Origin: Spirochaetia bacterium
GTDB taxonomy: Bacteria; Spirochaetota; Spirochaetia; UBA9216
Length of the DNA stretch: 64,000 nucleotides
Reading direction: 5' to 3'
NCBI GenBank assembly: GCA_963675665.1
Contig: OY776510.1
Span: 2,048,001 to 2,112,000, forward strand
Below the pieces are notes generated by a model. That model was not told where the DNA came from, searched no databases, and was given only the letters and a program-made list of their open reading frames with translations. Numbering within the stretch: position 1 is the first letter of the stretch; each line of letters opens with the position of its first letter. Of this stretch, positions 1 to 64,000 are shown piece by piece. A program made the position numbers and the translations under genes.

Positions 1-690
1 AAGAGATATTACCTTCTGCATTGTTTCCGGATCGCTTTTTTCAGAGTAAGCAGGATCGGTAAAATCCGGCGGACCGCCATGTTTTCGACCTTCTTCACGC
101 AGGGTTTCCCTGTGTCCGGAGAACTCAACCCAGGCCCTGCAACTGCAGGAATTTTCCGGTAGCACCCATTGGCAGTGATGCCCGAAGAAGGCATTGAGAT
201 TCTTTCTTGCGCGAAAAAGAAGCGATTTCACTGATGAAAGGGATAGTTCCAGCAGGGCTGCTGCCTCTTCGATTGAAAGGTCGAGCATATCGACGAGAAT
301 AAAAGCTGAACGCTGTGCCAGGGTGAGTCTGGAGGCCATTGCTATGAAGCATCCGTCCTGCAGTTCCCTTACGGACTCTTCAACCTCAACCTCATGATCC
401 GGCAACGGCGAAATATCCGCAAATTTATCTTCAAAACCGTCTTCAGGTTGCATAATTCTCCCGGCTTTTCGCTGTGAAAGAAGATAGTGGTTAAGGCAGA
501 TACTTCTGAGCCAGCCTGCAATTTTTTTCCTGTCTGCAAGCTGGCTGCGTTTCTCCCAGGCCGACAGAAGCGTCTGCTGGGCAAGGTCTTCAGCCTTGTG
601 GACATCGGCACAGAACCTGAACGCTGTTGTATAGGTGTAGTTTATATACGCTGTAAGTAATTCTCTAAAGCTGTCGTCGTCAATTCCCAT
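1..690 (-). CDS. ECF RNA polymerase sigma-70 factor with Cys-rich C-terminal extension (3' end runs off window)
   Basis: Not in ORF track. Manual translation from ATG at 690: MGIDDDSFRELLTAYINYTYTTAFRFCADVHKAEDLAQQTLLSAW...GWLRSICLN (region 2), QRSAFILVDMLDLSIEEAAALLELSLSSVKSLLFRARKNL (region 4), then HHCQWVLPENSCSC. Frame is open to base 1. Confidence 0.9.
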   Translation of the reverse strand, partial: MGIDDDSFRELLTAYINYTYTTAFRFCADVHKAEDLAQQTLLSAWEKRSQLADRKKIAGWLRSICLNHYLLSQRKAGRIMQPEDGFEDKFADISPLPDHEVEVEESVRELQDGCFIAMASRLTLAQRSAFILVDMLDLSIEEAAALLELSLSSVKSLLFRARKNLNAFFGHHCQWVLPENSCSCRAWVEFSGHRETLREEGRKHGGPPDFTDPAYSEKSDPETMQKVISL

Positions 691-705
691 AATATTTTCC
701 TGTAT

Positions 706-2022
706 TTAATCGAAAAGATTCAGCTGCCGGTTATCATCATGTTTGTTGAAAGACGGCTTTGTTCGGGATTTCTTTTTTTCGGGAGATGCGAGTGGTTTTC
801 TTGAAGAATGTTCAGCATAGGAATCTCCGGGAACGGCTCTTCTCATGACTGTCCGGCCTCCCCACAGATGAGAGTTTTCCCATTCCCGGGAGATTAGCTT
901 GTCAACATCCGCCTGGGGTGAAGCTGTTTTTTCAAGCCAGCGGGTAAAACGGTCGAGTTTTTTCATTCCGTTGATTTTCTCCGTGTTGCCGGTTTTTGCA
1001 GTTTCAAGTGCACGCTTAACAACCGAGATGCTTTTATCATATACCTTCAGGGGGACCGGAGCAGGGTGTCCGTCTTTTCCCCCATGGGCAAATGAAAAAC
1101 GGGCGGGATCCGTAAAGCGGCTCGGCCCTCCGTAAATTACTTCGCTTACCAGCGCAAGGGACTGTACCGTACGCGGGCCTACACCCGGCATCAGAAGGGC
1201 TTCGCTGAAATTACTGAATTTCTCATCCCAGGCTGCGGCAAGGACCGCCCCGAGGCGTTTTGAAATCACGTCCTGTGGTTTTACTTCGTGATGAGAAGGG
1301 AGTATCAACCGGGGAGTCCTCATGAGCAAATCAACCTCGTGCTGTTGTCTGTCCGGATGTTCATTCATGAATTCAAGGATGCCTTCCCGGTTTCGGGCGG
1401 CCCGGCTGTCGCTGAGATTTATAAGATCTCCATCCTGAAACGGACCTACTACCGCAGTATGCGGATCGTCAAGGAATGATCGAAGGCCTTCAGATCGCCA
1501 GTGATAGCGCCTGGCCGTGCCTGTCTGCCGGTTCATTCCCTGCTGGATTACTGACCAGTTACCGTTTTCCGTTATCACAAAATTATGCAGATATATCTGA
1601 AAGCCGTCCTGAAGACAGGAGTTATCTATTTTTGCCGTAAGACGGCTTGCCCGGGTAAGATCGTCGCCGGAAAGACCTGTCTTCATTGAATATTCTATTA
1701 GTTCCCGGGGTGTCTGTCTGGAATATTTACCTCTCCCTCCGAAAACTGCGATCCCGAAATCTTTGCTTCTTGGATTTATTCCCCGTTGAATAGCTCTCAT
1801 GACCGAAGTCGTTATTCCTGATGAGTGCCAATCCATTCCAAGTACTGCTCCGAAAGCCTGAAACCAGTAAGGATCGGAAAGCCTTCGCAAGACTTCATCG
1901 GTTCCGCTGTCCATAATTACAGCCTCTATCATCGCTGTTCCGAGTTTCATCATCCTGTCGGCCAGCCATGAAGGAACTGTTCCGTAATGAAGAGGCAAAT
2001 CTGCGCTTCCGCTGCGTTTCAT
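706..2022 (-). CDS. DUF763 family protein
   Basis: N-terminus MKRSGSADLPLHYG, GMDWHSSGITT, QDGFQIYLH, WSVIQQGMN and FSFAHGGKDGHP are characteristic of DUF763. Confidence 0.85.
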   Translation of the reverse strand: MKRSGSADLPLHYGTVPSWLADRMMKLGTAMIEAVIMDSGTDEVLRRLSDPYWFQAFGAVLGMDWHSSGITTSVMRAIQRGINPRSKDFGIAVFGGRGKYSRQTPRELIEYSMKTGLSGDDLTRASRLTAKIDNSCLQDGFQIYLHNFVITENGNWSVIQQGMNRQTGTARRYHWRSEGLRSFLDDPHTAVVGPFQDGDLINLSDSRAARNREGILEFMNEHPDRQQHEVDLLMRTPRLILPSHHEVKPQDVISKRLGAVLAAAWDEKFSNFSEALLMPGVGPRTVQSLALVSEVIYGGPSRFTDPARFSFAHGGKDGHPAPVPLKVYDKSISVVKRALETAKTGNTEKINGMKKLDRFTRWLEKTASPQADVDKLISREWENSHLWGGRTVMRRAVPGDSYAEHSSRKPLASPEKKKSRTKPSFNKHDDNRQLNLFD

Positions 2023-2085
2023 CAGAGAATTATAATATTCTTTTATGAAAATTAACAGGCTGCAGTTTTCAAAAGTCCCCGTATC

Positions 2086-3903
2086 TTACTGATTTACAAA
2101 ATAGGCTGCGCCGACAGCCTGGGCAAACTGCGCAACAGTAAAATGCGGATCGACTTCGAGCTGTCTCATCAGCACTGTATTTGCAATTGTGGAATCCGCA
2201 ACCTCAAATCTAATATCCTTTTTAATTGCTGCAGCTCCTTCGCACATCAGTTTAAAGCATTTCTTCCTCTTTACAAGCCTGCCGAAGAGAACCCTCGAAT
2301 CGGCGAGCGGGTTGAGGATTTTCTTTGTTTCAAGCCATGTCACGGCAAGAAATTCACCAATCTCTCTCCATATTCGGGCGTTTACCGTATCATTTTCCCT
2401 TTCGGGCAGTTTCATCATATGTTCAAGAAAGGGTTTTCTCATGTCCTTTGGCTCGGTCGGAACATAGAAGCCCCGTTTACCGTCTGTTGTTTTTTCTGCA
2501 ACAAAACCGAGCTCTTTCAGTTCTTCGAGAAGTTCAGGCGCTTCGGTCGGAAAATATTTCATTGCAAGCCTGAAAACCCCGCTCTGGCTTGTGTATTTCT
2601 GTAAGGTGCCGGGCAGCCAGGTATTGAAATTGTTTATGCTTCTAAGATCGTCAGGTTCGAATTCCCTTTCGGTATAGCTGCCGAGATCGATGATATAGTT
2701 ATATACTTCAAGCGGAATGTCCGGAATCTTTCCGTTCTCTGTTACCCAGCCGGTTCCAAGTTCAGTCCCGAGTGTATGCGCAAACACACCGTTTTTTATC
2801 ATTTCCGGCTTGTCTGAAGCGGCAATCTCCACTGCAGCGGTAAAAGACGCCATCGGCCCGTCATTTATTATCAGAACCTTCCCGTCTTTTTTGATCAATT
2901 CATGAATTCTGTCGTTAAGGTTCGTAAGCTGCAGGAAATCAGTTTCATAATCAATCTCCGGGTTGTTTCTTATCCCGCGGGTTTTGTAAACCTCTCCGCC
3001 TACAACTTTGTTGCGAACAACAACATCCGGAAAGCACATTCCGACGCCGTCTATTTCTACCATACTGTACTGAAGCAGTTTTTCCACTTCTGAGCAGGTC
3101 TCAGTCATTAGTTTTTCTGTGGCAGTTATATCAAGAGCCTTCAGCATTTTTTCTTCAAGTTTGAATTTTTCAGCAGAATCAGGTGCTGCATCCAGCGACG
3201 CTTTCGCTCTCATAAGCCTGACTATAAGACAGATTGGCTCAACAAGCTGAACGGACGTTGTGAATTTGGCCGGAAACCAGTCATATTCCTTATAGCAGTT
3301 AATTTCTCCGTTTTCAACAAGCACGATTTTTATATCCGTTCCGCCGACGTCTATGCCGCAGAAAAGCTTTCCGTCCATGTTTTCGGTTGCCTTTTTATAA
3401 ATATCAAGATCAGAAGCCTGTTCGGCAGCTTTGGCTTCAGGAACCGGGACTTTGTCGGTAACGTGAACATGAAACCTGAACCCCCCGCTTTCAGGGCTTA
3501 GCGTATCAAGCATCCGGTCGATTACATTTACACATCTTCCGTAACCTTTGCGTTCGGACCGCGATTTGTCTATACCGAATACGGTATTAAGTCCCTTTGC
3601 CGATTCCGCCAGTTCACCGGAATTTTCATTGATATAAATATCCATTTTTTTGCCGCCCAGGCTTGAAAGAATGTTGTAGATCTCCGCCCAGAGGTATTCA
3701 TTAATAAATTTTATTTCATCCTGATCTTTTCCGGGTAACGGTATTCTGATCGGGAAGTATCGCTGCGCTTCGTTTTCAAGGAGGGTCAGAATACAATGAA
3801 GAGTTCGACTCTCGTTATCCGGCAGGCTTTGGAAATAATCATAAACGCTGTTTATATATACCGGTTGGCCGGATTTTGCTTTTGATAATAATTCTGATAT
3901 CAT
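2086..3903 (-). CDS. ROK/ASKHA-fold protein with ~180-aa N-terminal domain, function unknown
   Basis: GIDVGGTDIK phosphate-1 motif, INDG, TLGTELGTG. Lacks the CxCGxxGC zinc motif. Starts 1 nt after the activase stop. Confidence 0.6.
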   Translation of the reverse strand: MISELLSKAKSGQPVYINSVYDYFQSLPDNESRTLHCILTLLENEAQRYFPIRIPLPGKDQDEIKFINEYLWAEIYNILSSLGGKKMDIYINENSGELAESAKGLNTVFGIDKSRSERKGYGRCVNVIDRMLDTLSPESGGFRFHVHVTDKVPVPEAKAAEQASDLDIYKKATENMDGKLFCGIDVGGTDIKIVLVENGEINCYKEYDWFPAKFTTSVQLVEPICLIVRLMRAKASLDAAPDSAEKFKLEEKMLKALDITATEKLMTETCSEVEKLLQYSMVEIDGVGMCFPDVVVRNKVVGGEVYKTRGIRNNPEIDYETDFLQLTNLNDRIHELIKKDGKVLIINDGPMASFTAAVEIAASDKPEMIKNGVFAHTLGTELGTGWVTENGKIPDIPLEVYNYIIDLGSYTEREFEPDDLRSINNFNTWLPGTLQKYTSQSGVFRLAMKYFPTEAPELLEELKELGFVAEKTTDGKRGFYVPTEPKDMRKPFLEHMMKLPERENDTVNARIWREIGEFLAVTWLETKKILNPLADSRVLFGRLVKRKKCFKLMCEGAAAIKKDIRFEVADSTIANTVLMRQLEVDPHFTVAQFAQAVGAAYFVNQ

Positions 3904-3904
3904 T

Positions 3905-4867
3905 TTAATATTCTCCTTTCGTTGTTTCTATTGCTGTTTCTATCATTGAGACGTTTGTTTCTCTTTTTGTTTTAATCCCCTGTTCCGATAAAATTGCGTA
4001 AAACCCGTCAAGTTCGTCCTCTGTGTAGGGTTTCATTACTGTCAGATACTCATGTTCTTTTCCCATAAGTCTGTACTTGTTTTCCGCCAGCGGGTTAAAA
4101 TTTATTAATTCAATCTCTGTTTCAGGCGAAAGGTTGTAAACAAATGATCCGATAGCTTTCAGGTTATCAGCGGTTGTTGTTATCTCAGGGATAAGCGGAA
4201 TTCTGACCAGCATGTTCTGTTTGGTTTCTATCAGTTTTTTAAAATTTGAATGAATCAGTTGGTTTCCGGTTCCCGTATATTCCCTGTGCTTTTCGTCGTT
4301 AAAAATTTTCAGATCGACGATGAAAAGATCCACCAGTCCAAAAAATGATTCAAATATTTCTTCTTTTGCGTACATTGAGGTTTCTATGGCAGTTTGAACG
4401 CCGGCGTCTTTACATTTTTTCAGAACAGCTTTACTGAATTCATGCTGCAGCATCGGGTCGCCGCCGGACAGGGTAATGCCTCCGCCGGATTTCTCATAGA
4501 AAAGCCTGTCCTGAAGCAGTTCTTTGACTGCTTCGTCTACGTCGATCTCCCAGCCGTCAAATGAAAGAGCATTTGTCGGGCAGATTTCTGTGCAGATGCC
4601 GCAATTATTGCATTTCTGATAATCAATAATAATTGAAGATTCACCCGGTTTCCCACGCGAAAGGGCGTTTTCCGGGCATGCTTCAATACAGCTTCCGCAG
4701 CCTATGCACTTGCTGTTGAAAAACCACAGGTTCATGCTGCTGCTTATTCCTTCGGGATTGTGGCACCATATGCAGTTTAACGGGCAGCCTTTCAGAAAAA
4801 GTGTTGTGCGGATGCCCGGGCCGTCATGGATTGCGAATTTTTTTATATCGAAGATTCTCCCTTTCAC
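3905..4867 (-). CDS. Glycyl-radical enzyme activating enzyme (radical SAM, ferredoxin insert)
   Basis: HDGPGIRT..FLKGCPLNCIWCHNPE, two CxxCxxCxxxCP clusters, GGGITLSGG. Overlaps the GRE stop (GTGA). Confidence 0.95.
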   Translation of the reverse strand: MKGRIFDIKKFAIHDGPGIRTTLFLKGCPLNCIWCHNPEGISSSMNLWFFNSKCIGCGSCIEACPENALSRGKPGESSIIIDYQKCNNCGICTEICPTNALSFDGWEIDVDEAVKELLQDRLFYEKSGGGITLSGGDPMLQHEFSKAVLKKCKDAGVQTAIETSMYAKEEIFESFFGLVDLFIVDLKIFNDEKHREYTGTGNQLIHSNFKKLIETKQNMLVRIPLIPEITTTADNLKAIGSFVYNLSPETEIELINFNPLAENKYRLMGKEHEYLTVMKPYTEDELDGFYAILSEQGIKTKRETNVSMIETAIETTKGEY

Positions 4868-7242
4868 ATTCCGCTCCCGTAGCTTGTTCTTGCTATAATT
4901 TCTTCCTGCAAATCGGTTGCCAGTTCGGTGAAATATGCTGTATAACCGGCAACTCTTACGGTAAGGCCCGCGTGTTTTTCAGGTTCCCGTCTGGCTTCTA
5001 TAAGATCCTCTTTTTTCAGGACATTGAACTGGATATGGTTAATTTTAAGATCTACAAATGTTCTGAGAAATGCGGAGAATTTTTTTATACCTTCAGTGGT
5101 ATTAAAGAAATCCGAGGTGAATTTCATATTTAAAAGGGTCCCGTTGCTGCCTATTTTTGAGTTAATCCTTGAAACTGATTTTAAAAGAGCAGTAGGCCCG
5201 GATGTGTCGCGTCCGTACATTGCCGACATTCCGCCGTCTGCAAGAGGGTCCTGTGCCTTGCGTCCGTCCGCCGACGCTCCTACATTGTGGCCCATGGGTA
5301 TATGCGCTGAAACAGTGTATAAGCCGGTATGATAGGGGCCGCCCCTCATGTTTGTGTATTCTTTCAGCTGGTTTGCAAAAAACTCAATCCACTGATTTCC
5401 AAGATTGTCTACCCATTCTACATCATTGCCGTATTTGGGAATTCTGTTGAGAACAAGCTGCCGTAAAGGCTCCATTCCCCTCCAGTTTGATTTCAGGGCG
5501 GTCAGAAGCGCATCGGCGGAGATTGTTTTATCTTCAAAAACCATTTTCTTTATTACCGCCAGGCTGTCGGCAAGATTTGCCACCTGAATAGCCTGTATTC
5601 CGGAATAATTATAGTATGCTCCGCCGGCGGTTACATCTATGCCTTTTTCAAGGCAGTTGTCTATTACGCCCGACAGGAATGCCGACGGCAGAACCTCCGC
5701 GTGAGTGGTTTCGACCACCTCGCAGCATTTTATCATTCTGTCAATATAGTGTTTCAGCTGCTTTGCAAAAGCTTCTTCAAGTTCGCTGTATGTTGCGTAA
5801 TCTTCCAGAGTCCCGGTTTTCAGTCCCATCTGTTTCCCGGTAAGAAGACAGACGCCGTCAGTCAGCGTAAGCTCAAGTGCTTTCTGAAGATTGAACATAG
5901 CAGCGTCGCTCCATCCCAGATTGTTTCCGTGGGTAGTCAGTTCGACGCATCCTACTATAGCATAGTTTCTTGCGTCCGGTTCGCTGATTCCGACATTTCT
6001 TAATGCGGGAACTACGCCTTCATCGTTGAAAATTTGCGGCATGCCGCTTCCCAGGCCGATAACGCGGCTGCATTCGTTCACAAATTCGTCGCTTGAACCG
6101 CTGTAAAGACGCGCGGACAGGTTCGGCTGGGGCATAAGGATGTGGCTCTGGGCTTTAAGAAAAAGGTATGACAATTCATTTGTGGCGTCCCGGCCGTCCG
6201 CAGTCTGTCCGCCGCAGGCAATGTTGAAGCCGATTGGAAAGCCCGCAAAGTATTTTGCACTGTGTGAATTCCGCAGATATACAACCTGGTTGAATTTCAG
6301 CCACAGCGCTTCAATAAGTTCCAGCGCATCCTGTTCATTTAATCGTCCGGCTTCAATATCGCGTTTATAATATGGATAAAGGTATTGATCCGCTCTTCCG
6401 GGTGAAAACGAGGATGCATTGGATTCCATTTGAAGTATCACATATAGAAACCACAGCGACTGAAGGGCTTCATGAAAACTTTCCGCCGGTTTTTCAGTAA
6501 GCTTCAGACAGATTCGGCTGACTTCCATAAGGCTGGCGCTGTTTTCCGAGTTTTCCGGCGCTTCGGCCATCTGTGCGGCTAAATCCGCATATCGTTTTAT
6601 GAAATTTATTGAAGCATCCTCTGCAATGATCACACATTCGTAAAAAAGTTTGCGGCTGTCGGAGGTTTCGGCAAGCTTTTTTTCTGCTTCCGCTTTCAGC
6701 CCGAACGGACCGGTTTTCAGCCATTTCTCGGTATCCGGACAGATGTGCCCCTGGGCATGATCTTTTTGGTTAATTTTGGCTACCTTTACAATATCGTTGA
6801 TTTCATCGCCCCGCTTTTCCCTGATTACATCTTCCAGACATTTTCCTTTCCAGAAGGGGTAGATTTCATTTCTGAAAGCGCTGATGTCCTCTTTTCTGAC
6901 GTTAAATCTGTCCTGGGGCCGTGTAGGAAGAGTTTCTATCTCTTCGTTTACCCATGAACTGCCTGCTTCGGGGAAAACGACCCCTCCGCGTACTCCCGGA
7001 GTCCTGTTTCCTACAATCAGTTCAGGCGGATCAATTCTGATGGTCATTTGATTGAGAGAGGCAGCCAGACTTTTAGCTCTCTGAAGAGCTTTGGGATCCT
7101 TGCTGTTTGCCCTGTAGCAGTCAGTAATAATCCTCGCCTGTTCCAGCGACATATATCTGGGCTCGTTGAGCATGTTCTTTTTCAGTTTCCGGATTTTTGC
7201 GCTGCAGAAAAGATTGTCGTACCTGTTCTTTAAATTCTCCAT
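4864..7242 (-). CDS. Glycyl radical enzyme, PflD-like clade (not PFL)
   Basis: Gly loop VRVAGY, single-Cys loop VGCVE; PTRPQDRF, QMESNASS, SAKYFAGFP and PQPNL resemble E. coli PflD. Start placed at the ATG downstream of an AGGGG RBS. Confidence 0.93.
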   Translation of the reverse strand: MENLKNRYDNLFCSAKIRKLKKNMLNEPRYMSLEQARIITDCYRANSKDPKALQRAKSLAASLNQMTIRIDPPELIVGNRTPGVRGGVVFPEAGSSWVNEEIETLPTRPQDRFNVRKEDISAFRNEIYPFWKGKCLEDVIREKRGDEINDIVKVAKINQKDHAQGHICPDTEKWLKTGPFGLKAEAEKKLAETSDSRKLFYECVIIAEDASINFIKRYADLAAQMAEAPENSENSASLMEVSRICLKLTEKPAESFHEALQSLWFLYVILQMESNASSFSPGRADQYLYPYYKRDIEAGRLNEQDALELIEALWLKFNQVVYLRNSHSAKYFAGFPIGFNIACGGQTADGRDATNELSYLFLKAQSHILMPQPNLSARLYSGSSDEFVNECSRVIGLGSGMPQIFNDEGVVPALRNVGISEPDARNYAIVGCVELTTHGNNLGWSDAAMFNLQKALELTLTDGVCLLTGKQMGLKTGTLEDYATYSELEEAFAKQLKHYIDRMIKCCEVVETTHAEVLPSAFLSGVIDNCLEKGIDVTAGGAYYNYSGIQAIQVANLADSLAVIKKMVFEDKTISADALLTALKSNWRGMEPLRQLVLNRIPKYGNDVEWVDNLGNQWIEFFANQLKEYTNMRGGPYHTGLYTVSAHIPMGHNVGASADGRKAQDPLADGGMSAMYGRDTSGPTALLKSVSRINSKIGSNGTLLNMKFTSDFFNTTEGIKKFSAFLRTFVDLKINHIQFNVLKKEDLIEARREPEKHAGLTVRVAGYTAYFTELATDLQEEIIARTSYGSGM

Positions 7243-7309
7243 TGTAAACACCCCTGTCATCGTTTTATCGGTTGAAAGTATATTATTATGTCTGTTCGAG
7301 AGTGTATAA

Positions 7310-7346
7310 TATCACATATGACAAAAAAAAGCTATCATATGAAAGT
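7310..7346. promoter_or_regulatory. Operator copy 1 (two CATAYGA half-sites), putative DeoR site
   Basis: tatcacatatgacaaaaaaaagctatcatatgaaagt; a same-length imperfect copy lies at 7657-7693. Confidence 0.6.
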
Positions 7347-7455
7347 AATAAAAATGAGATCTATCAAAGTCGTATATAATCCTGAAGATGGGTATGTGAA
7401 TTATCAGCCCGGGAGTCACCGGAATATACTTTCTGACAATAAATCGCTTTTTGCC

Positions 7456-7483
7456 TTGACATATCGCCGGTATATGATATCAT
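7456..7483 (+). promoter_or_regulatory. Sigma-70-type promoter
   Basis: TTGACA-N16-TATCAT with extended TG. Confidence 0.5.
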
Positions 7484-7628
7484 TTCTATGTGTGCGGTCA
7501 CATTCTATGTCCGGCAGAGTAAGCAGGATGAATTTATTTGTAGAAGAATATGTGCGCGGTCACAACACGATCTTGTATATAATGCGAACGGGTTACCGAA
7601 TGGAGCACGGAAGAAAGTAAAATTAAAT

Positions 7629-7693
7629 TTGACAATAGCTATATGATGGTGTATTGTATCACATACGATAGTTTTTTACTATCATACGAAAGT
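7629..7693 (+). promoter_or_regulatory. Sigma-70 promoter of the transporter operon with overlapping operator copy 2
   Basis: TTGACA(7629)-N17-TATTGT(7652) running directly into tatcacatacgatagttttttactatcatacgaaagt. Confidence 0.65.
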
Positions 7694-7709
7694 CTTTTCG
7701 GGGAAATAT

Positions 7710-8192
7710 ATGATAATGAGCAGTGTTTTGAAAATCAGAGAGAATGAGCATGCGGAACTGCAGTTTAATTCATTTTCAAATGCCAAAGCCTATGAAATAG
7801 GATTAAGGCTGGTAGAGGTGGCCGGGCTTAACGGGTATCAGGTGACAATAGATATCTGTAAGCATGGACAGCAGATTTTTCATTATGCATGTGAAGGAAC
7901 TTCACGTGATAACGATCAATGGATTATCAGGAAAAACAAGGTTGTTGATTATTTTGGAAAGAGTTCAATTTATATAAAAGAAATGGTAAAAGAATCCGGG
8001 GTAACACTTGAAGAGCTCTTTTTTATAGACGGTATGAAATTTTCAGCATTCGGCGGAGCTTTTCCAATAATCATCAGGGATACCGGTGCTATCGGAACCG
8101 TTACTGTCAGCGGCCTGCCGGATGAGCAGGATCATGAACTTGTAGTGTCTGTCCTCAGGGAATTTGTTCTGCTGGAGACAGAAGAAAAATAG
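7710..8192 (+). CDS. UPF0303 / GlcG-HbpS-like heme-binding domain protein
   Basis: GTSRDNDQWIIRK and FGGAFPI...GTVTVSGLPDEQDHELV motifs. Confidence 0.85.
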   Translation: MIMSSVLKIRENEHAELQFNSFSNAKAYEIGLRLVEVAGLNGYQVTIDICKHGQQIFHYACEGTSRDNDQWIIRKNKVVDYFGKSSIYIKEMVKESGVTLEELFFIDGMKFSAFGGAFPIIIRDTGAIGTVTVSGLPDEQDHELVVSVLREFVLLETEEK

Positions 8193-8300
8193 ATTTTAAA
8201 ATCAAGGAGGTTGAATTATACTGTATTTAAAAGGGCTAAGTAAGTTGAGGTTTTTCAATATTAAAATTTTAAAATTGACAGTTTTGTAATGGAGGAAACA

Positions 8301-9260
8301 ATGAAAAAAAGACTGATTGCACTCGTATGTGTAATGTTATTGATCGGAACCATGGCTTTCGCCGGTGGTCAGCAGGAAGCCGCGGCCGGAGGAATGGCCA
8401 AGGTTGCATTTATTCCGGGAGAAATAGCTAACCCGTCACAGGCCTTTGCCGCAAAGATGTTTGAAAAGCATGCCGCTGAATACAATTTTGATGTAACAAT
8501 TCTTGACGGTAAGGGTGATGCGCAGGTCGAGACACAGTTAATAAATAATGCAGTAGCCCAGAAATTTGCTGCAATCTTTGTTAACCCGAACGATATCAAT
8601 GCCGTAATACCGGCCCTGATGAAAGCCAAGAAAGCCGGCGTTATTGTTGGAATGTTCTCTTCAGACGTTCCCCCGGAGAGCAGGGCTGCTGCCCGTGACT
8701 TCTTCGTAGGTGTTAATGATTTGATGGCCGGAGAAGCTGCAGGTCAGGCTTTCCTGAACAAGTTCCCCAACGGCGCCAAGGTTGTTGAGATAGGCGGACA
8801 GTCCGGACACGATGCCCAGATAAAGAGGCACGACGGTTTTAACAAGCAAATTGCCGGTTCCAAAATTGACGTAATAGACTATAAAGCCTGTCAGCAGTGG
8901 GATACAAACCAGGCCATGATGATAATGGAAGACATGATCGTTAAACACGGTGATACAATTGAAGGTATCTTCTGTCACTGGGACGGCGGAGCCACAGGTA
9001 TCCTTAATGCACTGGAAGCTGCAGGAATGGAAGGCAAGTTTATCGTCGGTGTAGACGGAAACAGGGCCGGGTTCGACCAGGTACGCAGCGGAAAGCAGAG
9101 TGTTACAATTATGCAGAACTTTGAAAATATGGCAATGATTGAAATGCAGACTGCAAGAACAATCCTGGACGGCGGAAAACCTGCAAATGATACAAACTTT
9201 ATCCCGCTGGATATCGTAGATCTTTCTAATATTGATACTTTCACTCCTCCTGAGTGGTAG
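8301..9260 (+). CDS. Sugar ABC transporter substrate-binding protein (RbsB-like)
   Basis: Signal peptide ending FAGGQQE, periplasmic binding protein type 1 motifs (RHDGF, VGVDG), GGAGG RBS. Confidence 0.92.
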   Translation: MKKRLIALVCVMLLIGTMAFAGGQQEAAAGGMAKVAFIPGEIANPSQAFAAKMFEKHAAEYNFDVTILDGKGDAQVETQLINNAVAQKFAAIFVNPNDINAVIPALMKAKKAGVIVGMFSSDVPPESRAAARDFFVGVNDLMAGEAAGQAFLNKFPNGAKVVEIGGQSGHDAQIKRHDGFNKQIAGSKIDVIDYKACQQWDTNQAMMIMEDMIVKHGDTIEGIFCHWDGGATGILNALEAAGMEGKFIVGVDGNRAGFDQVRSGKQSVTIMQNFENMAMIEMQTARTILDGGKPANDTNFIPLDIVDLSNIDTFTPPEW

Positions 9261-9287
9261 AATTGATTTTTTAAATCGAAATTATAA

Positions 9288-9323
9288 AAGCTCGTTTATA
9301 CATAACCATGTTTAAACGAGCTT
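9288..9323 (+). other. Intercistronic hairpin after binding-protein gene
   Basis: aagctcgttta...taaacgagctt inverted repeat. Confidence 0.55.
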
Positions 9324-9375
9324 GTTGCACATTTATTTAAAAAACAGAAGTATACAAAGAAAGAGGTTATTGGAA

Positions 9376-10884
9376 ATGAATGATAAGATGCCGGAATACA
9401 TTCTTTCAGTTGATAAAATAAATAAGTCTTTTCCCGGAGTTAAAGCTCTGGATGAGGTGTCAATCAATGTTCGACGCGGAACCGTCCACGGAATCGTCGG
9501 AGAGAACGGCGCCGGTAAATCCACACTGATGAAAATACTATCCGGGGTACATTTAAAGGATTCCGGGACCATTACTTTTGACGGTGAAGATATAAAAAGC
9601 ACGACCCCTCATAAATCCATGGCAATGGGCTTGAGTATTATTTATCAGGAGCTGAATATTGTAAACACCATGACTGTGGGTGAGAATATTTTTCTCGGCC
9701 GTTTTAGAGAGCTGAAGGGAATGAGGGGAACCCATGCCAAGGCAAGAGAATTGCTTGACAGTATTGGGTCTACCATTGATACAAACACCCTGGTCGGTGA
9801 TTTGAGCGTTTCGGAAAAGCAGATGGTTGAAATTGCGAAAGCTCTGTCATTTGATTCCAAGCTTATTATTATGGATGAACCGAGCAGCAGTTTGACAGAT
9901 GATGAAATGAAACATCTGGCTAAAATAATTCAGCAGCTTAAAGAGCGCGGTATATCAATTATTTATATAAGTCATAAACTGGATGAAATATTTAATTTCT
10001 GTGACATTGTTACGGTCATGCGCGACGGTAAAGTAATAGATACAAAGCCTATTAAAGAAATCACACGAAGTGAAATGATTGCCAAGATGGTAGGCCGTTC
10101 AATTGAAAATGAATTCCCCGAGCGTCCCAGAAACGTGGGTGATACGCTGATGGAAGTGCGCTCAATAAATACAAAGAAGCTGAAAAATGTTTCGTTTAAG
10201 CTTAAGAAGGGAGAAATCCTTGGATTCGTGGGCCTCGTAGGTGCGGGAAGAACCGAGATAGTCAGGGCCATATTCGGCGCCGACAAGACCTACGGTCATG
10301 AGATTCTCATTGAAGGGAAACCGGTAAAGATTAAAGAGCCGATGGATGCAAAGGCAGTCGGGATTTCGTTTGTGCCTGAAGACCGGAAACTGCAGGGCCT
10401 GATTCTTCCGTTCAGTGTTGAATCGAATATATCCATGGCCAGCCTGGACAGGATGACTACGAAAATGGGTTTTCTTAAAAAGGGAAATGAAAGGGAAATA
10501 GCCGAAAGGCAGATAAAGGCTCTGGATATTAAAACACCTTCCGCAAAAACAAGGGCTGAAAGCCTGTCGGGCGGAAACCAGCAGAAATGCATTGTAGGCC
10601 GATGGATGGAACTTGAGCCGCGTATCCTGGTTATGGATGAGCCCACAAGAGGTATTGATGTCGGGGCAAAGTATGAAATTTATTTATTAATGAAGAAGAT
10701 TGTTAACAAGGGCGGTTCTGTAATTCTTATTTCTTCAGAGCTTCCCGAAGTTCTCAATATGAGCAACCGGGTGCTTACCATCTGTGATGGAAGAATTACG
10801 GGCGAGTTTGATCCCGAGAAAGCTTCCACCCATGAAATTATGGAAAAAGCATTTGAGTTTATTGATAAAGGAACAGAATCATGA
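9376..10884 (+). CDS. Sugar ABC transporter ATP-binding protein (RbsA/MglA-like, two NBDs)
   Basis: GENGAGKST, GLVGAGRTE, LSGGNQQK, DEPTRGIDVGAK. Confidence 0.95.
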   Translation: MNDKMPEYILSVDKINKSFPGVKALDEVSINVRRGTVHGIVGENGAGKSTLMKILSGVHLKDSGTITFDGEDIKSTTPHKSMAMGLSIIYQELNIVNTMTVGENIFLGRFRELKGMRGTHAKARELLDSIGSTIDTNTLVGDLSVSEKQMVEIAKALSFDSKLIIMDEPSSSLTDDEMKHLAKIIQQLKERGISIIYISHKLDEIFNFCDIVTVMRDGKVIDTKPIKEITRSEMIAKMVGRSIENEFPERPRNVGDTLMEVRSINTKKLKNVSFKLKKGEILGFVGLVGAGRTEIVRAIFGADKTYGHEILIEGKPVKIKEPMDAKAVGISFVPEDRKLQGLILPFSVESNISMASLDRMTTKMGFLKKGNEREIAERQIKALDIKTPSAKTRAESLSGGNQQKCIVGRWMELEPRILVMDEPTRGIDVGAKYEIYLLMKKIVNKGGSVILISSELPEVLNMSNRVLTICDGRITGEFDPEKASTHEIMEKAFEFIDKGTES

Positions 10885-11888
10885 GCGAACAAAAAATGTC
10901 AGGGAAAACAATTACAATGGATAGCGCAAAGATTAGAGGAGCCGTTGCAGAGTTTTCAAAGGAATATATGGTACTGTTCGCTATTGCCATTCTTTCGATT
11001 GTAACAATAATTGTTGAACCGAAATTTGCAACCATAGCAAATATGACCAATATCATGCGTCAGTTCGGACCTCTGATTATGGTCTGTCTGGGTATGACCT
11101 TCGTTATCATTGGAGGGTTTATCGACCTGTCTGTTTCAGGCACTATCCCGCTGGTTGTTGTTATAACCCATTCTTTAATTGAACCCCTGGGAATGGTTCC
11201 CGCATTGATAATCGGACTTATAGCCGGAGCGGTATGCGGTTTTATAAACAGTGTACTTATTCTTGTCAGCGGTGCTATAACCCAGGCTGAGGCATTGTTT
11301 ATTACCTACGGTACGATGGTAGTATTCGGAGGGCTGGCAATGCTGTATACCGGAGGGGTAACCCACTATCTGACTTACATGGAAGCGGATTATTCATTGT
11401 TTACGGTAATCGGATCCGGCACAGTTGGAATGTTTTCAGTATCGTTTCTTATTTTTCTTTTTGTCTTTGCAATTCTTTATATTTTTCAAAATAAAACTTA
11501 TCTGGGTCGTACTATCAACCTGATCGGCGGAAATAAAACTGCGGCCAGGCTTGCCGGAATTCCTATAAAGAAAGGCATAATCGCGATGTTCACCATAAAC
11601 GGTTTTATGGCCGGATTAAGCGGAATTATTCTTTTTTCAAGAGTCACGCAGGCTTCTCCGACGTTGGGAAAGGGGTATGAAACCCAGGCTATCCTGGCTG
11701 TTGTAGTTGGAGGAACCTCCCTGCTTGGAGGAAAAGGAAGCGTAATCCGTACCGTTATCGGTACCTTGCTTGTAATCCTTTTAGGCAATTGTTTGAACCT
11801 GCTGGGAGTTGATGTTTATATGCAGTATGTCATGAGAGGACTTGTATTGGTTGCAGCTATCTGGCTTGATACCAAAAGGCAGCACTAG
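10881..11888 (+). CDS. Sugar ABC transporter permease
   Basis: GFIDLS, IGGNKTAARLAGI and AVVVGGTSLLGGKG CUT2 permease motifs. Confidence 0.93.
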   Translation: MSEQKMSGKTITMDSAKIRGAVAEFSKEYMVLFAIAILSIVTIIVEPKFATIANMTNIMRQFGPLIMVCLGMTFVIIGGFIDLSVSGTIPLVVVITHSLIEPLGMVPALIIGLIAGAVCGFINSVLILVSGAITQAEALFITYGTMVVFGGLAMLYTGGVTHYLTYMEADYSLFTVIGSGTVGMFSVSFLIFLFVFAILYIFQNKTYLGRTINLIGGNKTAARLAGIPIKKGIIAMFTINGFMAGLSGIILFSRVTQASPTLGKGYETQAILAVVVGGTSLLGGKGSVIRTVIGTLLVILLGNCLNLLGVDVYMQYVMRGLVLVAAIWLDTKRQH

Positions 11889-11900
11889 GAGGAGACTGTA

Positions 11901-12869
11901 ATGAGAAATTTTTCTAAAGGTAAGATAATTATAAAAAACCTGACAAGGCAGAAGGCTGTCATGGCTATTCTGGCTATGTTTGTTCTTATGATGTTTTTTC
12001 CTACTTATTTTTTCACAAGTTATAATTTGCTTGATGTGCTGAATTCAGCATCCATATACATAGTTTTAGCTTTTGGAATTACACTGGTAATTATCGGGGA
12101 AGGCATAGATCTTTCCATAGGCGGCACATTGTGCCTCGGCGGAATTGTCGCTATCATGGCCATGAACGCAGGAATGCCTATCTGGCTTTCAATAATCTGT
12201 GCAGTGCTTGTAGGCGCTTTGATCGGGGCCGTAAACGGTTTTCTGGTGGTTTATCAGAAATGTGCACCCTTCATCATTACGCTCGGAATGGGTATGGTTC
12301 TGACCGGTGTTGCTCAGCAGCTGACTGATGCACACCCTATAACCCCGGATAATTACGAATTTATGATGATAGGTAACGGAACACTCTTTGGAGTTATTCC
12401 AAATTCGATAGTTATCATGCTGGTTGTTTTTGTTATTACGCATATTCTTCTCAGGTATACCGAGTTCGGAAGGAATATTTATGCCATAGGCGGAGATTAT
12501 GAGGTTGCCGAGTACTCAGGTATCAGTGTACGGAAAATACAGGCCGCAACCTATGTAATCTGCGGGGCTGCAGCAGCCTTTTCCGGTGTATTGCTGTCTT
12601 CAACACTGAATACCGGACACTCAATATACGGCGACAGAATACCGCTTGTCGTTATCAGTGCTGTTGTAGTCGGAGGTACTTCACTTGCCGGCGGTGTCGG
12701 AAGTGCACCGCTTGCCATGGTAGGATATCTTGTTTTCGGTGTTATGGAAAACTCAATGAACATGCTGCGGATAAGCCCTTATATCCAGGAAGTTATCAGG
12801 GGCATAGTAGTTGTAACCATCCTCTGCCTCGACAGTTACAGCAGAAAAAGAAAGAGGGAAGCTGTTTAA
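11901..12869 (+). CDS. Sugar ABC transporter permease
   Basis: GIDLSIG, FGRNIYAIGG, AVVVGGTSLAGG. Confidence 0.93.
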   Translation: MRNFSKGKIIIKNLTRQKAVMAILAMFVLMMFFPTYFFTSYNLLDVLNSASIYIVLAFGITLVIIGEGIDLSIGGTLCLGGIVAIMAMNAGMPIWLSIICAVLVGALIGAVNGFLVVYQKCAPFIITLGMGMVLTGVAQQLTDAHPITPDNYEFMMIGNGTLFGVIPNSIVIMLVVFVITHILLRYTEFGRNIYAIGGDYEVAEYSGISVRKIQAATYVICGAAAAFSGVLLSSTLNTGHSIYGDRIPLVVISAVVVGGTSLAGGVGSAPLAMVGYLVFGVMENSMNMLRISPYIQEVIRGIVVVTILCLDSYSRKRKREAV

Positions 12870-13165
12870 TGGTCAGGCATGTAGTAATGTTCTCTTTTAA
12901 AAAGGACGCTGAAGATGCGGAAATCAAGGAGGTTGATGCTTTATTTAAAGAGTTGCCTTCGGTTATTTCTGAGATTCAGAGTTTTGAATCGGGTGTGAAT
13001 ATCAGCCCCGAGAATCTTGATAAAGGTTTCACACATATATATTTATTGTCTTTTGCAGATGAGAAAGCTCGGGATATTTATCTGTATCATAAGACGCATC
13101 AGGCTTTTTCTGCAAAGGCAGGCAAGATATTTGATGATGTTATGGTAATGGATTATTTGGTATAA
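12869..13165 (+). CDS. Dabb family (stress-responsive A/B barrel) protein
   Basis: MVRHVVMFSFK...GVNISPENLDKGFTH...YLYHKTHQAF. Confidence 0.88.
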   Translation: MVRHVVMFSFKKDAEDAEIKEVDALFKELPSVISEIQSFESGVNISPENLDKGFTHIYLLSFADEKARDIYLYHKTHQAFSAKAGKIFDDVMVMDYLV

Positions 13166-13196
13166 TGTGTACGACTTTACAATTCGGGATTGATAA

Positions 13197-14156
13197 ATGA
13201 AAAAATATCTGTGCGGAGTTGATCTCGGCGGGACAAAACTCGCCGCAGGTCTTTTTCTGGACGACGGTACATTAATAGACAGGAGAACCGTTTTTGATCA
13301 TAAATGTCAGAGCTGCGACGGGATTGCCGAGAGTATTATTAATCTTGTGCGAGAACTTCTGAATGCAAATGATGTTGAAGATGAGTATCTGTATGGGATA
13401 GGAATAGGCGTTGCAGGGCATATTAATTCCAGAAAGGGATTGATAATTACATCAAGTAATTTCAAGGCCTGCTTTGATAATTATCCATTGAGAGAAAAGA
13501 TAGCAAGAAAGTTCAGCACAAGAGTCATTGTCGATAATGATGCCAACGCACAGGCTTACGGAGAATTTAAATTCGGCGCAGGTAAAAACTTTTCGGATAT
13601 TATTTTTATAACTGTAAGCACCGGTGTCGGTTGCGGAATTATAATTAACAAGCAGCTGGTCCGGGGAATGTCCGGAACCGCCGGCGAAATAGGGCATACC
13701 ATTGTTGACCCTCATTCCGATATACAGTGTTCATGTGGAAATTACGGATGCATAATGTCGATGTCCAGCGGCCAATACCTGCCCTCACTGTATCGGAAAT
13801 ACCTGAAACAGGGAATGGAATCCAGGCTTGGCCTTGATATTGATTCGGTTGATTCGCTTGACGGGTTGATGCTCAGGAATGGAATAAATCAGGGTGATGA
13901 AATCTGTATCAATGTTCTTCGGGATTCGGCTAATGCTATAGGAACCGGATTATATAATCTTTTTCAGGTTTTGAACCCGGAGATTTTTATTATCGGAGGC
14001 GGTCTGGTAAATATCGGGGAACAGTATATAGACCTGATTGAACAGAAGTATCTGTCATTGGTTAAGAAAATGATGTATGATAAAATTGAAATCAGGCCAT
14101 CATCTCTCGGTAAGGATGCCGGCTTGCTGGGCGCTGCTGCTTTAACACTGGAATAA
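13197..14156 (+). CDS. ROK family sugar kinase
   Basis: GVDLGGTK, DNDANA, STGVGCG, AGEIGH, CSCGNYGC. No N-terminal HTH. Confidence 0.92.
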   Translation: MKKYLCGVDLGGTKLAAGLFLDDGTLIDRRTVFDHKCQSCDGIAESIINLVRELLNANDVEDEYLYGIGIGVAGHINSRKGLIITSSNFKACFDNYPLREKIARKFSTRVIVDNDANAQAYGEFKFGAGKNFSDIIFITVSTGVGCGIIINKQLVRGMSGTAGEIGHTIVDPHSDIQCSCGNYGCIMSMSSGQYLPSLYRKYLKQGMESRLGLDIDSVDSLDGLMLRNGINQGDEICINVLRDSANAIGTGLYNLFQVLNPEIFIIGGGLVNIGEQYIDLIEQKYLSLVKKMMYDKIEIRPSSLGKDAGLLGAAALTLE

Positions 14157-14158
14157 AT

Positions 14159-14911
14159 ATGAATAAGAGACACAGACAAATATTAAGCATAATGTCGAAC
14201 GGGAAAAAAGTAGCTGTAAACAGGCTTTCCGAAAAGCTTGACGTATCACAGGCGACAATTCGACAGGATTTAACATTTCTTGAAGAGCAGGGCTTTCTGA
14301 AACGGGTGCATGGCGGCGCTGTGCTTGATGAAACAGATGACATCTCACACCGAATGGGAATTAACTATGAGCGGAAGCTTATGATCGCCAGAACAGCAGT
14401 AGGATTTGTGAAGGAAGGCGAAACAATTTATATTGAGTCCGGCTCGATAAACTCCCTTTTTGCACAGGAAATAATTAAAGAACGAAAAACTACTTCCATA
14501 ATAACGTCAAATGCGTTTATAGCCAGACAAATAGGGAAGAGCGCAGAAGGAAGGGTTATTCTGCTTGGGGGCATATACCAGCCGGAGAGCGAATGCCTGG
14601 TGGGCAACCTTGTAAAAGAATGTTTAAGTCATCTAAATTTCAGCAAGGCTTTCATAGGTGTTGACGGTTTTTCAAAAGAAACAGGCTTTACCGGTAGAGA
14701 TATGATGCGTGCGGATATAAACTCTGAAATTATCAGAAGAAGTCCCCAGTCTTTTGTTATGACAGACTCTTCCAAGTTCGGAAAAATTGCAATGTCAAAA
14801 TATTTTGACGCAAAGGATATCGATTATCTGATAACAGATAAAGATATTCCGGAAGAATATATAACATTCTTTAAAAATGAGAATGTTGAAGTTATCATTC
14901 CCGAAGGTTAA
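14159..14911 (+). CDS. DeoR/GlpR family transcriptional regulator
   Basis: VSQATIRQDLTFLEEQGFLKRVHGGA HTH; DSSKFG in the C-terminal sensor domain. Confidence 0.93.
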   Translation: MNKRHRQILSIMSNGKKVAVNRLSEKLDVSQATIRQDLTFLEEQGFLKRVHGGAVLDETDDISHRMGINYERKLMIARTAVGFVKEGETIYIESGSINSLFAQEIIKERKTTSIITSNAFIARQIGKSAEGRVILLGGIYQPESECLVGNLVKECLSHLNFSKAFIGVDGFSKETGFTGRDMMRADINSEIIRRSPQSFVMTDSSKFGKIAMSKYFDAKDIDYLITDKDIPEEYITFFKNENVEVIIPEG

Positions 14912-14931
14912 TTAAAGAATATTTTCAGTAT

Positions 14932-15909
14932 TCAGTACGCTACAATTGTTGTTCCGGCATTTCCGTCAAGTGCCGCTTCAAGGTTGTCAACGTCCGTGAT
15001 TATAACCTTGTGGTGCGGATTTGCCTGGATGAATTCTATAGAGGCCATTATTTTGGGGGCCATCGAGCCTACTCCGAAATGACCTTCGGTATAGTAATAC
15101 CGGGCTTCCGCAAGCGTTAACCGGGACAGTTTTACCTCGTCGGGTTTTCCGAAATTCAGACACACCTCAGGAACACTTGTAATGATTATGAAAGTTTTTG
15201 CCCCTACTGCAAGCGCAATTTTCATACTTGCAAGATCCTTGTCTATAACACAGTCGATACCTTCAAGGGTTTTGTCTTTCTCGTAAAATACCGGAATACC
15301 GCCGCCGCCGCCCGATATTACTACATAATTTCTTTCCAAAAGAAGTTTTATTGCGTCTTTTTCAACAATGTCGATTGGATAGGGCGAGGCCACAAATCTT
15401 CTCCAGCCGCGGCCGGAATCTTCCTTGAGCGTCCAGTCGGTTTCCCTGTTCAGCCTGGCAGCCTCTTCCTCGGTATAAAACGGACCGATTGGTTTTGTCG
15501 GGTTCTTCAGTGACGGATCGTTGTGATCAACAAGAATTTGTGTCGGTATGGTAACAACATTACGCCATACTCCGGCCCGGATCATCACATTCTGCAGACA
15601 CTGTTCTATCATATAACCCATTGATCCCTCGGTCATTGCATCGGCGACTCCAAGCGGTGTTTCAGGCACTGTGTCCTTTGCAGAATCAACCATAAGCATC
15701 AGGTTGCCTACCTGCGGGCCGTTTCCGTGTGTAAGTACGAAGTTGTATCCTTTTTCCAGAAGACTGACAACAGGTTTCATTGACGCCCTTGTGTTGGAAA
15801 ACTGCTGGTGGATATCTCCCTTTTCACCTTTTCTGATAATTGCGTTTCCTCCGAGTGCAATTACGGCGAGATCCTGTGAATCTTTTTTTTCAACCACTGC
15901 CTTTCTCAT
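14932..15909 (-). CDS. arcC: Carbamate kinase
   Basis: IALGGNAI, THGNGPQVG, PTKPIGPFY, GWRRFVASP, VIDKDLAS, GSMAPK. Start moved to the ATG after the GGAGG RBS. Confidence 0.93.
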   Translation of the reverse strand: MRKAVVEKKDSQDLAVIALGGNAIIRKGEKGDIHQQFSNTRASMKPVVSLLEKGYNFVLTHGNGPQVGNLMLMVDSAKDTVPETPLGVADAMTEGSMGYMIEQCLQNVMIRAGVWRNVVTIPTQILVDHNDPSLKNPTKPIGPFYTEEEAARLNRETDWTLKEDSGRGWRRFVASPYPIDIVEKDAIKLLLERNYVVISGGGGGIPVFYEKDKTLEGIDCVIDKDLASMKIALAVGAKTFIIITSVPEVCLNFGKPDEVKLSRLTLAEARYYYTEGHFGVGSMAPKIMASIEFIQANPHHKVIITDVDNLEAALDGNAGTTIVAY

Positions 15910-16027
15910 TATCCCTCCAAAAAAGCCGCCAAGGCTGACGGTTAATGGTATTATAAGGCCGTCCAGGCTAATCCGCAACTTTAATTAATTGGCTTGACTT
16001 CATTCTTCATAAGCATGAAAATAGCCT

Positions 16028-16183
16028 ATGGATATGAAAATGGCGCTGAATCTGTTTCTTGTTATTGGAGCAATACTTGTCTGTACTGCAGTCGTTGTTA
16101 TGGGGATAATGATCTACCGTTATGTTACCGGTATGAGGGCTCAGGGCTTTTTCGGCGGAAAGAAGAAGGATGAACAGGAGTAA
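16028..16183 (+). CDS. Small single-pass membrane protein (51 aa)
   Basis: Manual translation MDMKMALNLFLVIGAILVCTAVVVMGIMIYRYVTGMRAQGFFGGKKKDEQE; below the ORF-track cutoff. Confidence 0.6.
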   Translation: MDMKMALNLFLVIGAILVCTAVVVMGIMIYRYVTGMRAQGFFGGKKKDEQE

Positions 16184-16260
16184 CCGAATCTGGTGGGGAA
16201 CTTTTGCAGTATTTGTAATTGTTCTGCTTATTCTTCGTTTTTGTCAGTAAGGAAGTAATA

Positions 16261-16776
16261 ATGAAGAAAATGATAATAACAGCGGTATTTTTTATGGTCG
16301 TCTCATTTTTGGGGGCGGACTCTGCTCTGGATAAATTGTCCGGAGAATGGTATACCGAACCTTTTCTGATGGAGCAGGATTCCGGTTTGCTTACTGCGTC
16401 CGGGGCGGATTATGCTTTCCCGTACCGTGGTATTGAAAAAATAAATTTTCTGGACAGCGGATTTGTTGTTTTTACCGTTTCAGGAATAGAATACAGGGCT
16501 TTTTATGAGGTAGAGGTTCTGGATTTTGATAATTTCCATATACTCTGTAATTTTAAAAATGGTGAAGAGTTTATTCTAAAACTTGTAGAAACCGACCGGA
16601 ATGACTGGATGTATCTGTATCGGATATCCGGAAATTCAATTTTGCGAGGATCTTCGGAACCGGGTGAAGATATAGAGACGCCGGAGGAAGTTATGGAAGA
16701 AGTAACGTTTGAAGAAGAAGCGGTTGAAGAAAAAGTTCCGGAAAGTTTGTATCTGGGAATATTGAAAAGGAAATAA
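16261..16776 (+). CDS. Hypothetical exported protein
   Basis: MKKMIITAVFF signal peptide, acidic C-terminus. Confidence 0.65.
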   Translation: MKKMIITAVFFMVVSFLGADSALDKLSGEWYTEPFLMEQDSGLLTASGADYAFPYRGIEKINFLDSGFVVFTVSGIEYRAFYEVEVLDFDNFHILCNFKNGEEFILKLVETDRNDWMYLYRISGNSILRGSSEPGEDIETPEEVMEEVTFEEEAVEEKVPESLYLGILKRK

Positions 16777-16778
16777 AT

Positions 16779-16952
16779 ATGGATTTGGGAAGAATAGGTC
16801 TTTTTATAGTAATAGGCGGCGTAAGTATTTATTACGGGCTGTCACAGGGCCGGATCTCCATGATGATTCTCGGAATTGTGATAGCCGTTGTCGGCATTCT
16901 TACTGTAGTGGTAATGGGAAGAAAGAACAGGGATGACAACAAAAATAAATGA
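16779..16952 (+). CDS. Small two-TM membrane protein (57 aa)
   Basis: MDLGRIGLFIVIGGVSIYYGLSQGRISMMILGIVIAVVGILTVVVMGRKNRDDNKNK; stop overlaps the sppA start (ATGA). Confidence 0.65.
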   Translation: MDLGRIGLFIVIGGVSIYYGLSQGRISMMILGIVIAVVGILTVVVMGRKNRDDNKNK

Positions 16953-18559
16953 ATTATGCCGTGCTTGTACTTACAGGAACATACCGTGAAACAGAAATTC
17001 AGACAAGAGGATTAACTTCAGCGTCTGTCGGCCGGAGATTCAGATTTGATGTTTTCTATCTGAAGGTAGAATCGTTAATAAACAGAAAAAACGTACGAAA
17101 AATACTCATCGACTGCCGGAATGACTTTTCGACCGGAATATTCGCCGGGCTTGAAGAGATTCGAGAACGAATTGAAGCATTGAAGACTGCCGGGAAAGAA
17201 GTATTTTTTTATTCTGATTCTTATTCCGGGCCGCAGCTCTATCTCGCTTCAGCGTGTTCTTACCGGCTTCTGCATCCAATGGGGACGTTGAGATTTTTCG
17301 GTTTGTCTCAATCTTTTACTTTTATGAAAGGACTGATGCGAAAATTGGGTATTGATACTGAAATTATTCGCCGCGGACGTTATAAAAGTGCAGGTGACAG
17401 TTTCGGAAAAGACAAACTTGAAGATCCCAATCGCGAACAATATGAACATTTCCTTTCTACCGTAATGGAAACGATCAGCAGCGGAATAAAATCGGGGTTT
17501 GAAAAGAACGATGATGATTTGGCCGAGCTTCTTGACGGAAGGGTTCTTTCGGCGGAAGAGGCTGCTGATGCAAGCTGGATAGACGAGATTGTAAATATAG
17601 GCAGTTTCAGGGAACGCTGGAAATCCGAAGGCGACAAGGAGATTAAATTCAGGAAGACTCCGGTAAGGTCCGGAAAACGCTTTGTGTTTGGAACAGGAGA
17701 AGTTGCTGTCCTTGTTTTTGAAGGAGCTGTAATTGACGGTCATTCACGTCGCGACCCTGTTCTTGGGCAGGCAATAGGTTCTGATTCCTTTATTCCCCAG
17801 ATTATCAAGCTGAAAGAAGATAAAAAAGTAAAAGCAGTTGTTTTTCGAATAAACTCCGGTGGAGGTTCAGCATTTGCTTCGGAAAATATAACCAGCGAAC
17901 TGCGCCTTCTTGCAGAGAAGAAACCCCTGATTGTTTCAATGTCGGAAGTAGCCGGTTCGGGCGGATACTGGATGTCCTGCTGCGGCCGGAAAACATATGC
18001 TCTGCCGACAACGCTTACCGGCTCTATCGGCGTGATAAGCATCTATCCGTCGTGGCCCCGCCTGCTGGAAAGGCTGGGCATTAACCATGAAACTTTGAGA
18101 AACGGTGAACATGCCGATGCAGGATCGCCGCTTCGCGGGCTGTCTGTTAAAGAAAAAAGTATCGTCGATTCGGAAATTGACAATATGTATAAGGGTTTTA
18201 TTAACATGGTTGCCGAATTCAGGCAACTCCCGGTTGATGCCGTTGACTCAATTGCACAGGGAAGAATCTGGCCGGGCGTAACGGCAACCCGGCATAAACT
18301 TGTTGACGAGTCCGGGGGGCTGACCGATTCAATCAGAATCGCTGCTTCGGAGGCAGGTGTAAAAAACCCGGTTTTAAAATTTTATCCACAGGTAAAACAC
18401 AGCCTGGTAGAACGGTTGATAATGAATGTATCAAAGGAAGATGAGGAGACGATTGAGGCAGCATCTTTGATAAAATCGCTTTCGAAATTAATCGGAAAAT
18501 CTACTGTTAAAACAGGTCCTGTAGCGTTAATGGAAGAGGAATTATTCAGATGGATTTAG
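16949..18559 (+). CDS. sppA: Signal peptide peptidase SppA (S49, two-domain type)
   Basis: GRYKSAG (Lys), RINSGGGSA, AGSGGYW (Ser), TGSIGV, AQGRIW. Confidence 0.88.
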   Translation: MNYAVLVLTGTYRETEIQTRGLTSASVGRRFRFDVFYLKVESLINRKNVRKILIDCRNDFSTGIFAGLEEIRERIEALKTAGKEVFFYSDSYSGPQLYLASACSYRLLHPMGTLRFFGLSQSFTFMKGLMRKLGIDTEIIRRGRYKSAGDSFGKDKLEDPNREQYEHFLSTVMETISSGIKSGFEKNDDDLAELLDGRVLSAEEAADASWIDEIVNIGSFRERWKSEGDKEIKFRKTPVRSGKRFVFGTGEVAVLVFEGAVIDGHSRRDPVLGQAIGSDSFIPQIIKLKEDKKVKAVVFRINSGGGSAFASENITSELRLLAEKKPLIVSMSEVAGSGGYWMSCCGRKTYALPTTLTGSIGVISIYPSWPRLLERLGINHETLRNGEHADAGSPLRGLSVKEKSIVDSEIDNMYKGFINMVAEFRQLPVDAVDSIAQGRIWPGVTATRHKLVDESGGLTDSIRIAASEAGVKNPVLKFYPQVKHSLVERLIMNVSKEDEETIEAASLIKSLSKLIGKSTVKTGPVALMEEELFRWI

Positions 18560-19854
18560 ATGAGTTTTTTGTAAAAGCACTTTCAGCTGCAGAACATTAC
18601 TCAATATCAACCGGAATCCAGTGCTATGTAATTGATACTGAAGGCAAACGGATAGGTCCTGATGATTTTGAAGAATACGGTAATAAATTCTGTGTTGAGC
18701 TTGAAAAGATTTTTCCCTGTGGTGAGCTGAACTGTAATCAGGTACATCGGTACGGCAGCTACCAGGCAGAGCGGTTCGGTGGAAAGTATATGTTTTTCTG
18801 TCCGATGTCCCTGCTGCACTGGACCTCTCCGCTATACATGAAAGGCCGTCTGGTCGGATCCATCATTTGCGGACCCGCTCTTATAATAGATTCTGAAGAT
18901 TTTATACGCAATGATTTAATTTCCGGTAAAAACCTGCCTGCATCTGAAGTATTTAAATTAATGAAGCTTGCCTCAGATATACCCTCAATCACCACCGAAA
19001 GATCCCGCAGTCTTTCTGAATTGCTGTATCTTGCCGCCGCGGGACTGTCAGAGCTGGATAATCTTGAATATCAGCTTCACCAGGAGAATACAGAGCAGCA
19101 GAAAGAGATTTCGGAATATATTCAGTATATCAAGATGATGGAGACCTCCGAAGCGGAATTCTCACGTTACCCGTTCGAGAAAGAAACGGATCTTATTGAC
19201 TATATCGAAAACGGAGAATCCAGGCGCGCCCGTGCTGTGCTGAATGAGATTCTCGGTAATGTATTCTTTTCTTCAGGCGGCGATATAAATGTTATCCGTG
19301 CGAGGGTTCTGGAGCTTGTAGTTCTGCTTTCCAGGGCTGCGGTCAGGGGCGGGGCTGATGCCGAGCAGATTTTCGGAATGAATTATCAGTATATTAATCT
19401 TATAAATTCCTTCACCAGTGTTGATTTAATAGCGTCATGGCTGTCCCGGGTTATTATCAAGTTTTCTGAACTTGTTTTTGATATGAGAGATATCAAGCAT
19501 GCCGACGCTATTCAGGGAGCCATGCAGTATGTGAGGGAAAATTTTCAGAAAAAGATTTCTCTTGATGACGCTGCTGCTCATGTAAACCTTTCTCCGTCCT
19601 ATTTGAGCAAACTTTTTAAAAAAGAACTGGACCAGAATTTTAATAATTATCTTAACCTTGTCAGGGTTGAGAAGAGCAAGAATTATCTTGTAAATACCGA
19701 GGTTCCGCTTATCGATATCGCCGGAATGTGCGGGTTTGAAGATCAGAGCTACTTTTCCAAGGTTTTTAAGAAATTTACCGGCAGTTCTCCCGGAAAATTC
19801 CGTGAAAACAGGGGGCGAAAACCAATGGACAATCAGGAAATTCACAGCTTGTAA
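18550..19854 (+). CDS. PocR ligand-binding domain / AraC family transcriptional regulator
   Basis: N-terminal Cys-containing PocR-type domain (YMFFCPMSL...GSIICGP); C-terminal AraC HTH LSPSYLSKLFK...GFEDQSYFSKVFKKFTG. Confidence 0.88.
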   Translation: MDLDEFFVKALSAAEHYSISTGIQCYVIDTEGKRIGPDDFEEYGNKFCVELEKIFPCGELNCNQVHRYGSYQAERFGGKYMFFCPMSLLHWTSPLYMKGRLVGSIICGPALIIDSEDFIRNDLISGKNLPASEVFKLMKLASDIPSITTERSRSLSELLYLAAAGLSELDNLEYQLHQENTEQQKEISEYIQYIKMMETSEAEFSRYPFEKETDLIDYIENGESRRARAVLNEILGNVFFSSGGDINVIRARVLELVVLLSRAAVRGGADAEQIFGMNYQYINLINSFTSVDLIASWLSRVIIKFSELVFDMRDIKHADAIQGAMQYVRENFQKKISLDDAAAHVNLSPSYLSKLFKKELDQNFNNYLNLVRVEKSKNYLVNTEVPLIDIAGMCGFEDQSYFSKVFKKFTGSSPGKFRENRGRKPMDNQEIHSL

Positions 19855-19945
19855 AAGCCATTTAAGCCGGGAATTTGCAAAAGTTGACAAAATAATTCAA
19901 TACGGCACCATTTTTTCAAGAGATAATCATAGTACAAAATTAAAA

Positions 19946-20082
19946 CAGCATAATTAAGAGGGAAGCGGAGTGAAAATCTCCCACGAGCGCGTCACTGTAA
20001 AGGGTAAGTTAAAGCTGTCCAAAGTCAGGTCACTCTTATTTTGCTGAATGTCATACTCGAACTCGCGAACAGGGAGAGTTGA
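19946..20082 (+). ncRNA. Cobalamin riboswitch (short, class-II-like)
   Basis: AGAGGGAA, T-loop P4 GGAG-UGAAAAU-CUCC, CACGAGCGCGUCACUGUAA, B12-box-like AAGUCAGG, closing stem cagca..aagag/ctctt..tgctg, P13 aactc/gagtt whose GCG loop can kiss L5 CGC. Confidence 0.85.
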
Positions 20083-20098
20083 AGGAGAGATGGAACGT

Positions 20099-20734
20099 AT
20101 GGCAGATTTTGAAAAAATTTCCGAATTAATGCAAAAAGGCAAGGCCGATGATGTAAAACAGCTCTGTGCCGAGGCGCTGGAAGAGGGTGTAGCTCCGAAA
20201 GAAGTACTTGAAAAGGGATTGCTTTCGGCAATGAACATTGTAGGTGAAAAATTCAAGAATAATGAAGTATTTGTCCCTGAAGTTCTGATTGCCGCACGCG
20301 CAATGAATTTCGGCCTTGAGGTTTTAAAGCCGGCCATGGTAGACGGTGATATAGAAGAAATCGGCAAGGTGGTTATTGGAACGGTAAAGGGTGATCTGCA
20401 TGACATAGGTAAAAACCTTGTTAAGATCATGCTTGAAGGCAAAGGCCTTACAGTAATTGATCTTGGAGCTGATGTTTCTGCCGAGAAGTTTATTGAAACG
20501 GCTACCAATGAAAATGCTGATATTATTGCATGTTCTGCGCTGCTTACAACAACCATGACCCAGATGGAATCAATTGTTAAAGCTGCCGGCGATGCGGGAA
20601 TAAGGGATAAGGTAACAATCATGGTAGGCGGAGCCCCTGTTACACAGAAGTTCTGTGAAAGTATCGGTGCTGATATATATGCAGCTGATGCTGCAACAGC
20701 TTCTGAAAAAGCACTTGAAGTTTGTACAAAATAG
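20099..20734 (+). CDS. Corrinoid protein (MtaC/MtbC-like B12-binding protein)
   Basis: Cap domain VGEKFKNNEVFVPEVL, GDLHDIGKN (DxHxxG), SALLTTT, VGGAP. Start could instead be 20090. Confidence 0.95.
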   Translation: MADFEKISELMQKGKADDVKQLCAEALEEGVAPKEVLEKGLLSAMNIVGEKFKNNEVFVPEVLIAARAMNFGLEVLKPAMVDGDIEEIGKVVIGTVKGDLHDIGKNLVKIMLEGKGLTVIDLGADVSAEKFIETATNENADIIACSALLTTTMTQMESIVKAAGDAGIRDKVTIMVGGAPVTQKFCESIGADIYAADAATASEKALEVCTK

Positions 20735-20760
20735 TACAAAATAGTCGGATTCAGACAGAT

Positions 20761-20792
20761 GCCGCCCAGTTTACGGGCGGTTTTTTGTTTTT
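20761..20792 (+). terminator. Rho-independent terminator
   Basis: gccgccc-agtttac-gggcggt followed by a T-run. Confidence 0.75.
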
Positions 20793-21014
20793 CAGGCATG
20801 TGGAGAGCGGCTATAAAATGCAAAAATTAGTTAATAAATACAATATATATCATTTTTTGAGGCATAAACTATAGGTTAATTGGAGTTTGCTTATTACATT
20901 ATCAGTCAATAAGTAAACATCCATTACATCCGGGGTAGTCTTCAAAACTAAAGTTTTATAAAACTGCAGTTTTTAGAAGTACCCTATAATTATTCTTTAA
21001 GATTGGAGAGTATT

Positions 21015-22364
21015 ATGACAGGTAGAGAAAAGGTACTTGCCGTACTGAATAAAGAAAAAACCGATTCCATCCCCTGGCTTCCGTTTGCCGGAGTGCATGC
21101 AGGAAAGTTGAAAGGATATACCGCCAGAGAGGTTTCTACCGAAGCGGATAAACTGATTGAATCGCTTCGTGAAGTAAATAAATTATATAAACCGGATGGT
21201 CAGCCGGTTATGTTCGACCTTCAGATAGAGGCCGAGATCCTCGGATGCGATCTCGTCTGGTCTGATGATGCCCCTCCTACGGTTGCAAGTCATCCGCTGT
21301 CCGAGACAACCGATATTCCCGAAAGACTTCCCGGCAAAGATGACGGACGTATTCCCCTGGCTTTGAAAGCAATGACGGCGATGAAAGAGGAATTCGGCGG
21401 TACAACAGCACTGTATGGATTGATTACAGGGCCTTTTACGTTGGCATCGCATCTTCGCGGAACCAACATTTTTATGGATATGATTATGAATCCTTCTTAT
21501 GTTGCCGAATTGCTTGAATATTGTGTAAAGGTAGCTAAAGAAGTAACTACTTTTTATATTGAAACAGGCATGGATGTAATTGCAGTAGTAGATCCTCTTA
21601 TTTCGCAGATTTCACCGGATCATTTTGCAGAGTTCATGGATAAACCTTTTACCGAGGTTTTTAACCATATCAGAGCAGGCGGAGCCAAATCGTCATTCTT
21701 TGTATGCGGTAACGCCACAGCCAATATTGAACCGATGTGTAAAACAAAGCCTGACAGTATATCAGTCGATGAGAATGTTAATCTTGCTGCAGCTAAAAAG
21801 GTGACCGATGCTTACAACATTGTGATAGGCGGTAATATTCCGCTGACATCCGTGATGCTGTTCGGAACCCAGCAGGATAATATGAAAAATACTGTCGATC
21901 TGATCGACAGCGTAGATAATACCGATCTTTTGATAATAGCTCCGGGTTGCGATATGCCTTATGATATCCCGGTTGAGAATACTATCGGGGTTCAGCAGGC
22001 CGTTCATCAGACCGGGCAGATCCGGGAGATGGTGAAAAATTACGAGGGCACTGAAATAGTATTTGAAGGAGAACTTCCTGATTATGCCAATCTGGAAAAA
22101 CCTCTTATCGAGGTGTTTACGCTTGATTCGATAACATGTGCCGCATGTACATATATGAAGGCCTCTGCTGTAGACATTAAGGAGCATTTCGGAGACAAGG
22201 TTGATATGGTTGAATATAAATATACCGAACCTCAGAACATTGCAAGATGCAAGGTGATGGAGGTTAAACAGTTGCCGAGTATTTATATAAACGGCGAACT
22301 CAAGTATTCTTCCATTATTCCGAACCGAAGCGAATTTATCGCCGAGGTTGAGAAATGTCTGTAG
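21015..22364 (+). CDS. MtaA/CmuA-like (uroporphyrinogen decarboxylase family) methyltransferase fused to a C-terminal thioredoxin-like domain
   Basis: FDLQIEAEILG, GPFTLASHLRG, GGNIP, IIAPGCD; C-terminal VFTLDSITCAAC...PSIYING. Confidence 0.88.
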   Translation: MTGREKVLAVLNKEKTDSIPWLPFAGVHAGKLKGYTAREVSTEADKLIESLREVNKLYKPDGQPVMFDLQIEAEILGCDLVWSDDAPPTVASHPLSETTDIPERLPGKDDGRIPLALKAMTAMKEEFGGTTALYGLITGPFTLASHLRGTNIFMDMIMNPSYVAELLEYCVKVAKEVTTFYIETGMDVIAVVDPLISQISPDHFAEFMDKPFTEVFNHIRAGGAKSSFFVCGNATANIEPMCKTKPDSISVDENVNLAAAKKVTDAYNIVIGGNIPLTSVMLFGTQQDNMKNTVDLIDSVDNTDLLIIAPGCDMPYDIPVENTIGVQQAVHQTGQIREMVKNYEGTEIVFEGELPDYANLEKPLIEVFTLDSITCAACTYMKASAVDIKEHFGDKVDMVEYKYTEPQNIARCKVMEVKQLPSIYINGELKYSSIIPNRSEFIAEVEKCL

Positions 22365-23329
22365 AAAAAATGTCCGGAGAGCAAATGTCTTTCGGACATA
22401 AAATTCCGCTTGTTCTTGTATCGGGTTTTTTGGGTTCGGGCAAGACAACCTTTCTGAATAATCTTTTCAATCTTTTCCCGGACAAGAAGTTCGGGATTAT
22501 CATAAATGATTTCGGTGCAATAGGTGTTGACGCGGCAGTAATAAAATCTCCAAAAGGCGCAATAATAGAAGAATTGAATAACGGACAGATCTTCTGTTCC
22601 TGCCTTGCCGGTTCGTTTATCAAGTCTGTTTCAGCGTATGCAGATCTGGATATTGACTATCTGCTGGTAGAAACCTCGGGACTGGCAAAACCTTCGCCGA
22701 TGCTTGAAATAATCGAAGCAATAAAAAAAATTAATGGAAACAGGTTCAGCTATTTCGGTATGGTAAGCCTTGTTGATTGCGGGACATACCTGGCTTTGTC
22801 GAATGTTCTGAAAGCGGTTGATGAGCAGATTCATTACAGCGATCTTGTAGTAATGAATAAAACAGATACTGTCGATACGGGAACCCTCAAAAAAGTTGAA
22901 ATGAAGATCCTTTCAGTGAATCCCGATGCTGATATTATCAGGACCGAGTACGGAAGACTTCAGGAAGAAGATTTTTTAAAGCTGAATGAGAAAAAGAATA
23001 TAACAGCGCCCGACGGGCGCTTTGCCGGATGGGGCGGGCAGGGAAGGCCTGTTCCGATATTGCTGCAGAGCAAATCTCCGGTCAGCCTTTCAGCCCTGCA
23101 GGCTTTTGTTGATGATCCCGGCGGAGATTTTTACAGGATGAAAGGACGGCTGAGTACCGATTCCGGAATGGTTTATGTAGACTGTACTACCGGGCAAAAA
23201 GAAATGAGAAAAGATGAATCAAGCGCGGAAAACAGGTCGGAGGGGCTTGTTATTATCCTTCCGGCAGATGAGAATATTGTCAGTGAGGTGAAACAGCGGG
23301 CGTCTGTAATCTTTGGCCCGTTGGAATAA
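22355..23329 (+). CDS. CobW/COG0523 family GTPase (metallochaperone)
   Basis: SGFLGSGKTT, NDFG, GQIFCSC, VETSGLA, NKTD, YRMKG. Confidence 0.9.
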   Translation: MSVEKMSGEQMSFGHKIPLVLVSGFLGSGKTTFLNNLFNLFPDKKFGIIINDFGAIGVDAAVIKSPKGAIIEELNNGQIFCSCLAGSFIKSVSAYADLDIDYLLVETSGLAKPSPMLEIIEAIKKINGNRFSYFGMVSLVDCGTYLALSNVLKAVDEQIHYSDLVVMNKTDTVDTGTLKKVEMKILSVNPDADIIRTEYGRLQEEDFLKLNEKKNITAPDGRFAGWGGQGRPVPILLQSKSPVSLSALQAFVDDPGGDFYRMKGRLSTDSGMVYVDCTTGQKEMRKDESSAENRSEGLVIILPADENIVSEVKQRASVIFGPLE

Positions 23330-23331
23330 AA

Positions 23332-25188
23332 ATGATAATTACTATAAATTCAGGCAGTAAAACTGTTAAAAGCAAAATAGGAATGGGCGAATCACTTCTC
23401 GATGCAATAAACAGGGCCGGTATTGAAGGTTTTGACGCTCCCTGCGGCGGAAAAGGCACATGCGGTAAATGCCGGGTGTCGGTAAGTGCCGATGAGCTGA
23501 AAAATCTCCCGGAGGCAGACAGCACTGAATTAAAGTTGCTGTCTGTTAATGAACTGAACGAAGGCACAAGGCTTGCCTGCAGGGTTTTTCCTTCTACGGA
23601 TGTCTGTATAGCTGTTTCGGCAGCCGGCAGAGAAGCGGTAATTCAGTCTGCCTTTGAAGGTGAGATTGCCGCTGAAATAGCAGCTGACAAACCTGTAGTT
23701 GTCAAACGCTTTATTTCCCTGCCTGAGCCGTCGATAGATGATCAGCGATCTGATCTGAAAAGGCTCTCCGATGAATTATCCCCCGTCACTGTTGGTTTGC
23801 CGATAGACGAACTGCGCCGGCTTCCTTCAGTTCTGAGGAAAAACGGGTACCGGATTACGGTAACTGAAATTCTTGGAAATGCTGTATCGTTTGAAGGCGG
23901 TAATACAACCGAAGAGTCCTGGGCTGTTTCAGTTGATATCGGTACAACGACAGTTGTTGCTTACCTGGTACGACTTGCAGGTGCCGGACGGGGAAAGATT
24001 ATTGATCTTGTCTCGTCTCTGAACAGTCAGAAGGGATACGGCGGGGATGTAATCTCAAGAATCGAGTTTTGCATGCAGAATGAAAAAAATCTTGATGAAT
24101 TGCAGCGGCGTATTACGGGGCAGGTTGCCGAAATGGTCAGAAAACTGTCCGTAAAAAATAATATAAATTTAAAAGACATTAACCTGGTCACTGTCGCCGG
24201 AAACACAACCATGACCCATCTTTTTACCGGGCTGGATCCGTCCGGAATAGCAGCCGCTCCGTTTATCCCGGTTGATACGGGCCTCCTTATTACCGGAGCT
24301 GATGAATTCGGGCTTGGCTTGCCGAACAGCTGCCGTTGTGCTGTTCTTCCGGGAATTGCTTCTTATGTCGGTTCAGACATCACCTCGGGGATTGCCGCTA
24401 CCGGCATGAACAAATCGGATGAACTTTCGCTTTTAATTGATATAGGCACTAACGGAGAGATTGTCCTGGGGGATAAATTCGGGATGACGGCATGTTCAAC
24501 AGCTGCAGGGCCGGCTCTTGAGGGCGCTAACATCAGCTGCGGTATGGGCGGTGTTCCGGGAGCTATAAACAGTCTTTCTGCAACGGAGCAGGGTGATCAG
24601 GAAGTGTTCAGTTTCAGCGTCATCGGTGATGTGTCGCCTTCGGGCATATGCGGTTCGGGTATTGTTGATGCTGTAGCATTGTTTGTGAAAGCCGGTGTTA
24701 TTGATGAAACTGGCCGGATTCTTAAAGATAGTGAACTGCATGATGCAGGGGTGAGTCAGAGCTGGATTAACTGTATTACGGAAAAGGATGACAGCGTTGC
24801 CTTGAAGATCTCTGAAAATATTTTTCTTACCCAGAAGGATATCCGTGAAATTCAGATGGCCAAAGCTGCAATTTCAGCCGGCGTAAAAACTCTTCTCGCC
24901 GAAACCGGAAAGACTGCGGCTGATGTCGGCAAACTTTATATCGCCGGGGGGTTCGGCGCTGCTATGAACAGGAATTCTGCAGCGGTAATAGGGCTGTTTC
25001 CCCCGGAACTTGAAAGTTCAGTCGTAATTTCAGGAAATACAGCAGGTAAGGGGGCAGTACTGGCAGCCCTGTCGGCTGAGGTTATGAATGATATGAAAGA
25101 TATTGCTGAACAGGTCAAGTATATTGAACTTTCAACATCGGTTCTGTTTCAGCAGGAATATATGACGGAGATGTATTTTCATTCGTGA
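23332..25188 (+). CDS. RACo/ASKHA reductive activator of corrinoid proteins with N-terminal 2Fe-2S domain
   Basis: CGGKGTCGKC...RLAC, VDIGTTT, DIGTNGE, AAGPALEG, GICGSG, TQKDIREIQMAKAA, AGGFG. Confidence 0.92.
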   Translation: MIITINSGSKTVKSKIGMGESLLDAINRAGIEGFDAPCGGKGTCGKCRVSVSADELKNLPEADSTELKLLSVNELNEGTRLACRVFPSTDVCIAVSAAGREAVIQSAFEGEIAAEIAADKPVVVKRFISLPEPSIDDQRSDLKRLSDELSPVTVGLPIDELRRLPSVLRKNGYRITVTEILGNAVSFEGGNTTEESWAVSVDIGTTTVVAYLVRLAGAGRGKIIDLVSSLNSQKGYGGDVISRIEFCMQNEKNLDELQRRITGQVAEMVRKLSVKNNINLKDINLVTVAGNTTMTHLFTGLDPSGIAAAPFIPVDTGLLITGADEFGLGLPNSCRCAVLPGIASYVGSDITSGIAATGMNKSDELSLLIDIGTNGEIVLGDKFGMTACSTAAGPALEGANISCGMGGVPGAINSLSATEQGDQEVFSFSVIGDVSPSGICGSGIVDAVALFVKAGVIDETGRILKDSELHDAGVSQSWINCITEKDDSVALKISENIFLTQKDIREIQMAKAAISAGVKTLLAETGKTAADVGKLYIAGGFGAAMNRNSAAVIGLFPPELESSVVISGNTAGKGAVLAALSAEVMNDMKDIAEQVKYIELSTSVLFQQEYMTEMYFHS

Positions 25189-25200
25189 TTTATGTCGTAT

Positions 25201-25229
25201 AAAAAAGGGGCTGTCTGATGACAACCCCT
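25201..25229 (-). terminator. Rho-independent terminator
   Basis: Minus strand aggggttgtc-atca-gacagcccct followed by a T-run. Confidence 0.7.
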
Positions 25230-25281
25230 GAATATTCAAAAAATTGCAGTCTATGGATGCTGTTTATTGTTTGATTAGCAG

Positions 25282-26376
25282 TTATCTGATTCTTTCTTCG
25301 GTTTCCTTGTTAAAGAAATAGATTTTCTCGGGATTAGGTTTGAAGAAAACTTCCTGATCTACTTTAAAACTTAAGGTAGGAGCTACCTTCGCTATTATAC
25401 TGCTTTGATCTGTTATAAGATGTAGCTGTATTTCCTCTCCAAGCTGTTCAATAACCTCAACCTTTGCCGCAATAGAATTGCTTTTGTTTCCGTCGGGATT
25501 CACTTCAAGATCCTCCGGTCTGACACCCATTATCAGCTGTTTGCCTTCCAGATCCTTAAGGGCGCCCTTGTTTCCTTCAGGAACGTCAATTCTGAACTCA
25601 CCCTCATCGGCAATAAGCTTTCCGCCTTCGTTTTTAATTGTGACGGGCATGAAATTCATCGGAGGAGATCCGATAAAACCGGCAACAAAAAGGTTGTCAG
25701 GATTGTTATATAGCGTTAAGGGACTTCCGATCTGCTTGATGTAACCGTCCTTCATTACTACGATTTTGTCGGCCATGGTCATGGCTTCAATCTGATCATG
25801 GGTAACATATACCATTGTGGCTTTAAGCTTGTTGTGTAGGCCGGATATTTCAGCTCTCATCTGGACTCTCAGTTTGGCATCAAGATTGGACAACGGCTCA
25901 TCAAAGAGAAAAACCTTGGGATGCCGGACAATCGCGCGCCCTACAGCAACACGTTGTCTCTGCCCGCCCGAAAGGGCTTTGGGTTTTCTGTCAAGCAGGT
26001 TTTCTATGCCGAGAATGTCGGCAGCTTCCTTAACCAGTTTGTCAATTTCATCCTTCGGGAATTTTCTGATTTTGAGACCGAAAGCCATATTGTCGTATAC
26101 GGACATATGGGGATAGAGCGCATAGTTTTGAAAAACCATCGCAATATCGCGGTCCTTCGGCGGTACATCGTTGACAATCTTTCCGTCAATTGAAAGTGTT
26201 CCGTCGGAAATCTCTTCAAGTCCGGCAATCATTCTGAGGGTGGTTGATTTTCCGCAGCCTGAAGGCCCGACAAGAACAACAAATTCCTCATCATGAATAT
26301 CGATATTTACACTGTCGACGGCTTTTACATCGCCCGGGTATATCTTTGTAATGTTTTCAAGCTTAACTGTAGCCAT
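25282..26376 (-). CDS. Carbohydrate ABC ATPase, MalK/MsmK/UgpC family (stand-alone)
   Basis: GPSGCGKST, VFQNYALYPHM, LSGGQRQR, DEPLSNLDAKLR, TOBE tail. Confidence 0.95.
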   Translation of the reverse strand: MATVKLENITKIYPGDVKAVDSVNIDIHDEEFVVLVGPSGCGKSTTLRMIAGLEEISDGTLSIDGKIVNDVPPKDRDIAMVFQNYALYPHMSVYDNMAFGLKIRKFPKDEIDKLVKEAADILGIENLLDRKPKALSGGQRQRVAVGRAIVRHPKVFLFDEPLSNLDAKLRVQMRAEISGLHNKLKATMVYVTHDQIEAMTMADKIVVMKDGYIKQIGSPLTLYNNPDNLFVAGFIGSPPMNFMPVTIKNEGGKLIADEGEFRIDVPEGNKGALKDLEGKQLIMGVRPEDLEVNPDGNKSNSIAAKVEVIEQLGEEIQLHLITDQSSIIAKVAPTLSFKVDQEVFFKPNPEKIYFFNKETEERIR

Positions 26377-26547
26377 TTATTCCTCCTGTTATTTTCTAAG
26401 GATAACATTGTTTAATTCACATGTCAAACAAAAATGATACAATGCTGCAACAAAAGTAAAACAATCCAGATTTTATCTTGAAACAAGTTCAAGTCAATTT
26501 ACTTGCGTGCAGAGCTTCAATAATATATTATTGGTAGCGGAGCAAAG

Positions 26548-27651
26548 ATGAAAGAACTTCTTTATTTGAAGATATTTAACAGTATTCGTGAGGATATTGA
26601 AAAAGGAACTCTTCCTGAGGAAAGCAGGCTTGACGGTGTACGAGAGCTGGCCAAACACTGGGATACAAGTCCGAACACTGTGCTTAAAGCCCTTGATGAG
26701 CTTGAAGCCCGGGGGTATATAAGAAAAACCAGGGGGCAGGGCATATTTGTTAAACAGTTGAAGAAACTTTCCGGTTCCGGGCAAGACGTCCGGATGCTTG
26801 ATCTTGTTCTGTATGATCTTGATGTCCCCTTCAACAGAATGCTGGTCGCAGCCGTCGAAAAAGCTGCGGCTGATTTTGGATTTACAATTACTGTTAAAAC
26901 TAAACCTTCATCCGGAATGCTGCCCGGAGATTCTCCGGCTATCTTTGTGCCGGCCGCCGCTCCTGATTTTTACAGCCCTGATCTGAATTTGTCCGCCGGT
27001 AACGGGCGTGCTGTTCCCGTGATTTATACGGGAGAGTTCAATCCTCCGGGAGATTTCCCGTTTAGTTATGCGGTTGCCGACACATACGGCGGTTTTTACA
27101 GGGCGGCTGAAATTCTGCTGGCCGGCAAACGTGAGCGAATTGCCTATATCGGAGCCTCGGATGATCTGAAAAAAGAAGCCGGATGGAATGCGTGCCGGGA
27201 TGTCCTCGCAGGCAGCCGGGCCGGATTTAACCGTGAGTATGCGGTTTCAGCGAGAGGATGGGATGCGGACAAGGGCCGTGAGGCAATGGAGAAAATTCTT
27301 CTTAACGGAGAATTTCCCGACGGCCTGGTATGCTGTAATGATAATCTGGCTGCCGGCGCTTTAAAAGCCTGCAGGTTAGCAGGCCTGGCGGTTCCAGATG
27401 ATATTGCAGTAATAGGCGCAGGTGACGGTGAACTGGCATCCCTGCTTTCGCCGCCGCTGACCAGCCTGAAACTGCCTGCCTTGTCCCTGGGATTCACTGC
27501 TGTCAGTTATATCGACGCAGTTCTCTCAGGGAGGGTGAGCGAACCGTTCCGTATGAGGCTGGATATGGAGCTTGTTGTCCGCGAATCAAGCTCTTCATCA
27601 GATGATACAGAAGATGTTGCAGGGTTAAACGGCGCCGGTATCTGGCTTTAG
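26548..27651 (+). CDS. GntR-HTH / LacI-type effector domain regulator (AraR-like architecture)
   Basis: GntR HTH (VRELAKHWDTSPNTV...GQGIFV) plus CCNDNLA..VPDDIAVIG..PPLTS. Confidence 0.85.
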   Translation: MKELLYLKIFNSIREDIEKGTLPEESRLDGVRELAKHWDTSPNTVLKALDELEARGYIRKTRGQGIFVKQLKKLSGSGQDVRMLDLVLYDLDVPFNRMLVAAVEKAAADFGFTITVKTKPSSGMLPGDSPAIFVPAAAPDFYSPDLNLSAGNGRAVPVIYTGEFNPPGDFPFSYAVADTYGGFYRAAEILLAGKRERIAYIGASDDLKKEAGWNACRDVLAGSRAGFNREYAVSARGWDADKGREAMEKILLNGEFPDGLVCCNDNLAAGALKACRLAGLAVPDDIAVIGAGDGELASLLSPPLTSLKLPALSLGFTAVSYIDAVLSGRVSEPFRMRLDMELVVRESSSSSDDTEDVAGLNGAGIWL

Positions 27652-27658
27652 GTATTAT

Positions 27659-28201
27659 TTACTGCTGCAGTGCCGCCAGCGGATTATGGGAATGAACCCT
27701 GTCTTTTACGGCAAGAACGGTAAATGGTTTCTCGATGTATTTATGAAAAAGGATATCATGTCCGAGGCATAACCCCATTTCAATAACAAGTTCGGCACGG
27801 CTTTTATTTACTGCTCCGGCCTGGCCTATCGGGTTGCAGTTAACTCCGCCTTTCATTGAATCACTGATATCGGTTTCCCTGATGCCGTTTACCGTGCACC
27901 TGAATGAAAGAACCTTGAACCCGGCTTCAGTAAGCATTTTTTTCAGTATAACAGCTTCTTTTTCCATGGAAAAACAATAAGCAATACCGATGTATTTGTA
28001 ACCCTGAAGCTTTGAAAACTCGATCACTTCATCAACTCTGGAAAGTGTACCCGCTCGGCCTCCTGCAACAAGCTTGTCTGCGTTTTCATAGAGCGGAACT
28101 GCCCCGCTTGCCTTGTATTCGGCTGCAACGGCATCATGCGCGCCGTTGCAGTCCTTTCCGCTCAGTTTACAGTCCTTGTTAATACAGTTCAGGCAATTCA
28201 A
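27659..28201 (-). CDS. DUF1847 family Cys-rich protein
   Basis: SRVDEVIEF, IGIAYC, CNPIGQA, GLCLGHD, VKDRVHSHNP. Confidence 0.85.
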   Translation of the reverse strand: MNCLNCINKDCKLSGKDCNGAHDAVAAEYKASGAVPLYENADKLVAGGRAGTLSRVDEVIEFSKLQGYKYIGIAYCFSMEKEAVILKKMLTEAGFKVLSFRCTVNGIRETDISDSMKGGVNCNPIGQAGAVNKSRAELVIEMGLCLGHDILFHKYIEKPFTVLAVKDRVHSHNPLAALQQ

Positions 28202-29988
28202 AGCAGCTTCTCCAACTCCGCCGTAAGCTCACGGAAACGCTTTATTGCGGCTTTAACCGGTTCGGGGGTGCTCATGTCGACGCCGGCGGCGGCAAGCGAT
28301 TCAAGCGGATATTTTGACCCGCCCGATTTAAGGAACTCAAGGTATCTGTCACGATCCTTTTCTGTTCCGTTTAAAACCCCGGAGGAAAGCGCTATTGCGG
28401 CGGCCAGGCCTGTAGAATACTTGTAAACATAAAAGGCCCTGTAAAAATGCGGTATCCTCAAACCTTCAAGATCGCTTTCTTCAAAAAGCTCAACATTCGG
28501 TCCGAAGTATTTTTCAAGAAGCCCCCGGTACAGTTTTCGTATTGATTCGACAGACAGCGGCCTGCCTTCTTCAACCATTTTATGAGAAAGATGTTCAAAT
28601 TCTGCAAACATCGTCTGCCTGAAGATCGTGGCGATTATATCATCAACCTGTTTGCCGATTAAATAAGCCTTCATTGAATTTGTCCCGGCATTTTCAAAAA
28701 GATATTTTGCCAGAAGCTGTTCATTGAAGGTCGACGCCACCTCAGCTTCAAATATAGTATAGTTATAATGCTGGAAGGGATTATTTCGCACGGAGAACCA
28801 TGAGTGCATGGAATGCCCGCCTTCATGCGCCAGAGTGAAAACATCACGGAGTACATCTTCCTTATAATTCATGAGAATGTACGGGTTCCCTGCATAACTG
28901 CCCGCAGAGAAAGCTCCCGAACGTTTGCCTTTATTTTCGTAACGGTCTACCCACCCTCCTGTAAGACCTTCACGCAGGGTTGAGCAGTAGGCAGCACCTA
29001 GAGGTTTGAGAGCATTCAGTATTACCTCTACTGCTTCATTGTATGTATGCTTAACCTTTACATCCTTTACAAGCGGGGCATAGACGTCATAGTGTGCAAG
29101 TTTATCAACCCCGAGGGCTTTTCGTCTCAGTTCATAGTAATCATGCAGCGCCGGAAGGTTTTCTCCTATAGTGTTAATAAGATTGTCATAAACATTTTCT
29201 TCAACTTTGTCGGAAAAGAGCGCTGCTGCCCGCGACGACTCGTATTTTCGTACTTTCGACTTATAAACATCAAGGTGGACGCTTCCGGCGTAAAGAGACG
29301 CCAGAGTGTTCTTGTGAGATTCAAATCCGGCGTAAAACTTCAGGTACGCCTTTTTCCGGATTTCACGGTCGGGATTAATCAGAAAAGAGGCGAAGGTGGA
29401 TTGTGTAAGGGGCATTTCACCGTCGGGTGTTTGTATCATACCGAAATCCAGGTCGACATTCGTCAATGCGGAAAATGTTTTATTCGCTGTCTGGTTGGCT
29501 TCGGCCTGCATTGCAAGCAGCCTTTCTTCGTTTTCCGACAGTATGTGGGGCTTGAAACGGAGAATTTTTCGAAGCATTATTCCGTATTCCGACAGTGTTT
29601 CATCAGCGAGAAATTCTTTCATTGTTTCATCAGCGATTGCCTGGATCTCCGGAGTCTGCCAGCTTGATTCAGCCGAAACTTTTGTCGCTGTCGACATGTA
29701 GCGGGCAAAACGTTCCTGGCCTGATGGGTTTCCTTCATCTTCATTTAATCGAAGATGAGCGTAGTACCCAAGCCTCTCGTCAAGAAGTTCTATTTCAATC
29801 ATATAATCAAGACAGGCTTTCAGCGAAGCTGCCGATTCACCGAGAGTGCCCTTGAATTTTGCAATTCCGGATATTTTTGATTCAAGATCTTTCAGCCCCT
29901 TCTCCCATGCTTCTTCAGCGGGATAAAGTCCGGACAGGTCCCATTTGTCCTCAGGTTTAACGTCCCTGCGTTCCGGTATTTTATTCAT
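28198..29988 (-). CDS. pepF: Oligoendopeptidase F (M3B)
   Basis: KWDL, GKRSGAFS, HEGGHSMH, AEVASTFNE, PHFY. Confidence 0.95.
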   Translation of the reverse strand: MNKIPERRDVKPEDKWDLSGLYPAEEAWEKGLKDLESKISGIAKFKGTLGESAASLKACLDYMIEIELLDERLGYYAHLRLNEDEGNPSGQERFARYMSTATKVSAESSWQTPEIQAIADETMKEFLADETLSEYGIMLRKILRFKPHILSENEERLLAMQAEANQTANKTFSALTNVDLDFGMIQTPDGEMPLTQSTFASFLINPDREIRKKAYLKFYAGFESHKNTLASLYAGSVHLDVYKSKVRKYESSRAAALFSDKVEENVYDNLINTIGENLPALHDYYELRRKALGVDKLAHYDVYAPLVKDVKVKHTYNEAVEVILNALKPLGAAYCSTLREGLTGGWVDRYENKGKRSGAFSAGSYAGNPYILMNYKEDVLRDVFTLAHEGGHSMHSWFSVRNNPFQHYNYTIFEAEVASTFNEQLLAKYLFENAGTNSMKAYLIGKQVDDIIATIFRQTMFAEFEHLSHKMVEEGRPLSVESIRKLYRGLLEKYFGPNVELFEESDLEGLRIPHFYRAFYVYKYSTGLAAAIALSSGVLNGTEKDRDRYLEFLKSGGSKYPLESLAAAGVDMSTPEPVKAAIKRFRELTAELEKLL

Positions 29989-30595
29989 CAAGTGCTCCTT
30001 TCAGCAGAAGGCCCATTCTTGCGGCAGCCCTGCCTCTGTGTGATATCAGGTTTTTTTCTTCATCCGACAGTTCTGCGACTGTTTTACCATATTCAGGCAG
30101 GAAGAAGACAGGATCGTAACCGAACCCCCCGGCTCCGAACGGTTCTTCAGCGATGTATCCTTTCATTGTCTCCTGTACAGTGTACACCCTGTAGTCATCG
30201 ACTATTACCGACATGCAGCATACAAACATTGCTACCCGTTCTTCGGGTCCTGAAAGGTGTTTCATGTTAGACAGCAGAAAGCTGTTGCGCTCGCCGCTTT
30301 CAAGGTCAGGTCCCGAACCGTTACTGCCGTAGCGGGCTGAAAAGATCCCGGGCGCGCCGTCAAGCCCTGTGACGCAGAGCCCTGAATCATCTGCAATTAC
30401 TGCTTTTCCCGTCTGGCCGTACAGGGTGCGCGCTTTAAGCAGCGAGTTTTCAAGAAAGGTGCTGCCGTTTTCTTCGCAGTCGAAATCAATGCCCAGATCA
30501 GCGGGTGTCAGCAGATTGACTTCCTTAAGGATCTGCTGCAGTTCAATTTTTTTATGCTGGTTGTTTGTGGCAAGTACGAATTCAGGTTTGTTCAT
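29981..30595 (-). CDS. rdgB: Non-canonical purine NTP pyrophosphatase (RdgB/HAM1)
   Basis: ATNNQHK, ADDSGL, GFGYDPVF, KNLISHR. Confidence 0.95.
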   Translation of the reverse strand: MNKPEFVLATNNQHKKIELQQILKEVNLLTPADLGIDFDCEENGSTFLENSLLKARTLYGQTGKAVIADDSGLCVTGLDGAPGIFSARYGSNGSGPDLESGERNSFLLSNMKHLSGPEERVAMFVCCMSVIVDDYRVYTVQETMKGYIAEEPFGAGGFGYDPVFFLPEYGKTVAELSDEEKNLISHRGRAAARMGLLLKGALDE

Positions 30596-30675
30596 AGGCT
30601 CTATTATTCCAGTAAACCCGACTTGATTCAATAGTCTCGTTGACAGCAAAGCGGTGTTATTGGTATGATCGGCGC

Positions 30676-31122
30676 ATGACTGATAAAGATTGTATATTCT
30701 GCAAAATATTGAGAAAAGAAATCCCGTCTACCGTTATCTATGAAGATGAACTTGTTATGGCGTTTATGGATGTGATGCCGGTGAACCCCGGGCATGTGCT
30801 GATAATACCCAAAGAACATCAGCAGTATATTTCAGACGTGAGCCCTGAAGCTGCAGCCCGTATGTTTGAGGTAGCGAGAAATATAAATACGGCAACCCGG
30901 AAAAGCGCCGCCGAAAACGGGATAAAATGCGACGCATTGAATTTTCTGCTGTCCGACGGCCCCGCTGCTTCACAGGAAGTGTTTCACAGTCATCTTCACA
31001 GTATTCCCAGGTATGAAGGCGACGGCGTCCGTTTTCATTATCCGAACAAAACCGGAAAAATGGCGCCTGCTGAAGAGCTTGCCGCTGCGGCGGAAGAGAT
31101 AATGAAGTATCTTCAAATCTGA
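30676..31122 (+). CDS. HIT family protein
   Basis: DCIFCKI, PGHVLIIPK, QEVFHSHLHSIPR. Confidence 0.92.
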   Translation: MTDKDCIFCKILRKEIPSTVIYEDELVMAFMDVMPVNPGHVLIIPKEHQQYISDVSPEAAARMFEVARNINTATRKSAAENGIKCDALNFLLSDGPAASQEVFHSHLHSIPRYEGDGVRFHYPNKTGKMAPAEELAAAAEEIMKYLQI

Positions 31123-32108
31123 AATACTTCGGCAAAGATGTTTTTCAGCTTTTCTGCAATTTCATGACGGCTTCCCTGCCATTCAAGTCCTGCCGCCCTT
31201 GTATGGCCGCCTCCGCCGAAGGTCGCGGCTATTCTGCCTACGTCTATATCATGAAGGCTGCGAAGGCTGACCGAGCATGTGCTTTCGGTTTCCTCCCTGA
31301 TAAAAATGACGGCTTCACAGTTTTTTACCGCCAGAAGCTGGCTGTAGATTGTGTCCGAGTCGCGGTTTTCGGGCCCGAACCTTTCTTTTTCCTCAAGAGA
31401 TTCATATATAAGGATGCAACGGCCTTCGAACAGAGGTTCGGCACGGGACAGCACTCTTCCGGTAAGGATTTTGCTGTCAAGAGCCCTTCCTCCGTACATC
31501 CTGTAATAAAGATCTTTCAGGGATATTCCGTATCTTAGCAGTTCAGAGGCGAGCTGCATGCTCATGCTGTTGCTGCTGTCGAGATGACGGAAATAGCCCG
31601 TGTCAGTCAGAAAGCCGAACATTAGATCTTCGGCCTGTGCAGGTGTCGGTTCGATGCCGAGTTTCTTGAAAAGCTGGTAAATCATTATTGTAGTTGAAGG
31701 TGCTGCGCCGTTGATGAACGAAACATCTCCGAAAGGCTGGCCTGATGCATGATGATCAATTACTGCAACGGGCAGTCCCTTAATCCCGGAGGCAAAGGTT
31801 TCTCCGATGCGTTCCGGGGTGGAACAGTCAACAATAATGACTGCGGTTGCCGCTGAATACCTGCCTGATGAAGGTTCCCCTGTTTCTGAAATGGATTTGA
31901 TAAAAAGATGTTCAATTTCCTTTGTTTCAGGTCTTATAAAAGGACCTGGAGAGCAAAGCGTTGTGTTTTTCCCGATTTGCACAAGCATGGAGGCCAGGGC
32001 CTTCTGGGAGCCGAGGCAGTCGCCATCCGGTTCGGTATGTCCAAGTATAAAAAAATTTTTATACTTGTGTATAAAATCCGTCAATTCTTCGGGTACAGGT
32101 ATAAGCAT
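31113..32108 (-). CDS. DHH/DHHA1 phosphoesterase (NrnA-like)
   Basis: HTEPDGD, VDCS, IDHH, TDTG, SLRS, GGGH..AAG. Confidence 0.92.
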   Translation of the reverse strand: MLIPVPEELTDFIHKYKNFFILGHTEPDGDCLGSQKALASMLVQIGKNTTLCSPGPFIRPETKEIEHLFIKSISETGEPSSGRYSAATAVIIVDCSTPERIGETFASGIKGLPVAVIDHHASGQPFGDVSFINGAAPSTTIMIYQLFKKLGIEPTPAQAEDLMFGFLTDTGYFRHLDSSNSMSMQLASELLRYGISLKDLYYRMYGGRALDSKILTGRVLSRAEPLFEGRCILIYESLEEKERFGPENRDSDTIYSQLLAVKNCEAVIFIREETESTCSVSLRSLHDIDVGRIAATFGGGGHTRAAGLEWQGSRHEIAEKLKNIFAEVFQI

Positions 32109-32117
32109 GGTTTTTCC

Positions 32118-33302
32118 TTATTTGATTGTTAATATTTCGTTTTGTCTTCCGGGGCCGGAGATCTTCAGGCGTTCGTTTTTAATATAAGCATTTATCTCGG
32201 TGCGCATTCCAAAGGCTGCAGAATAAAGTCCCGGTTCTATTGAGAAACACGAACCTTCAAGAAGAGGTCTGTGGTCCGGAAATTCAACGGAGTCAAGGCC
32301 TGCTCCGCTGCCGTGCACGTTTGTGTCTATTCCATGCCCGGTACGGTGTTTTATCAGTTTGCCGTATCCTCTGTCAATCATGACCTTCCTGGTTTCCCTG
32401 TCTGCGTCAGCGCCTGTTACTGTCTTTTCCGCAGCAAGTTGTGAGTCTATGTAGTCGGCGCATCTGTCCCGGGCGTCTTTTACAGTCCTGAATACTTCCT
32501 GAACGTCTTTCGGGACAGTTCTTCCTGAAAACCCGAGCCAGGAAATGTCGGCGAAAATGCTGCCGGGCTTATCAAATTTTGCCCACAGGTCAAGCTGGAT
32601 CACAGAGTCGGGGGTGATCGGGTTATCGTGTTCTTCGGTAGCGTAATGAGGGTTTCCTGAATTAATGCCGCATGCCACAATTGGCATGTGTTCGGAAATC
32701 ATTCCGCGTGTTTTAAATTCTTCAAGAATCCACTGCTGAACATCTCTTTCTTTTAGAACCCGATGTTCCGTTTTTTTGTCAAATTCACTGAAATGCTCTG
32801 AGATCCTGTTCCAGACGATCCCGACTATCTCATAGAGTTGGGTTGATGCGGTTTCATGCGATTTTATTCCGGACTTATCTATAAGACCGCAAAGCCGCTG
32901 AATTAATCCTGAAGAGCTGTGCAGATGAAAGCCTGTGTTCTGAAGCATCAATCCGGTTCCGTAATCCAGTGTCGAGATGGCAGTTAGCTCAGTTGAAAAC
33001 TGGGCGCCCCATTCAGGCCCGGTATTTTTTATCTGTTCAGATAGTAATTTGATCAGTTCACTGCGGCTGGTGTAAATTTCAAGTTTACCGGGAAGAGAAT
33101 CGAGCTGTACGGGTTCTACGGCATTACAGATTTTGACGGCTTGACCTTTTGCAGGAACCAGATAATACCATGGTCTCGAATTTATTCTTACAGGGGAAAG
33201 CCCCAGAATACGGTCGGAGAGAGGATCCCGGTGAAGAAAATTAAAAAAAAGCCACCCGTCGAGCTGTTCGCCCGCGATGGCTTTCTGAATGTCGGTAAGC
33301 AT
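32118..33302 (-). CDS. M24 family metallopeptidase (Xaa-Pro peptidase-like)
   Basis: NPHY, DLWAK, ADISW, HRTGHG, FSIEPGLY, RTE. Confidence 0.9.
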   Translation of the reverse strand: MLTDIQKAIAGEQLDGWLFFNFLHRDPLSDRILGLSPVRINSRPWYYLVPAKGQAVKICNAVEPVQLDSLPGKLEIYTSRSELIKLLSEQIKNTGPEWGAQFSTELTAISTLDYGTGLMLQNTGFHLHSSSGLIQRLCGLIDKSGIKSHETASTQLYEIVGIVWNRISEHFSEFDKKTEHRVLKERDVQQWILEEFKTRGMISEHMPIVACGINSGNPHYATEEHDNPITPDSVIQLDLWAKFDKPGSIFADISWLGFSGRTVPKDVQEVFRTVKDARDRCADYIDSQLAAEKTVTGADADRETRKVMIDRGYGKLIKHRTGHGIDTNVHGSGAGLDSVEFPDHRPLLEGSCFSIEPGLYSAAFGMRTEINAYIKNERLKISGPGRQNEILTIK

Positions 33303-33319
33303 TATTGAAAGATTATCCG

Positions 33320-33721
33320 TTAAAGATTCAGCTCTATGGATTCTACTCCTTCAAATTTGTCTGAAATATCAATTGTAGAATCAATATCGCCCCAGCTTAA
33401 ATCGTATCTGTCCTTATGCAGGTAAAGGCGAATGTGATCAAATGCACCGTCTTTCCAGAAAATTGAAAAATACGGATATGCCTGCGAATCGCCGTAAATC
33501 AATTCTGCTTTTGATGAAGCTCCGCCGAACCATTCCATAGGAACATAGAATGTAGAATACTGCATTTTGCTGTTGCGGTACAGAATCTTGTATCCGTCTT
33601 CATGAGAATAAACCTTTGCAATAGACACGGTCCTGACGTAATATGGTGAATCTGATGCTTCAGCGAAAAGAGCACCCGCTGCAAACAGCAGAATCATGAA
33701 CACGAGTATGGTCTTTTTCAA
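33320..33721 (-). CDS. Conserved spirochaete-type exported hypothetical protein
   Basis: TTG start after GGAGG, signal peptide, YYVRTV.I.KVY...YVPMEWF. Confidence 0.7.
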   Translation of the reverse strand: MKKTILVFMILLFAAGALFAEASDSPYYVRTVSIAKVYSHEDGYKILYRNSKMQYSTFYVPMEWFGGASSKAELIYGDSQAYPYFSIFWKDGAFDHIRLYLHKDRYDLSWGDIDSTIDISDKFEGVESIELNL

Positions 33722-33915
33722 AGCGGTACCTCCTGAGTTACTTCAATTATATAGTCTTTAAACACTCTAAATCAAGTAGAAAAATAAATTCAGCACATGT
33801 TCATCTTTAAACATGTGAAAGTTCCCTGGTTCGGGTATGACGGTCTTTCGCCTTATATGCTTGAAATCCTTTGGCTTAACCCCTAAAATAAGCTATCTAA
33901 TCAGGGAGAAGCTGA

Positions 33916-34326
33916 ATGCGTGCTGCTGTTGTATATTTTTCTCAAAATAATAACAAAAATCTTGAAAATTTATCGAGGGCATTGGCGAAGGGCATCGGAA
34001 AACAGGGGTTTTTTGTTGATGTCTTTAATGCAAATGATCTTACAAGACGGCTTGTCGGTTATAAGCTGGTTGCCGTCGGTACTGAAGCTTCCGGCGGATT
34101 CGGCAGCAGAATACCCGAAGGGCTGGATAAATTCCTGGCAAGGATCGGTCCTTTTATTAATGTTCGATCGATGGCTTTTATCACAAATAAAGGTATACGG
34201 CATAACAAAAGCCTTCAGAAACTTATGAAAATCATGGAAGCAGAGGGTTTGTTTATTATATCTTCAGAAGTACTGGAAAATGAGAGCGCGGCAGAGGCGG
34301 TCGGAGAAAAACTAATAATAAAATAG
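33916..34326 (+). CDS. Flavodoxin-like hypothetical protein
   Basis: MRAAVVYFS...LSRALAKGI flavodoxin-type start; GGGAG RBS. Confidence 0.65.
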   Translation: MRAAVVYFSQNNNKNLENLSRALAKGIGKQGFFVDVFNANDLTRRLVGYKLVAVGTEASGGFGSRIPEGLDKFLARIGPFINVRSMAFITNKGIRHNKSLQKLMKIMEAEGLFIISSEVLENESAAEAVGEKLIIK

Positions 34327-34378
34327 GTTTAGGGTGTATTACATGCTGCTTTTAACGTCTTGGCCGCTGTCTCTCCTG

Positions 34379-34690
34379 TTATAATATATTCTGTTCCTCG
34401 ATACTTTTATAAATCTCTTTTTCAAAGGATTTCAATAAGCCTTCAATAACCCTTTTCCTTTTTTTCATGACTTCCTTGCTGTTCTGGTCGATAAAAAACT
34501 CAAAAATTTCGATTTCCAGTGATTCCGACAGTTTTTTAAGCATTTTTGAACTCGGAAACCGATTTTTTTGTTCGAGCTGACTTATATAATTCTTTGAGCT
34601 TCCGCATTTTTCTGAAAGCTTTTCCTGAGTGAGTCCTTTGCGTTCACGAAAAATCTTAATGTTTGCTGCAACAATATCTTCTATTTCCAT
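34379..34690 (-). CDS. XRE family helix-turn-helix regulator
   Basis: NIKIFRERKGLTQEKLSEKCGSSKNYISQLE. Confidence 0.9.
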   Translation of the reverse strand: MEIEDIVAANIKIFRERKGLTQEKLSEKCGSSKNYISQLEQKNRFPSSKMLKKLSESLEIEIFEFFIDQNSKEVMKKRKRVIEGLLKSFEKEIYKSIEEQNIL

Positions 34691-34777
34691 AAAACTTATA
34701 TATATAATCTTCGTACAGAAGAATCGAGTTGACAACAGTCAGATAGTAATATTATAATTTATTTTATACTACTAATA

Positions 34778-36238
34778 GTGATACCTAATGTTTTTATAGA
34801 GAAATATATGCAGCAAATCATTCTTGAAAGATTGTTATATTCCACGTCTGACCCTGCCGCAGTAATAAATAATGAATATATGTTTATATTTGTCAATTCA
34901 GGCTATTGCGATTTTTTAAACAGAAAGAAACAGGAACTTATCGGAAGTACAGTCGAATCAATAATTACGCCTCAATATTTTAATGATTTCATAAAACCTC
35001 TTTTAAATAGATGTTCAGCGGGTTATGAAACCTGCCATGAAGCTGTACTGAATGATGACAGAGGATGTGAACATTGTTATAGAATTGACTTTTTTCCATA
35101 TTATGAAACTGAAGAAATGTTAAATGGCTATATTTCAATAGCTCATAAATTAAAAAACCTTGAAATCTATAATGAAAATGCAGGATTGCATATTAAAATG
35201 CTTGATAAAAGCGTAAATGCAATAATGCTTATTGATGATGACGGCATGATCATTTATGCGAATGAAAAAGGCTGGAACCTTATTAACAATAAAAGAGCTG
35301 CTGTTATTTCACATTCAATAAAAGACCTTGTGTTTCTTTTTCCTGAAGATATTCAGGAAAAAATTTTAAGCCGGGATTTTGATATTGAAGAAGCGTATGA
35401 CATCCATTTTCAAAAAAACAGTCAATTTTCAATATTTCTGGAAATAAAAATATCCTCTTTTTACTGGAATGGGAAAGTTTATTTTTACTTCAATGCCAGA
35501 GATATTTCGTATCGCAGAAAGATCGAAGAAAAACTTATTAATGCAAGAGCCTCTGAAGCTGTTGCCCTGGATGTTAAAGAGAGATTTCTTGCAAATATCA
35601 GTGATGAGCTTCGTAATCCTTTAAACGGGATTCTTGGAATGTTTCAATTAATAGATATAAACAGTCTTTCTGATAGCACTAAAACAATTTTGACAAATGC
35701 AATGCACTGCGCTGAAAAACTCTCAGCTGTAATGACGGATCTTATCTTTCTCTCAGAGATAGAAAAAGGCGTTTATCCTGTTCTTTTTGAAATTGACGAA
35801 TGTGTCGGATATATCAAGCGGTTTTTTAAGAATAAAACGGGAAAAAAGAATTTATCGCTGGAAATTAATAAAGAATACGACAGAATGTTTTTTTATAATG
35901 ACAAGATTAAGATTCTTCAGATTATAATACATCTTCTTTCAAATGCAATAAAATTTACAAAAGAAGGGTCAATCATTATTGATTTTTCCTGTACTGAAAA
36001 ATTAGTAATAAAAATCAGGGATGAAGCGCCCGGCATTCCCCGGAATTTGAAAGATAAAATATTTTACCCGTTTTTTCAGATTGAAAATCCATATAATAAG
36101 AACCACTCAGGAATAGGGATAGGATTATCCATAGTAAAAGAAATTCTTACCCTTTTAAGAGGAGAAATCTCTCTAACCTCTGGAAATGATTACGGGAATG
36201 AGTTTATTGTCATTATCCCTTCAGCTGATATTAACTGA
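34778..36238 (+). CDS. PAS-domain sensor histidine kinase-like protein with degenerate H-box
   Basis: Two PAS-like segments, FLANISDELRNPL (His replaced by Asp), LLSNAIKFT, IFYPFFQ, GIGIGLSI. Confidence 0.82.
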   Translation: MIPNVFIEKYMQQIILERLLYSTSDPAAVINNEYMFIFVNSGYCDFLNRKKQELIGSTVESIITPQYFNDFIKPLLNRCSAGYETCHEAVLNDDRGCEHCYRIDFFPYYETEEMLNGYISIAHKLKNLEIYNENAGLHIKMLDKSVNAIMLIDDDGMIIYANEKGWNLINNKRAAVISHSIKDLVFLFPEDIQEKILSRDFDIEEAYDIHFQKNSQFSIFLEIKISSFYWNGKVYFYFNARDISYRRKIEEKLINARASEAVALDVKERFLANISDELRNPLNGILGMFQLIDINSLSDSTKTILTNAMHCAEKLSAVMTDLIFLSEIEKGVYPVLFEIDECVGYIKRFFKNKTGKKNLSLEINKEYDRMFFYNDKIKILQIIIHLLSNAIKFTKEGSIIIDFSCTEKLVIKIRDEAPGIPRNLKDKIFYPFFQIENPYNKNHSGIGIGLSIVKEILTLLRGEISLTSGNDYGNEFIVIIPSADIN

Positions 36239-36262
36239 TTCTCAAGCGACGAAGCTCAGTTG

Positions 36263-36378
36263 TTAAACAGTATGGAGTAAGCTTCTTCGTGCCGTTTAAC
36301 GGCCACTTGCAGCCGCTTATAAGCTGGTAAATCTTTTTAATTCTTAAAAAAGTATGGAGTAAGCTTCTTCGGCCGTTT
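36263..36378. repeat. Direct duplication of the lon 3' end
   Basis: agtatggagtaagcttcttcg is identical at 36269-36289 and 36351-36371, with similar flanks. Confidence 0.85.
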
Positions 36379-38683
36379 TGACAAAGTGGAACTCAAGCGC
36401 GCCCTTGACTTCTTCGGGAAGTTCATCATAATCCTTGCGGTTGCCTTCCGGAATTATTACATCAGTCATCTTTGTGCGGTAGGCTGCAAGGGTTTTTTCT
36501 TTTAGGCCGCCGATGGGCAGAATGCGCCCGGTAAGCGTAACCTCGCCGGTCATCGCGAAAGATTTTCGGACGGGAACGTTTTTGAATATTGAAAGCAGGG
36601 CCGAAACGATTGTAATACCGGCGGACGGGCCGTCTTTGGGTATTGCGCCTTCCGGAACGTGAATGTGGATGCTTTTTTCATCGTAGAAATTCTTTTCAAG
36701 ACCGAATTTTTCGTAATTGGAGCGGATAAACGACAGTGCTGTGCGGGCGGATTCTTTCATAACGTCGCCCAGCTGGCCCGTCAGGATGAGTTCTCCCTTG
36801 CCTTCGATTAAGGCTGCTTCGACCGGAAGCAGGGTTCCGCCGAGTTCGGTCCACGCCATGCCGTGTACAAGACCGGGCCTTTGCTCGGCATAGACAAGGT
36901 CGTCCTGAAACAGTTCCTTTCCAAGCAGTTTTTTAAGGCTTTTTGCAGTAATAAGACGCCGGTACTCCGCATTGAGCTTTTCATTCTTTGTCAGCGCTTC
37001 ACGGGCGGTTTTTCTGAGGATTGATGCGATCTGGCGTTCCAGATTACGTACGCCCGATTCCATCGTGTAATTATGAATTATCTTCAGTACTGCTGACTTC
37101 CGGATATCAATCTTTGTTTCGGTAAGACCGTTTTCTTCTTTCTGTTTGGGAATGATAAAGTCAGCCGCAATCCGGGTTTTTTCAAGATCGGTATAACCCG
37201 GAATTTCGATTATCTCCATACGGTCCCGCAGCGGGTAGGGGATATTATGTATTGAGTTGGCTGTAGTAATAAACATTATGCCCGAAAGATCATAAGGTAC
37301 CTCAAGGTAGTGATCAATAAAGGTGGAGTTCTGTTCGGGGTCAAGGACTTCAAGCAGGGCGGATGCAGGATCGCCCTTGAAGTCGGAACTCATTTTGTCG
37401 ATTTCATCCAGCAGAAATACGGGGTTTGATGAGCCGGCTTTCTTGATTGACTGGATTATCTTGCCGGGAAGTGCTCCGACATAGGTTTTTCTGTGGCCCC
37501 GGATTTCCGCCTCGTCGCGAACGCCTCCGAGTGAAATGCGAACAAATTTACGATCAAGTGCGCGTGCGACCGACTTGCCGAGCGAGGTTTTTCCGGTTCC
37601 CGGAGGACCGATGAAGCAAAGTATCGGGCCTTTCATCTTTTCTTTGAGTTGACGTACAGCTATATAATCGAGAATCCGGTCTTTGGGTTTCCTCATATTG
37701 TAATGGTCTTCATCGAGGATTTCAGCCGCCCGGTTAAGATCCTTGTTGTCTTCGGTTTTGATTGCCCACGGAAGATCAGCAAGCCATTCGAGGTATGTAC
37801 GCAAAACCCCGGATTCAGGGCTCATCGGCTGAAGCTTGGACAGCCTGGCGCCTTCCTTTTTGGCCTTTTCGATAATTTCAGCCGGGGCCTGTTTTGCCTC
37901 GATGGTTTTAACATATTCATCAATTTCCTGGGCGTCGTCTTTTTCCCTGCCAAGTTCCCTGTTGATTTCCTTAATCTGTTCGTTAAGAAAGTATTCCTTC
38001 TGGTTTCTTTCCATCTTTTTACGGACACGGCTGTTGATGCTGCTTTGCAGATTGAGCATTTCGATTTCAGCTTCTATCAGTATGGCCAGCGCATCGAGCC
38101 TTTCTCCGGTATCGAGTATCGACAGTACTTCGAGTTTCAATTCTTTTTTTATCTGAAGATTTGCAAGCACCACATCGGTCAGCTTGTCGGGATATTCAGC
38201 TTTTTCCGCCGCTTTAATTGCGTCCTTTGAAATGCTTTTTTTCAGTGAGCAGTATTTTGAAAAGGATTTAAGGACGGCAGCCATAATCGGAACAAGTTTT
38301 TCATCAGTCTCGGTGTTTATTTTTATAGGGGTTAACTGTGCATAGGTATAATTGCGTTCAAGTTTCAGTTTTCGGACAACTGCCCGTTGTTTGCCTTCGA
38401 TAAGAACCCTGGCAGTGCCGTCCGGCAGCTTGAGGACCTGGAGAATGTGAGCTATGGTTCCGGTATGGTGAATATCTTCCATTGCCGGTTCTTCGGTGTC
38501 GCCAAGCTGGCATGAGATAAACACCATACGATCAGCAGCCATTGCAGCGTCGATGGCATTTATTGTACTTTCCCTTCCGGTAAAAAAGGGAGTAACCATA
38601 AACGGCAGTACAACAAGGTCTTTTAATGCGACAAGCGGGATTTCACGCTTGTCGTTTTTTATTCCGGAAGGCAATAATTTCAT
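36344..38683 (-). CDS. lon: Endopeptidase La (Lon)
   Basis: [34 protein letters not shown]. Confidence 0.97.
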
Positions 38684-39921
38684 GCGGATTTTTTGGAAAA
38701 GATAATTTCTGGTTTTTCCTTATTGTTTACAACATCGGATGTGACCCGAATTTGTTTTTCGCCTTCAATAGAAGGCAAATCAAACATAATTTCCATCATT
38801 ATCGATTCAACGATCGATCTGAGGCCGCGGGCTCCGGTTTTTCTCTTTACCGCCAGTTTTGCTATCGCCTCAATTGCGGATTCTTCAAAAAGAAGCTCAA
38901 CTTCGTCCAGTTCAAGCAGCGCCTGATATTGCCGGATTATGGAATTCTTGGGTTCTGTAATTATCTTTTTAAGGCTGTCGACTTCGAGATTTGAAAGAGT
39001 TACATTGATGGGAAGTCTTCCGATAAATTCGGGTATCAGGCCGAATTTAATCAAATCGTCCGGAAGTAAATTCTCGTAAAGGCTTACAAGGTCTTTTTCA
39101 TCGCTCGGTTTTACATCGGCACCGAATCCCATGGGATGCTGTGATATCCGGGTCTCGATAACCTTGTCGAGACCGACGAACGCTCCTCCGCAGATGAACA
39201 GGATGTTCTTCGTGTCGATTTTAAGCATCTCCTGGTTCGGGTGCTTTCGGCCGCCCTGGGGAGGGACGGAAGCCTCTGTGCCCTCGATTATTTTAAGAAG
39301 GGCCTGCTGAACGCCTTCGCCTGAAACGTCGCGTGTAATTGATACGTTTTCACCCTTGCGGGAGATCTTGTCAATCTCGTCGATGTAAATGATGCCTTTT
39401 TCTGCAGCCGCAATATTATTTCCGGCATTCTGAATAAGTTTTAGAAGTATATTCTCAACGTCTTCACCTACATATCCGGCCTCGGTAAGGGTGGTTGCGT
39501 CCGCAATTGCAAACGGAACCTTCAGTTTCTGGGCAAGAGTTCTTGCAAGAAGAGTTTTGCCTGTACCTGTCGGGCCGATGAGCAGAACATTAGATTTTTC
39601 AAGTTCGACATCCTTGTCGATTTTAGTGTTCTGAGTGATTCGCTTATAATGGTTGTATACAGCCACCGAAAGAACTTTTTTGGCTGATTCCTGTCCTATA
39701 ATATACTGATCAAGGTAGCTTTTGATTTCCTGCGGTTTCGGGACCTCTTCGAGGTATTCTCCGGTCAGGATATCTTCTTCTTCCTCAAGTATCTTTTTAC
39801 AGACGTAAACACAGTCGTCGCAGATGTAAACGCCGGGGCCTGCTATAAGTTTGCGTGCAGCGTCGGCGCTTTTACCGCAGAAAGAGCAGACTTTGTTGTT
39901 ATCCGTTTTATTTCGTGCCAT
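38680..39921 (-). CDS. clpX: ATP-dependent Clp protease ATP-binding subunit ClpX
   Basis: CSFCGK zinc domain, [21 protein letters not shown] loop. Confidence 0.97.
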
Positions 39922-40519
39922 TTTCCCCTCTTGAAAGCACCTTGTCGACAATGCCGTAGTTTACAGCATCTTCTGACGACATGAAAAAATCGCGTTCCAG
40001 GTCGGCCGCTATCTGGTCGGTGCTTTTGCCTGTATGATGGGCAAAATAATCGATGGTCATTTTTTTCAGTCTGACAATTTCTTTTGCCTGTATTCCGATA
40101 TCCGTAGCCTGTCCCTGAACACCGCCCCATGGCTGGTGAATCATGACACGGGAGGACGGCAGGGCCAGTCGCTTTCCTGCTGTGCCGCATGTGAGCAGAA
40201 GCGCTCCCATTGAAGCTGCCTGCCCAAGGCAGATGGTCTGGACATCGGATTTAATATGCTGAATTGTATCGTAAATCGCAAGTCCGGCTGTAACTGATCC
40301 GCCGGGTGAATTTATATATATATTAATGTCGCGTTCGGGATCCTGTGATTCCAGAAAAAGAAGCTGAGCTACAACCAGGTCGGCAGTTAAATCGTTGATT
40401 TCTCCGTCGACAAAGATTATTCTGTCTTTCAACAGGCGTGAATAAATGTCGTAAGACCTTTCTCCCACGCCGGTCTGTTCAATTACAACTGGTACAAGAC
40501 TGTTCATTTTTTCGTTCAT
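39908..40519 (-). CDS. clpP: ATP-dependent Clp protease proteolytic subunit
   Basis: [26 protein letters not shown]. Confidence 0.97.
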
Positions 40520-40548
40520 GCTGGTATACTCCACTAACATTTCCTAAT

Positions 40549-41910
40549 TTACTGCTTATTTTGCATCAAGTCCAGATAATCTTTTTTTGCTCCCTCTTTG
40601 ATATCGGCACTATCCAGCAGTAAATCAAAAAGTTTTCTGCTGCTGATATCATTTCTGAGATAGAACAGCATGCCGTTCTGTTCAAAATAATTTTTGGCGT
40701 CTTCATAGCTCATTCCGGCTGTATCCGCCTGTTTTTTGAGTTCTTCGTCTACTTCTTCATCGCTTACTTCTATTTTTTCATCCTTGATTAACTGTTCTGT
40801 TATAAGGAATGATTTAACGCTTTTTTCCGCAGAAGGTTCCCATTCCTTCAGCATTTCGTCCTTTGTTCTGCCCTGCGCTTCTATAATCTGAAGAACCTGC
40901 TCTTCCGGCATTCTGGACTGGGAGACAAAGCTGTTCCATGATTGTTCCATTTCTGCCTGAACCATTGACGCCGGTACCTGAAAATCAGAGTTTTCAATAA
41001 TCTGATCCATAAGTTTCTGCTTATTACTTTCATTTATAAAGGTTTCAGCGCTTTCGGTAAGCCTTTCTTTGATTGAATCCTTGAGATCCTTAAGGGTTTT
41101 ATACTCATCACTGATATCCTGTGCGAGTTCATCGTCAAGTTCGGGCAGTTCTTTTACTTTTATGCTGTTCAGTTTTACCTTCAGGCTAATTTTTCTGCCG
41201 GCAAGACTCTTGTCGCTGTCGTCTTCAGCATATTCTTTCCCGATTGTTTTCTCTTCACCGGCGGCCATGCCTGTAATGTCATCGTCAAGTTTGTATATAT
41301 TGTACCCGGTCCCTATTGTGAATACAAAATCTTCACGTTTGGAATCTTCTATTTCGTTCCCGTCCGCATCAAGTTCGCAGTAATTAATATTTACGATATC
41401 ATCTTTTTCAGCGTTGCCTTTTGTTTTTTCCACTACAGTTGCATTCTGTTCCCTGAGAAGATCCAGTTCCCGGTCTACGTCCTTCTTGCCGATTTTACAT
41501 ACCGGAGCTTCAATCTTAAGACCCTTGTATTCACCGAGTTTTACATCGGGCATTGTGTCGTAGGTGACGGCAAAGGTAAAATCCTTGTCAAGCTCGATCA
41601 TAATTTCATTATCATCTTCCTGGAGCTCCGGTGTTGCATAGGGAAGCGGTTTTTTGTCCACATCTTCATATGCCTCTTTCAGGCCGTTCTCCATCAGATT
41701 CATGGTTGCTTCGCCCCTGATTGATTCTCCGAACTTCTGTTCGAGGATTTTTGCAGGAGCCTTTCCCTTTCTGAATCCCTTAATATGGGCTGATTTTGCG
41801 TATTTGTTAAGCAGGTCGTTGTATTCTTTGTTTACCGCATCTTTGCCTACAGTAACTGTCAGTTTCACAGATGAATTTTCCAGGTTTTCCATATTCTTGC
41901 TTACGATCAT
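40549..41910 (-). CDS. tig: Trigger factor
   Basis: GFRKGKAP ribosome-binding motif; position upstream of clpP-clpX-lon. Confidence 0.95.
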   Translation of the reverse strand: MIVSKNMENLENSSVKLTVTVGKDAVNKEYNDLLNKYAKSAHIKGFRKGKAPAKILEQKFGESIRGEATMNLMENGLKEAYEDVDKKPLPYATPELQEDDNEIMIELDKDFTFAVTYDTMPDVKLGEYKGLKIEAPVCKIGKKDVDRELDLLREQNATVVEKTKGNAEKDDIVNINYCELDADGNEIEDSKREDFVFTIGTGYNIYKLDDDITGMAAGEEKTIGKEYAEDDSDKSLAGRKISLKVKLNSIKVKELPELDDELAQDISDEYKTLKDLKDSIKERLTESAETFINESNKQKLMDQIIENSDFQVPASMVQAEMEQSWNSFVSQSRMPEEQVLQIIEAQGRTKDEMLKEWEPSAEKSVKSFLITEQLIKDEKIEVSDEEVDEELKKQADTAGMSYEDAKNYFEQNGMLFYLRNDISSRKLFDLLLDSADIKEGAKKDYLDLMQNKQ

Positions 41911-41957
41911 AATATTCCTCGTTTATGTTTTCCGTTTGTTTCCAACGGTGGAATGCT

Positions 41958-41996
41958 AAAAAAAAGGCGATTAAGGAAGCACCCTAATCGCCTTTT
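41958..41996 (-). terminator. Terminator-like hairpin between tRNA-Gly and tig
   Basis: aaaaggcgatta...taatcgcc followed by T8 on the minus strand. Confidence 0.7.
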
Positions 41997-42001
41997 AGTA
42001 G

Positions 42002-42073
42002 AGCGGGAGACGGGAATTGAACCCGCGACATCCACCTTGGCAAGGTGGAGCTCTACCGCTGAGCTACTCCCGC
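42002..42073 (-). tRNA. tRNA-Gly(GCC)
   Basis: gcgggagtagctcagcggtagagc...cttgccaagg...ggttcaattccc; CCA not encoded. Confidence 0.95.
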
Positions 42074-42119
42074 TTGTTGTTTTCCGGCGCCCAAAAAGGC
42101 GCATATCCCACAAGAGATA

Positions 42120-42201
42120 TGCGAGAGAAGGGACTTGAACCCTTACGCCATAAGGCACCAGATCCTAAGTCTGGCGTGTCTGCCAATTTCACCACTCTCG
42201 C
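42120..42201 (-). tRNA. tRNA-Leu(TAG)
   Basis: gcgagagtggtgaaattggcagac...cttagga, long variable arm. Confidence 0.95.
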
Positions 42202-42331
42202 AGTGTACCTGCGGAGAGTTTAACTTTCAGAAAGAAAATTAATCTCCCTGAAAGATAGCCACTTTCTTTCGAAGAGTGTCCGCATTATATACGCTTTTTC
42301 GTTTCATGGTCAATATATAACGAAAAAGTTT

Positions 42332-42404
42332 TGAGCCGTGTAGGGATCGAACCTACGACCCGCAGATTAAGAGTCTGCTGCTCTCCCAGCTGAGCTAACG
42401 GCCC
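42332..42404 (-). tRNA. tRNA-Lys(CTT)
   Basis: gggccgttagctcagctgggagagc, anticodon loop ctcttaa. Confidence 0.95.
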
Positions 42405-42518
42405 ATAGTTATTCCAAAAAACAAAGGCTTCTGATAAAGCCTCTAAACAGCCCCCGAAAGGAGACTATCTAATGAAAGAACAAAGTTCTTTCAAATTAAA
42501 AATCTGCAAGATTTTTAA

Positions 42519-42592
<74 letters not shown>

Positions 42593-42622
42593 ACAGCTCC
42601 TGCCATACGTCAGGCGCCATAG

Positions 42623-42696
42623 GGTGGATAACGGGACTTGAACCCGCAACACCCAGAACCACAATCTGGTGCTCTACCGATTGAACTATATCCACC
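42623..42696 (-). tRNA. tRNA-His(GTG)
   Basis: G-1, loop ttgtggt, C discriminator. Confidence 0.95.
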
Positions 42697-42771
42697 ATGA
42701 TGTGGATAGGAATATGCAATATTTTGGGTTTTTTGTCAAGCCGAAATAAATACGTAAGTTGTTATATTATT

Positions 42772-45024
42772 TCAAGTTCCCTTAATTGAAATCAGCAGGA
42801 AACTCAGCTTCCAGTTCACAATCCGCCCTGAAAGCCGTTCGCTGATCAGGGCCTTAAGAACGGTTGTTTCTTCATAAGTAAGTGTTTGGGCCAGATGCCG
42901 GCCGTATCCGGAACCTCCGTCAGCAAACCATCTTTCAATATCAGCAGTTTGAACTGGACGTTTTTCTTCAATAGTTAAAATCTCGTGTTCAACTGAGAAT
43001 CCTGCATTTTCCGCAGCATCAACAATATCAGCCGGGCCCCAGTTTACCAGCGGATGGTCAGAATTTGCGTAGATACCCGCTTCGGAGGCTTTGAGGGCCT
43101 TAAAAAGAGAAGGTTTCAAATCTTTCAGATCTTCCAGTTCGGCAAGATTTGAGAGCCTCTGTGCGTTTGAGGGAATAAACTGACTGAGTCGGAGGCTTCC
43201 GTTTTTGCCCAGCAAACTGTTTATAGAGACAAAAAAAGAGGTTTTATCTGTATTTATGAATTCCCGGCGCGTGAAAATATCACGTACCATGATTTTCTCA
43301 AATTTCAGGTCTTTCGGCAGCCCTGAAATCAGATTTTCAACAAAAACTTCCCAATCGGAGGTGCCGGCAGTTACAGAAGCAGCTATTTCAACAGGCCGGG
43401 TTTCCTCCGGCAGCGATTGTGCATAGTGCCGGCATATTTCAGCTTCTTTTTCGCCGGCCGGCAGGTAATATACGCCGCCCTCGGGTACAGATCTTAGGGC
43501 TTCCCATAACAGCACCGGGACTCCGGGTTCCAGAATAAGTATGCAGTCGTGACGATTGATTTTCTCATTATTACCGGGAAATTTTTCCCTTATTGCAGCA
43601 AGTGTTTTCCCTGCTTCGCGGTTCAGCCTGTACAACCAGCGTTCGCTGTTTTTATCAGGCGGCGAAAAACTTAAAATCTCTTCGGTTCGATCTTCAGTAA
43701 CCGCAGCCAGCTGAATCTCTCTCCGGCTCATTATCCGGTCGCGAATCCCCGCCTCAAATCCCTGATCCGACGGTTCGTAAAACACCCGGCCCTGCAGCCC
43801 GGAAGGCAGATATTGCTGTGCAACCCAGTGGTCTTTATAGGCGTGCGGGTAAAGGTACCCCTCGCCGTGTCCGAACCCTTCCTTGTCGCGGCCGGCATCT
43901 TTAAGATGATTGGGAACCTCACGAGCAAATTCCTGTTCCACTGCTCCGAGTGCATCGAAGAACGAAAGGGCCGTATTTGATTTTGGTGCGGTTGCAAGAT
44001 AGAGCGCCGCCTGCGTGAGGTGAAACCTGCCTTCAGGAAGCCCTACACGGTCGAAGGCTGCCGCCGCAGATTCTACTACGCCCAAAGCCCCGGGATCGGC
44101 CAGACCGATGTCTTCGCTTGCGCTTATAAGCATTCGGCGGAAAATATAGCGCGGTTCTTCGCCGGCGCGGATCATGGTGGCAAGCCAGTAAAGGACTGCA
44201 TCGGGATCGGAGCCCCTTATTGATTTAATGAACGCGCTGATTGTATCGTAATGGTAGTCGCCTTCCTTGTCGTAGAGCAGAGCCTTTTTCTGGATGCTTT
44301 CCTCGGCCGCGTCCAGCGTTACCCTGATAATGGAGCCGTGTGCCGGGGGAAAATTGTCGGCGCTTGTCTCAATTGCAAGTTCCAGCGCGTTCAGCAGGCT
44401 CCGCGCATCTCCGTTAGCAGTTTGTATAAGATGTTCAAGCGCGCTTTCTTCAAATTGAACCTTCCAGCGGCCGTACCCGCGGTCAGGGTCGTTTACCGCC
44501 TGCATCGCTATGTTGCGAAGATCCTCTGCAGTAAGAGGCTTAAGCTGAAAGATTCGGCTGCGGCTGACAAGCGCTTTGTTCACTTCAAAATAGGGATTTT
44601 CCGTAGTGGCGCCGATTAGAATTACAGTCCCGTTTTCAACCCACGGCAGCAACGCATCCTGCTGGGATTTATTCCACCGGTGCACCTCATCAACAAACAG
44701 GATTGTCCGCCGGCCGTAAAGATCGCGGTGACTCTGGGCCTCGGCAATAGCGTCGCGCAGGTTCTTTACTCCGTCCAGAACTGCGTTCATGGTAATAAAG
44801 CTGCTGCTTGTTGTGTTGGCTATAACGCGCGCAAGTGTTGTTTTTCCGGTGCCCGGCGGTCCATAGAATATTATTGAAGACATTCTGTCGGCCTGGATAA
44901 TTCTTCGCAGCAGTCTTCCGGGGCCTGCAATATGGTCCTGTCCGATAAACTCGTTTATATTTCGCGGCCGCATGCGAAAGGCAAGAGGGGCTTCGTTATT
45001 TTCGGTTTGCGAGAATAGCTCCAC
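42772..45024 (-). CDS. rarA: Replication-associated recombination protein A (RarA/MgsA), long form with C-terminal extension
   Basis: [60 protein letters not shown] start inferred. Confidence 0.9.
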   Translation of the reverse strand: MELFSQTENNEAPLAFRMRPRNINEFIGQDHIAGPGRLLRRIIQADRMSSIIFYGPPGTGKTTLARVIANTTSSSFITMNAVLDGVKNLRDAIAEAQSHRDLYGRRTILFVDEVHRWNKSQQDALLPWVENGTVILIGATTENPYFEVNKALVSRSRIFQLKPLTAEDLRNIAMQAVNDPDRGYGRWKVQFEESALEHLIQTANGDARSLLNALELAIETSADNFPPAHGSIIRVTLDAAEESIQKKALLYDKEGDYHYDTISAFIKSIRGSDPDAVLYWLATMIRAGEEPRYIFRRMLISASEDIGLADPGALGVVESAAAAFDRVGLPEGRFHLTQAALYLATAPKSNTALSFFDALGAVEQEFAREVPNHLKDAGRDKEGFGHGEGYLYPHAYKDHWVAQQYLPSGLQGRVFYEPSDQGFEAGIRDRIMSRREIQLAAVTEDRTEEILSFSPPDKNSERWLYRLNREAGKTLAAIREKFPGNNEKINRHDCILILEPGVPVLLWEALRSVPEGGVYYLPAGEKEAEICRHYAQSLPEETRPVEIAASVTAGTSDWEVFVENLISGLPKDLKFEKIMVRDIFTRREFINTDKTSFFVSINSLLGKNGSLRLSQFIPSNAQRLSNLAELEDLKDLKPSLFKALKASEAGIYANSDHPLVNWGPADIVDAAENAGFSVEHEILTIEEKRPVQTADIERWFADGGSGYGRHLAQTLTYEETTVLKALISERLSGRIVNWKLSFLLISIKGT

Positions 45025-45137
45025 TGCAGAAGTATAGATTATGGCGGCAGGTGTATGCAAGCGGTGAGGATATTAAATAATAAATGGTGTCAATATGCCG
45101 TAAAATGAACAGTATTGTCATAATATGGCAAAAAAAA

Positions 45138-45190
45138 TTGACAATTGCAAGTTTTGCTGTATAATAAAAGCATATTCCACAATGTGGCAA
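45138..45190 (+). promoter_or_regulatory. Promoter and IclR-type operator of the TRAP operon
   Basis: TTGACA-N16-TATAAT, then TTCCAC-AAT-GTGGCA quasi-palindrome. Confidence 0.6.
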
Positions 45191-45205
45191 AACAAGGAGA
45201 GAATA

Positions 45206-46231
45206 ATGAAAAGAAAAGGTATTCTTATTGCAGCAATTATCTTAATTGTCTGTATGAGCGGTTTTGCATCCGGACAACAGGATGCAACGGACGATTCCGG
45301 TTTAAAGGAACCGGTTAAAATGAAGATTGGGCATTCATTTACTGAAAATACATCCAGACATCAATCATTGCTGAAATTCAAGGAAATGGTTGAAGAAAGA
45401 ACTGACGGCGCGATCATTGTTGAGGTGTATCCTTCAAGCCAGTTGGGCACGGAGATGGAAATGCTTGAAGCAGTAAAAATGGGAAGCATAGAGGGTTTGC
45501 GGTGCGGCCCGTTTGAAGATGCGGCTCCGGAGCTTTTGATATATACAATGCCGTTTTTATTCAGCGATATGGATGCTGTGCACAGGGTTACACGCGGGGC
45601 AATAACCCGGGAGATTATCAAGAGCACGGAAAAAAATGGAATCAAGGTACTTGCAGTAGGCGATTCAGGAGAGTTCCGGCATTTCACAAATAATGTAAGA
45701 CCTATCACAAAGCCTGAAGATATAAAGGGTTTAAAGATGAGAACTCCTCCGATGGAAAGTATTGTTAAGATAATGGAAGCCCTTGGAGGCAACCCTGTTT
45801 CAATACCTTTCAGCGAAACCTACATGGCTCTTAAAACCGGTGTAGCCGACGGGGAGGAGAATCCTTTTACCAATATTGATAAAATGAAATTTTATGAAGT
45901 ACAGAAATATCTTTCTGTAGTTAACTACCAGTATCATGCTGAAATGCTCTATGTTCCGTTAGCGTGGTTTAATTCTCTTGATAAAGGTATTCAGGATATC
46001 CTGCTCGAGTGTGCCCATGAGCATATGAAAATAAATGATGACCTGTTAAAGGAAGAATCAAAACTGAGTGAGGAAGTTTGCCGAGCCAATATGGAAGTAA
46101 ATGAACTTACTCCGGCTCAGAGACAGGTTTTTATTGATAAGGTGCAGCCTGTATATCAGTACTACATTGAAAAGGGTGTTTTTTCTCAAGCTGATATTGA
46201 TGAAATTCGCAGGATTGCTGAAGGTAAATAA
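45206..46231 (+). CDS. dctP: TRAP transporter substrate-binding protein
   Basis: VYPSSQLG, DIKGLKMRT, ETYMALKTGVADGEENP, KFYEVQKY. Confidence 0.93.
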   Translation: MKRKGILIAAIILIVCMSGFASGQQDATDDSGLKEPVKMKIGHSFTENTSRHQSLLKFKEMVEERTDGAIIVEVYPSSQLGTEMEMLEAVKMGSIEGLRCGPFEDAAPELLIYTMPFLFSDMDAVHRVTRGAITREIIKSTEKNGIKVLAVGDSGEFRHFTNNVRPITKPEDIKGLKMRTPPMESIVKIMEALGGNPVSIPFSETYMALKTGVADGEENPFTNIDKMKFYEVQKYLSVVNYQYHAEMLYVPLAWFNSLDKGIQDILLECAHEHMKINDDLLKEESKLSEEVCRANMEVNELTPAQRQVFIDKVQPVYQYYIEKGVFSQADIDEIRRIAEGK

Positions 46232-46411
46232 AAAACCGGCAGGAAAGCATTTACTTAACGTTATGCTTTCCTGCTTCCCAAATACGTTAAAGAATGTATT
46301 AGAAAGCCGGAAAAACTTCTGATAAAGACTCAATCGTCAGTAATTAATTTTTCTTGTAATGAAATGGAAGATGCTATAATTAAGGTATATTTGCTTGTAT
46401 AGGAGGGAGAT

Positions 46412-46903
46412 TTGACTGGTTTAATTAACAGGGTCTGCAGCGGATACGAAGTTTTTTGTCGTATCCTGTTGCTTTTTATGACAGTGCTAATAATAGTTTT
46501 TGTTTTTATGCGGTATTTTTTCGGAATTACTTTTGTCTGGGCCGAAGAATTGATAACCATGTTATTTATTTCAACTACATATTTCGGGGCCGTTATCGGT
46601 ATGAAATATAACGAACATATCAGAATAGGCTTTTTTTATGATACCTGCACAGGCAAAAAAAGGAAAGTGATTGATATTGTCAATGATCTGATAATTCTTG
46701 GCCTTCAGATTAGTATTGTATTTATGAGTTATAACTGGATTACGAAGGTCGGAGACGTTCTGACAAACGGGCTTCGTGTACCGATAAAATTCTTTTACTT
46801 TATGATGCCGTTCAGTGCTTTTTTTATCGGGCTTTACTGTATCTTCAATATTGCGGGAATCATAATAAACTGGAATGAGAATTCTTCAAGTGAGGTTGCA
46901 TAG
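46412..46903 (+). CDS. dctQ: TRAP transporter small permease
   Basis: RYFF...WAEEL...HIRI; 4 TM; GGAGG RBS before TTG. Confidence 0.9.
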   Translation: MTGLINRVCSGYEVFCRILLLFMTVLIIVFVFMRYFFGITFVWAEELITMLFISTTYFGAVIGMKYNEHIRIGFFYDTCTGKKRKVIDIVNDLIILGLQISIVFMSYNWITKVGDVLTNGLRVPIKFFYFMMPFSAFFIGLYCIFNIAGIIINWNENSSSEVA

Positions 46904-48187
46904 ATGGGAATAATCATCTTACTTGCCAGTCTGGTAATCTTTATAATTCTTGGAGTACCGATATGTTTTTCTCTCGGAGCGTCCGGGCTGCTGTATTTTT
47001 TACTGGAAAAGCCGGAGCTTATTTCCATTTTGCCCCAGAGAATATGGGCCGGTACAAACAGTTTTGTTCTGATAGCATTGCCGCTTTTTATTATGGCCGG
47101 AAATCTGATGAATAAAGGCGGGATCACAAGAAGAATAATAGACTTCAGCCTGTTTCTGGTCAGACCGTTCAGGGGAGGTCTTGGTGAGGTAAATGTAGTT
47201 GCAAGCATGATCTTCGGCGGAATTTCCGGATCGTCTGTGGCAGATACTTCAGCAATTGGATCTGTACTTATTCCGGAGATGGAAGCAAAAGGATACAGCA
47301 AAGGATTTTCAGCTGGTGTTACGGTCGGTTCATCAACAATGGGGATGATAATCCCTCCGAGTATTCCAATGTTGATGTTCGCAATGATTTCTCAGCAATC
47401 GGTAGGAGCCTTGTTTCTTGCCGGAGCAGTTCCCGGAATAATGATTGGCCTGACGCAGATTCTTATGGTTTTCGGTATCTCAAAAAAGAATAATTATCAC
47501 CCGGAATATAAACCTGTTCCTTTTAAGGTTTTTTTAAAGCAAAGCTGGGGTGGAATACTTGCAGTGCTGATGCCGCTGTTTATAATACTGTCTATTTCGT
47601 TCGGAATAGCTACGGCCACTGAATCGGCAGGTATTGCAGTTCTGTATTCATTGATTTTAGGGTTTTTTGTGTATAAAGAACTGACGTTGAAAGATTTCTG
47701 GCATGCACTGATAAAAACGGTGCTGTTTTCCAGTTCAGTTCTTTTTATCGTAGGGTTTTCTACAATATATACGTGGATTCTTTCAATTGAACAGATACCA
47801 CAGACGATAGGAGCATTTCTTGTAAATCTTGAGGTTTCAAGGTTCTGGATTCTCCTTCTTGTAGACTTGCTTATACTTTTAATAGGTACATTTATTGATG
47901 TTGTACCAGCACTGTATCTGTTATCGCCGATTCTGCTTCCGATAATGGCGGGGTTCGGGGTTCATCCGCTTCAGTTGGGTGCAATATTAATAGTCGGTTT
48001 GGCTATTGGTCTGATTACACCGCCGGTAGGTATGTGCCTTAATGCAGCTACGAAGATTTGCGGAATGCCTATAACAAAAATAGCAAGAAATGCAGTGCCA
48101 TTTATTCTCTGTAATATTATTGTACTTTTGCTGGTTACGTTTATTCCCGAGGTTTCGATATGGTTGCCTCTGCAGGTATTTAATTAG
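46904..48187 (+). CDS. dctM: TRAP transporter large permease
   Basis: FGGISGSSVAD, IIPPSI, ATATES, GLITPPVG. Confidence 0.94.
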   Translation: MGIIILLASLVIFIILGVPICFSLGASGLLYFLLEKPELISILPQRIWAGTNSFVLIALPLFIMAGNLMNKGGITRRIIDFSLFLVRPFRGGLGEVNVVASMIFGGISGSSVADTSAIGSVLIPEMEAKGYSKGFSAGVTVGSSTMGMIIPPSIPMLMFAMISQQSVGALFLAGAVPGIMIGLTQILMVFGISKKNNYHPEYKPVPFKVFLKQSWGGILAVLMPLFIILSISFGIATATESAGIAVLYSLILGFFVYKELTLKDFWHALIKTVLFSSSVLFIVGFSTIYTWILSIEQIPQTIGAFLVNLEVSRFWILLLVDLLILLIGTFIDVVPALYLLSPILLPIMAGFGVHPLQLGAILIVGLAIGLITPPVGMCLNAATKICGMPITKIARNAVPFILCNIIVLLLVTFIPEVSIWLPLQVFN

Positions 48188-48375
48188 AAAGTTAATGAGT
48201 ATCTGTAATAGCCCTAAATCAGGATTATTACAGATTCACCAATGTTAAAAAGGATTGGAAATAACAGATTCTGAATGTTTTGGCTGGTTCTCTCTGATGC
48301 GGTGATACCGCATCAGAAAGGTTGATTTTTAAACGGCATTTAATTATCTTATTATTAAATTAAAAGGAAGGTCTA

Positions 48376-49158
48376 ATGAAGGTACAGTCGATTGATCGTG
48401 CTTTTGATATTATGGAGCATCTATCGCGGGAGCCTGAGGGGCTTAGTTTAACCGAAATTAGTCAGAAGCTTGAGCTTCCCACAAGCACGGTATACCGCCT
48501 TCTTTCAGTCTTACGGGACCGAAATTATATCGATAAAAATGATTCTACCAGTGTTTACAGGCTGGGTCTGGGTTTTCTTGAACTTACAAGCATGTATCTT
48601 GGAAGTCTGGAATTAAAGACAGAAGCCCAGCCATACCTGCGTAACCTGTCAAAGATGACGGGACAGGTTGTTTTCCTTGGTATTGAACAGGATAATGAAC
48701 TTGTTTTTATCGATCGGTACGAACAGTATAATGAAATGAGAAAATACTGTTTTATCGGACAGCGGCATCAGTTGTACTGTACGGCTCTTGGAAAATCACT
48801 TTTAATAGGTCATACAAATGAGAACATTCGAAAGATATATGAAAAAAAGGGTTTGAAGCCCTACACCGAAAATACAATAACCGATATAGATGAATTAATA
48901 AGGCAAATCGATCTGAACCGTGAGCGAAAGTATTCTATCGATAACCAGGAAAATGAAGTGGGTACTTACGGTATTGCCGCGCCGGTTTATGATTATCGGG
49001 GAATAATAATTGCCGCTGTAAGTTCTCCATGGAGTCTTGATTCACAGGTTTTACCCGATCGGGAACGCATTATAGAGCTTGTAAAACAGACTGCCGCCGA
49101 AATTTCAAAACGGTTGGGTTATATCAAAAGGGATACGCCTGTTATTCAGCAGAATTGA
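48376..49158 (+). CDS. IclR family transcriptional regulator
   Basis: VQSIDRA, LPTSTVYRLL, CTALGK, IAAPVYD. Confidence 0.93.
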   Translation: MKVQSIDRAFDIMEHLSREPEGLSLTEISQKLELPTSTVYRLLSVLRDRNYIDKNDSTSVYRLGLGFLELTSMYLGSLELKTEAQPYLRNLSKMTGQVVFLGIEQDNELVFIDRYEQYNEMRKYCFIGQRHQLYCTALGKSLLIGHTNENIRKIYEKKGLKPYTENTITDIDELIRQIDLNRERKYSIDNQENEVGTYGIAAPVYDYRGIIIAAVSSPWSLDSQVLPDRERIIELVKQTAAEISKRLGYIKRDTPVIQQN

Positions 49159-49996
49159 GCAGACTCAGGTTCCTGATATTGCGGAATTCCGCAGCGGCAA
49201 GGATTTCCTTCACCAGGGTTATCTCGGTATCCTTTGCTTCATGCAGGGGAGAGCCTTCCCTGAGACCTTTCAGTATATAATCGAGCTTTTCATAACTCAT
49301 TCCCAGCGCAAACTCGTCGGTTATGCCGGGGGCAATATCCGGGCTCGGTTTCTTGTCTATTATCTTTCTGGGGATGCCGAGTTCTTCGGCAAGTTTAAAA
49401 ACTTCAGTTTTGTAAAGATGCATGATCGGTTCAATATCGGTTGAATCATCACCCCATTTAATATAGAAGCCCGTAAGCATTTCTGTCAGGTTTGTAGTCC
49501 CGGCAACGGCGCAGCCGCGTTTTTCCGCTTCGAAATACAGGCTGATCATCCTGAAGCGGTGTTTTGTTCTGTAATAGGCAAGGTTTTTCCGATTGGCTGA
49601 ACCTCCGGAAGTTTTTAAATCGTTCAGGTACGGTGTTTCGGTGCTGTTCCAGACATTTGCGGCGTATTTTTCCTGAATCCTGCGCGGAAATAATCCAGCC
49701 GGGGGTTTCATGCGGTAGACCCCGAGTTTTCTGACAAGCGGAGTTATGGGTTTCAGTTTATAATCTATTTCCAGATAATCACAAACAAGCAAAGAATCGG
49801 CTATTGTACTTTTTGATGAATCACGTTCAGGAAGCAACAGCCCGAAGACCCTGTGTCTGCCGAGCGCATTTATTAAGAGTTTTCCTACTACGGCGGAATC
49901 AATACCACCGCTTATTCCTATTACGGCACCCTCAAAGCCGTACCGGTCAATGTTCTCCCGTATAAAATCAATAATTCGGTCGTTCTCAGAAGGCAT
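49142..49996 (-). CDS. nadE: NH3-dependent NAD+ synthetase
   Basis: GISGGIDS, GTTNLTE, KWGD, LYKTEV, PSPD...TDE. Confidence 0.92.
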   Translation of the reverse strand: MPSENDRIIDFIRENIDRYGFEGAVIGISGGIDSAVVGKLLINALGRHRVFGLLLPERDSSKSTIADSLLVCDYLEIDYKLKPITPLVRKLGVYRMKPPAGLFPRRIQEKYAANVWNSTETPYLNDLKTSGGSANRKNLAYYRTKHRFRMISLYFEAEKRGCAVAGTTNLTEMLTGFYIKWGDDSTDIEPIMHLYKTEVFKLAEELGIPRKIIDKKPSPDIAPGITDEFALGMSYEKLDYILKGLREGSPLHEAKDTEITLVKEILAAAEFRNIRNLSLLNSAE

Positions 49997-50151
49997 AATC
50001 TACCTCCAGTTCCAAGATAACCCCGTTTGCATTCAGATGCAAGAAAAAGAAAGCAAAATAAACTGTTCTGTGAATAACAGGTAACTGTAGAAAAAAACGT
50101 TGATTATTGCAGATTAATATCGTATAAATGAGCTTACCTGAGGATTTTACT

Positions 50152-50571
50152 ATGAAAAAGATTATTTTATTAATGCTTATTACACTGTTGGCATTATCAT
50201 GTATGTTTTCTTCAATGCTGCCCGAACAGGTTGTTACCAATTTTATCGAGGGTCTGGAGAACCAGGATATTGATCTGCTTATGTCCGCTTATCATTCGGA
50301 CGCTGATTTCCGCTTTGTTGCCCCGGACGGTTCGGAAGACAGTTATACCGGAGCGGATGAAATCAGGGCTGCCCAGCTTGGAGGTTTTGAGGATCAAACG
50401 CTTACTCCCGAGATTAGAATCATGGATTGGGAAGAATCAACTGATAAAAGCAAAGTTACTTATTACCTGGTAGCGGATTTTACCGAGTTTGAACTTTTTA
50501 ATACCCTGGAATTGACATCAGAGTTTTATTCCTGGGGAATTCTTCACCAGAAAGTTGAAATCAACCAGTGA
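50152..50571 (+). CDS. Putative lipoprotein, NTF2/SnoaL-like
   Basis: MKKIILL...LALSC lipobox; FIEGLENQDIDLLMSAY..DA. Confidence 0.65.
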   Translation: MKKIILLMLITLLALSCMFSSMLPEQVVTNFIEGLENQDIDLLMSAYHSDADFRFVAPDGSEDSYTGADEIRAAQLGGFEDQTLTPEIRIMDWEESTDKSKVTYYLVADFTEFELFNTLELTSEFYSWGILHQKVEINQ

Positions 50572-50651
50572 AAACCGGCCGCGGCCGTATAATTAAAATA
50601 TCTCCTTTAAAAAATATTGACAATACCTGAGCAAAAAAGTTAACATCAATC

Positions 50652-50745
50652 ATAGCCGAACAGAAAAATCTAAACACAATGTGCATGATTTTCTGTCTAT
50701 GGGTATATCCGGAAACAGATATGCCTCCCGTGTTTGGAAAGGCAG
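50652..50745 (+). ncRNA. Moco RNA motif lacking P3 (putative tungsten-cofactor riboswitch)
   Basis: GCCGAA, CUAAA..CAUG receptor in P2, GGGU..GGAAAC..GCCU P4, CCGUGUUUGG P5, AAAGGC; lies upstream of tupABC. Confidence 0.85.
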
Positions 50746-50801
50746 AGAGTATAATCAAGATAAAACTTTCCTGCCTTCAGATTAACCATTTGGAGGAAAA
50801 A

Positions 50802-51680
50802 ATGAAAAACACACTCAAAACAGTATCCGTTCTTCTGCTGTTGGCCGTAAGTTTTCTGGCTTTTGCCGGCGGTCAGCAGGAAGCAGCACCCGCAGCGCCG
50901 GGACAACAGGAGGCCGCCGCGGTTCAGGCGGCACCCGAAAACCCGAGGTTAAAACTGGCAACTACAACCAGCACCGAGAATACAGGGCTTCTCGACGTGC
51001 TTCTTCCGGCATTTGAGCAGAAGACCGGTTACAAGGTTGATGTAATCGCAGTGGGAACCGGTAAAGCAATTGCTCACGGAGAAGCAGGCGATGTTGATCT
51101 GATCATGGTTCATGCAAGAAGCCGTGAAGATGCTTTTGTTGAAAACGGATTCGGGGTAAATCGACGCGATCTCATGCATAACGATTTTGTTGTGCTGGGT
51201 CCTGATTCTGATCCTGCCGGGATTAAAGGAATGAATGATGCAGCAGCGGCATTCGCGAAGATTGCTGAAGTGAACGCTGATTTTGTATCCCGGGGCGACG
51301 ATTCCGGAACTCACGTCAAGGAGAAAGAGATTTGGCAGTCTTCCGGCGCTGTCAATGATGGCAAGTGGTATAAGGAAGCCGGCCAGGGTATGGGAACAGT
51401 TATTACAATGACCGACGACATGCAGGGGTATACGCTTACTGATCGCGGTACATATCTTGCAATGAAAGATAATATAACAATTGATATAGTTGTTGAGGGT
51501 GATCCTGTTCTGTTTAACCCATATGGAGTTATTGCTGTCAATCCTGAACTTCATAAACACGTCAATTTTGAAGGCGCAATGGCTTTAATCGATTTTGTCA
51601 CGGGAGCGGAAGGGCAGGATATAATCAGGAACTTTAAAAAGAACGGTGAGCAGCTGTTCTATCCCGATGTAATAAAATAA
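50802..51680 (+). CDS. tupA: Tungstate ABC transporter substrate-binding protein
   Basis: ATTTSTENTGLL, GTGKA, VHA, FVSRGDDSGTH, GQGMG, DRGT. Confidence 0.93.
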   Translation: MKNTLKTVSVLLLLAVSFLAFAGGQQEAAPAAPGQQEAAAVQAAPENPRLKLATTTSTENTGLLDVLLPAFEQKTGYKVDVIAVGTGKAIAHGEAGDVDLIMVHARSREDAFVENGFGVNRRDLMHNDFVVLGPDSDPAGIKGMNDAAAAFAKIAEVNADFVSRGDDSGTHVKEKEIWQSSGAVNDGKWYKEAGQGMGTVITMTDDMQGYTLTDRGTYLAMKDNITIDIVVEGDPVLFNPYGVIAVNPELHKHVNFEGAMALIDFVTGAEGQDIIRNFKKNGEQLFYPDVIK

Positions 51681-51696
51681 TTAACAGGTTTTCAAT

Positions 51697-52380
51697 ATGG
51701 ATGGAGCGTTTGTTCAGGCGTTAAAACTTCTTGTCTCTCTGGATCGGGAAACTTACTACATCGCCGGGACATCGCTCCGATTTGCTTTAGCTTCAACGTT
51801 GCTATCGGCATTAATCAGTTTGCCCGCAGGTGCTATTCTGGGGCTGTACCGGTTTCGGGGCAGAAGAATCGTTATAACTGTTCTTAATACACTTATGGCA
51901 ATGCCTACGGTTGTAATCGGCCTGATAATTTATTCCGTTATCTCCCGATCTGGACCGCTGGGGTACCTCGGGCTTCTTTTTAACCCTTCGGCGGTAATTA
52001 TAGGCCAGACAGTTCTTGCATTTCCGATAATTGCATCAATGGTGAATACCAGTGTCGGCCGGCTTGACATCAACCTCAGGGAAACACTGGTGACTCTCGG
52101 CGCTTCGCGTTTCAGGATATTCTTCACTATTATGTGGGAAGCCCGGTTTGCCGTAACTACCGCTCTGCTTGCGGGTTTCGGCAGGGTAATCGGTGAAGTG
52201 GGAGTTTCGATGATGCTCGGAGGCAATATACGGTGGTGGACCCGGACAATAACCACAACTATCAGTCTTGAGACAAGCAAGGGGCAGTTTGAACTGGCTC
52301 TTGCTCTCGGTGTGATTCTGATGGTAATTGCGTTTCTGGTAAATTTTATCACTCACTGGACGGTGAAGCATGAGAATTAG
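51697..52380 (+). CDS. tupB: Tungstate ABC transporter permease
   Basis: MPTVVIGL, SRSGPLG, GEVGVSMMLGGNIRWWTRTITT. Confidence 0.92.
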   Translation: MDGAFVQALKLLVSLDRETYYIAGTSLRFALASTLLSALISLPAGAILGLYRFRGRRIVITVLNTLMAMPTVVIGLIIYSVISRSGPLGYLGLLFNPSAVIIGQTVLAFPIIASMVNTSVGRLDINLRETLVTLGASRFRIFFTIMWEARFAVTTALLAGFGRVIGEVGVSMMLGGNIRWWTRTITTTISLETSKGQFELALALGVILMVIAFLVNFITHWTVKHEN

Positions 52381-53332
52381 CAATCTGAAATTCAGTTACG
52401 AACCGTGGAACCCTGATAACGGGAATGTTCTGGATATCTCGCGTCTCGACATTCCGGAAAAAGGCTGTCATGCGATTCTGGGACCTAACGGATGCGGTAA
52501 AACAACCCTGTTGAAACTTGCAGCCGGCCTGCTTGTTCCCGAATCCGGAGTTGTTGAGACGAATGCAAATGCAGTAATGGTGCATCAGCATCCTTATCTG
52601 CTGTCGGGAAGCGTATTCAGTAATGTGGCTTACGGGCTTAAGATAAAAAAAATTCCGCGAGATGAAATTGAACGGAGGGTGACCGCTGAGCTTGACCGGT
52701 GGGGGTTACAGGCGTTAAAAGACCGGCATTCACAAAAACTTTCGGGCGGAGAGAAACAGCGTACGGCAATAGCAAGGGCAATGGTTTTGAAGCCGGACCT
52801 TTTGCTGCTGGACGAACCGACTGCAAGTGTGGATCCTGAGAACATCAGCCAGATGGAAAACCTTATCTCAGATATTATTCAAACAGGAACTACAGTTGTT
52901 TTCAGCACTCACCATGTTGATTTTGCATACAGAACGGCCGATTCCATAATAAAACTTGAGAACGGGAAGCCGGTAGAGCATGACGAGAATATGATATCCG
53001 GAAAGATCACCGGACATGACGAATATTTCAATTTTTATGAAGCAGCCGGAACAACATTGTATTGCCCGGGGCGGGACGGAGATTTCCGAAGAGCGGTTTT
53101 TTCTGTTAATGATGTGATTCTGTCCCGCGAAAATATCAAATCCAGCGCCCGGAACGTTATGGAATCTGTTGTTGCAGAAATAATTGAAGAAGGGAAGACC
53201 TGCATGGTAGAACTGAATGCCGGTTTCATTTTCAAGGCAAGAGTATCTGCTGCTTCTGTTAATGAACTTGGACTTGAGAAAGGGCAGAAAATCTTTGCCG
53301 TTTTAAAATCATCGGCTATCAGGTTGTATTAA
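52370..53332 (+). CDS. tupC: Tungstate ABC transporter ATP-binding protein with TOBE domain
   Basis: GPNGCGKTT, LSGGEKQR, DEPTA, SSARN TOBE. Confidence 0.9.
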   Translation: MRISNLKFSYEPWNPDNGNVLDISRLDIPEKGCHAILGPNGCGKTTLLKLAAGLLVPESGVVETNANAVMVHQHPYLLSGSVFSNVAYGLKIKKIPRDEIERRVTAELDRWGLQALKDRHSQKLSGGEKQRTAIARAMVLKPDLLLLDEPTASVDPENISQMENLISDIIQTGTTVVFSTHHVDFAYRTADSIIKLENGKPVEHDENMISGKITGHDEYFNFYEAAGTTLYCPGRDGDFRRAVFSVNDVILSRENIKSSARNVMESVVAEIIEEGKTCMVELNAGFIFKARVSAASVNELGLEKGQKIFAVLKSSAIRLY

Positions 53333-53411
53333 CTTATTAAAACGGGGCGATATTTAAAATCCACTGTACTAAAAAGTAAATATTCTGTAAATTTACTGTG
53401 GCAGGAAGGGT

Positions 53412-54092
53412 ATGGCGGAAGAATATTACAGAAAACTTATTGACCTTGTGGGAAAAGAATTTAACGGTTGTGACCGAAGGCTGATCGGAAGCGAGGAGTT
53501 CTTCAGATCAGCAGTGCTGGTGCCGTTTATGGAAGCAGACGGGGTAGATTCAATATTGTTTGAGAAAAGGGCCGCAGGTATCAGGCAGGGTGGAGAAATT
53601 TGTTTTCCGGGAGGAATGGTTGATGATGAAGATAGTACCTCCATTGAAACAGTCATACGCGAGACTATTGAAGAGACCGGAGCAGATGCGGATGATGTTT
53701 CAGTTTTTGACTCAGCCGGATATCTGCTGACAAGAAACGGTTCATTGATTGATGTTTATCTTGGGTGGATGGATATTTCATCGATTGCCGATTTCAGGCC
53801 CAACCCTGATGAGGTGGAGAAGCTCTTTGCAGTTCCTGTGAAATTCTTTCTTGATACCGAACCGGAATTCTATAATTACAGACAGACATGTGAACCATGG
53901 TATAGTGATGAGAAAGGCCAACGTGTTGACCTTTTTCCTGCAAAGGAGCTTGGACTTCCTGAAACATACTGGAATCCCTGGTCAAATGACAGAAACAGGT
54001 TTGTGGTATACCGCTTTGAGGGCGAAGTTATCTGGGGAATTACCGCGCGAATTATGAACACTGTTTCCAAACTATTACGAAGGGTCGGGTAG
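53412..54092 (+). CDS. CoA pyrophosphatase (Nudix)
   Basis: SAVLVP, QGGEICFPGG, RETIEETG, IWGITA. Confidence 0.9.
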   Translation: MAEEYYRKLIDLVGKEFNGCDRRLIGSEEFFRSAVLVPFMEADGVDSILFEKRAAGIRQGGEICFPGGMVDDEDSTSIETVIRETIEETGADADDVSVFDSAGYLLTRNGSLIDVYLGWMDISSIADFRPNPDEVEKLFAVPVKFFLDTEPEFYNYRQTCEPWYSDEKGQRVDLFPAKELGLPETYWNPWSNDRNRFVVYRFEGEVIWGITARIMNTVSKLLRRVG

Positions 54093-54107
54093 TATAACCG
54101 GGTACTG

Positions 54108-55004
54108 TTACAGAATACGGTATGTTTTTCTGAAGCTGAATTTTAAACCCTCGTGAATCATGTAAAGCGACGTCAGAAAAATAATATAGGCCCCGAGCGG
54201 ACCAAAAAGAATCCATTGATCGTTGTATATATAAAACCTTGCCTGACCTACCAGACCAGCCCATTCATGAAGCCTTGAATTGTAAGTCGGAGGGTCAAAA
54301 GTCATCACTGTGGCGCCCAGGAAAACTCCGAAAATTCCCATCTGGCCTATTGTGTTAAGTACCGAAATCATCTCGCCTATAAAAAGAGTAAGCAGCCGTT
54401 CTTTCAGAAAAGGAAGAATATGATGGGTTACAAGATAGATGTTTCCGGCGCCTGAAGCCCTTGCTGCTGTGAAGAATTCCTTGCTGGCAAGTTCCCTGCC
54501 TACAGCTTCAATAGCTGCGGCGCTTGCCGGTGTTCCGAAAATCAGTACTATAACGGAGAAAATCGATATCAGTATAAGCTCGTTAAACGGAAAGTTTATT
54601 GAGATTCTGGCGAGAACAAAGTATATGAATACAATCTGGGGCAGGGCATTCAGAGGAGTTGCTTTTAACATATAGATATTTTTACGCTGGTTAAGCGCAG
54701 CTGAAATTCCGAAAAGACCTCCGATTAATACTTTCAGTGCTGCAAGAATGAATGTTATTCCGACAGTCCACCTGGCTCCGTAGAGTATAAGCGATAAAAT
54801 ATCTCTTCCGCCTTTGTCTGTTCCGAGAAAAAAGTCTTCCGACGGAGGCGAAGGAGGCGCTACAAGCTCCCGACCTTTATCAGTTAATTCATACCTGACC
54901 TGTTCGGAAAATGTTAAAGGGTATTTGGCCAGTGACGGGCCGAAAAAAGCTGCAATAAGTACAGGCAGCAGCAGCACTGCGCCGATAACTAATCTGAAAT
55001 TCAT
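54108..55004 (-). CDS. Peptide/nickel-type ABC permease (OppC-like)
   Basis: FLGTDKGGRDILS, EFFTAARASGA, HILP. Confidence 0.85.
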   Translation of the reverse strand: MNFRLVIGAVLLLPVLIAAFFGPSLAKYPLTFSEQVRYELTDKGRELVAPPSPPSEDFFLGTDKGGRDILSLILYGARWTVGITFILAALKVLIGGLFGISAALNQRKNIYMLKATPLNALPQIVFIYFVLARISINFPFNELILISIFSVIVLIFGTPASAAAIEAVGRELASKEFFTAARASGAGNIYLVTHHILPFLKERLLTLFIGEMISVLNTIGQMGIFGVFLGATVMTFDPPTYNSRLHEWAGLVGQARFYIYNDQWILFGPLGAYIIFLTSLYMIHEGLKFSFRKTYRIL

Positions 55005-55930
55005 GGTAAACCCCGTCTGAATATAATTCCGATCAATTGAAGTACGGCAAAGAGGCAGATATATACCGCCAGATAAAGAAGCAGCAGCATCAGGATGGTG
55101 TTGACAGTACATGAGTACTGGCTGATATTGTTGAAAAGAAATGATGTTATTCCCTTGTTGTTAAACATCAATTCCGTTATGAAAAGATTTGAGAACAATA
55201 TTGCAAGAATTTTATGTAAATCGCCTTTTATATAATGGATTGCAGCAGGTCCGACATGGAAAAAACGTATTTGCCGTGCAGAAAGCCCTTTGGACCGGGC
55301 AAAAGTAATATACTGCTGGTTATTGACGTCTTTCAGCCAGCTTCCTGTTGTTCTGAGAATGTAAAGGACGGGGTAGCAGCTTAATATCAACAGCGGTAAA
55401 AACACCGCACGGTCTGAGGCGGATGAAGTATATATTCTGACAAGATTTCCACCGGCAGCCTTGTTAATATAGAAAAACAGGAACTGTATTAAAAATATGA
55501 GAATAAAATCCGGCAGTACTGTCATGAAAGAAAGAAACTCGTAAAAAGCCGAATTCCGCTTTTTTTCGGCTGTCAGGAGACTTGCGGGAATCCCGATTAA
55601 CAGGCTGATAACCCCTGAAAGACAGAGGTATGATAATGATACTTTAAAATATCTGGGGGCCTGGTTCAGCCAGTTTCTCCTGGTTTTGCCTTCGCGGTAA
55701 TCGAATACTGTACCTTCCTTTATCTGCCTCATGTATAAAAGAGGTTTCTTCCAGATGTTGTCGGGATGAAAATGAATCTTATACAGTTTTTTTCCGATAA
55801 AATCCGGGTCTCCTGAATTTGAATAATACTGAATAACGGATGGCCGGCCGTATGAAAAAAGAGACGGCAGGGCAGCTATTAGCAGGACCAGGGCAAAGAT
55901 CAGCAGAATCATTGCGGCATAATGTTTCAT
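55001..55930 (-). CDS. Peptide/nickel-type ABC permease (OppB-like)
   Basis: QYITFARSKGLS, TELMFNNKGI. Confidence 0.85.
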   Translation of the reverse strand: MKHYAAMILLIFALVLLIAALPSLFSYGRPSVIQYYSNSGDPDFIGKKLYKIHFHPDNIWKKPLLYMRQIKEGTVFDYREGKTRRNWLNQAPRYFKVSLSYLCLSGVISLLIGIPASLLTAEKKRNSAFYEFLSFMTVLPDFILIFLIQFLFFYINKAAGGNLVRIYTSSASDRAVFLPLLILSCYPVLYILRTTGSWLKDVNNQQYITFARSKGLSARQIRFFHVGPAAIHYIKGDLHKILAILFSNLFITELMFNNKGITSFLFNNISQYSCTVNTILMLLLLYLAVYICLFAVLQLIGIIFRRGLP

Positions 55931-56748
55931 TGCGGTTCCTCAGGAAATATATGGTCGGCAAGACCGTTCCAGATTACAGGATGAGGGAATGTTCGGTATT
56001 CTTCTCTTTCTATTTCGCTGTTATTAAAGAAAAGTGTTTCTTCCAGTTCGTTTACAATTCCCCGGGAGCGTGCAGTTGCCGTCAGTTCAACTGCCTCGTT
56101 TATAATTTGTACTATTTCCGTTTTATCTGAATCCTGCAGCATCTTCTTGTTTAAAAGGTCAAGAAAATACCACGAAAAAAGCGGGAGTCTTGTCTGTCCG
56201 TCGATTCCCCTGCTTCGAATATTGACTTCGTCAAAGCGGCATGAAGCGGCAAGCAGTGATTTCGGCAGTTTCCTGCGCAGGTAGCCGAGCCTGCCGTTTA
56301 CTACCCATACCGTTTCCGGTTTTCCGGTTTTAAGAGGGTTAAGAAATTCGTCCCCCCACGGAGCATCTGCCAAAAGAATTTTCCCTTTGCAATCCAGAGA
56401 ACGCCACAGGTCGGGCATCCAGAGATTCCATTCGCTTGACAGGAGAACTCTTGAACTTCCGGTTATCAGCATAAAGATACATACTTCATCCTCCTGAATC
56501 CTGTCGATTTCTTTTATAATAACATCCACAGTTTTATCAGAAATAAACTCGGAAAGAATGAGCATCTGCGAAAATGTTTTTCTCATTTCTGAAATTATGC
56601 TTTTAAAATACGGTGTTTGCAGGTAATTTTCAGGATCACAGATTATTATTACAGTTTTATTGAAATCAACTGACACAGTTTCCACCCGCCCGCTGCAGCC
56701 GGGAAGAAAAAACAGGAGAACCGGAAGTATAAAAAGCAGACGTCTCAT
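55927..56748 (-). CDS. Hypothetical lipoprotein
   Basis: MRRLLFILPVLLFFLPGC lipobox; stop overlaps the permease start. Confidence 0.7.
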   Translation of the reverse strand: MRRLLFILPVLLFFLPGCSGRVETVSVDFNKTVIIICDPENYLQTPYFKSIISEMRKTFSQMLILSEFISDKTVDVIIKEIDRIQEDEVCIFMLITGSSRVLLSSEWNLWMPDLWRSLDCKGKILLADAPWGDEFLNPLKTGKPETVWVVNGRLGYLRRKLPKSLLAASCRFDEVNIRSRGIDGQTRLPLFSWYFLDLLNKKMLQDSDKTEIVQIINEAVELTATARSRGIVNELEETLFFNNSEIEREEYRTFPHPVIWNGLADHIFPEEPQ

Positions 56749-56765
56749 TAGTTATTGTCCCGCTT

Positions 56766-56860
56766 GAAAAGACAGCGGCCTGTTAATGGCCGCTGAAAAA
56801 GGAGTTAAGTAAGTTATGAAAATACCGACGGCCGTAATAAGCCGACGACCTTCGATATTA
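56766..56860 (-). ncRNA. Candidate small RNA or attenuated leader
   Basis: TTGACC-N17-TATTAT promoter, 5' hairpin, single-stranded AACUCCUUUUU, GC-rich terminator hairpin. Confidence 0.4.
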
Positions 56861-56901
56861 CGATTAATAATATGCTCCAAAAACTCAGGGGTCAAGTCTT
56901 T

Positions 56902-58041
56902 TTATTGATTAATATGAACAATCTCGGCAGGAGGAAAGCCGTTGAACCATGTTGAAGAAGCCCTGCTGTATGCTCCGATATTCTCACTGTAGACAAGATC
57001 TCCAATCTCAAGATCGGGCAGTTCTTCAGCAAGTGAAATAGTGTCGAGAGCGTCGCAGGTGGGACCGAAGACCGAACAAATCTGCTTTGGGCCGGTTTTT
57101 AATGCCTGAAGATGGTATTTACAGTGGTCGAAAATTATGCCTGAGAAAGTGTGATAGACACCGTCATTTATATAATAACATCGTTTTCCGCTTCGATCAG
57201 CTTTGCCTATTACTGAAGCCACCGAGGTACAGGCTGTTGCAACGAGAAATCGGCCCGGTTCGGCAAAGATTTCTATATTGCTGTCGAATAAACGGTCAAG
57301 TTCGGAATTAAGTCTGCGCGCGAGATTTTTAAAAGGCTGGACATTGACGTCATACGGCGCAGGAAAACCGCCGCCGATATCGACGATCTTCAGTTTTTCA
57401 TAACCGCTCAGCTTTGCCTCATTTATAATGCCCGAAACTACACTCAGAGCCTGTATATAATTTTCAAAATTTGTAGTCTGGCTGCCTACGTGAAAACTAA
57501 GGCCTTCAACTACCAGTCCCTGACTGTGGGCTTCTCCAATCAGCTCTACTGCATCGCCGGGATCAGCCCCGAATTTTGAGGAAAGCTCAACCATTGCTCC
57601 GGTATTGGGGACTTTTATTCTCAGAACAAGTCCGGCATTGGGTGCATATTGTTTAACCTTGTGGATTTCATCGATATTATCAAAAGTCACCAGCGGTTTA
57701 TATTTATCAAGTTCGATTAGCGTTTTTATATCTTTTATCGGATTAGCGTATATGATCTTTTCCCATATGAACTTTTGTCGTGCATTTTCAGGCATTTCCC
57801 TTATGTTTTCATGAACAAGCAGAAACTCGTTCATTGATGCAACGTCAAAACTTGAACCCATATTGTAAAGGGTTTTTACTATTTCAGGATCAGAATTGGC
57901 CTTGACTGCGTAAAAGATCTGGACTCTGGGAAGCAGGCTTTTAAAATCAATGTAATTTTTTCTGATAATATCATGATCTATTATAAAGAGCGGAGTTCCA
58001 TTTAAAGTCGCAAGATTCTCAAGGGTGCTGAGCTTGGCCAT
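56902..58041 (-). CDS. Fold-type III PLP-dependent decarboxylase (ornithine/lysine decarboxylase)
   Basis: FYAVKAN, SSKFGA, FHVGSQ, DIGGGF, EPGRF, GPTCD, GAY. Confidence 0.92.
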   Translation of the reverse strand: MAKLSTLENLATLNGTPLFIIDHDIIRKNYIDFKSLLPRVQIFYAVKANSDPEIVKTLYNMGSSFDVASMNEFLLVHENIREMPENARQKFIWEKIIYANPIKDIKTLIELDKYKPLVTFDNIDEIHKVKQYAPNAGLVLRIKVPNTGAMVELSSKFGADPGDAVELIGEAHSQGLVVEGLSFHVGSQTTNFENYIQALSVVSGIINEAKLSGYEKLKIVDIGGGFPAPYDVNVQPFKNLARRLNSELDRLFDSNIEIFAEPGRFLVATACTSVASVIGKADRSGKRCYYINDGVYHTFSGIIFDHCKYHLQALKTGPKQICSVFGPTCDALDTISLAEELPDLEIGDLVYSENIGAYSRASSTWFNGFPPAEIVHINQ

Positions 58042-58641
58042 TTATTCCTCTATGTCGAGAAAATTCCTAAGCTGCTCTTTTGCCTGATTCAGGGCTTCAA
58101 GGTAGTTTTTGGACAGGTTTCCGATGTTCTGTGAGTAAGCCTTCTGAAAATCCGGATCATCCATAGGATCCAGTTTTATTCGCGAACCGGTCTGGGCAAA
58201 TATGGCTTCCTCTTTTTGTTTTAATACGGGTTGGTACTGGGCTGCCAGCTGTTTTTCCATCTGTTCGCGGTTCTGGAGATACTGATCAAAGAATTGAACC
58301 AATTGTTCAAACATCTGTTTGATGCTGCCCTTTGAATCGGAAATTGCCGCAAGCCCGTCGGCTGCTTTCATAAACTCCGGTTTATAGTCTGTGTCGATGG
58401 GAAGTTTCAGTATCGACATAAACGATCCTGCCGCTCCTTTTTTAAAGGCTTCTTTCCCGTCGCCTTTCTGCTGTTTAAGGGTTTTGGAAAATTCTGCAAT
58501 TTCGGTTTTTCCTTCAAGAAAAGCTAATGCGGCTTTTCTGCCTTTCACCTTAAATTCTTTTTCCTGAAGCTTGCTTTTATCTACTTCCATTCCGGCCGTT
58601 CTTTCAAGAGCCAGTTCAAGTGCTGATTTTATTTCTGCCAT
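58042..58641 (-). CDS. Conserved hypothetical protein (DUF6657-like)
   Basis: MAEIKSALELALERT N-terminus, helical. Confidence 0.75.
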   Translation of the reverse strand: MAEIKSALELALERTAGMEVDKSKLQEKEFKVKGRKAALAFLEGKTEIAEFSKTLKQQKGDGKEAFKKGAAGSFMSILKLPIDTDYKPEFMKAADGLAAISDSKGSIKQMFEQLVQFFDQYLQNREQMEKQLAAQYQPVLKQKEEAIFAQTGSRIKLDPMDDPDFQKAYSQNIGNLSKNYLEALNQAKEQLRNFLDIEE

Positions 58642-58749
58642 GGTTTGAATATAATCCCCTTTGCTGTATGAATCAAGCCACAAATTGTTTTAATCCTCAG
58701 CCGTTACAACAAATCTGCACCGAAAAACGGCTTAGCTTCGCTGCAGATG

Positions 58750-59433
58750 TTATTGTTCCGATTTGAAACGGGCTTCCAGGGCTGATGCGTTATTGACGGT
58801 TTTTCTCAGCCATTCCAGCTTTATCAGTTGCTGCTCTTCTTTCGGGAGATTCCATCTGATATCACTGTTTCGCAGTTTCCAGCTCAGATGGTGAAGGGTA
58901 AGCGCGCATGCAACTGAGATGTTGAAGCTTTCAACAAATCCGTGCATTGGAATTTTCAGAAATTCGTCTGCGGATTCTTCAACCTCGCTGCTTATTCCCT
59001 CCAGCTCGGTTCCGAATACCACGGCGGCCTTTCCGCGTTCCAGATCAAAATCTTCAAGGTTCGTATCATTCGTATGGGGTGTGGTTGCTACTATCCGGTA
59101 TCCGTTTTTTTTCAATTCATTTAATGTTTCTGCAGTGCAGTTTTCCCTGGTTTCAGGCTGGTACCGGTTAATGGAAAGCCATTGTGATGTTCCCATATCA
59201 ACTTCTTTATTAGGATTGAAGCTGTTACGGTTTTCGATTACATGTACATCCTGAATTCCAAAACCGTCGCATGAGCGGAGAACGGCGCTTGCGTTATGGG
59301 ATTGGAAAATATCCTCAAGCACTACAGTAATATAACGGGTGCGCTGCCGGAGAATATTGTTCATTTTGCCGAGCCTGGTTTCGGTTACAAATGAAGAAAG
59401 AAATTCAGTAAGTTTCAGTTCGTAATCGGTCAC
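58750..59433 (-). CDS. trmH: TrmH/SpoU family RNA methyltransferase
   Basis: HNASAVLRSCDGFG, VFGTELEG, IPMHGFVESFNISVA. Confidence 0.88.
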   Translation of the reverse strand: MTDYELKLTEFLSSFVTETRLGKMNNILRQRTRYITVVLEDIFQSHNASAVLRSCDGFGIQDVHVIENRNSFNPNKEVDMGTSQWLSINRYQPETRENCTAETLNELKKNGYRIVATTPHTNDTNLEDFDLERGKAAVVFGTELEGISSEVEESADEFLKIPMHGFVESFNISVACALTLHHLSWKLRNSDIRWNLPKEEQQLIKLEWLRKTVNNASALEARFKSEQ

Positions 59434-60737
59434 TAACTTTTATCCTCATCGGATAATAACGGAGGCATCCATGAACCAAGCTCCGCAAGATTTTCAGTGA
59501 GATTCTTGATCTCATCCCTCAGTACAAATATACAGTCGTTTTTCTTTGCCGAACCGGTAACTATATCTTCGGCAAGAGCCCGGCATGTCGGTGCGCCGCA
59601 GGACCCGCAGTCAAGCCCGGGTAAGGAATTATATATTTCTTCGATCTGCGCCATCTTTTCAAGTGCTTTCCTGAAATTTTCATCGAGTTTTAACCCCTCA
59701 CGCGGCTGAATTTCTGTATTCATCTTCAGCATTGCTTTTGAATTCGGTGCGAGTTTTCCGCCCCTGTTTTCGTCCCCAATTTTGCCTGCTTTTCTGATTA
59801 TTCTCGCTTTGCTGATATAAGGATTTTCTACTGTCAGCGCGCCTCCTACACATCCGCCGGGACATGCCATGGCTTCAATGAAATCAACATGCTTGATTTT
59901 CCCGTTTTCAAGCTCTTCAAGAAATTTGATCACATTATCAATGCCGTCGACGGCGACTGTTTCAGACCAGTCTGTAGAGTGGCTTTCACCTTCGCTTTTT
60001 GCCCAGTTTACACCCCGCGATGAAGCCCTTCCGAGCTTTTCCACTTCGGTCAGGTTGGAAGCAGTGTTCAGAAGGGTAACGAAGATATCGTTTATAGCAA
60101 TTACTCCGTCTACCGATGATTTTTGTGAGCCCAGAGGATTTCGGACGGCAGTAATTTTTGCCGGGCAGGGGCTGATGAAAAAGACGCCGATGTTTTTTTT
60201 ATCGGGATAGATATCATTCTTGACTATTCTTGCTGCAATTTCCATCGGGGATTCAATTCTGATAATCTGATCGATAAGCCCCGGGAAACGGGTCTGGATA
60301 AGCCTTACTATTGCAGGACATGAAGATGAAATCCATGGAATATTTTCGTCTTTTTCCTTTAATGCCTTTTTCAATTCTTCTGTTACAATATCGGCCGCTT
60401 CAGCCGCTTCAAATATATCGTCAAAGCCTATTTTTTTAAGCGAGGTAAGAATCATATCGATTGAATAGTGATCTTTAAACTGTCCGTAAAGTGTCGGGGC
60501 CGGAATAGCTACGGTAAAATCAAAACGATCGAGCATTTCCAGTTTGTCGGATTGCGCCCGTTTGGCATGATGCGGACATACTCTTATGCATTCTCCGCAG
60601 TCGATGCAGCGTTCTTCTATTATTGAGGCTTTTCCCTGGCGGACTCTGATAGCCTCTGTAGGGCAATGCGAAATACAGGTAGTGCATCCTTTGCATTTTT
60701 CCCGGTCAAGGACTACCGAATGAATACGATTTTTCAC
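59433..60737 (-). CDS. [FeFe]-hydrogenase-like Fe-S protein (putative sensory, group C/D type)
   Basis: Two N-terminal 4Fe-4S motifs, SSSCPA, SPCPAK, EAMACPGGCVGG, C-terminal DCGSCGAPTC. Confidence 0.85.
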   Translation of the reverse strand: MKNRIHSVVLDREKCKGCTTCISHCPTEAIRVRQGKASIIEERCIDCGECIRVCPHHAKRAQSDKLEMLDRFDFTVAIPAPTLYGQFKDHYSIDMILTSLKKIGFDDIFEAAEAADIVTEELKKALKEKDENIPWISSSCPAIVRLIQTRFPGLIDQIIRIESPMEIAARIVKNDIYPDKKNIGVFFISPCPAKITAVRNPLGSQKSSVDGVIAINDIFVTLLNTASNLTEVEKLGRASSRGVNWAKSEGESHSTDWSETVAVDGIDNVIKFLEELENGKIKHVDFIEAMACPGGCVGGALTVENPYISKARIIRKAGKIGDENRGGKLAPNSKAMLKMNTEIQPREGLKLDENFRKALEKMAQIEEIYNSLPGLDCGSCGAPTCRALAEDIVTGSAKKNDCIFVLRDEIKNLTENLAELGSWMPPLLSDEDKS

Positions 60738-61153
60738 AGATCTATCCTTATTGTTACAACGGTCCCTTTTCCCTTTTCGGATTCTATTTTAAGGCTGTTT
60801 GAGTTTTTCCTGATGTTCGGAAGGCCAAGGCCTGCGCCGAATCCCATTTCCCTGATCTCTGCAGATGCGGTTGAATATCCTTCCTGCATTGCCAGTTCAA
60901 TATCTTCAATACCCGGGCCTTCATCCTTAAAGATGATCAGAATATGGTCGTCTTCTATTACTACACTGCCTGTGCCGCCGCCGCCGTGGATGATTGTATT
61001 TATTTCAGCCTCATACATTGCAATTGCTGTTCTCTTGATAATATCCGACGGAATCCCGAGTTGTTTCAATGTTTTCTTGAAACTGCTGGACGCCTGGCCG
61101 TAGGACATGGGATCGTTGGGATCTATAACGAATTCTTTTCTGAATAACTCCAT
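60734..61153 (-). CDS. Anti-sigma regulatory factor, RsbT-like Ser/Thr kinase
   Basis: YEAEIN..IH, DEGPGI, GYST, GAGLGLPN. Confidence 0.9.
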   Translation of the reverse strand: MELFRKEFVIDPNDPMSYGQASSSFKKTLKQLGIPSDIIKRTAIAMYEAEINTIIHGGGGTGSVVIEDDHILIIFKDEGPGIEDIELAMQEGYSTASAEIREMGFGAGLGLPNIRKNSNSLKIESEKGKGTVVTIRIDL

Positions 61154-61182
61154 TCTGAGTCAATATAGCACTGAACGGGTGT

Positions 61183-61569
61183 TCAGTCTACGTACTTCAT
61201 AATTACTTCAATAAGAGACCTCTCGTTAAGCGGCTTTACAACTACGTCGTCCATTCCGGCATCAAGAAACTTCTTTCTGTCGGAAGGAAAGGCATGTGCG
61301 GTTAATGCAATTACAGGCAGATGTTCAGTCTCGGGTTCCTGCTGTCGAATTTTTATAGTTGCATCAATACCGTTGAGATTGGGCATGCTTATATCCATCA
61401 GTACTACATCGTATTTATTCTTTTTTATATAGTCCAGGGCCTCAAGTCCGTCTGCAGCTTCATGGATGTCCCAGCCTTTTCGTTCAAGAATTGTGGTTAT
61501 GTACATTCGATTAATAGCTTCATCTTCTGTGACCAGAACTTTCAGTTTTTTATTTCTGAGGTCAGACAT
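61183..61569 (-). CDS. Single-domain response regulator (CheY-like)
   Basis: EDE, LMDISMP..G, IALTA, KP. Confidence 0.92.
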   Translation of the reverse strand: MSDLRNKKLKVLVTEDEAINRMYITTILERKGWDIHEAADGLEALDYIKKNKYDVVLMDISMPNLNGIDATIKIRQQEPETEHLPVIALTAHAFPSDRKKFLDAGMDDVVVKPLNERSLIEVIMKYVD

Positions 61570-61694
61570 TACGCTCTCCAATAGCAGAATATTACATTAT
61601 AATTTTAGGCAAATTAACATGCTTTTAGCAAGTCTATAACGCAGTTTTTTTAAATTCTCCAAATTAATTCTTTTCCCGCTGTTGAGAGTTGTTA

Positions 61695-63716
61695 TTACTG
61701 TCTGTTTTTGTCCTGATTCTTTTGTTTGATCAAATCTGCGAGAGTAAAAGTATCGGAACTGTTTTCGGAATATTGTTTTATCAGCTTTCTTGCTACTGCT
61801 TTTTCCTTTTGCGAGGGTTTGCGGTATCCGTACGGATTTCTGTCTTCAGGTTCTTCTTCGTACCCGCATGACAAGGAGCGGCAAACGTAGATTTCCCGAC
61901 CCTTTTTATCTTTGACCGGCATCATCATTCTTCCGCATAACGGGCAGGGTTTGTTGCTGAAGTCAGCAGGCTTATAACTCTTTCCGCCGGTTTTAACAGA
62001 CGCTACAAGTTCTTCCGTGTTCTTTTTGATGTCGGCTGTAAACGAGCCCGCTTTTTCCCTGCCTTCGGCAATACCTGCCAGTCGGAGTTCCCATTCTGCT
62101 GTTAACTCCGGAGATTTAAGCTGTTCAGGTGCCAGGGTCAGGACTTCATCGCCGGCCCGGGTAATTCTCAGAACGCCGTTGCTGCGTTCGATGTATCGGT
62201 TTGAAATTAGTTTTTCTATAATATCAGCCCGGGTTGCCGGGGTTCCTAGGTTGTGTTTCTCCATCGATGCAAGGAGCGTCGCTTCAGTCAGGTGAGGCGG
62301 AGGGGTTGTCTGTTTCTGCTGAAGCTGTGTTTTTTCAATCCTGAGTTTTTGGCCCGTTTCGAGATCTCCTGTTCGTCCGGATCCTGTTTCTTCAGAATCG
62401 GACACATCCACTGCGCGGAATTCTATCGCACGCCAGCCTTCGCTGATTACATTTGAAGAGCTTATAAAAAATGATTCTCCGGCTGCACGAATCTCGGCGC
62501 TTTTTTTAACATATTTATGCGAAGGCGACAGAACCGCCAGAAAACGTTTCACAATCATGTTCCACAGGGCTTTTTCTTCTGCCGAAAGCCTGTCGGTTTT
62601 TACATTTTCTTCCGTCGGGATTATGGCATGGTGATCACTTACCCTGCTGTCGTCAAACAGGCGTTTTCCGGGTTTTGGGTTTGAATTCAGAATTTCATTC
62701 GCGCGTTTCTTCCAGTCCGTTCCGTTCAGGGCTTTGAGCCTTTCGGGAATGGTCGGTTCAATGTCGGCAGTAAGATAGCGTGAGTCGGTCCGGGGGTATG
62801 TGACGATTTTATGGCGTTCATAGAGTCCCTGAAGGATCTTCAGTGTCTGTTTCGCCGAATATCCGAGCGTACGGTTGGCTTCCTGCTGCAGCGCCGTCAG
62901 GTCATAAGCCAGCGGCGGGGGGACGCTGTGGTCCTTCTCTGTTACGCTGATTATTTCTGCTTCGGCATTTTTCAGTTTTGAACCGAGTTCCGCCGCGGCT
63001 GTTTCACTGAAGATCCTGCTGCCGGATTTTCCGCGCCATGATGCTGAAAACCCTCCGAAATTAGCCTCAAGCGTCCAGTAGGGTTTTGGTTTGAAATCAC
63101 GAATCTGCTGTTCACGGGCCTGCACCATGGCAAGCGACGGTGTCTGGACGCGGCCTGCAGACAGCCGGGTGTCGTATGTGCATGACAGGGCGCGCGTTAC
63201 ATTAAGCCCTATAAGCCAGTCCGCTTCTGCGCGGCATTCGGCCGCATGCATCAATTTATCGTAATCACGGCCGGGTTTCAGGTTTTTCATGCCTTCGAGT
63301 ATGGCTTTATCCGTTTGTGAGCTTATCCACAGGCGCTGAAACGGGCCTTTATACCCGGCCAGCCGCATTATCCACCGTGCAACAAGTTCTCCTTCGCGCC
63401 CGGCGTCGGTTGCGATTATCAGGTTTCCGACATCGTTTCGATGCATCAGTTTTTTAATCGTACTGAACTGTTGTGATGTTCGTCCTATAACCTTATGCTT
63501 CATCCGTTCAGGGATTATAGGCAGATGATCTGTTTTCCATTCCCTGAATGCAGGATCATGGGCGCCCGGATCAGCCAGCTCAACAAGATGTCCCATTGCC
63601 CAGGTTACAATATAATTATCGCCTTCGATATGGCTTTTGGTCTTTTTTCCGCATTTGAGAACGCGGGCAAGCTCGCGCCCTACGCTCGGCTTCTCGGCGA
63701 GGATTAATGTTTTCAT
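61695..63716 (-). CDS. topB: DNA topoisomerase III
   Basis: AEKPSV, ATDAGREGE, RLWISS, SAGRVQTP, TYPRTDS, DHHAIIPT, LGTPATR, C-terminal zinc ribbon. Confidence 0.92.
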   Translation of the reverse strand: MKTLILAEKPSVGRELARVLKCGKKTKSHIEGDNYIVTWAMGHLVELADPGAHDPAFREWKTDHLPIIPERMKHKVIGRTSQQFSTIKKLMHRNDVGNLIIATDAGREGELVARWIMRLAGYKGPFQRLWISSQTDKAILEGMKNLKPGRDYDKLMHAAECRAEADWLIGLNVTRALSCTYDTRLSAGRVQTPSLAMVQAREQQIRDFKPKPYWTLEANFGGFSASWRGKSGSRIFSETAAAELGSKLKNAEAEIISVTEKDHSVPPPLAYDLTALQQEANRTLGYSAKQTLKILQGLYERHKIVTYPRTDSRYLTADIEPTIPERLKALNGTDWKKRANEILNSNPKPGKRLFDDSRVSDHHAIIPTEENVKTDRLSAEEKALWNMIVKRFLAVLSPSHKYVKKSAEIRAAGESFFISSSNVISEGWRAIEFRAVDVSDSEETGSGRTGDLETGQKLRIEKTQLQQKQTTPPPHLTEATLLASMEKHNLGTPATRADIIEKLISNRYIERSNGVLRITRAGDEVLTLAPEQLKSPELTAEWELRLAGIAEGREKAGSFTADIKKNTEELVASVKTGGKSYKPADFSNKPCPLCGRMMMPVKDKKGREIYVCRSLSCGYEEEPEDRNPYGYRKPSQKEKAVARKLIKQYSENSSDTFTLADLIKQKNQDKNRQ

Positions 63717-63791
63717 GGAGCTGATTTTAATATTAATCATTAAAAGTTGAAAGTCGGTTTATATATTCGGGGTCATCAGTATTTAATACCT

Positions 63792-64000
63792 TTATTCAAA
63801 CCTTTCAATTACAGCCTTTTCATGTAATTCGGAAAGTAAACGGGCAAGTGCTTTTTGTTTTTCTTCTTCTGAAATACTGCCAAGTTCATATCCCGCACTT
63901 TTCAGCTCACTGGTTGCGAGAAGATCTATCCTGAGAGATGTCCGGATTTCTTCCCTCAGCCTGTTTTCGGATATACCTGTCTGTTTAAGAAAATTATAAT
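63792..64000 (-). CDS. 3' part of a gene, SurA N-terminal-domain-like (partial)
   Basis: Open frame from window end: YNFLKQTGISENRLREEIR...LARLLSELHEKAVIERFE*. Confidence 0.5.
   Translation of the reverse strand, partial: YNFLKQTGISENRLREEIRTSLRIDLLATSELKSAGYELGSISEEEKQKALARLLSELHEKAVIERFE

Follow-up and report, generated by a model that had tools for sequence, protein, structure and literature searches.

The window analyzed here, a 64,000-nucleotide stretch of a Spirochaetia bacterium genome, raises the question of how a sugar would be phosphorylated and degraded when a PflD-like glycyl radical enzyme (GRE) is encoded beside an ABC importer in place of phosphotransferase system (PTS) components, and of what role is played by X605, the 605-residue protein encoded next to that enzyme. 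In our judgment, the locus probably represents "anhydroglycolysis" in a PTS-free form, with X605 acting as the substrate kinase and not as a downstream enzyme. If this reading is true, an anaerobe would import anhydro sugars, phosphorylate them with kinases, and open their rings with oxygen-sensitive radical enzymes.

Gene content and regulatory elements of the extended locus

All of the genes named in the initial annotation were found where it had placed them, and its description of a PTS-independent glycyl radical sugar locus akin to the PflD and YbiW pathways of Escherichia coli was supported. The minus-strand arm comprised the genes for X605 (positions 2086 to 3903), a predicted anhydro-sugar kinase from a family without annotation; a GRE activase (3905 to 4867), which is a radical SAM enzyme with a ferredoxin-like insert (Radical_SAM and Fer4 domains; TIGR02494, 333 bits against a cutoff of 174); and the radical enzyme GRE1 (4864 to 7260; PF02901 [PFL-like], 694 bits; PF01228 [Gly_radical], 94 bits). 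The divergent plus-strand arm included the following genes: an HbpS-like gene of the GlcG family (DUF336; 7710 to 8192; PF03928, 95.7 bits; NF002696, 158 bits against a cutoff of 146); the CUT2 ABC importer genes, encoding a substrate-binding protein (8289 to 9260; Peripla_BP_4, 167.5 bits) for which ribose-binding proteins were the best solved structures, at no more than 85 bits, an ATPase with two ATP-binding domains (9322 to 10884), and two BPD_transp_2 permeases (10881 to 11888 and 11901 to 12869); a Dabb (stress-responsive alpha/beta barrel) protein gene (12869 to 13165; PF07876, 83.3 bits); a canonical ROK sugar kinase gene (13197 to 14156; PF00480, 219.5 bits; TIGR00744, 217 bits, below the cutoff of 260); and a DeoR-family regulator gene (14159 to 14911; HTH_DeoR and DeoRC domains). 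In the canonical ROK kinase, D9, D115, E164, H167, C178, C180, and C185 were invariant and the zinc motif was intact. Among the 38 related X605 loci that formed the comparison set, in which kin are not independent of one another, the HbpS-like gene was present in 9 and the Dabb gene in 3.

The locus proved larger than the coordinates of the initial annotation. Functionally linked genes lay 2.3 to 7.5 kb to the left of the window start and encoded a YbiW ortholog, a second DeoR protein, a 5-ketofructose-reductase-like enzyme of the shikimate dehydrogenase (SDH) family, and an RmlD-like protein. The YbiW-type gene, 2.3 kb from the window, encodes a protein that scored 936 bits against structure 8id7 and was placed inside the YbiW clade of the tree, and the DeoR gene beside it is a paralog of the window DeoR gene (49% identity). 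An insertion of about 4.35 kb, containing an IS110 transposase and a DUF3795 protein, parts X605 from the YbiW-type gene; in the related locus L004, the two are just 78 nucleotides apart. The right end of the insertion occupies positions 1 to 2022 of the window on the minus strand and carries genes for an ECF sigma factor (1 to 690) and a DUF763 protein (706 to 2022), neither of which is a member of the system.

The duplicated element, proposed as an operator tying the two arms together, was real, with two 45-nucleotide copies between the arms and no match in 100 shuffles. Copy 1 (7302 to 7346, plus strand) consists of two TCA(C)ATATGA boxes 21 nucleotides apart, lies 42 to 86 nucleotides upstream of the GRE1 start codon, and is conserved in the corresponding intergenic region of L004. 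Copy 2 (7649 to 7693, plus strand), just upstream of the HbpS-like gene, overlaps a promoter-like site (7629 to 7657; TTGACA-17-TATTGT) at its -10 hexamer. The box CATAYGAAAG occurred at 32 sites in the genome, 4 of them within the 22.5-kb extended locus; of the 6 intergenic sites genome-wide, 4 fell in this locus. The operator box was common to three promoter regions. We infer that the two DeoR paralogs would repress three transcription units through these shared boxes. In addition, a LacI-type near-palindrome was found at 7489 to 7502 (TGTGTGCGGTCACA) and 7551 to 7564 (TGTGCGCGGTCACA). Only three copies exist in the 5.15-Mb genome, the third lying upstream of a GH4-ROK operon and adjoining a LacI-family gene; the homologous region of L004 has one copy.

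The radical enzyme, X605, and their conserved partners

The designation of GRE1 as PflD-like held, as its best solved structures were those of PflD (8yjo, 637 bits; 8id0, 620 bits), with glycerol dehydratase (577 bits) and YbiW (445 bits) scoring lower. GRE1 was 41% identical to E. coli PflD, scored 763 bits on the PflD equivalog model NF007437 (cutoff, 1109), and fell in a clade that was sister to the PflD clade with an SH-aLRT value of 99. It retained the catalytic Gly, Cys, and Glu and most PflD-type motifs, with G-C438-V-E440 and R-V-A-G772-Y invariant, and departed from PflD in clade-conserved segments near the Cys loop (LTTHGNNLGWSD versus LSIPGRTYGLHD in PflD). GRE1 is predicted to be a C-O lyase that opens the ring of a phosphorylated 1,5-anhydrohexitol.

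The two arms were coconserved. Of the 28 X605 loci whose upstream flank reached 3.4 kb or more, 27 kept the GRE1-activase-X605 arrangement, with a GRE of the PflD superclade, and 14 of the 17 loci flanked by 8 kb or more on each side had the ABC set. The gene for the SDH-like enzyme, which is located outside the window here and directly follows X605 in most relatives, was present in 24 of the 37 loci that extended 1 kb or more downstream. The X605, ABC, and reductase set also stood beside true PflD equivalogs in Betaproteobacteria. Two such loci, L012 and L040, encode enzymes with 69 to 70% identity to E. coli PflD (that of L040 reached 1360 bits on NF007437); the ABC, reductase, and HbpS partners recur in both, and X605 is their only kinase. 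Identities between the proteins of this genome and those of the two loci were 66 to 67% for the binding protein, 71 to 72% for the ATPase, 54 to 55% for X605, and 63 to 64% for the reductase.

X605 had no match in Pfam or NCBIfam, and nearly all of its 1,267 homologs are unnamed or "hypothetical." Its assignment to the ROK fold held on structure only. In a model with a pLDDT of 88.2, residues from about 175 to 605 matched ROK kinases with VIA Z scores of 20.9, 20.8, 20.3, and 19.8 and a Foldseek E value of 1e-10, and 278 to 294 residues were superposed at a root mean square deviation of 2.8 to 3.5. All of the top 15 structural matches were ROK-family proteins, comprising 14 kinases or putative kinases and 1 ROK repressor; in a profile-profile comparison with ROK, hhalign gave a probability of 62% over 69 columns. 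The ASKHA motifs D185-G-G-T189, N347-D348, G379-T380, and E399 were invariant in 38 homologs. Since X605 has almost no sequence similarity to ROK proteins and lacks the ROK zinc motif, its putative kinase activity is deduced from the fold and the motif order. No solved fold matched the N-terminal domain of about 155 to 170 residues (best Z, 4.7), and it yielded no match to a winged helix.

The initial annotation had placed X605 downstream of the radical enzyme, and this claim was not supported. The ROK-kinase fold argues against it, X605 is the sole kinase in the PflD-equivalog loci L012 and L040, and other lineages fill the X605 slot with either a PTS or a kinase of the PfkB or ROK type; together, these findings point to X605 as an upstream substrate kinase. 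For example, genome G113, in which X605 was not found, encodes a GRE1-clade enzyme (63% identity) with a PfkB kinase in the slot, and a third subclade (45 to 47% identity) has the arrangement GRE-activase-ROK.

Candidate pathway and alternative readings

In the route that we infer, substrates and step directions included, the CUT2 importer would bring in unphosphorylated 1,5-anhydromannitol, 1,5-anhydroglucitol, and probably 1,5-anhydrofructose, and the 5-ketofructose-reductase-like enzyme would reduce the ring ketone of anhydrofructose to yield anhydromannitol. X605, with its very divergent ROK fold and extra N-terminal domain, would then form the 6-phosphate, replacing phosphorylation by the E. 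coli Frw PTS; the activase would set the glycyl radical, and GRE1 would open the ring by C-O cleavage to give 1-deoxyfructose-6-phosphate. The canonical ROK protein, a predicted 1,5-anhydroglucitol kinase feeding the YbiW-type enzyme, would form with the latter a parallel anhydroglucitol branch. ROK kinases tracked YbiW-type GREs across the 17 loci that were flanked by 8 kb or more on each side: 5 had both of these genes, 1 had YbiW only, 2 had ROK only, and 9 had neither. The presence of the canonical ROK kinase in the window counts against the favored reading, as it could make X605 superfluous as a kinase here. So does locus L027, where X605 occurs but neither the 10 kb upstream nor the 2 kb downstream contains a GRE. 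Fsa was absent from the locus, as noted initially, and from the whole genome (best TIGR00875 score, 36.5 bits; cutoff, 246), and canonical Fsa was not found in five other X605 genomes; thus, the known route for 1-deoxyfructose-6-phosphate is missing.

The initial annotation had also proposed a different substrate, and this part was weakened: GRE1 does form a separate sister clade, but a YbiW ortholog is encoded next door and the same X605, ABC, and reductase partners serve PflD equivalogs. We regard it as possible, but unlikely, that the ring opened by the GRE1 clade is not that of 1,5-anhydromannitol-6-phosphate but of some other phosphorylated sugar, such as an anhydro-ketose or a different 1,5-anhydrohexitol epimer, with X605 and the reductase fitted to that compound. 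YbiW and PflD, whose substrates are C2 epimers, are about as distant from each other as GRE1 is from PflD, and GRE1 may therefore use another isomer. The well-supported clade and the score below the equivalog cutoff favor such a difference, as do the clade-specific changes in the segments FPIGFN and GGMSAMYGRD and by the Cys loop, and the third subclade, 46 to 47% identical to PflD and GRE1, with a ROK kinase of its own. However, the accessory proteins of the true-PflD loci are as similar to those of the window as are those of many GRE1 loci, which suggests the same imported ligand, and no examined locus carries a PflD-clade and a GRE1-clade enzyme together, a pattern that fits replacement better than division of labor.

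It is improbable that X605 acts after the radical step, for example, by phosphorylating the ring-opened product in a route without Fsa, or that it is no metabolic kinase and instead serves as a regulator of the ROK type or assists the radical enzyme in an ATP-dependent way. The canonical ROK kinase already in the window, the need for other downstream chemistry in a genome without Fsa, the invariable position of X605 directly after the activase, the extra domain of about 170 residues without a matching solved fold, and the appearance of ROK repressors and of activators with the ASKHA fold further down the lists of fold matches would all suit such a role. Against it, X605 is the sole kinase candidate in the PflD-equivalog loci and in most long-flank GRE1 loci, and the ABC importer does not phosphorylate. 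According to section 5.7 of PMC13450708, the characterized enzymes require 6-phosphates. The predominance of kinases among its top matches and the N-terminal domain without a winged helix also oppose this role, as do the DeoR, AraC, or LacI regulators that related loci encode for themselves and locus L027, which has X605 and the ABC importer but no GRE in its 10-kb upstream and 2-kb downstream flanks.

Degradation of a cyclitol or of a hydroaromatic acid (quinate or shikimate), with the SDH-family enzyme as the entry step and the radical enzyme as a dehydratase, is very improbable. The SDH-like gene is a core neighbor and exceeds the cutoff of the aroE model TIGR00507 (217 versus 200 bits), and some loci come from MAGs of Propionivibrio, a genus with a member that ferments quinate or shikimate. 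However, the enzyme matched 5-ketofructose reductase (7cok, its best solved structure) along its full length with 249 bits, more than any AroE or YdiB protein reached (at most 185 bits, the best AroE score), and it lacks, as does 5-ketofructose reductase, the H-S/T-x-S-P motif that the other AroE paralog of this genome retains. Moreover, the CUT2 importer is of the sugar type, and the GREs are relatives of PflD and YbiW, the Propionivibrio enzyme being 69% identical to E. coli PflD.

Comparison with known systems

The reductase of the locus shares the catalytic Lys and Asp with 5-keto-D-fructose reductase (7cok; Tatumella KFR, described in PMC7954740), and both proteins lack the shikimate-carboxylate-binding motif. 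1,5-Anhydrofructose is proposed as its substrate because this compound is a 2-deoxy analogue of 5-ketofructopyranose. The substrate of the subfamily remains putative, since PMC7954740 reports that an SDH-like homolog from Clostridium pasteurianum showed no activity with 5-ketofructose. Residues 175 to 605 of X605 have the same fold as the ROK kinases TM1224 (GlcNAc kinase, 2hoe), E. coli NanK (2aa4), and Streptomyces griseus GlkA (3vgk), and the motif order points to counterparts of their DxGxT motif, catalytic N-D pair, GT glycine loop, and Glu that binds the sugar. Unlike these kinases, X605 has no ROK Pfam match and no zinc motif, and it carries about 130 residues of insertions and the extra N-terminal domain.

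Anhydroglycolysis in E. coli was reportedly described by Ma et al. in the Journal of the American Chemical Society in 2024 (doi 10.1021/jacs.4c07718). Its 1,5-anhydromannitol branch is attributed to frwCB-pflDC-frwD and ptsA-fsaB-gldA in PMC13450708 and PMC12441222. The window system has in common with it a PflD-family GRE with an adjacent activase, the predicted C-O ring opening of a phosphorylated 1,5-anhydrohexitol, and partner genes that GRE1 shares with PflD equivalogs of 69 to 70% identity. The systems differ in that PTS components, Fsa, and GldA were not found in the window or the 38 related loci; import here is by a CUT2 ABC system; phosphorylation is ascribed, as a prediction, to X605, a protein that did not turn up on the chromosome of E. 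coli K-12; the 5-ketofructose-reductase-like enzyme and the HbpS-like and Dabb proteins are additional; and GRE1 belongs to the sister clade and is not a PflD equivalog. The second E. coli system, ybiU-ybiV-ybiW-ybiY with fsaA, is the 1,5-anhydroglucitol-6-phosphate C-O lyase branch; the YbiW ortholog of this genome is 54% identical to E. coli YbiW, and YbiU (DUF1479) homologs with 43 to 45% identity occur in four betaproteobacterial X605 loci. Here, a ROK kinase takes the place of the PTS, FsaA is absent from the genome, and the YbiW-type gene lacks a dedicated activase; a DeoR paralog is predicted to regulate this gene, which is linked to the reductase and RmlD-like genes. The locus would thus be a transporter-plus-kinase variant of the pathway found in E. 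coli in 2024, with one of its kinases coming from an unannotated family.

Gene content and conservation of the locus

All of the genes named in the initial annotation were recovered in place by ORF listing and family scans. The minus-strand arm contained the gene for X605 (positions 2086 to 3903), a 605-residue protein with no Pfam or NCBIfam family at E 0.001 or better; a glycyl-radical activase gene (3905 to 4867; 333 bits against TIGR02494, cut-off 174); and the gene for GRE1 (4864 to 7260), a PflD-like glycyl radical enzyme (GRE) of 798 residues that scored 694 bits against the PFL-like model and 94 bits against the Gly_radical model. An intergenic region of 449 nt separated this arm from the plus-strand arm, which comprised an HbpS-like/GlcG-family gene, a CUT2 ABC importer (binding protein, tandem ATPase, and two permeases, all on the plus strand), a Dabb protein gene, a canonical ROK kinase gene, and a DeoR regulator gene. 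An ORF of 110 codons at 7288 to 7620, which occupied much of the intergenic region and had no family match, is probably not a gene, because it overlaps the first of two putative operator copies and both LacI-type elements described below. Rfam models gave no match at E 0.1 or better within positions 1 to 16500.

The host genome (G000) is a single 5.15-Mb contig, and tblastn searches of it with neighbor genes from related loci identified four further linked genes 2.3 to 7.5 kb to the left of the window start: an RmlD-like gene; a shikimate-dehydrogenase-family (SDH-like) gene; a second DeoR gene, whose product was 49% identical to the DeoR of the window; and a second GRE gene. The second GRE was YbiW-type, with 935.6 bits to the E. 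coli YbiW structure 8id7 and 54% identity over 802 residues. The 4.35 kb between this gene and the X605 gene (L041:11772-13679 in the flanking sequence and window positions 1 to 2022) contained DUF3795, IS110-family transposase, ECF sigma factor, and DUF763 genes. The X605 and YbiW-type genes were adjacent in the closest relatives, and because they lay only 78 nt apart in the closest of these, L004, the intervening stretch was read as an insertion foreign to the system. No aldolase, GldA, or other related gene was found at 16 to 64 kb of the window. Positions 18550 to 25188 held what appears to be a corrinoid methyltransferase module separate from the GRE1/X605 locus: a gene for a PocR-domain AraC regulator and, after it, genes for a URO-D-family (MtaA-like) protein, a CobW GTPase, and a RACo-type reductive activator of corrinoid proteins. 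Over the whole contig there were ten PFL-like GRE paralogs, several dozen CUT2 ABC ATPase genes, and no fewer than eight activase-like genes; the organism is an unusually GRE-rich sugar specialist.

A genome scan yielded 38 X605 loci in metagenome-assembled genomes labeled Spirochaetota, Bacillota, Planctomycetota, and Betaproteobacteria; these loci are kin, and the following counts therefore overstate their independence. A GRE of the PflD superclade was present in 27 of the 28 loci with at least 3.4 kb upstream of X605, the exception being L027. The ABC set (at least three of four components at 50% identity or more) was present in 14 of the 17 loci with both flanks of at least 8 kb, and the SDH-like gene (at least 55% identity), usually directly after X605, in 24 of the 37 loci with at least 1 kb downstream. 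None of the 38 loci contained a match to E. coli FsaB, GldA, FrwB, FrwC, or PtsA, and FrwB and FrwC had no match in the host genome at E 1e-5 or better. In the betaproteobacterial loci L012, L020, and L040, a GMC-family flavin oxidoreductase gene lay between the activase and X605 genes (a fourth such locus, L021, begins inside X605), and all four encoded YbiU (DUF1479) homologs of 43 to 45% identity; ybiU neighbors ybiW in E. coli.

The radical enzyme and X605

Among solved structures, GRE1 was closest to PflD (637 bits to 8yjo and 620 bits to 8id0), followed by glycerol dehydratase (577 bits) and YbiW (445 bits), and it was 41% identical to E. coli PflD and 35% identical to YbiW. The glycyl-radical motif R-V-A-G772-Y (RVxGY) and the Cys-loop motif G-C438-V-E440 (Cys-x-Glu) were invariant across GRE1 and its homologs (20 aligned); the role of the latter motif in PflD-type enzymes is discussed in section 5.7 of PMC13450708. 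A tree was built from 47 sequences, consisting of the GREs of the loci, ten paralogs from the host genome, and E. coli PflD and YbiW. GRE1 and 25 others (26 rows) formed a clade that was sister to, and outside, the PflD clade, with SH-aLRT values of 99 to 100 at the split and branches of 0.62 to 0.69. The PflD clade contained E. coli PflD and the enzymes of L012 and L040, which were 69 to 70% identical to it, and the YbiW-type enzyme fell inside a clade with YbiW (SH-aLRT 97). Against the PflD equivalog model NF007437, GRE1 scored 762.8 bits, below the cut-off of 1109, and the L040 enzyme passed with 1360.5 bits. A third GRE subclade, found among 301 sampled genomes of the phylum, was 46 to 47% identical to both GRE1 and PflD.

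The PflD-sister clade may have its own substrate specificity. Besides the catalytic Gly and Cys-x-Glu residues, GRE1 retained most of the PflD-type motifs. We lean toward a substrate class the same as, or nearly identical to, that of PflD, with X605 as the kinase for that substrate. The clade-conserved segments flanking the Cys loop were unlike those of PflD, and action of GRE1 on a different isomer is the alternative to be weighed, which we consider unlikely. The conserved basic residues R91, R289, R667, and K713 were considered as a phosphate-binding marker and rejected, since clade comparison showed them to be common to other GRE paralogs and thus nondiscriminating.

X605 belongs to a large family: of 7999 candidates scored, 1267 were homologs at E 0.001 or better. 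Nearly all of the 120 homologs listed had about 600 to 635 residues (one was a 440-residue fragment), and those listed were unnamed or annotated as hypothetical, with one cluster labeled as a predicted sugar kinase having a precomputed match to PF00480 (ROK). By sequence, the best match of X605 to a solved structure had an E value of only 0.36. An AlphaFold model built from 38 homologs had a pLDDT of 88.2 and a pTM of 0.90, and its residues from about 175 to 605 matched ROK sugar kinases (Foldseek probability 1.00, E 1e-10). For residues 168 to 605 of the model, VIA gave Z scores of 20.9 (2hoe), 20.8 (2aa4), 20.3 (2yhw), and 19.8 (3vgk), with alignments of 278 to 294 residues and rmsd values of 2.8 to 3.5. 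Sequence similarity to ROK proteins is almost gone: hhalign returned a probability of 62% over 69 columns only. Residues invariant in the 38 homologs included D185-x-G-G-T189, N347-D348, G379-T380, and E399; compared by motif order only, D185 to T189, N347-D348, and E399 follow one another like D9 to T13, N114-D115, and E164 of ROK kinases, and they would correspond to the DxGxT motif, the catalytic Asp after Asn, and the sugar-binding Glu. The ROK zinc motif (H...CxCGxxGC) was missing, C549 being the sole invariant cysteine of X605, and in the canonical ROK kinase of the window the motif residues H167, C178, C180, and C185 were invariant. When the N-terminal 175 residues were modeled alone (pLDDT 87.1), none of 48,161 chains matched them with a Z score higher than 4.7, and Foldseek had no hit at an E value of 0.001 or below; this does not in itself imply a novel fold.

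The initial annotation had placed X605 in the downstream slot of the pathway. X605 is more likely a substrate kinase than a downstream enzyme, because 6-phosphates are the substrates of the characterized enzymes and sugar arrives unphosphorylated through an ABC importer. Furthermore, the true PflD-equivalog loci L012 and L040 had the same set of ABC, X605, SDH-like, and HbpS-like genes and no other kinase, which also argues for this role, as does the occupation of the X605 slot by different kinases in other lineages. In the genome G113 (90% complete), in which X605 was not found, a GRE1-clade enzyme 63% identical to GRE1 had a GH4 glycosidase and an ABC system ahead of it and a PfkB kinase after it, and the third GRE subclade had the gene order GRE-activase-ROK. 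The canonical ROK kinase, the other candidate within the window, tracked the YbiW-type enzyme, which again favors X605 as the kinase for GRE1: among the 17 long-flank loci, 5 had both genes, 1 had the YbiW-type gene only, 2 had the ROK gene only, and 9 had neither. A role for X605 as a helper specific to the radical enzyme is disfavored, because L027 has X605 and an ABC importer without a GRE. The locus gives this large family of hypothetical 600-residue proteins a testable function.

The SDH-like partner, putative operator sites, and downstream step

The SDH-like gene product passed the aroE domain model (217 bits, cut-off 200), and its closest solved relative was the 5-ketofructose reductase 7cok (249 bits over the full length), compared with 185 bits for the best AroE. 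The catalytic Lys and Asp were kept. The N-terminal H-S/T-x-S-P motif of AroE binds the shikimate carboxylate; where the other AroE paralog of the genome has H-T-K-S-P, the SDH-like family has G-H-P-A-A-E-N-P, and 7cok, with P-C-A-D-N-P at the same place, likewise lacks the motif. A quinate/shikimate route was dropped on these grounds, namely, the greater proximity to 7cok than to AroE and the absence of the motif. Shikimate-dehydrogenase-family 5-ketofructose reductases are reported in PMC7954740, in which a clostridial SDH-like homolog was inactive on 5-ketofructose. From stereochemistry, we infer that 1,5-anhydro-D-mannitol is the 2-deoxy form of β-D-fructopyranose, so that 1,5-anhydrofructose would be the 2-deoxy analogue of 5-ketofructopyranose. 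A reductase with the stereochemical course of the 5-ketofructose enzyme would then turn 1,5-anhydrofructose into anhydromannitol, from which the PflD substrate derives. For a shikimate-dehydrogenase subfamily, the locus points to a sugar as substrate.

Two 45-nt copies at 7302 to 7346 and 7649 to 7693 were identical at 32 of 45 positions, with the mismatches mostly in the spacer, and no shuffle of the window produced a match of this kind. Each copy consisted of two TCA(C)ATAYGA boxes 21 nt apart, the second copy overlapped the -10 hexamer of a promoter-like site, and both were kept in the homologous region of L004. The pattern CATAYGAAAG occurred 32 times in the genome and 4 times in the 22.5-kb extended locus (0.14 expected), although two of these four sites served to derive it, which leaves two that are independent. 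All four lay upstream of the SDH-like gene, in the gap between the second DeoR and YbiW-type genes, and in the two 45-nt copies; genome-wide, 6 of the 32 sites were intergenic, 4 of them within this locus. The DeoR paralogs are the inferred binders of the box. As a lead to downstream genes, the boxes pointed to two intergenic sites outside the locus, with no aldolase there. One lay about 270 nt upstream of an operon (L089:2224-7641; G000:C1, ~174 to 180 kb) encoding an aldehyde:ferredoxin oxidoreductase (AFOR), a 758-residue GRE, an activase, and a HAD phosphatase, and the other lay beside a group II intron reverse transcriptase/maturase gene (L090:4473-5828; G000:C1, ~826 to 828 kb). In addition, the LacI-type near-palindrome TGTGYGCGGTCACA had only three copies in the genome, two of them in the GRE1/HbpS intergenic region (7489 to 7502 and 7551 to 7564) and the third (L088:7472; G000:C1:666471) between a LacI-family gene and a GH4 glycosidase-ROK kinase operon, upstream of the operon. 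A GH4 gene also adjoins the GRE1-clade enzyme of G113 (L075). The TGTGYGCGGTCACA copies and GH4 neighbors hint that the substrate of the locus may come from a glycoside.

The absence of a fructose-6-phosphate aldolase (Fsa), proposed in the initial annotation, was borne out by whole-genome search: the best score against the Fsa model TIGR00875 in the genome (96% complete) was 36.5 bits, far under the cut-off of 245.95. The cut-off was passed in none of five other X605 genomes, where the highest scores were 213.9 and 133.3 bits. Two divergent transaldolase-superfamily proteins, L001:1450-2526 (358 residues; G000:C1, 4.88 Mb) and L002:1276-2328 (350 residues; 0.50 Mb), fell far short of all curated transaldolase and Fsa cut-offs and are candidate aldolases for the missing step. 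Among the five X605 genomes, similar proteins of about 350 to 376 residues were the sole Fsa-model matches in G301 and G303 and a secondary match in G304. A GldA homolog (42% identical) was encoded 2.8 Mb away from the locus. The locus exposes a gap after 1-deoxyfructose-6-phosphate and, with the Fsa aldolase missing, an undiscovered enzyme should therefore fill its role.

Relation to anhydroglycolysis in E. coli

1,5-Anhydroglucitol, 1,5-anhydromannitol, and 1,5-anhydrofructose are common metabolites derived from starch and glycogen. To our knowledge, no explanation of how these 1,5-anhydro-sugars are broken down anaerobically existed before 2024, and the one given then covers only the PTS/Fsa system of E. 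coli. As described in PMC13450708 (section 5.7) and PMC12441222, the 6-phosphates are made by the PTS, YbiW and PflD cut the ring C-O bond of 1,5-anhydroglucitol-6-phosphate and 1,5-anhydromannitol-6-phosphate, respectively, and the product, 1-deoxyfructose-6-phosphate, is then split by an aldolase. In the E. coli K-12 record, frwCB-pflDC-frwD lies by ptsA-fsaB-gldA, and ybiU-ybiV-ybiW-ybiY lies by fsaA. No description of a cluster of the ABC/kinase type was found in the literature within reach of our search, which did not extend to Ma et al. (2024) and its supplement.

As a tentative proposal, which we regard as possible and somewhat doubtful, the locus would encode a full anaerobic pathway for the use of 1,5-anhydro-D-fructose and the compounds formed by its reduction, in which the SDH-family reductase, the X605 kinases, and an Fsa-free step would be new. 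In such a route, the reductase would convert anhydrofructose to 1,5-anhydromannitol; X605 would be the founding member of a family of anhydro-sugar kinases that is widespread, lacks annotation, and carries a new N-terminal domain; and 1-deoxyfructose-6-phosphate would be used without an Fsa aldolase, by a new aldolase or a new downstream reaction. The earlier interpretation stands in part, the lack of Fsa being upheld and the assignment of X605 as the downstream enzyme not.

Anhydroglycolysis in E. coli relies on the PTS for import and phosphorylation (Frw EIIB/EIIC and PtsA) and on an Fsa-type aldolase, whereas the present locus has an ABC importer in place of those PTS components and lies in a genome in which no protein passes the Fsa model. 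It is a transporter-plus-kinase variant of the known pathway, featuring an unannotated kinase family, a reductase of an unexpected family, and a downstream step without an assigned enzyme. Together with its relatives, the locus represents a second way, by transporter plus kinase, to feed the same radical enzymes.

Follow-up and report, generated by a model that had tools for sequence, protein, structure and literature searches.

Which way does a cobalamin riboswitch act when the gene behind it encodes a protein that itself requires cobalamin? The question is raised by a 64,000-nucleotide stretch of a Spirochaetia bacterium genome (GCA_963675665.1 OY776510.1:2048001-2112000), hereafter the window, in whose coordinates all positions are given. 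An earlier note on this DNA had proposed a rare ON switch, in which ligand binding frees the ribosome binding site (RBS) and the apo-protein is made only when cofactor is available. Precedent points the other way: a review divides cobalamin riboswitches into classes I, IIa, and IIb and describes them as switching transport and biosynthesis OFF (PMC11477304); comparative work describes their repression of B12-independent isozymes (PMC545781); and a reporter study of 38 riboswitches finds that every functional one represses and predicts an intrinsic terminator for 37 of the 38 (PMC9600662). The analysis described herein finds that the feature is real and conserved and that its target and platform are unusual; the ON idea of the earlier note may be right, but not by the mechanism given for it.

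A cobalamin riboswitch ahead of a corrinoid protein gene

The locus is read from the plus strand throughout. A gene for a regulator that joins a PocR sensory domain to an AraC-type HTH (18550..19854; Pfam PocR, HTH_18, and HTH_AraC) is followed by a conserved box, TGCAAAAGTTGACAAAATAATTCAATACGG (19876..19905), which is near-invariant in the window and in the related leaders L008-L010 and is probably a binding site for the PocR-AraC regulator that overlaps the -35 region; a bipartite pattern, TACAA(A/T)...N14-16...A(C/A)A(G/T)A(C/T), can be picked out by eye in more distant leaders. The hexamer GATAAT (19922..19927) is, by its sequence and conserved position, a putative -10 element, left uncalled by a consensus promoter scan, and transcription would start near 19934. 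The cobalamin riboswitch (19933..20084), matched by RF01482 and with helices backed by covariation, leads into the Shine-Dalgarno (SD) sequence AAGGAGAG (20082..20089), which lies 2 nt past the P13 hairpin and 9 nt ahead of the start codon of a corrinoid (cobalamin-binding) protein gene of the methyltransferase type (20099..20734, 211 aa). The start of this gene is placed at ATG 20099 because ATGGCAGATTTT is kept in relatives and ATG 20090 is not. A terminator-like hairpin with a T run follows (20761..20791, the terminator scan calling its site at 20761-20781), and beyond it, by domain and family profile matches, stand genes for an MtaA/CmuA-like URO-D methyltransferase (21003-22364), a COG0523/CobW-type GTPase (22355-23329), and a RACo-type reductive activase (23332-25188). 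One COG0523 subfamily is tied to corrinoid methyltransferases in a published survey (PMC2770081), and clusters of comparable make-up are treated in another study (PMC10418091). Elsewhere in the window, a Moco riboswitch (RF01055, 50645-50755, plus strand, 65.4 bits against a cut-off of 36) precedes, in an ordinary arrangement, genes to 53332 for an ABC transporter (PBP_like_2 binding protein, permease, and TOBE-domain ATPase), and five tRNA genes are clustered at 42002-42695 on the minus strand (58-71 bits).

The target of the riboswitch is, as had been claimed, a B12-requiring protein: the gene directly downstream encodes a B12-binding_2 cap and a B12-binding Rossmann domain (Pfam, 4.8e-22 and 3.4e-28, respectively), and its translation contains the DxHxxG-type motif GDLHDIG. 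Judged by these two domains, the product is an MtaC/MtgC-like methyltransferase corrinoid protein; its nearest families are of the MtgC/MtbC type, yet it scores below their cut-offs (for TIGR02370, 200.7 bits against 215.3). The best solved relatives are 1Y80 and then 7XCN, with a trimethylamine corrinoid protein among them. Genome-wide, one other match to the corrinoid protein was found (E <= 1e-10), within an 820-aa frame, and three further cobalamin-clan riboswitches are present, preceding a cobT-type gene, a gene for a BtuF-like binding protein, and a gene for an Ig-like lipoprotein.

The earlier description of a complete short aptamer directly before the corrinoid gene holds. The Rfam model RF01482 ('AdoCbl') is covered from position 1 to 149 of 149 at 51.9 bits, a small margin of 1.9 bits over the gathering score of 50. 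Of the covariance-model checks suggested earlier, this one alone exceeded its threshold: RF00174 reached 26.1 bits at the window riboswitch against a gathering score of 31.5, a deficit for which the short P6 would account in part, and RF01689 (AdoCbl-II, class IIa) gave no match at E <= 0.001 when the whole genome was searched. The RF01482 alignment lays out P1 (19946-50/20042-46), with the same first base, 19946, that had been proposed, followed by P2 (19955-60/20033-38), P4 (19965-70/19978-82), P5 with its loop L5 (19985-93), a short P6 (19995-20028), and the J6/3 box AAGUCAGG (20022-29). The alignment, together with reading by eye, places the P13 hairpin at 20055..20079, with its loop L13, CUCGCG..., at 20062-20071. 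Across six aptamer sequences, the columns CGAGC.CGTCACTGT and AG.CAG are invariant, and these we take to be the J6/3 'B12 box' and the GUCACUG core consensus of cobalamin riboswitches. By these sequence features, the RNA is a member of the cobalamin riboswitch clan (CL00101), and it would be expected to bind a cobalamin.

In the window, L13 (CUCGCG) is complementary to CGCG of L5 (19988-19991). Elsewhere the complementarity takes the form CC(C)/GG(G), and both loops differ together between clades, as judged by eye and with an ambiguous pairing register. This pattern would fit an L5-L13 kissing loop, in which P13 would serve as the regulatory hairpin. In most leaders, a further complementarity of 6-7 bases can be picked out by eye between L13 (UUCG-N-GG) and the P4 3' end, J4/5, and P5 5' strand, a pairing that would compete with the folded aptamer (in the window, the sites are 19985-19993 and 20062-20071). 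The orthologous aptamer is either short, as in the window, or carries a P6 extension of about 45-95 nt (L011, L112, L215, L078, and others); since both forms occur at the orthologous position, no claim is made here about the form of cobalamin sensed, and their coexistence raises the question of whether lineages differ in ligand selectivity.

Covariation and distribution across spirochaetes

A covariance model, R1, was built from six core aptamers of this type. In an alignment of 36 matches fitted to that model, 94.2% of cells pair and 12 of the 15 pairs show two-sided changes, values that none of 500 shuffles reached and that slid partners did not approach either; the core helices P2, P4, P5, and P6 are kept by compensatory change. 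P13, anchored on its loop motif, pairs in all 24 tabulated leaders, its second pair being G-C in 13, A-U in seven, G-U in two, and another combination in two.

Searches with R1 place the riboswitch among spirochaetes. In one-genome-per-species contigs, R1 located a riboswitch upstream on the same strand in seven of the 80 loci with the closest corrinoid proteins, all seven in spirochaete MAGs, and 80 metagenome loci encoding corrinoid proteins 59-67% identical yielded none. Within the class to which the window belongs, 78 of 151 sampled genomes have a match at E <= 1e-6. From about 108 listed R1 matches in this search, the best 30 loci and 20 further regions were drawn; 24 of the former are followed immediately by the corrinoid gene, in a ranking that favours corrinoid-linked loci because the model was built from corrinoid-linked sequences, and so are five of the latter. 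Removal of duplicates left 32 distinct leaders, all from spirochaete genomes. As these sequences are related, the counts across leaders given here and below overstate the support that they lend.

The neighbourhood is kept along with the RNA. Of 28 loci examined, 27 have a PocR-AraC homologue next to the riboswitch: in 26 it lies upstream on the same strand, and in L078 it is divergent; none is seen in the shorter locus L219. The URO-D methyltransferase gene of L078 is, like its PocR-AraC gene, divergent from the riboswitch-corrinoid unit, and thus the riboswitch stays with the corrinoid gene and not with the methyltransferase. Terminator-like hairpins of unrelated sequence lie behind the corrinoid gene in all three loci examined (the window, L009, and L201), and the unit under riboswitch control therefore looks like the corrinoid gene alone. 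In terms of recurring gene order, the PocR-AraC regulator, promoter box, riboswitch, corrinoid gene, and terminator-like hairpin constitute a conserved cassette. The conservation of both the regulator and the upstream box lends weight to the two-layer control that had been suggested, wherein the neighbouring regulator probably activates transcription of the unit and the riboswitch in its 5' leader would act as a second, functional layer upon a single-gene corrinoid carrier unit of a methyltransferase system.

Expression platform and direction of switching

The leader contains no terminator-like site between 19933 and 20099, as had been noted before; the sole plus-strand site within 19600-21100 is the one behind the gene, at 20761-20781. 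The output of the riboswitch would be translation initiation and not transcription termination. The leaders share one geometry, in which the aptamer is followed by a short linker, P13, a few bases, the SD, and the AUG. In the window, AAGGAG (20082-20087) does stand just outside P13, 2 nt past the hairpin at 20055-20079, and in none of the leaders read does the SD fall within P13. Between the end of P13 and the AUG, 23 of 26 leaders have 12-27 nt; the exceptions are one leader with 40 nt, where the P13 call is doubtful, and L011 and L112, whose platforms of 51 and 55 nt carry extra hairpins.

The route to ON switching first suggested for this locus can largely be set aside. It held that, in the apo state, UCUCC of the P4 3' strand (19977-19981) pairs with GGAGA of the SD (20084-20088) and that ligand restores P4 and frees the SD. 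The 5-nt complementarity does exist, but it is at chance level: one or more perfect 5-mer complements to the SD stretch turned up in 256 of 2000 shuffled leaders (13%). All five UCUCC:GGAGA pairs have a probability of 0.0 when the full leader is folded as an unconstrained ensemble. In a comparison of 26 leaders, duplexes of the P4 3' strand with the cognate RBS came to -6.12 kcal/mol and those with foreign ones to -5.72 kcal/mol, the cognate value being better than its row median in only 15 of the 26. The P4 3' strands of all relatives are pyrimidine-rich, with 3-5 nt of SD complementarity always available (mean -6.1 kcal/mol), yet P4 varies (GGAG, GAAG, GAGG, GGGG, and AAGG) while the SD stays AAGGAG-like, without covariation between them. 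P4 is, moreover, a local hairpin of five pairs and a 7-nt loop, four of the pairs covarying, and it would form before the SD is transcribed. The match is hence regarded as the generic complementarity of a pyrimidine-rich strand to an SD, and the P4 mechanism, which we consider very improbable, is rejected.

A different pairing is predicted to bury the start codon in the window. The J1/13 strand UGUCAUAC (20049..20056), a candidate anti-start strand, is complementary to the start codon region GUAUGGCA (20097-20104) and pairs with it at a probability of 0.8-1.0 in the free ensemble, wherein CUC (20062-64) also pairs with GAG of the SD. Left free, the platform of the window folds at -14.4 kcal/mol and keeps the AUG unpaired at about 0.01; when P13 is forced, the platform folds at -9.4 kcal/mol, with the AUG unpaired at 0.52-0.85 and the SD more open too, such that the free fold is about 5 kcal/mol the more stable. 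Forcing P13 likewise raises RBS accessibility by 0.26-0.35 in L198, L197, L009, and L205. The RNAalifold consensus of five sequences of the window's clade is the anti-start helix, with five pairs invariant, and an ATGTCA block is invariant in these five sequences despite variable flanks and recurs in L230. A one-sided A-to-G change in L205 keeps its anti-start pair as G-U. These models suggest that anti-start pairing competes with P13, which would give an ON switch; the pairing is limited to this clade. Against ON switching stands the sequence comparison itself, in which the anti-start helix appears without compensatory double change (two-sided changes in 0 of 11 pairs among the five clade sequences) and not family-wide; in L197/L008, two of its pairs are broken, and P13 could form alongside a 6-bp remnant of the helix.

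On the ON reading, the apo leader would pair UGUCAUAC and the 5' half of P13 with GUAUGGCA and part of the SD, thereby burying the start codon. Once cobalamin is bound, L13 would dock on L5 and hold P13 (20055-20079) closed, the neighbours of the anti-start strand would be taken out of play, and the SD and AUG would become free. Synthesis of the apo-protein would then follow free cofactor and, in combination with the regulator, would amount to a 'substrate AND cofactor' gate. By our own argument, the biological logic is that a stoichiometric B12 binder made without its cofactor would drain the B12 pool. ON switching through P13 and the kissing loop against an anti-start or anti-SD pairing is put forward tentatively as the preferred reading, one that falls somewhat short of probable; the same reserve applies to the broader proposal of a spirochaete-wide family of natural cis-acting ON cobalamin riboswitches that form one-locus 'substrate AND cofactor' gates with PocR-AraC regulators, for which our confidence is likewise limited.

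The chief rival is an ordinary OFF switch, wherein cobalamin-dependent L13-L5 docking would anchor P13 and the bulky aptamer at 2-12 nt from the SD, in the way of 30S binding; in a variant of the same idea, such docking might trigger Rho termination or mRNA decay. On either route, high free cobalamin would lower synthesis of the corrinoid protein. By analogy, the literature speaks for repression and against ON switching, as the characterised cobalamin riboswitches in the reviewed literature all repress (PMC11477304, PMC545781), including one upstream of a B12-dependent mutase gene, Veillonella parvula mutA, in a study with B. subtilis reporters (PMC9600662). P13 and L13 keep their canonical architecture, and the short, narrow spacing of P13 from the SD and AUG described above suggests that proximity matters. 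In most leaders beyond the window's clade, furthermore, no apo-state sequestration of the RBS is predicted. On the other side, the SD is never inside P13 among the leaders read, forcing P13 leaves the SD and AUG of the window more open and not less, and repression would, by our own reasoning, turn scarcity of B12 into more apo-protein, a positive feedback on cofactor depletion.

Repression is also harder to reconcile with the uptake-type riboswitches of the same genome, whose anti-SD hairpin the corrinoid-type leader lacks. These are, in coordinates of the genome sequence, L006, at about 2282871-2283021, ahead of genes for a BtuF-like binding protein and a FecCD permease, and L007, at about 2372816-2373010, ahead of a gene for a Big_2 lipoprotein. 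They share with the corrinoid-type leader the aptamer subclass and the P13 with its CUUCG(N)GG loop; unlike that leader, with 16 nt after P13 and no anti-SD hairpin, they have 59 and 66 nt, respectively, and an extra anti-SD:SD hairpin. In the free fold of L006, the anti-SD is held by L13, an arrangement that follows the classic OFF logic of three elements. (In two control leaders, L220 and L225, the riboswitch ends 101 and 130 nt before the ORF.) With that extra hairpin absent, the corrinoid type is one regulatory inversion short of the uptake switches, which fits an inverted (ON) logic without proving it. We regard OFF switching as somewhat less likely than ON switching.

Outside the window's clade, the signal thins. 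When P13 is forced, 14 of 26 leaders show a shift in RBS accessibility below 0.1, and two (L206 and L208) show a fall of at least 0.1; anti-start complementarity beats shuffles at 0.05 in four of 24 (L198, L009, and L205, with L112 in addition). Twelve of 28 leaders contain, upstream of L13, a wobble-tolerant complement to AUGGC, G-Y-Y-R-U, where 5.5 would be expected; this count is inflated by relatedness, as the matches cluster in related sequences. The P13 5' strand with L13 prefers its own RBS over foreign ones in 19 of 24 leaders, and L223 and L226 show by eye one U-A to C-G exchange; for the P2/P1 3' strands, J1/13, and the P13 3' strand, duplexes with the RBS did not favour the cognate partner (16, 10, and 10 of 26, respectively). 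The P13-forcing test gave no clear OFF signal in two uptake-type controls either (0.53 to 0.48 and 0.33 to 0.32). Its power is consequently unproven, and null results from such folding tests weigh little.

Lastly, cobalamin may be bound and the output be another: mRNA stability or processing, read-through into the methyltransferase genes, or a direction of switching that differs by clade. Platforms do differ by clade: some have an anti-start strand, others lack one, and L011 and L112 carry their hairpin-bearing 51-55 nt; short and P6-extended aptamers occupy the orthologous position; and terminator-like hairpins stand behind the gene wherever they were looked for (3/3 loci). The constant P13-SD-AUG geometry nevertheless points to one common translational mechanism, and a different output is judged unlikely. 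Were ON switching through P13 to hold, the locus would offer a natural ON cobalamin riboswitch of simple design, which could serve as a biosensor part and as a model for the inversion of a kissing-loop platform; were OFF switching to hold, it would present a physiological puzzle, in that less B12 carrier would be made when B12 is plentiful.

Comparison with known cobalamin-responsive systems

A literature search that left most subscription journals outside its reach turned up neither a description of a cobalamin riboswitch before a methyltransferase corrinoid protein nor one of a natural cis-acting ON cobalamin riboswitch, and comparison is thus with relatives of other kinds. The env8 HyCbl type, on which Johnson et al. 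worked in 2012, is reportedly a class II riboswitch with an L5-L13 kissing loop and its RBS within P13, wherein ligand represses translation. The riboswitch of the window shares with it a short aptamer free of a large P6 extension, a P13 loop complementary to L5, and a leader without a terminator; in contrast, the SD of the window lies 2 nt beyond P13, the target is a B12-using protein, and RF01689, the class model for the env8 type, has no match in the window's genome.

RF01482, the Rfam model that best matches the riboswitch of the window, is that of the class IIb riboswitches found at the eut loci of Enterococcus and Listeria (EutX/Rli55), whose L13 consensus, UUCGAGG, is similar. There too, B12 is linked to the expression of a B12-dependent pathway (PMC8079631, PMC11477304). 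The eut riboswitch, however, terminates a decoy ncRNA, being OFF at the RNA level and activating indirectly, whereas that of the window lies in cis on the mRNA, without a terminator. In Listeria, AspocR, a B12 riboswitch-terminated RNA against pocR, and Rli55 couple B12 indirectly to B12-dependent pathways, and a PocR-type regulator and a B12 riboswitch together integrate substrate and cofactor, as would be the case here (PMC8079631). The two circuits differ in layout, in that the Listeria riboswitch controls an antisense RNA against pocR, whereas the riboswitch of the window is found in the leader of the target itself, with the PocR-AraC gene upstream on the same strand. V. parvula mutA, in turn, resembles the window's locus in placing a cobalamin riboswitch before a gene whose product depends on B12, but its switch represses (PMC9600662), and the leader in the window is without a terminator. 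Among these systems, according to the sources cited, the known couplings of B12 to its use are indirect, via decoy or antisense RNAs, whereas the sensor of the window sits on the mRNA of the stoichiometric B12-binding protein itself.
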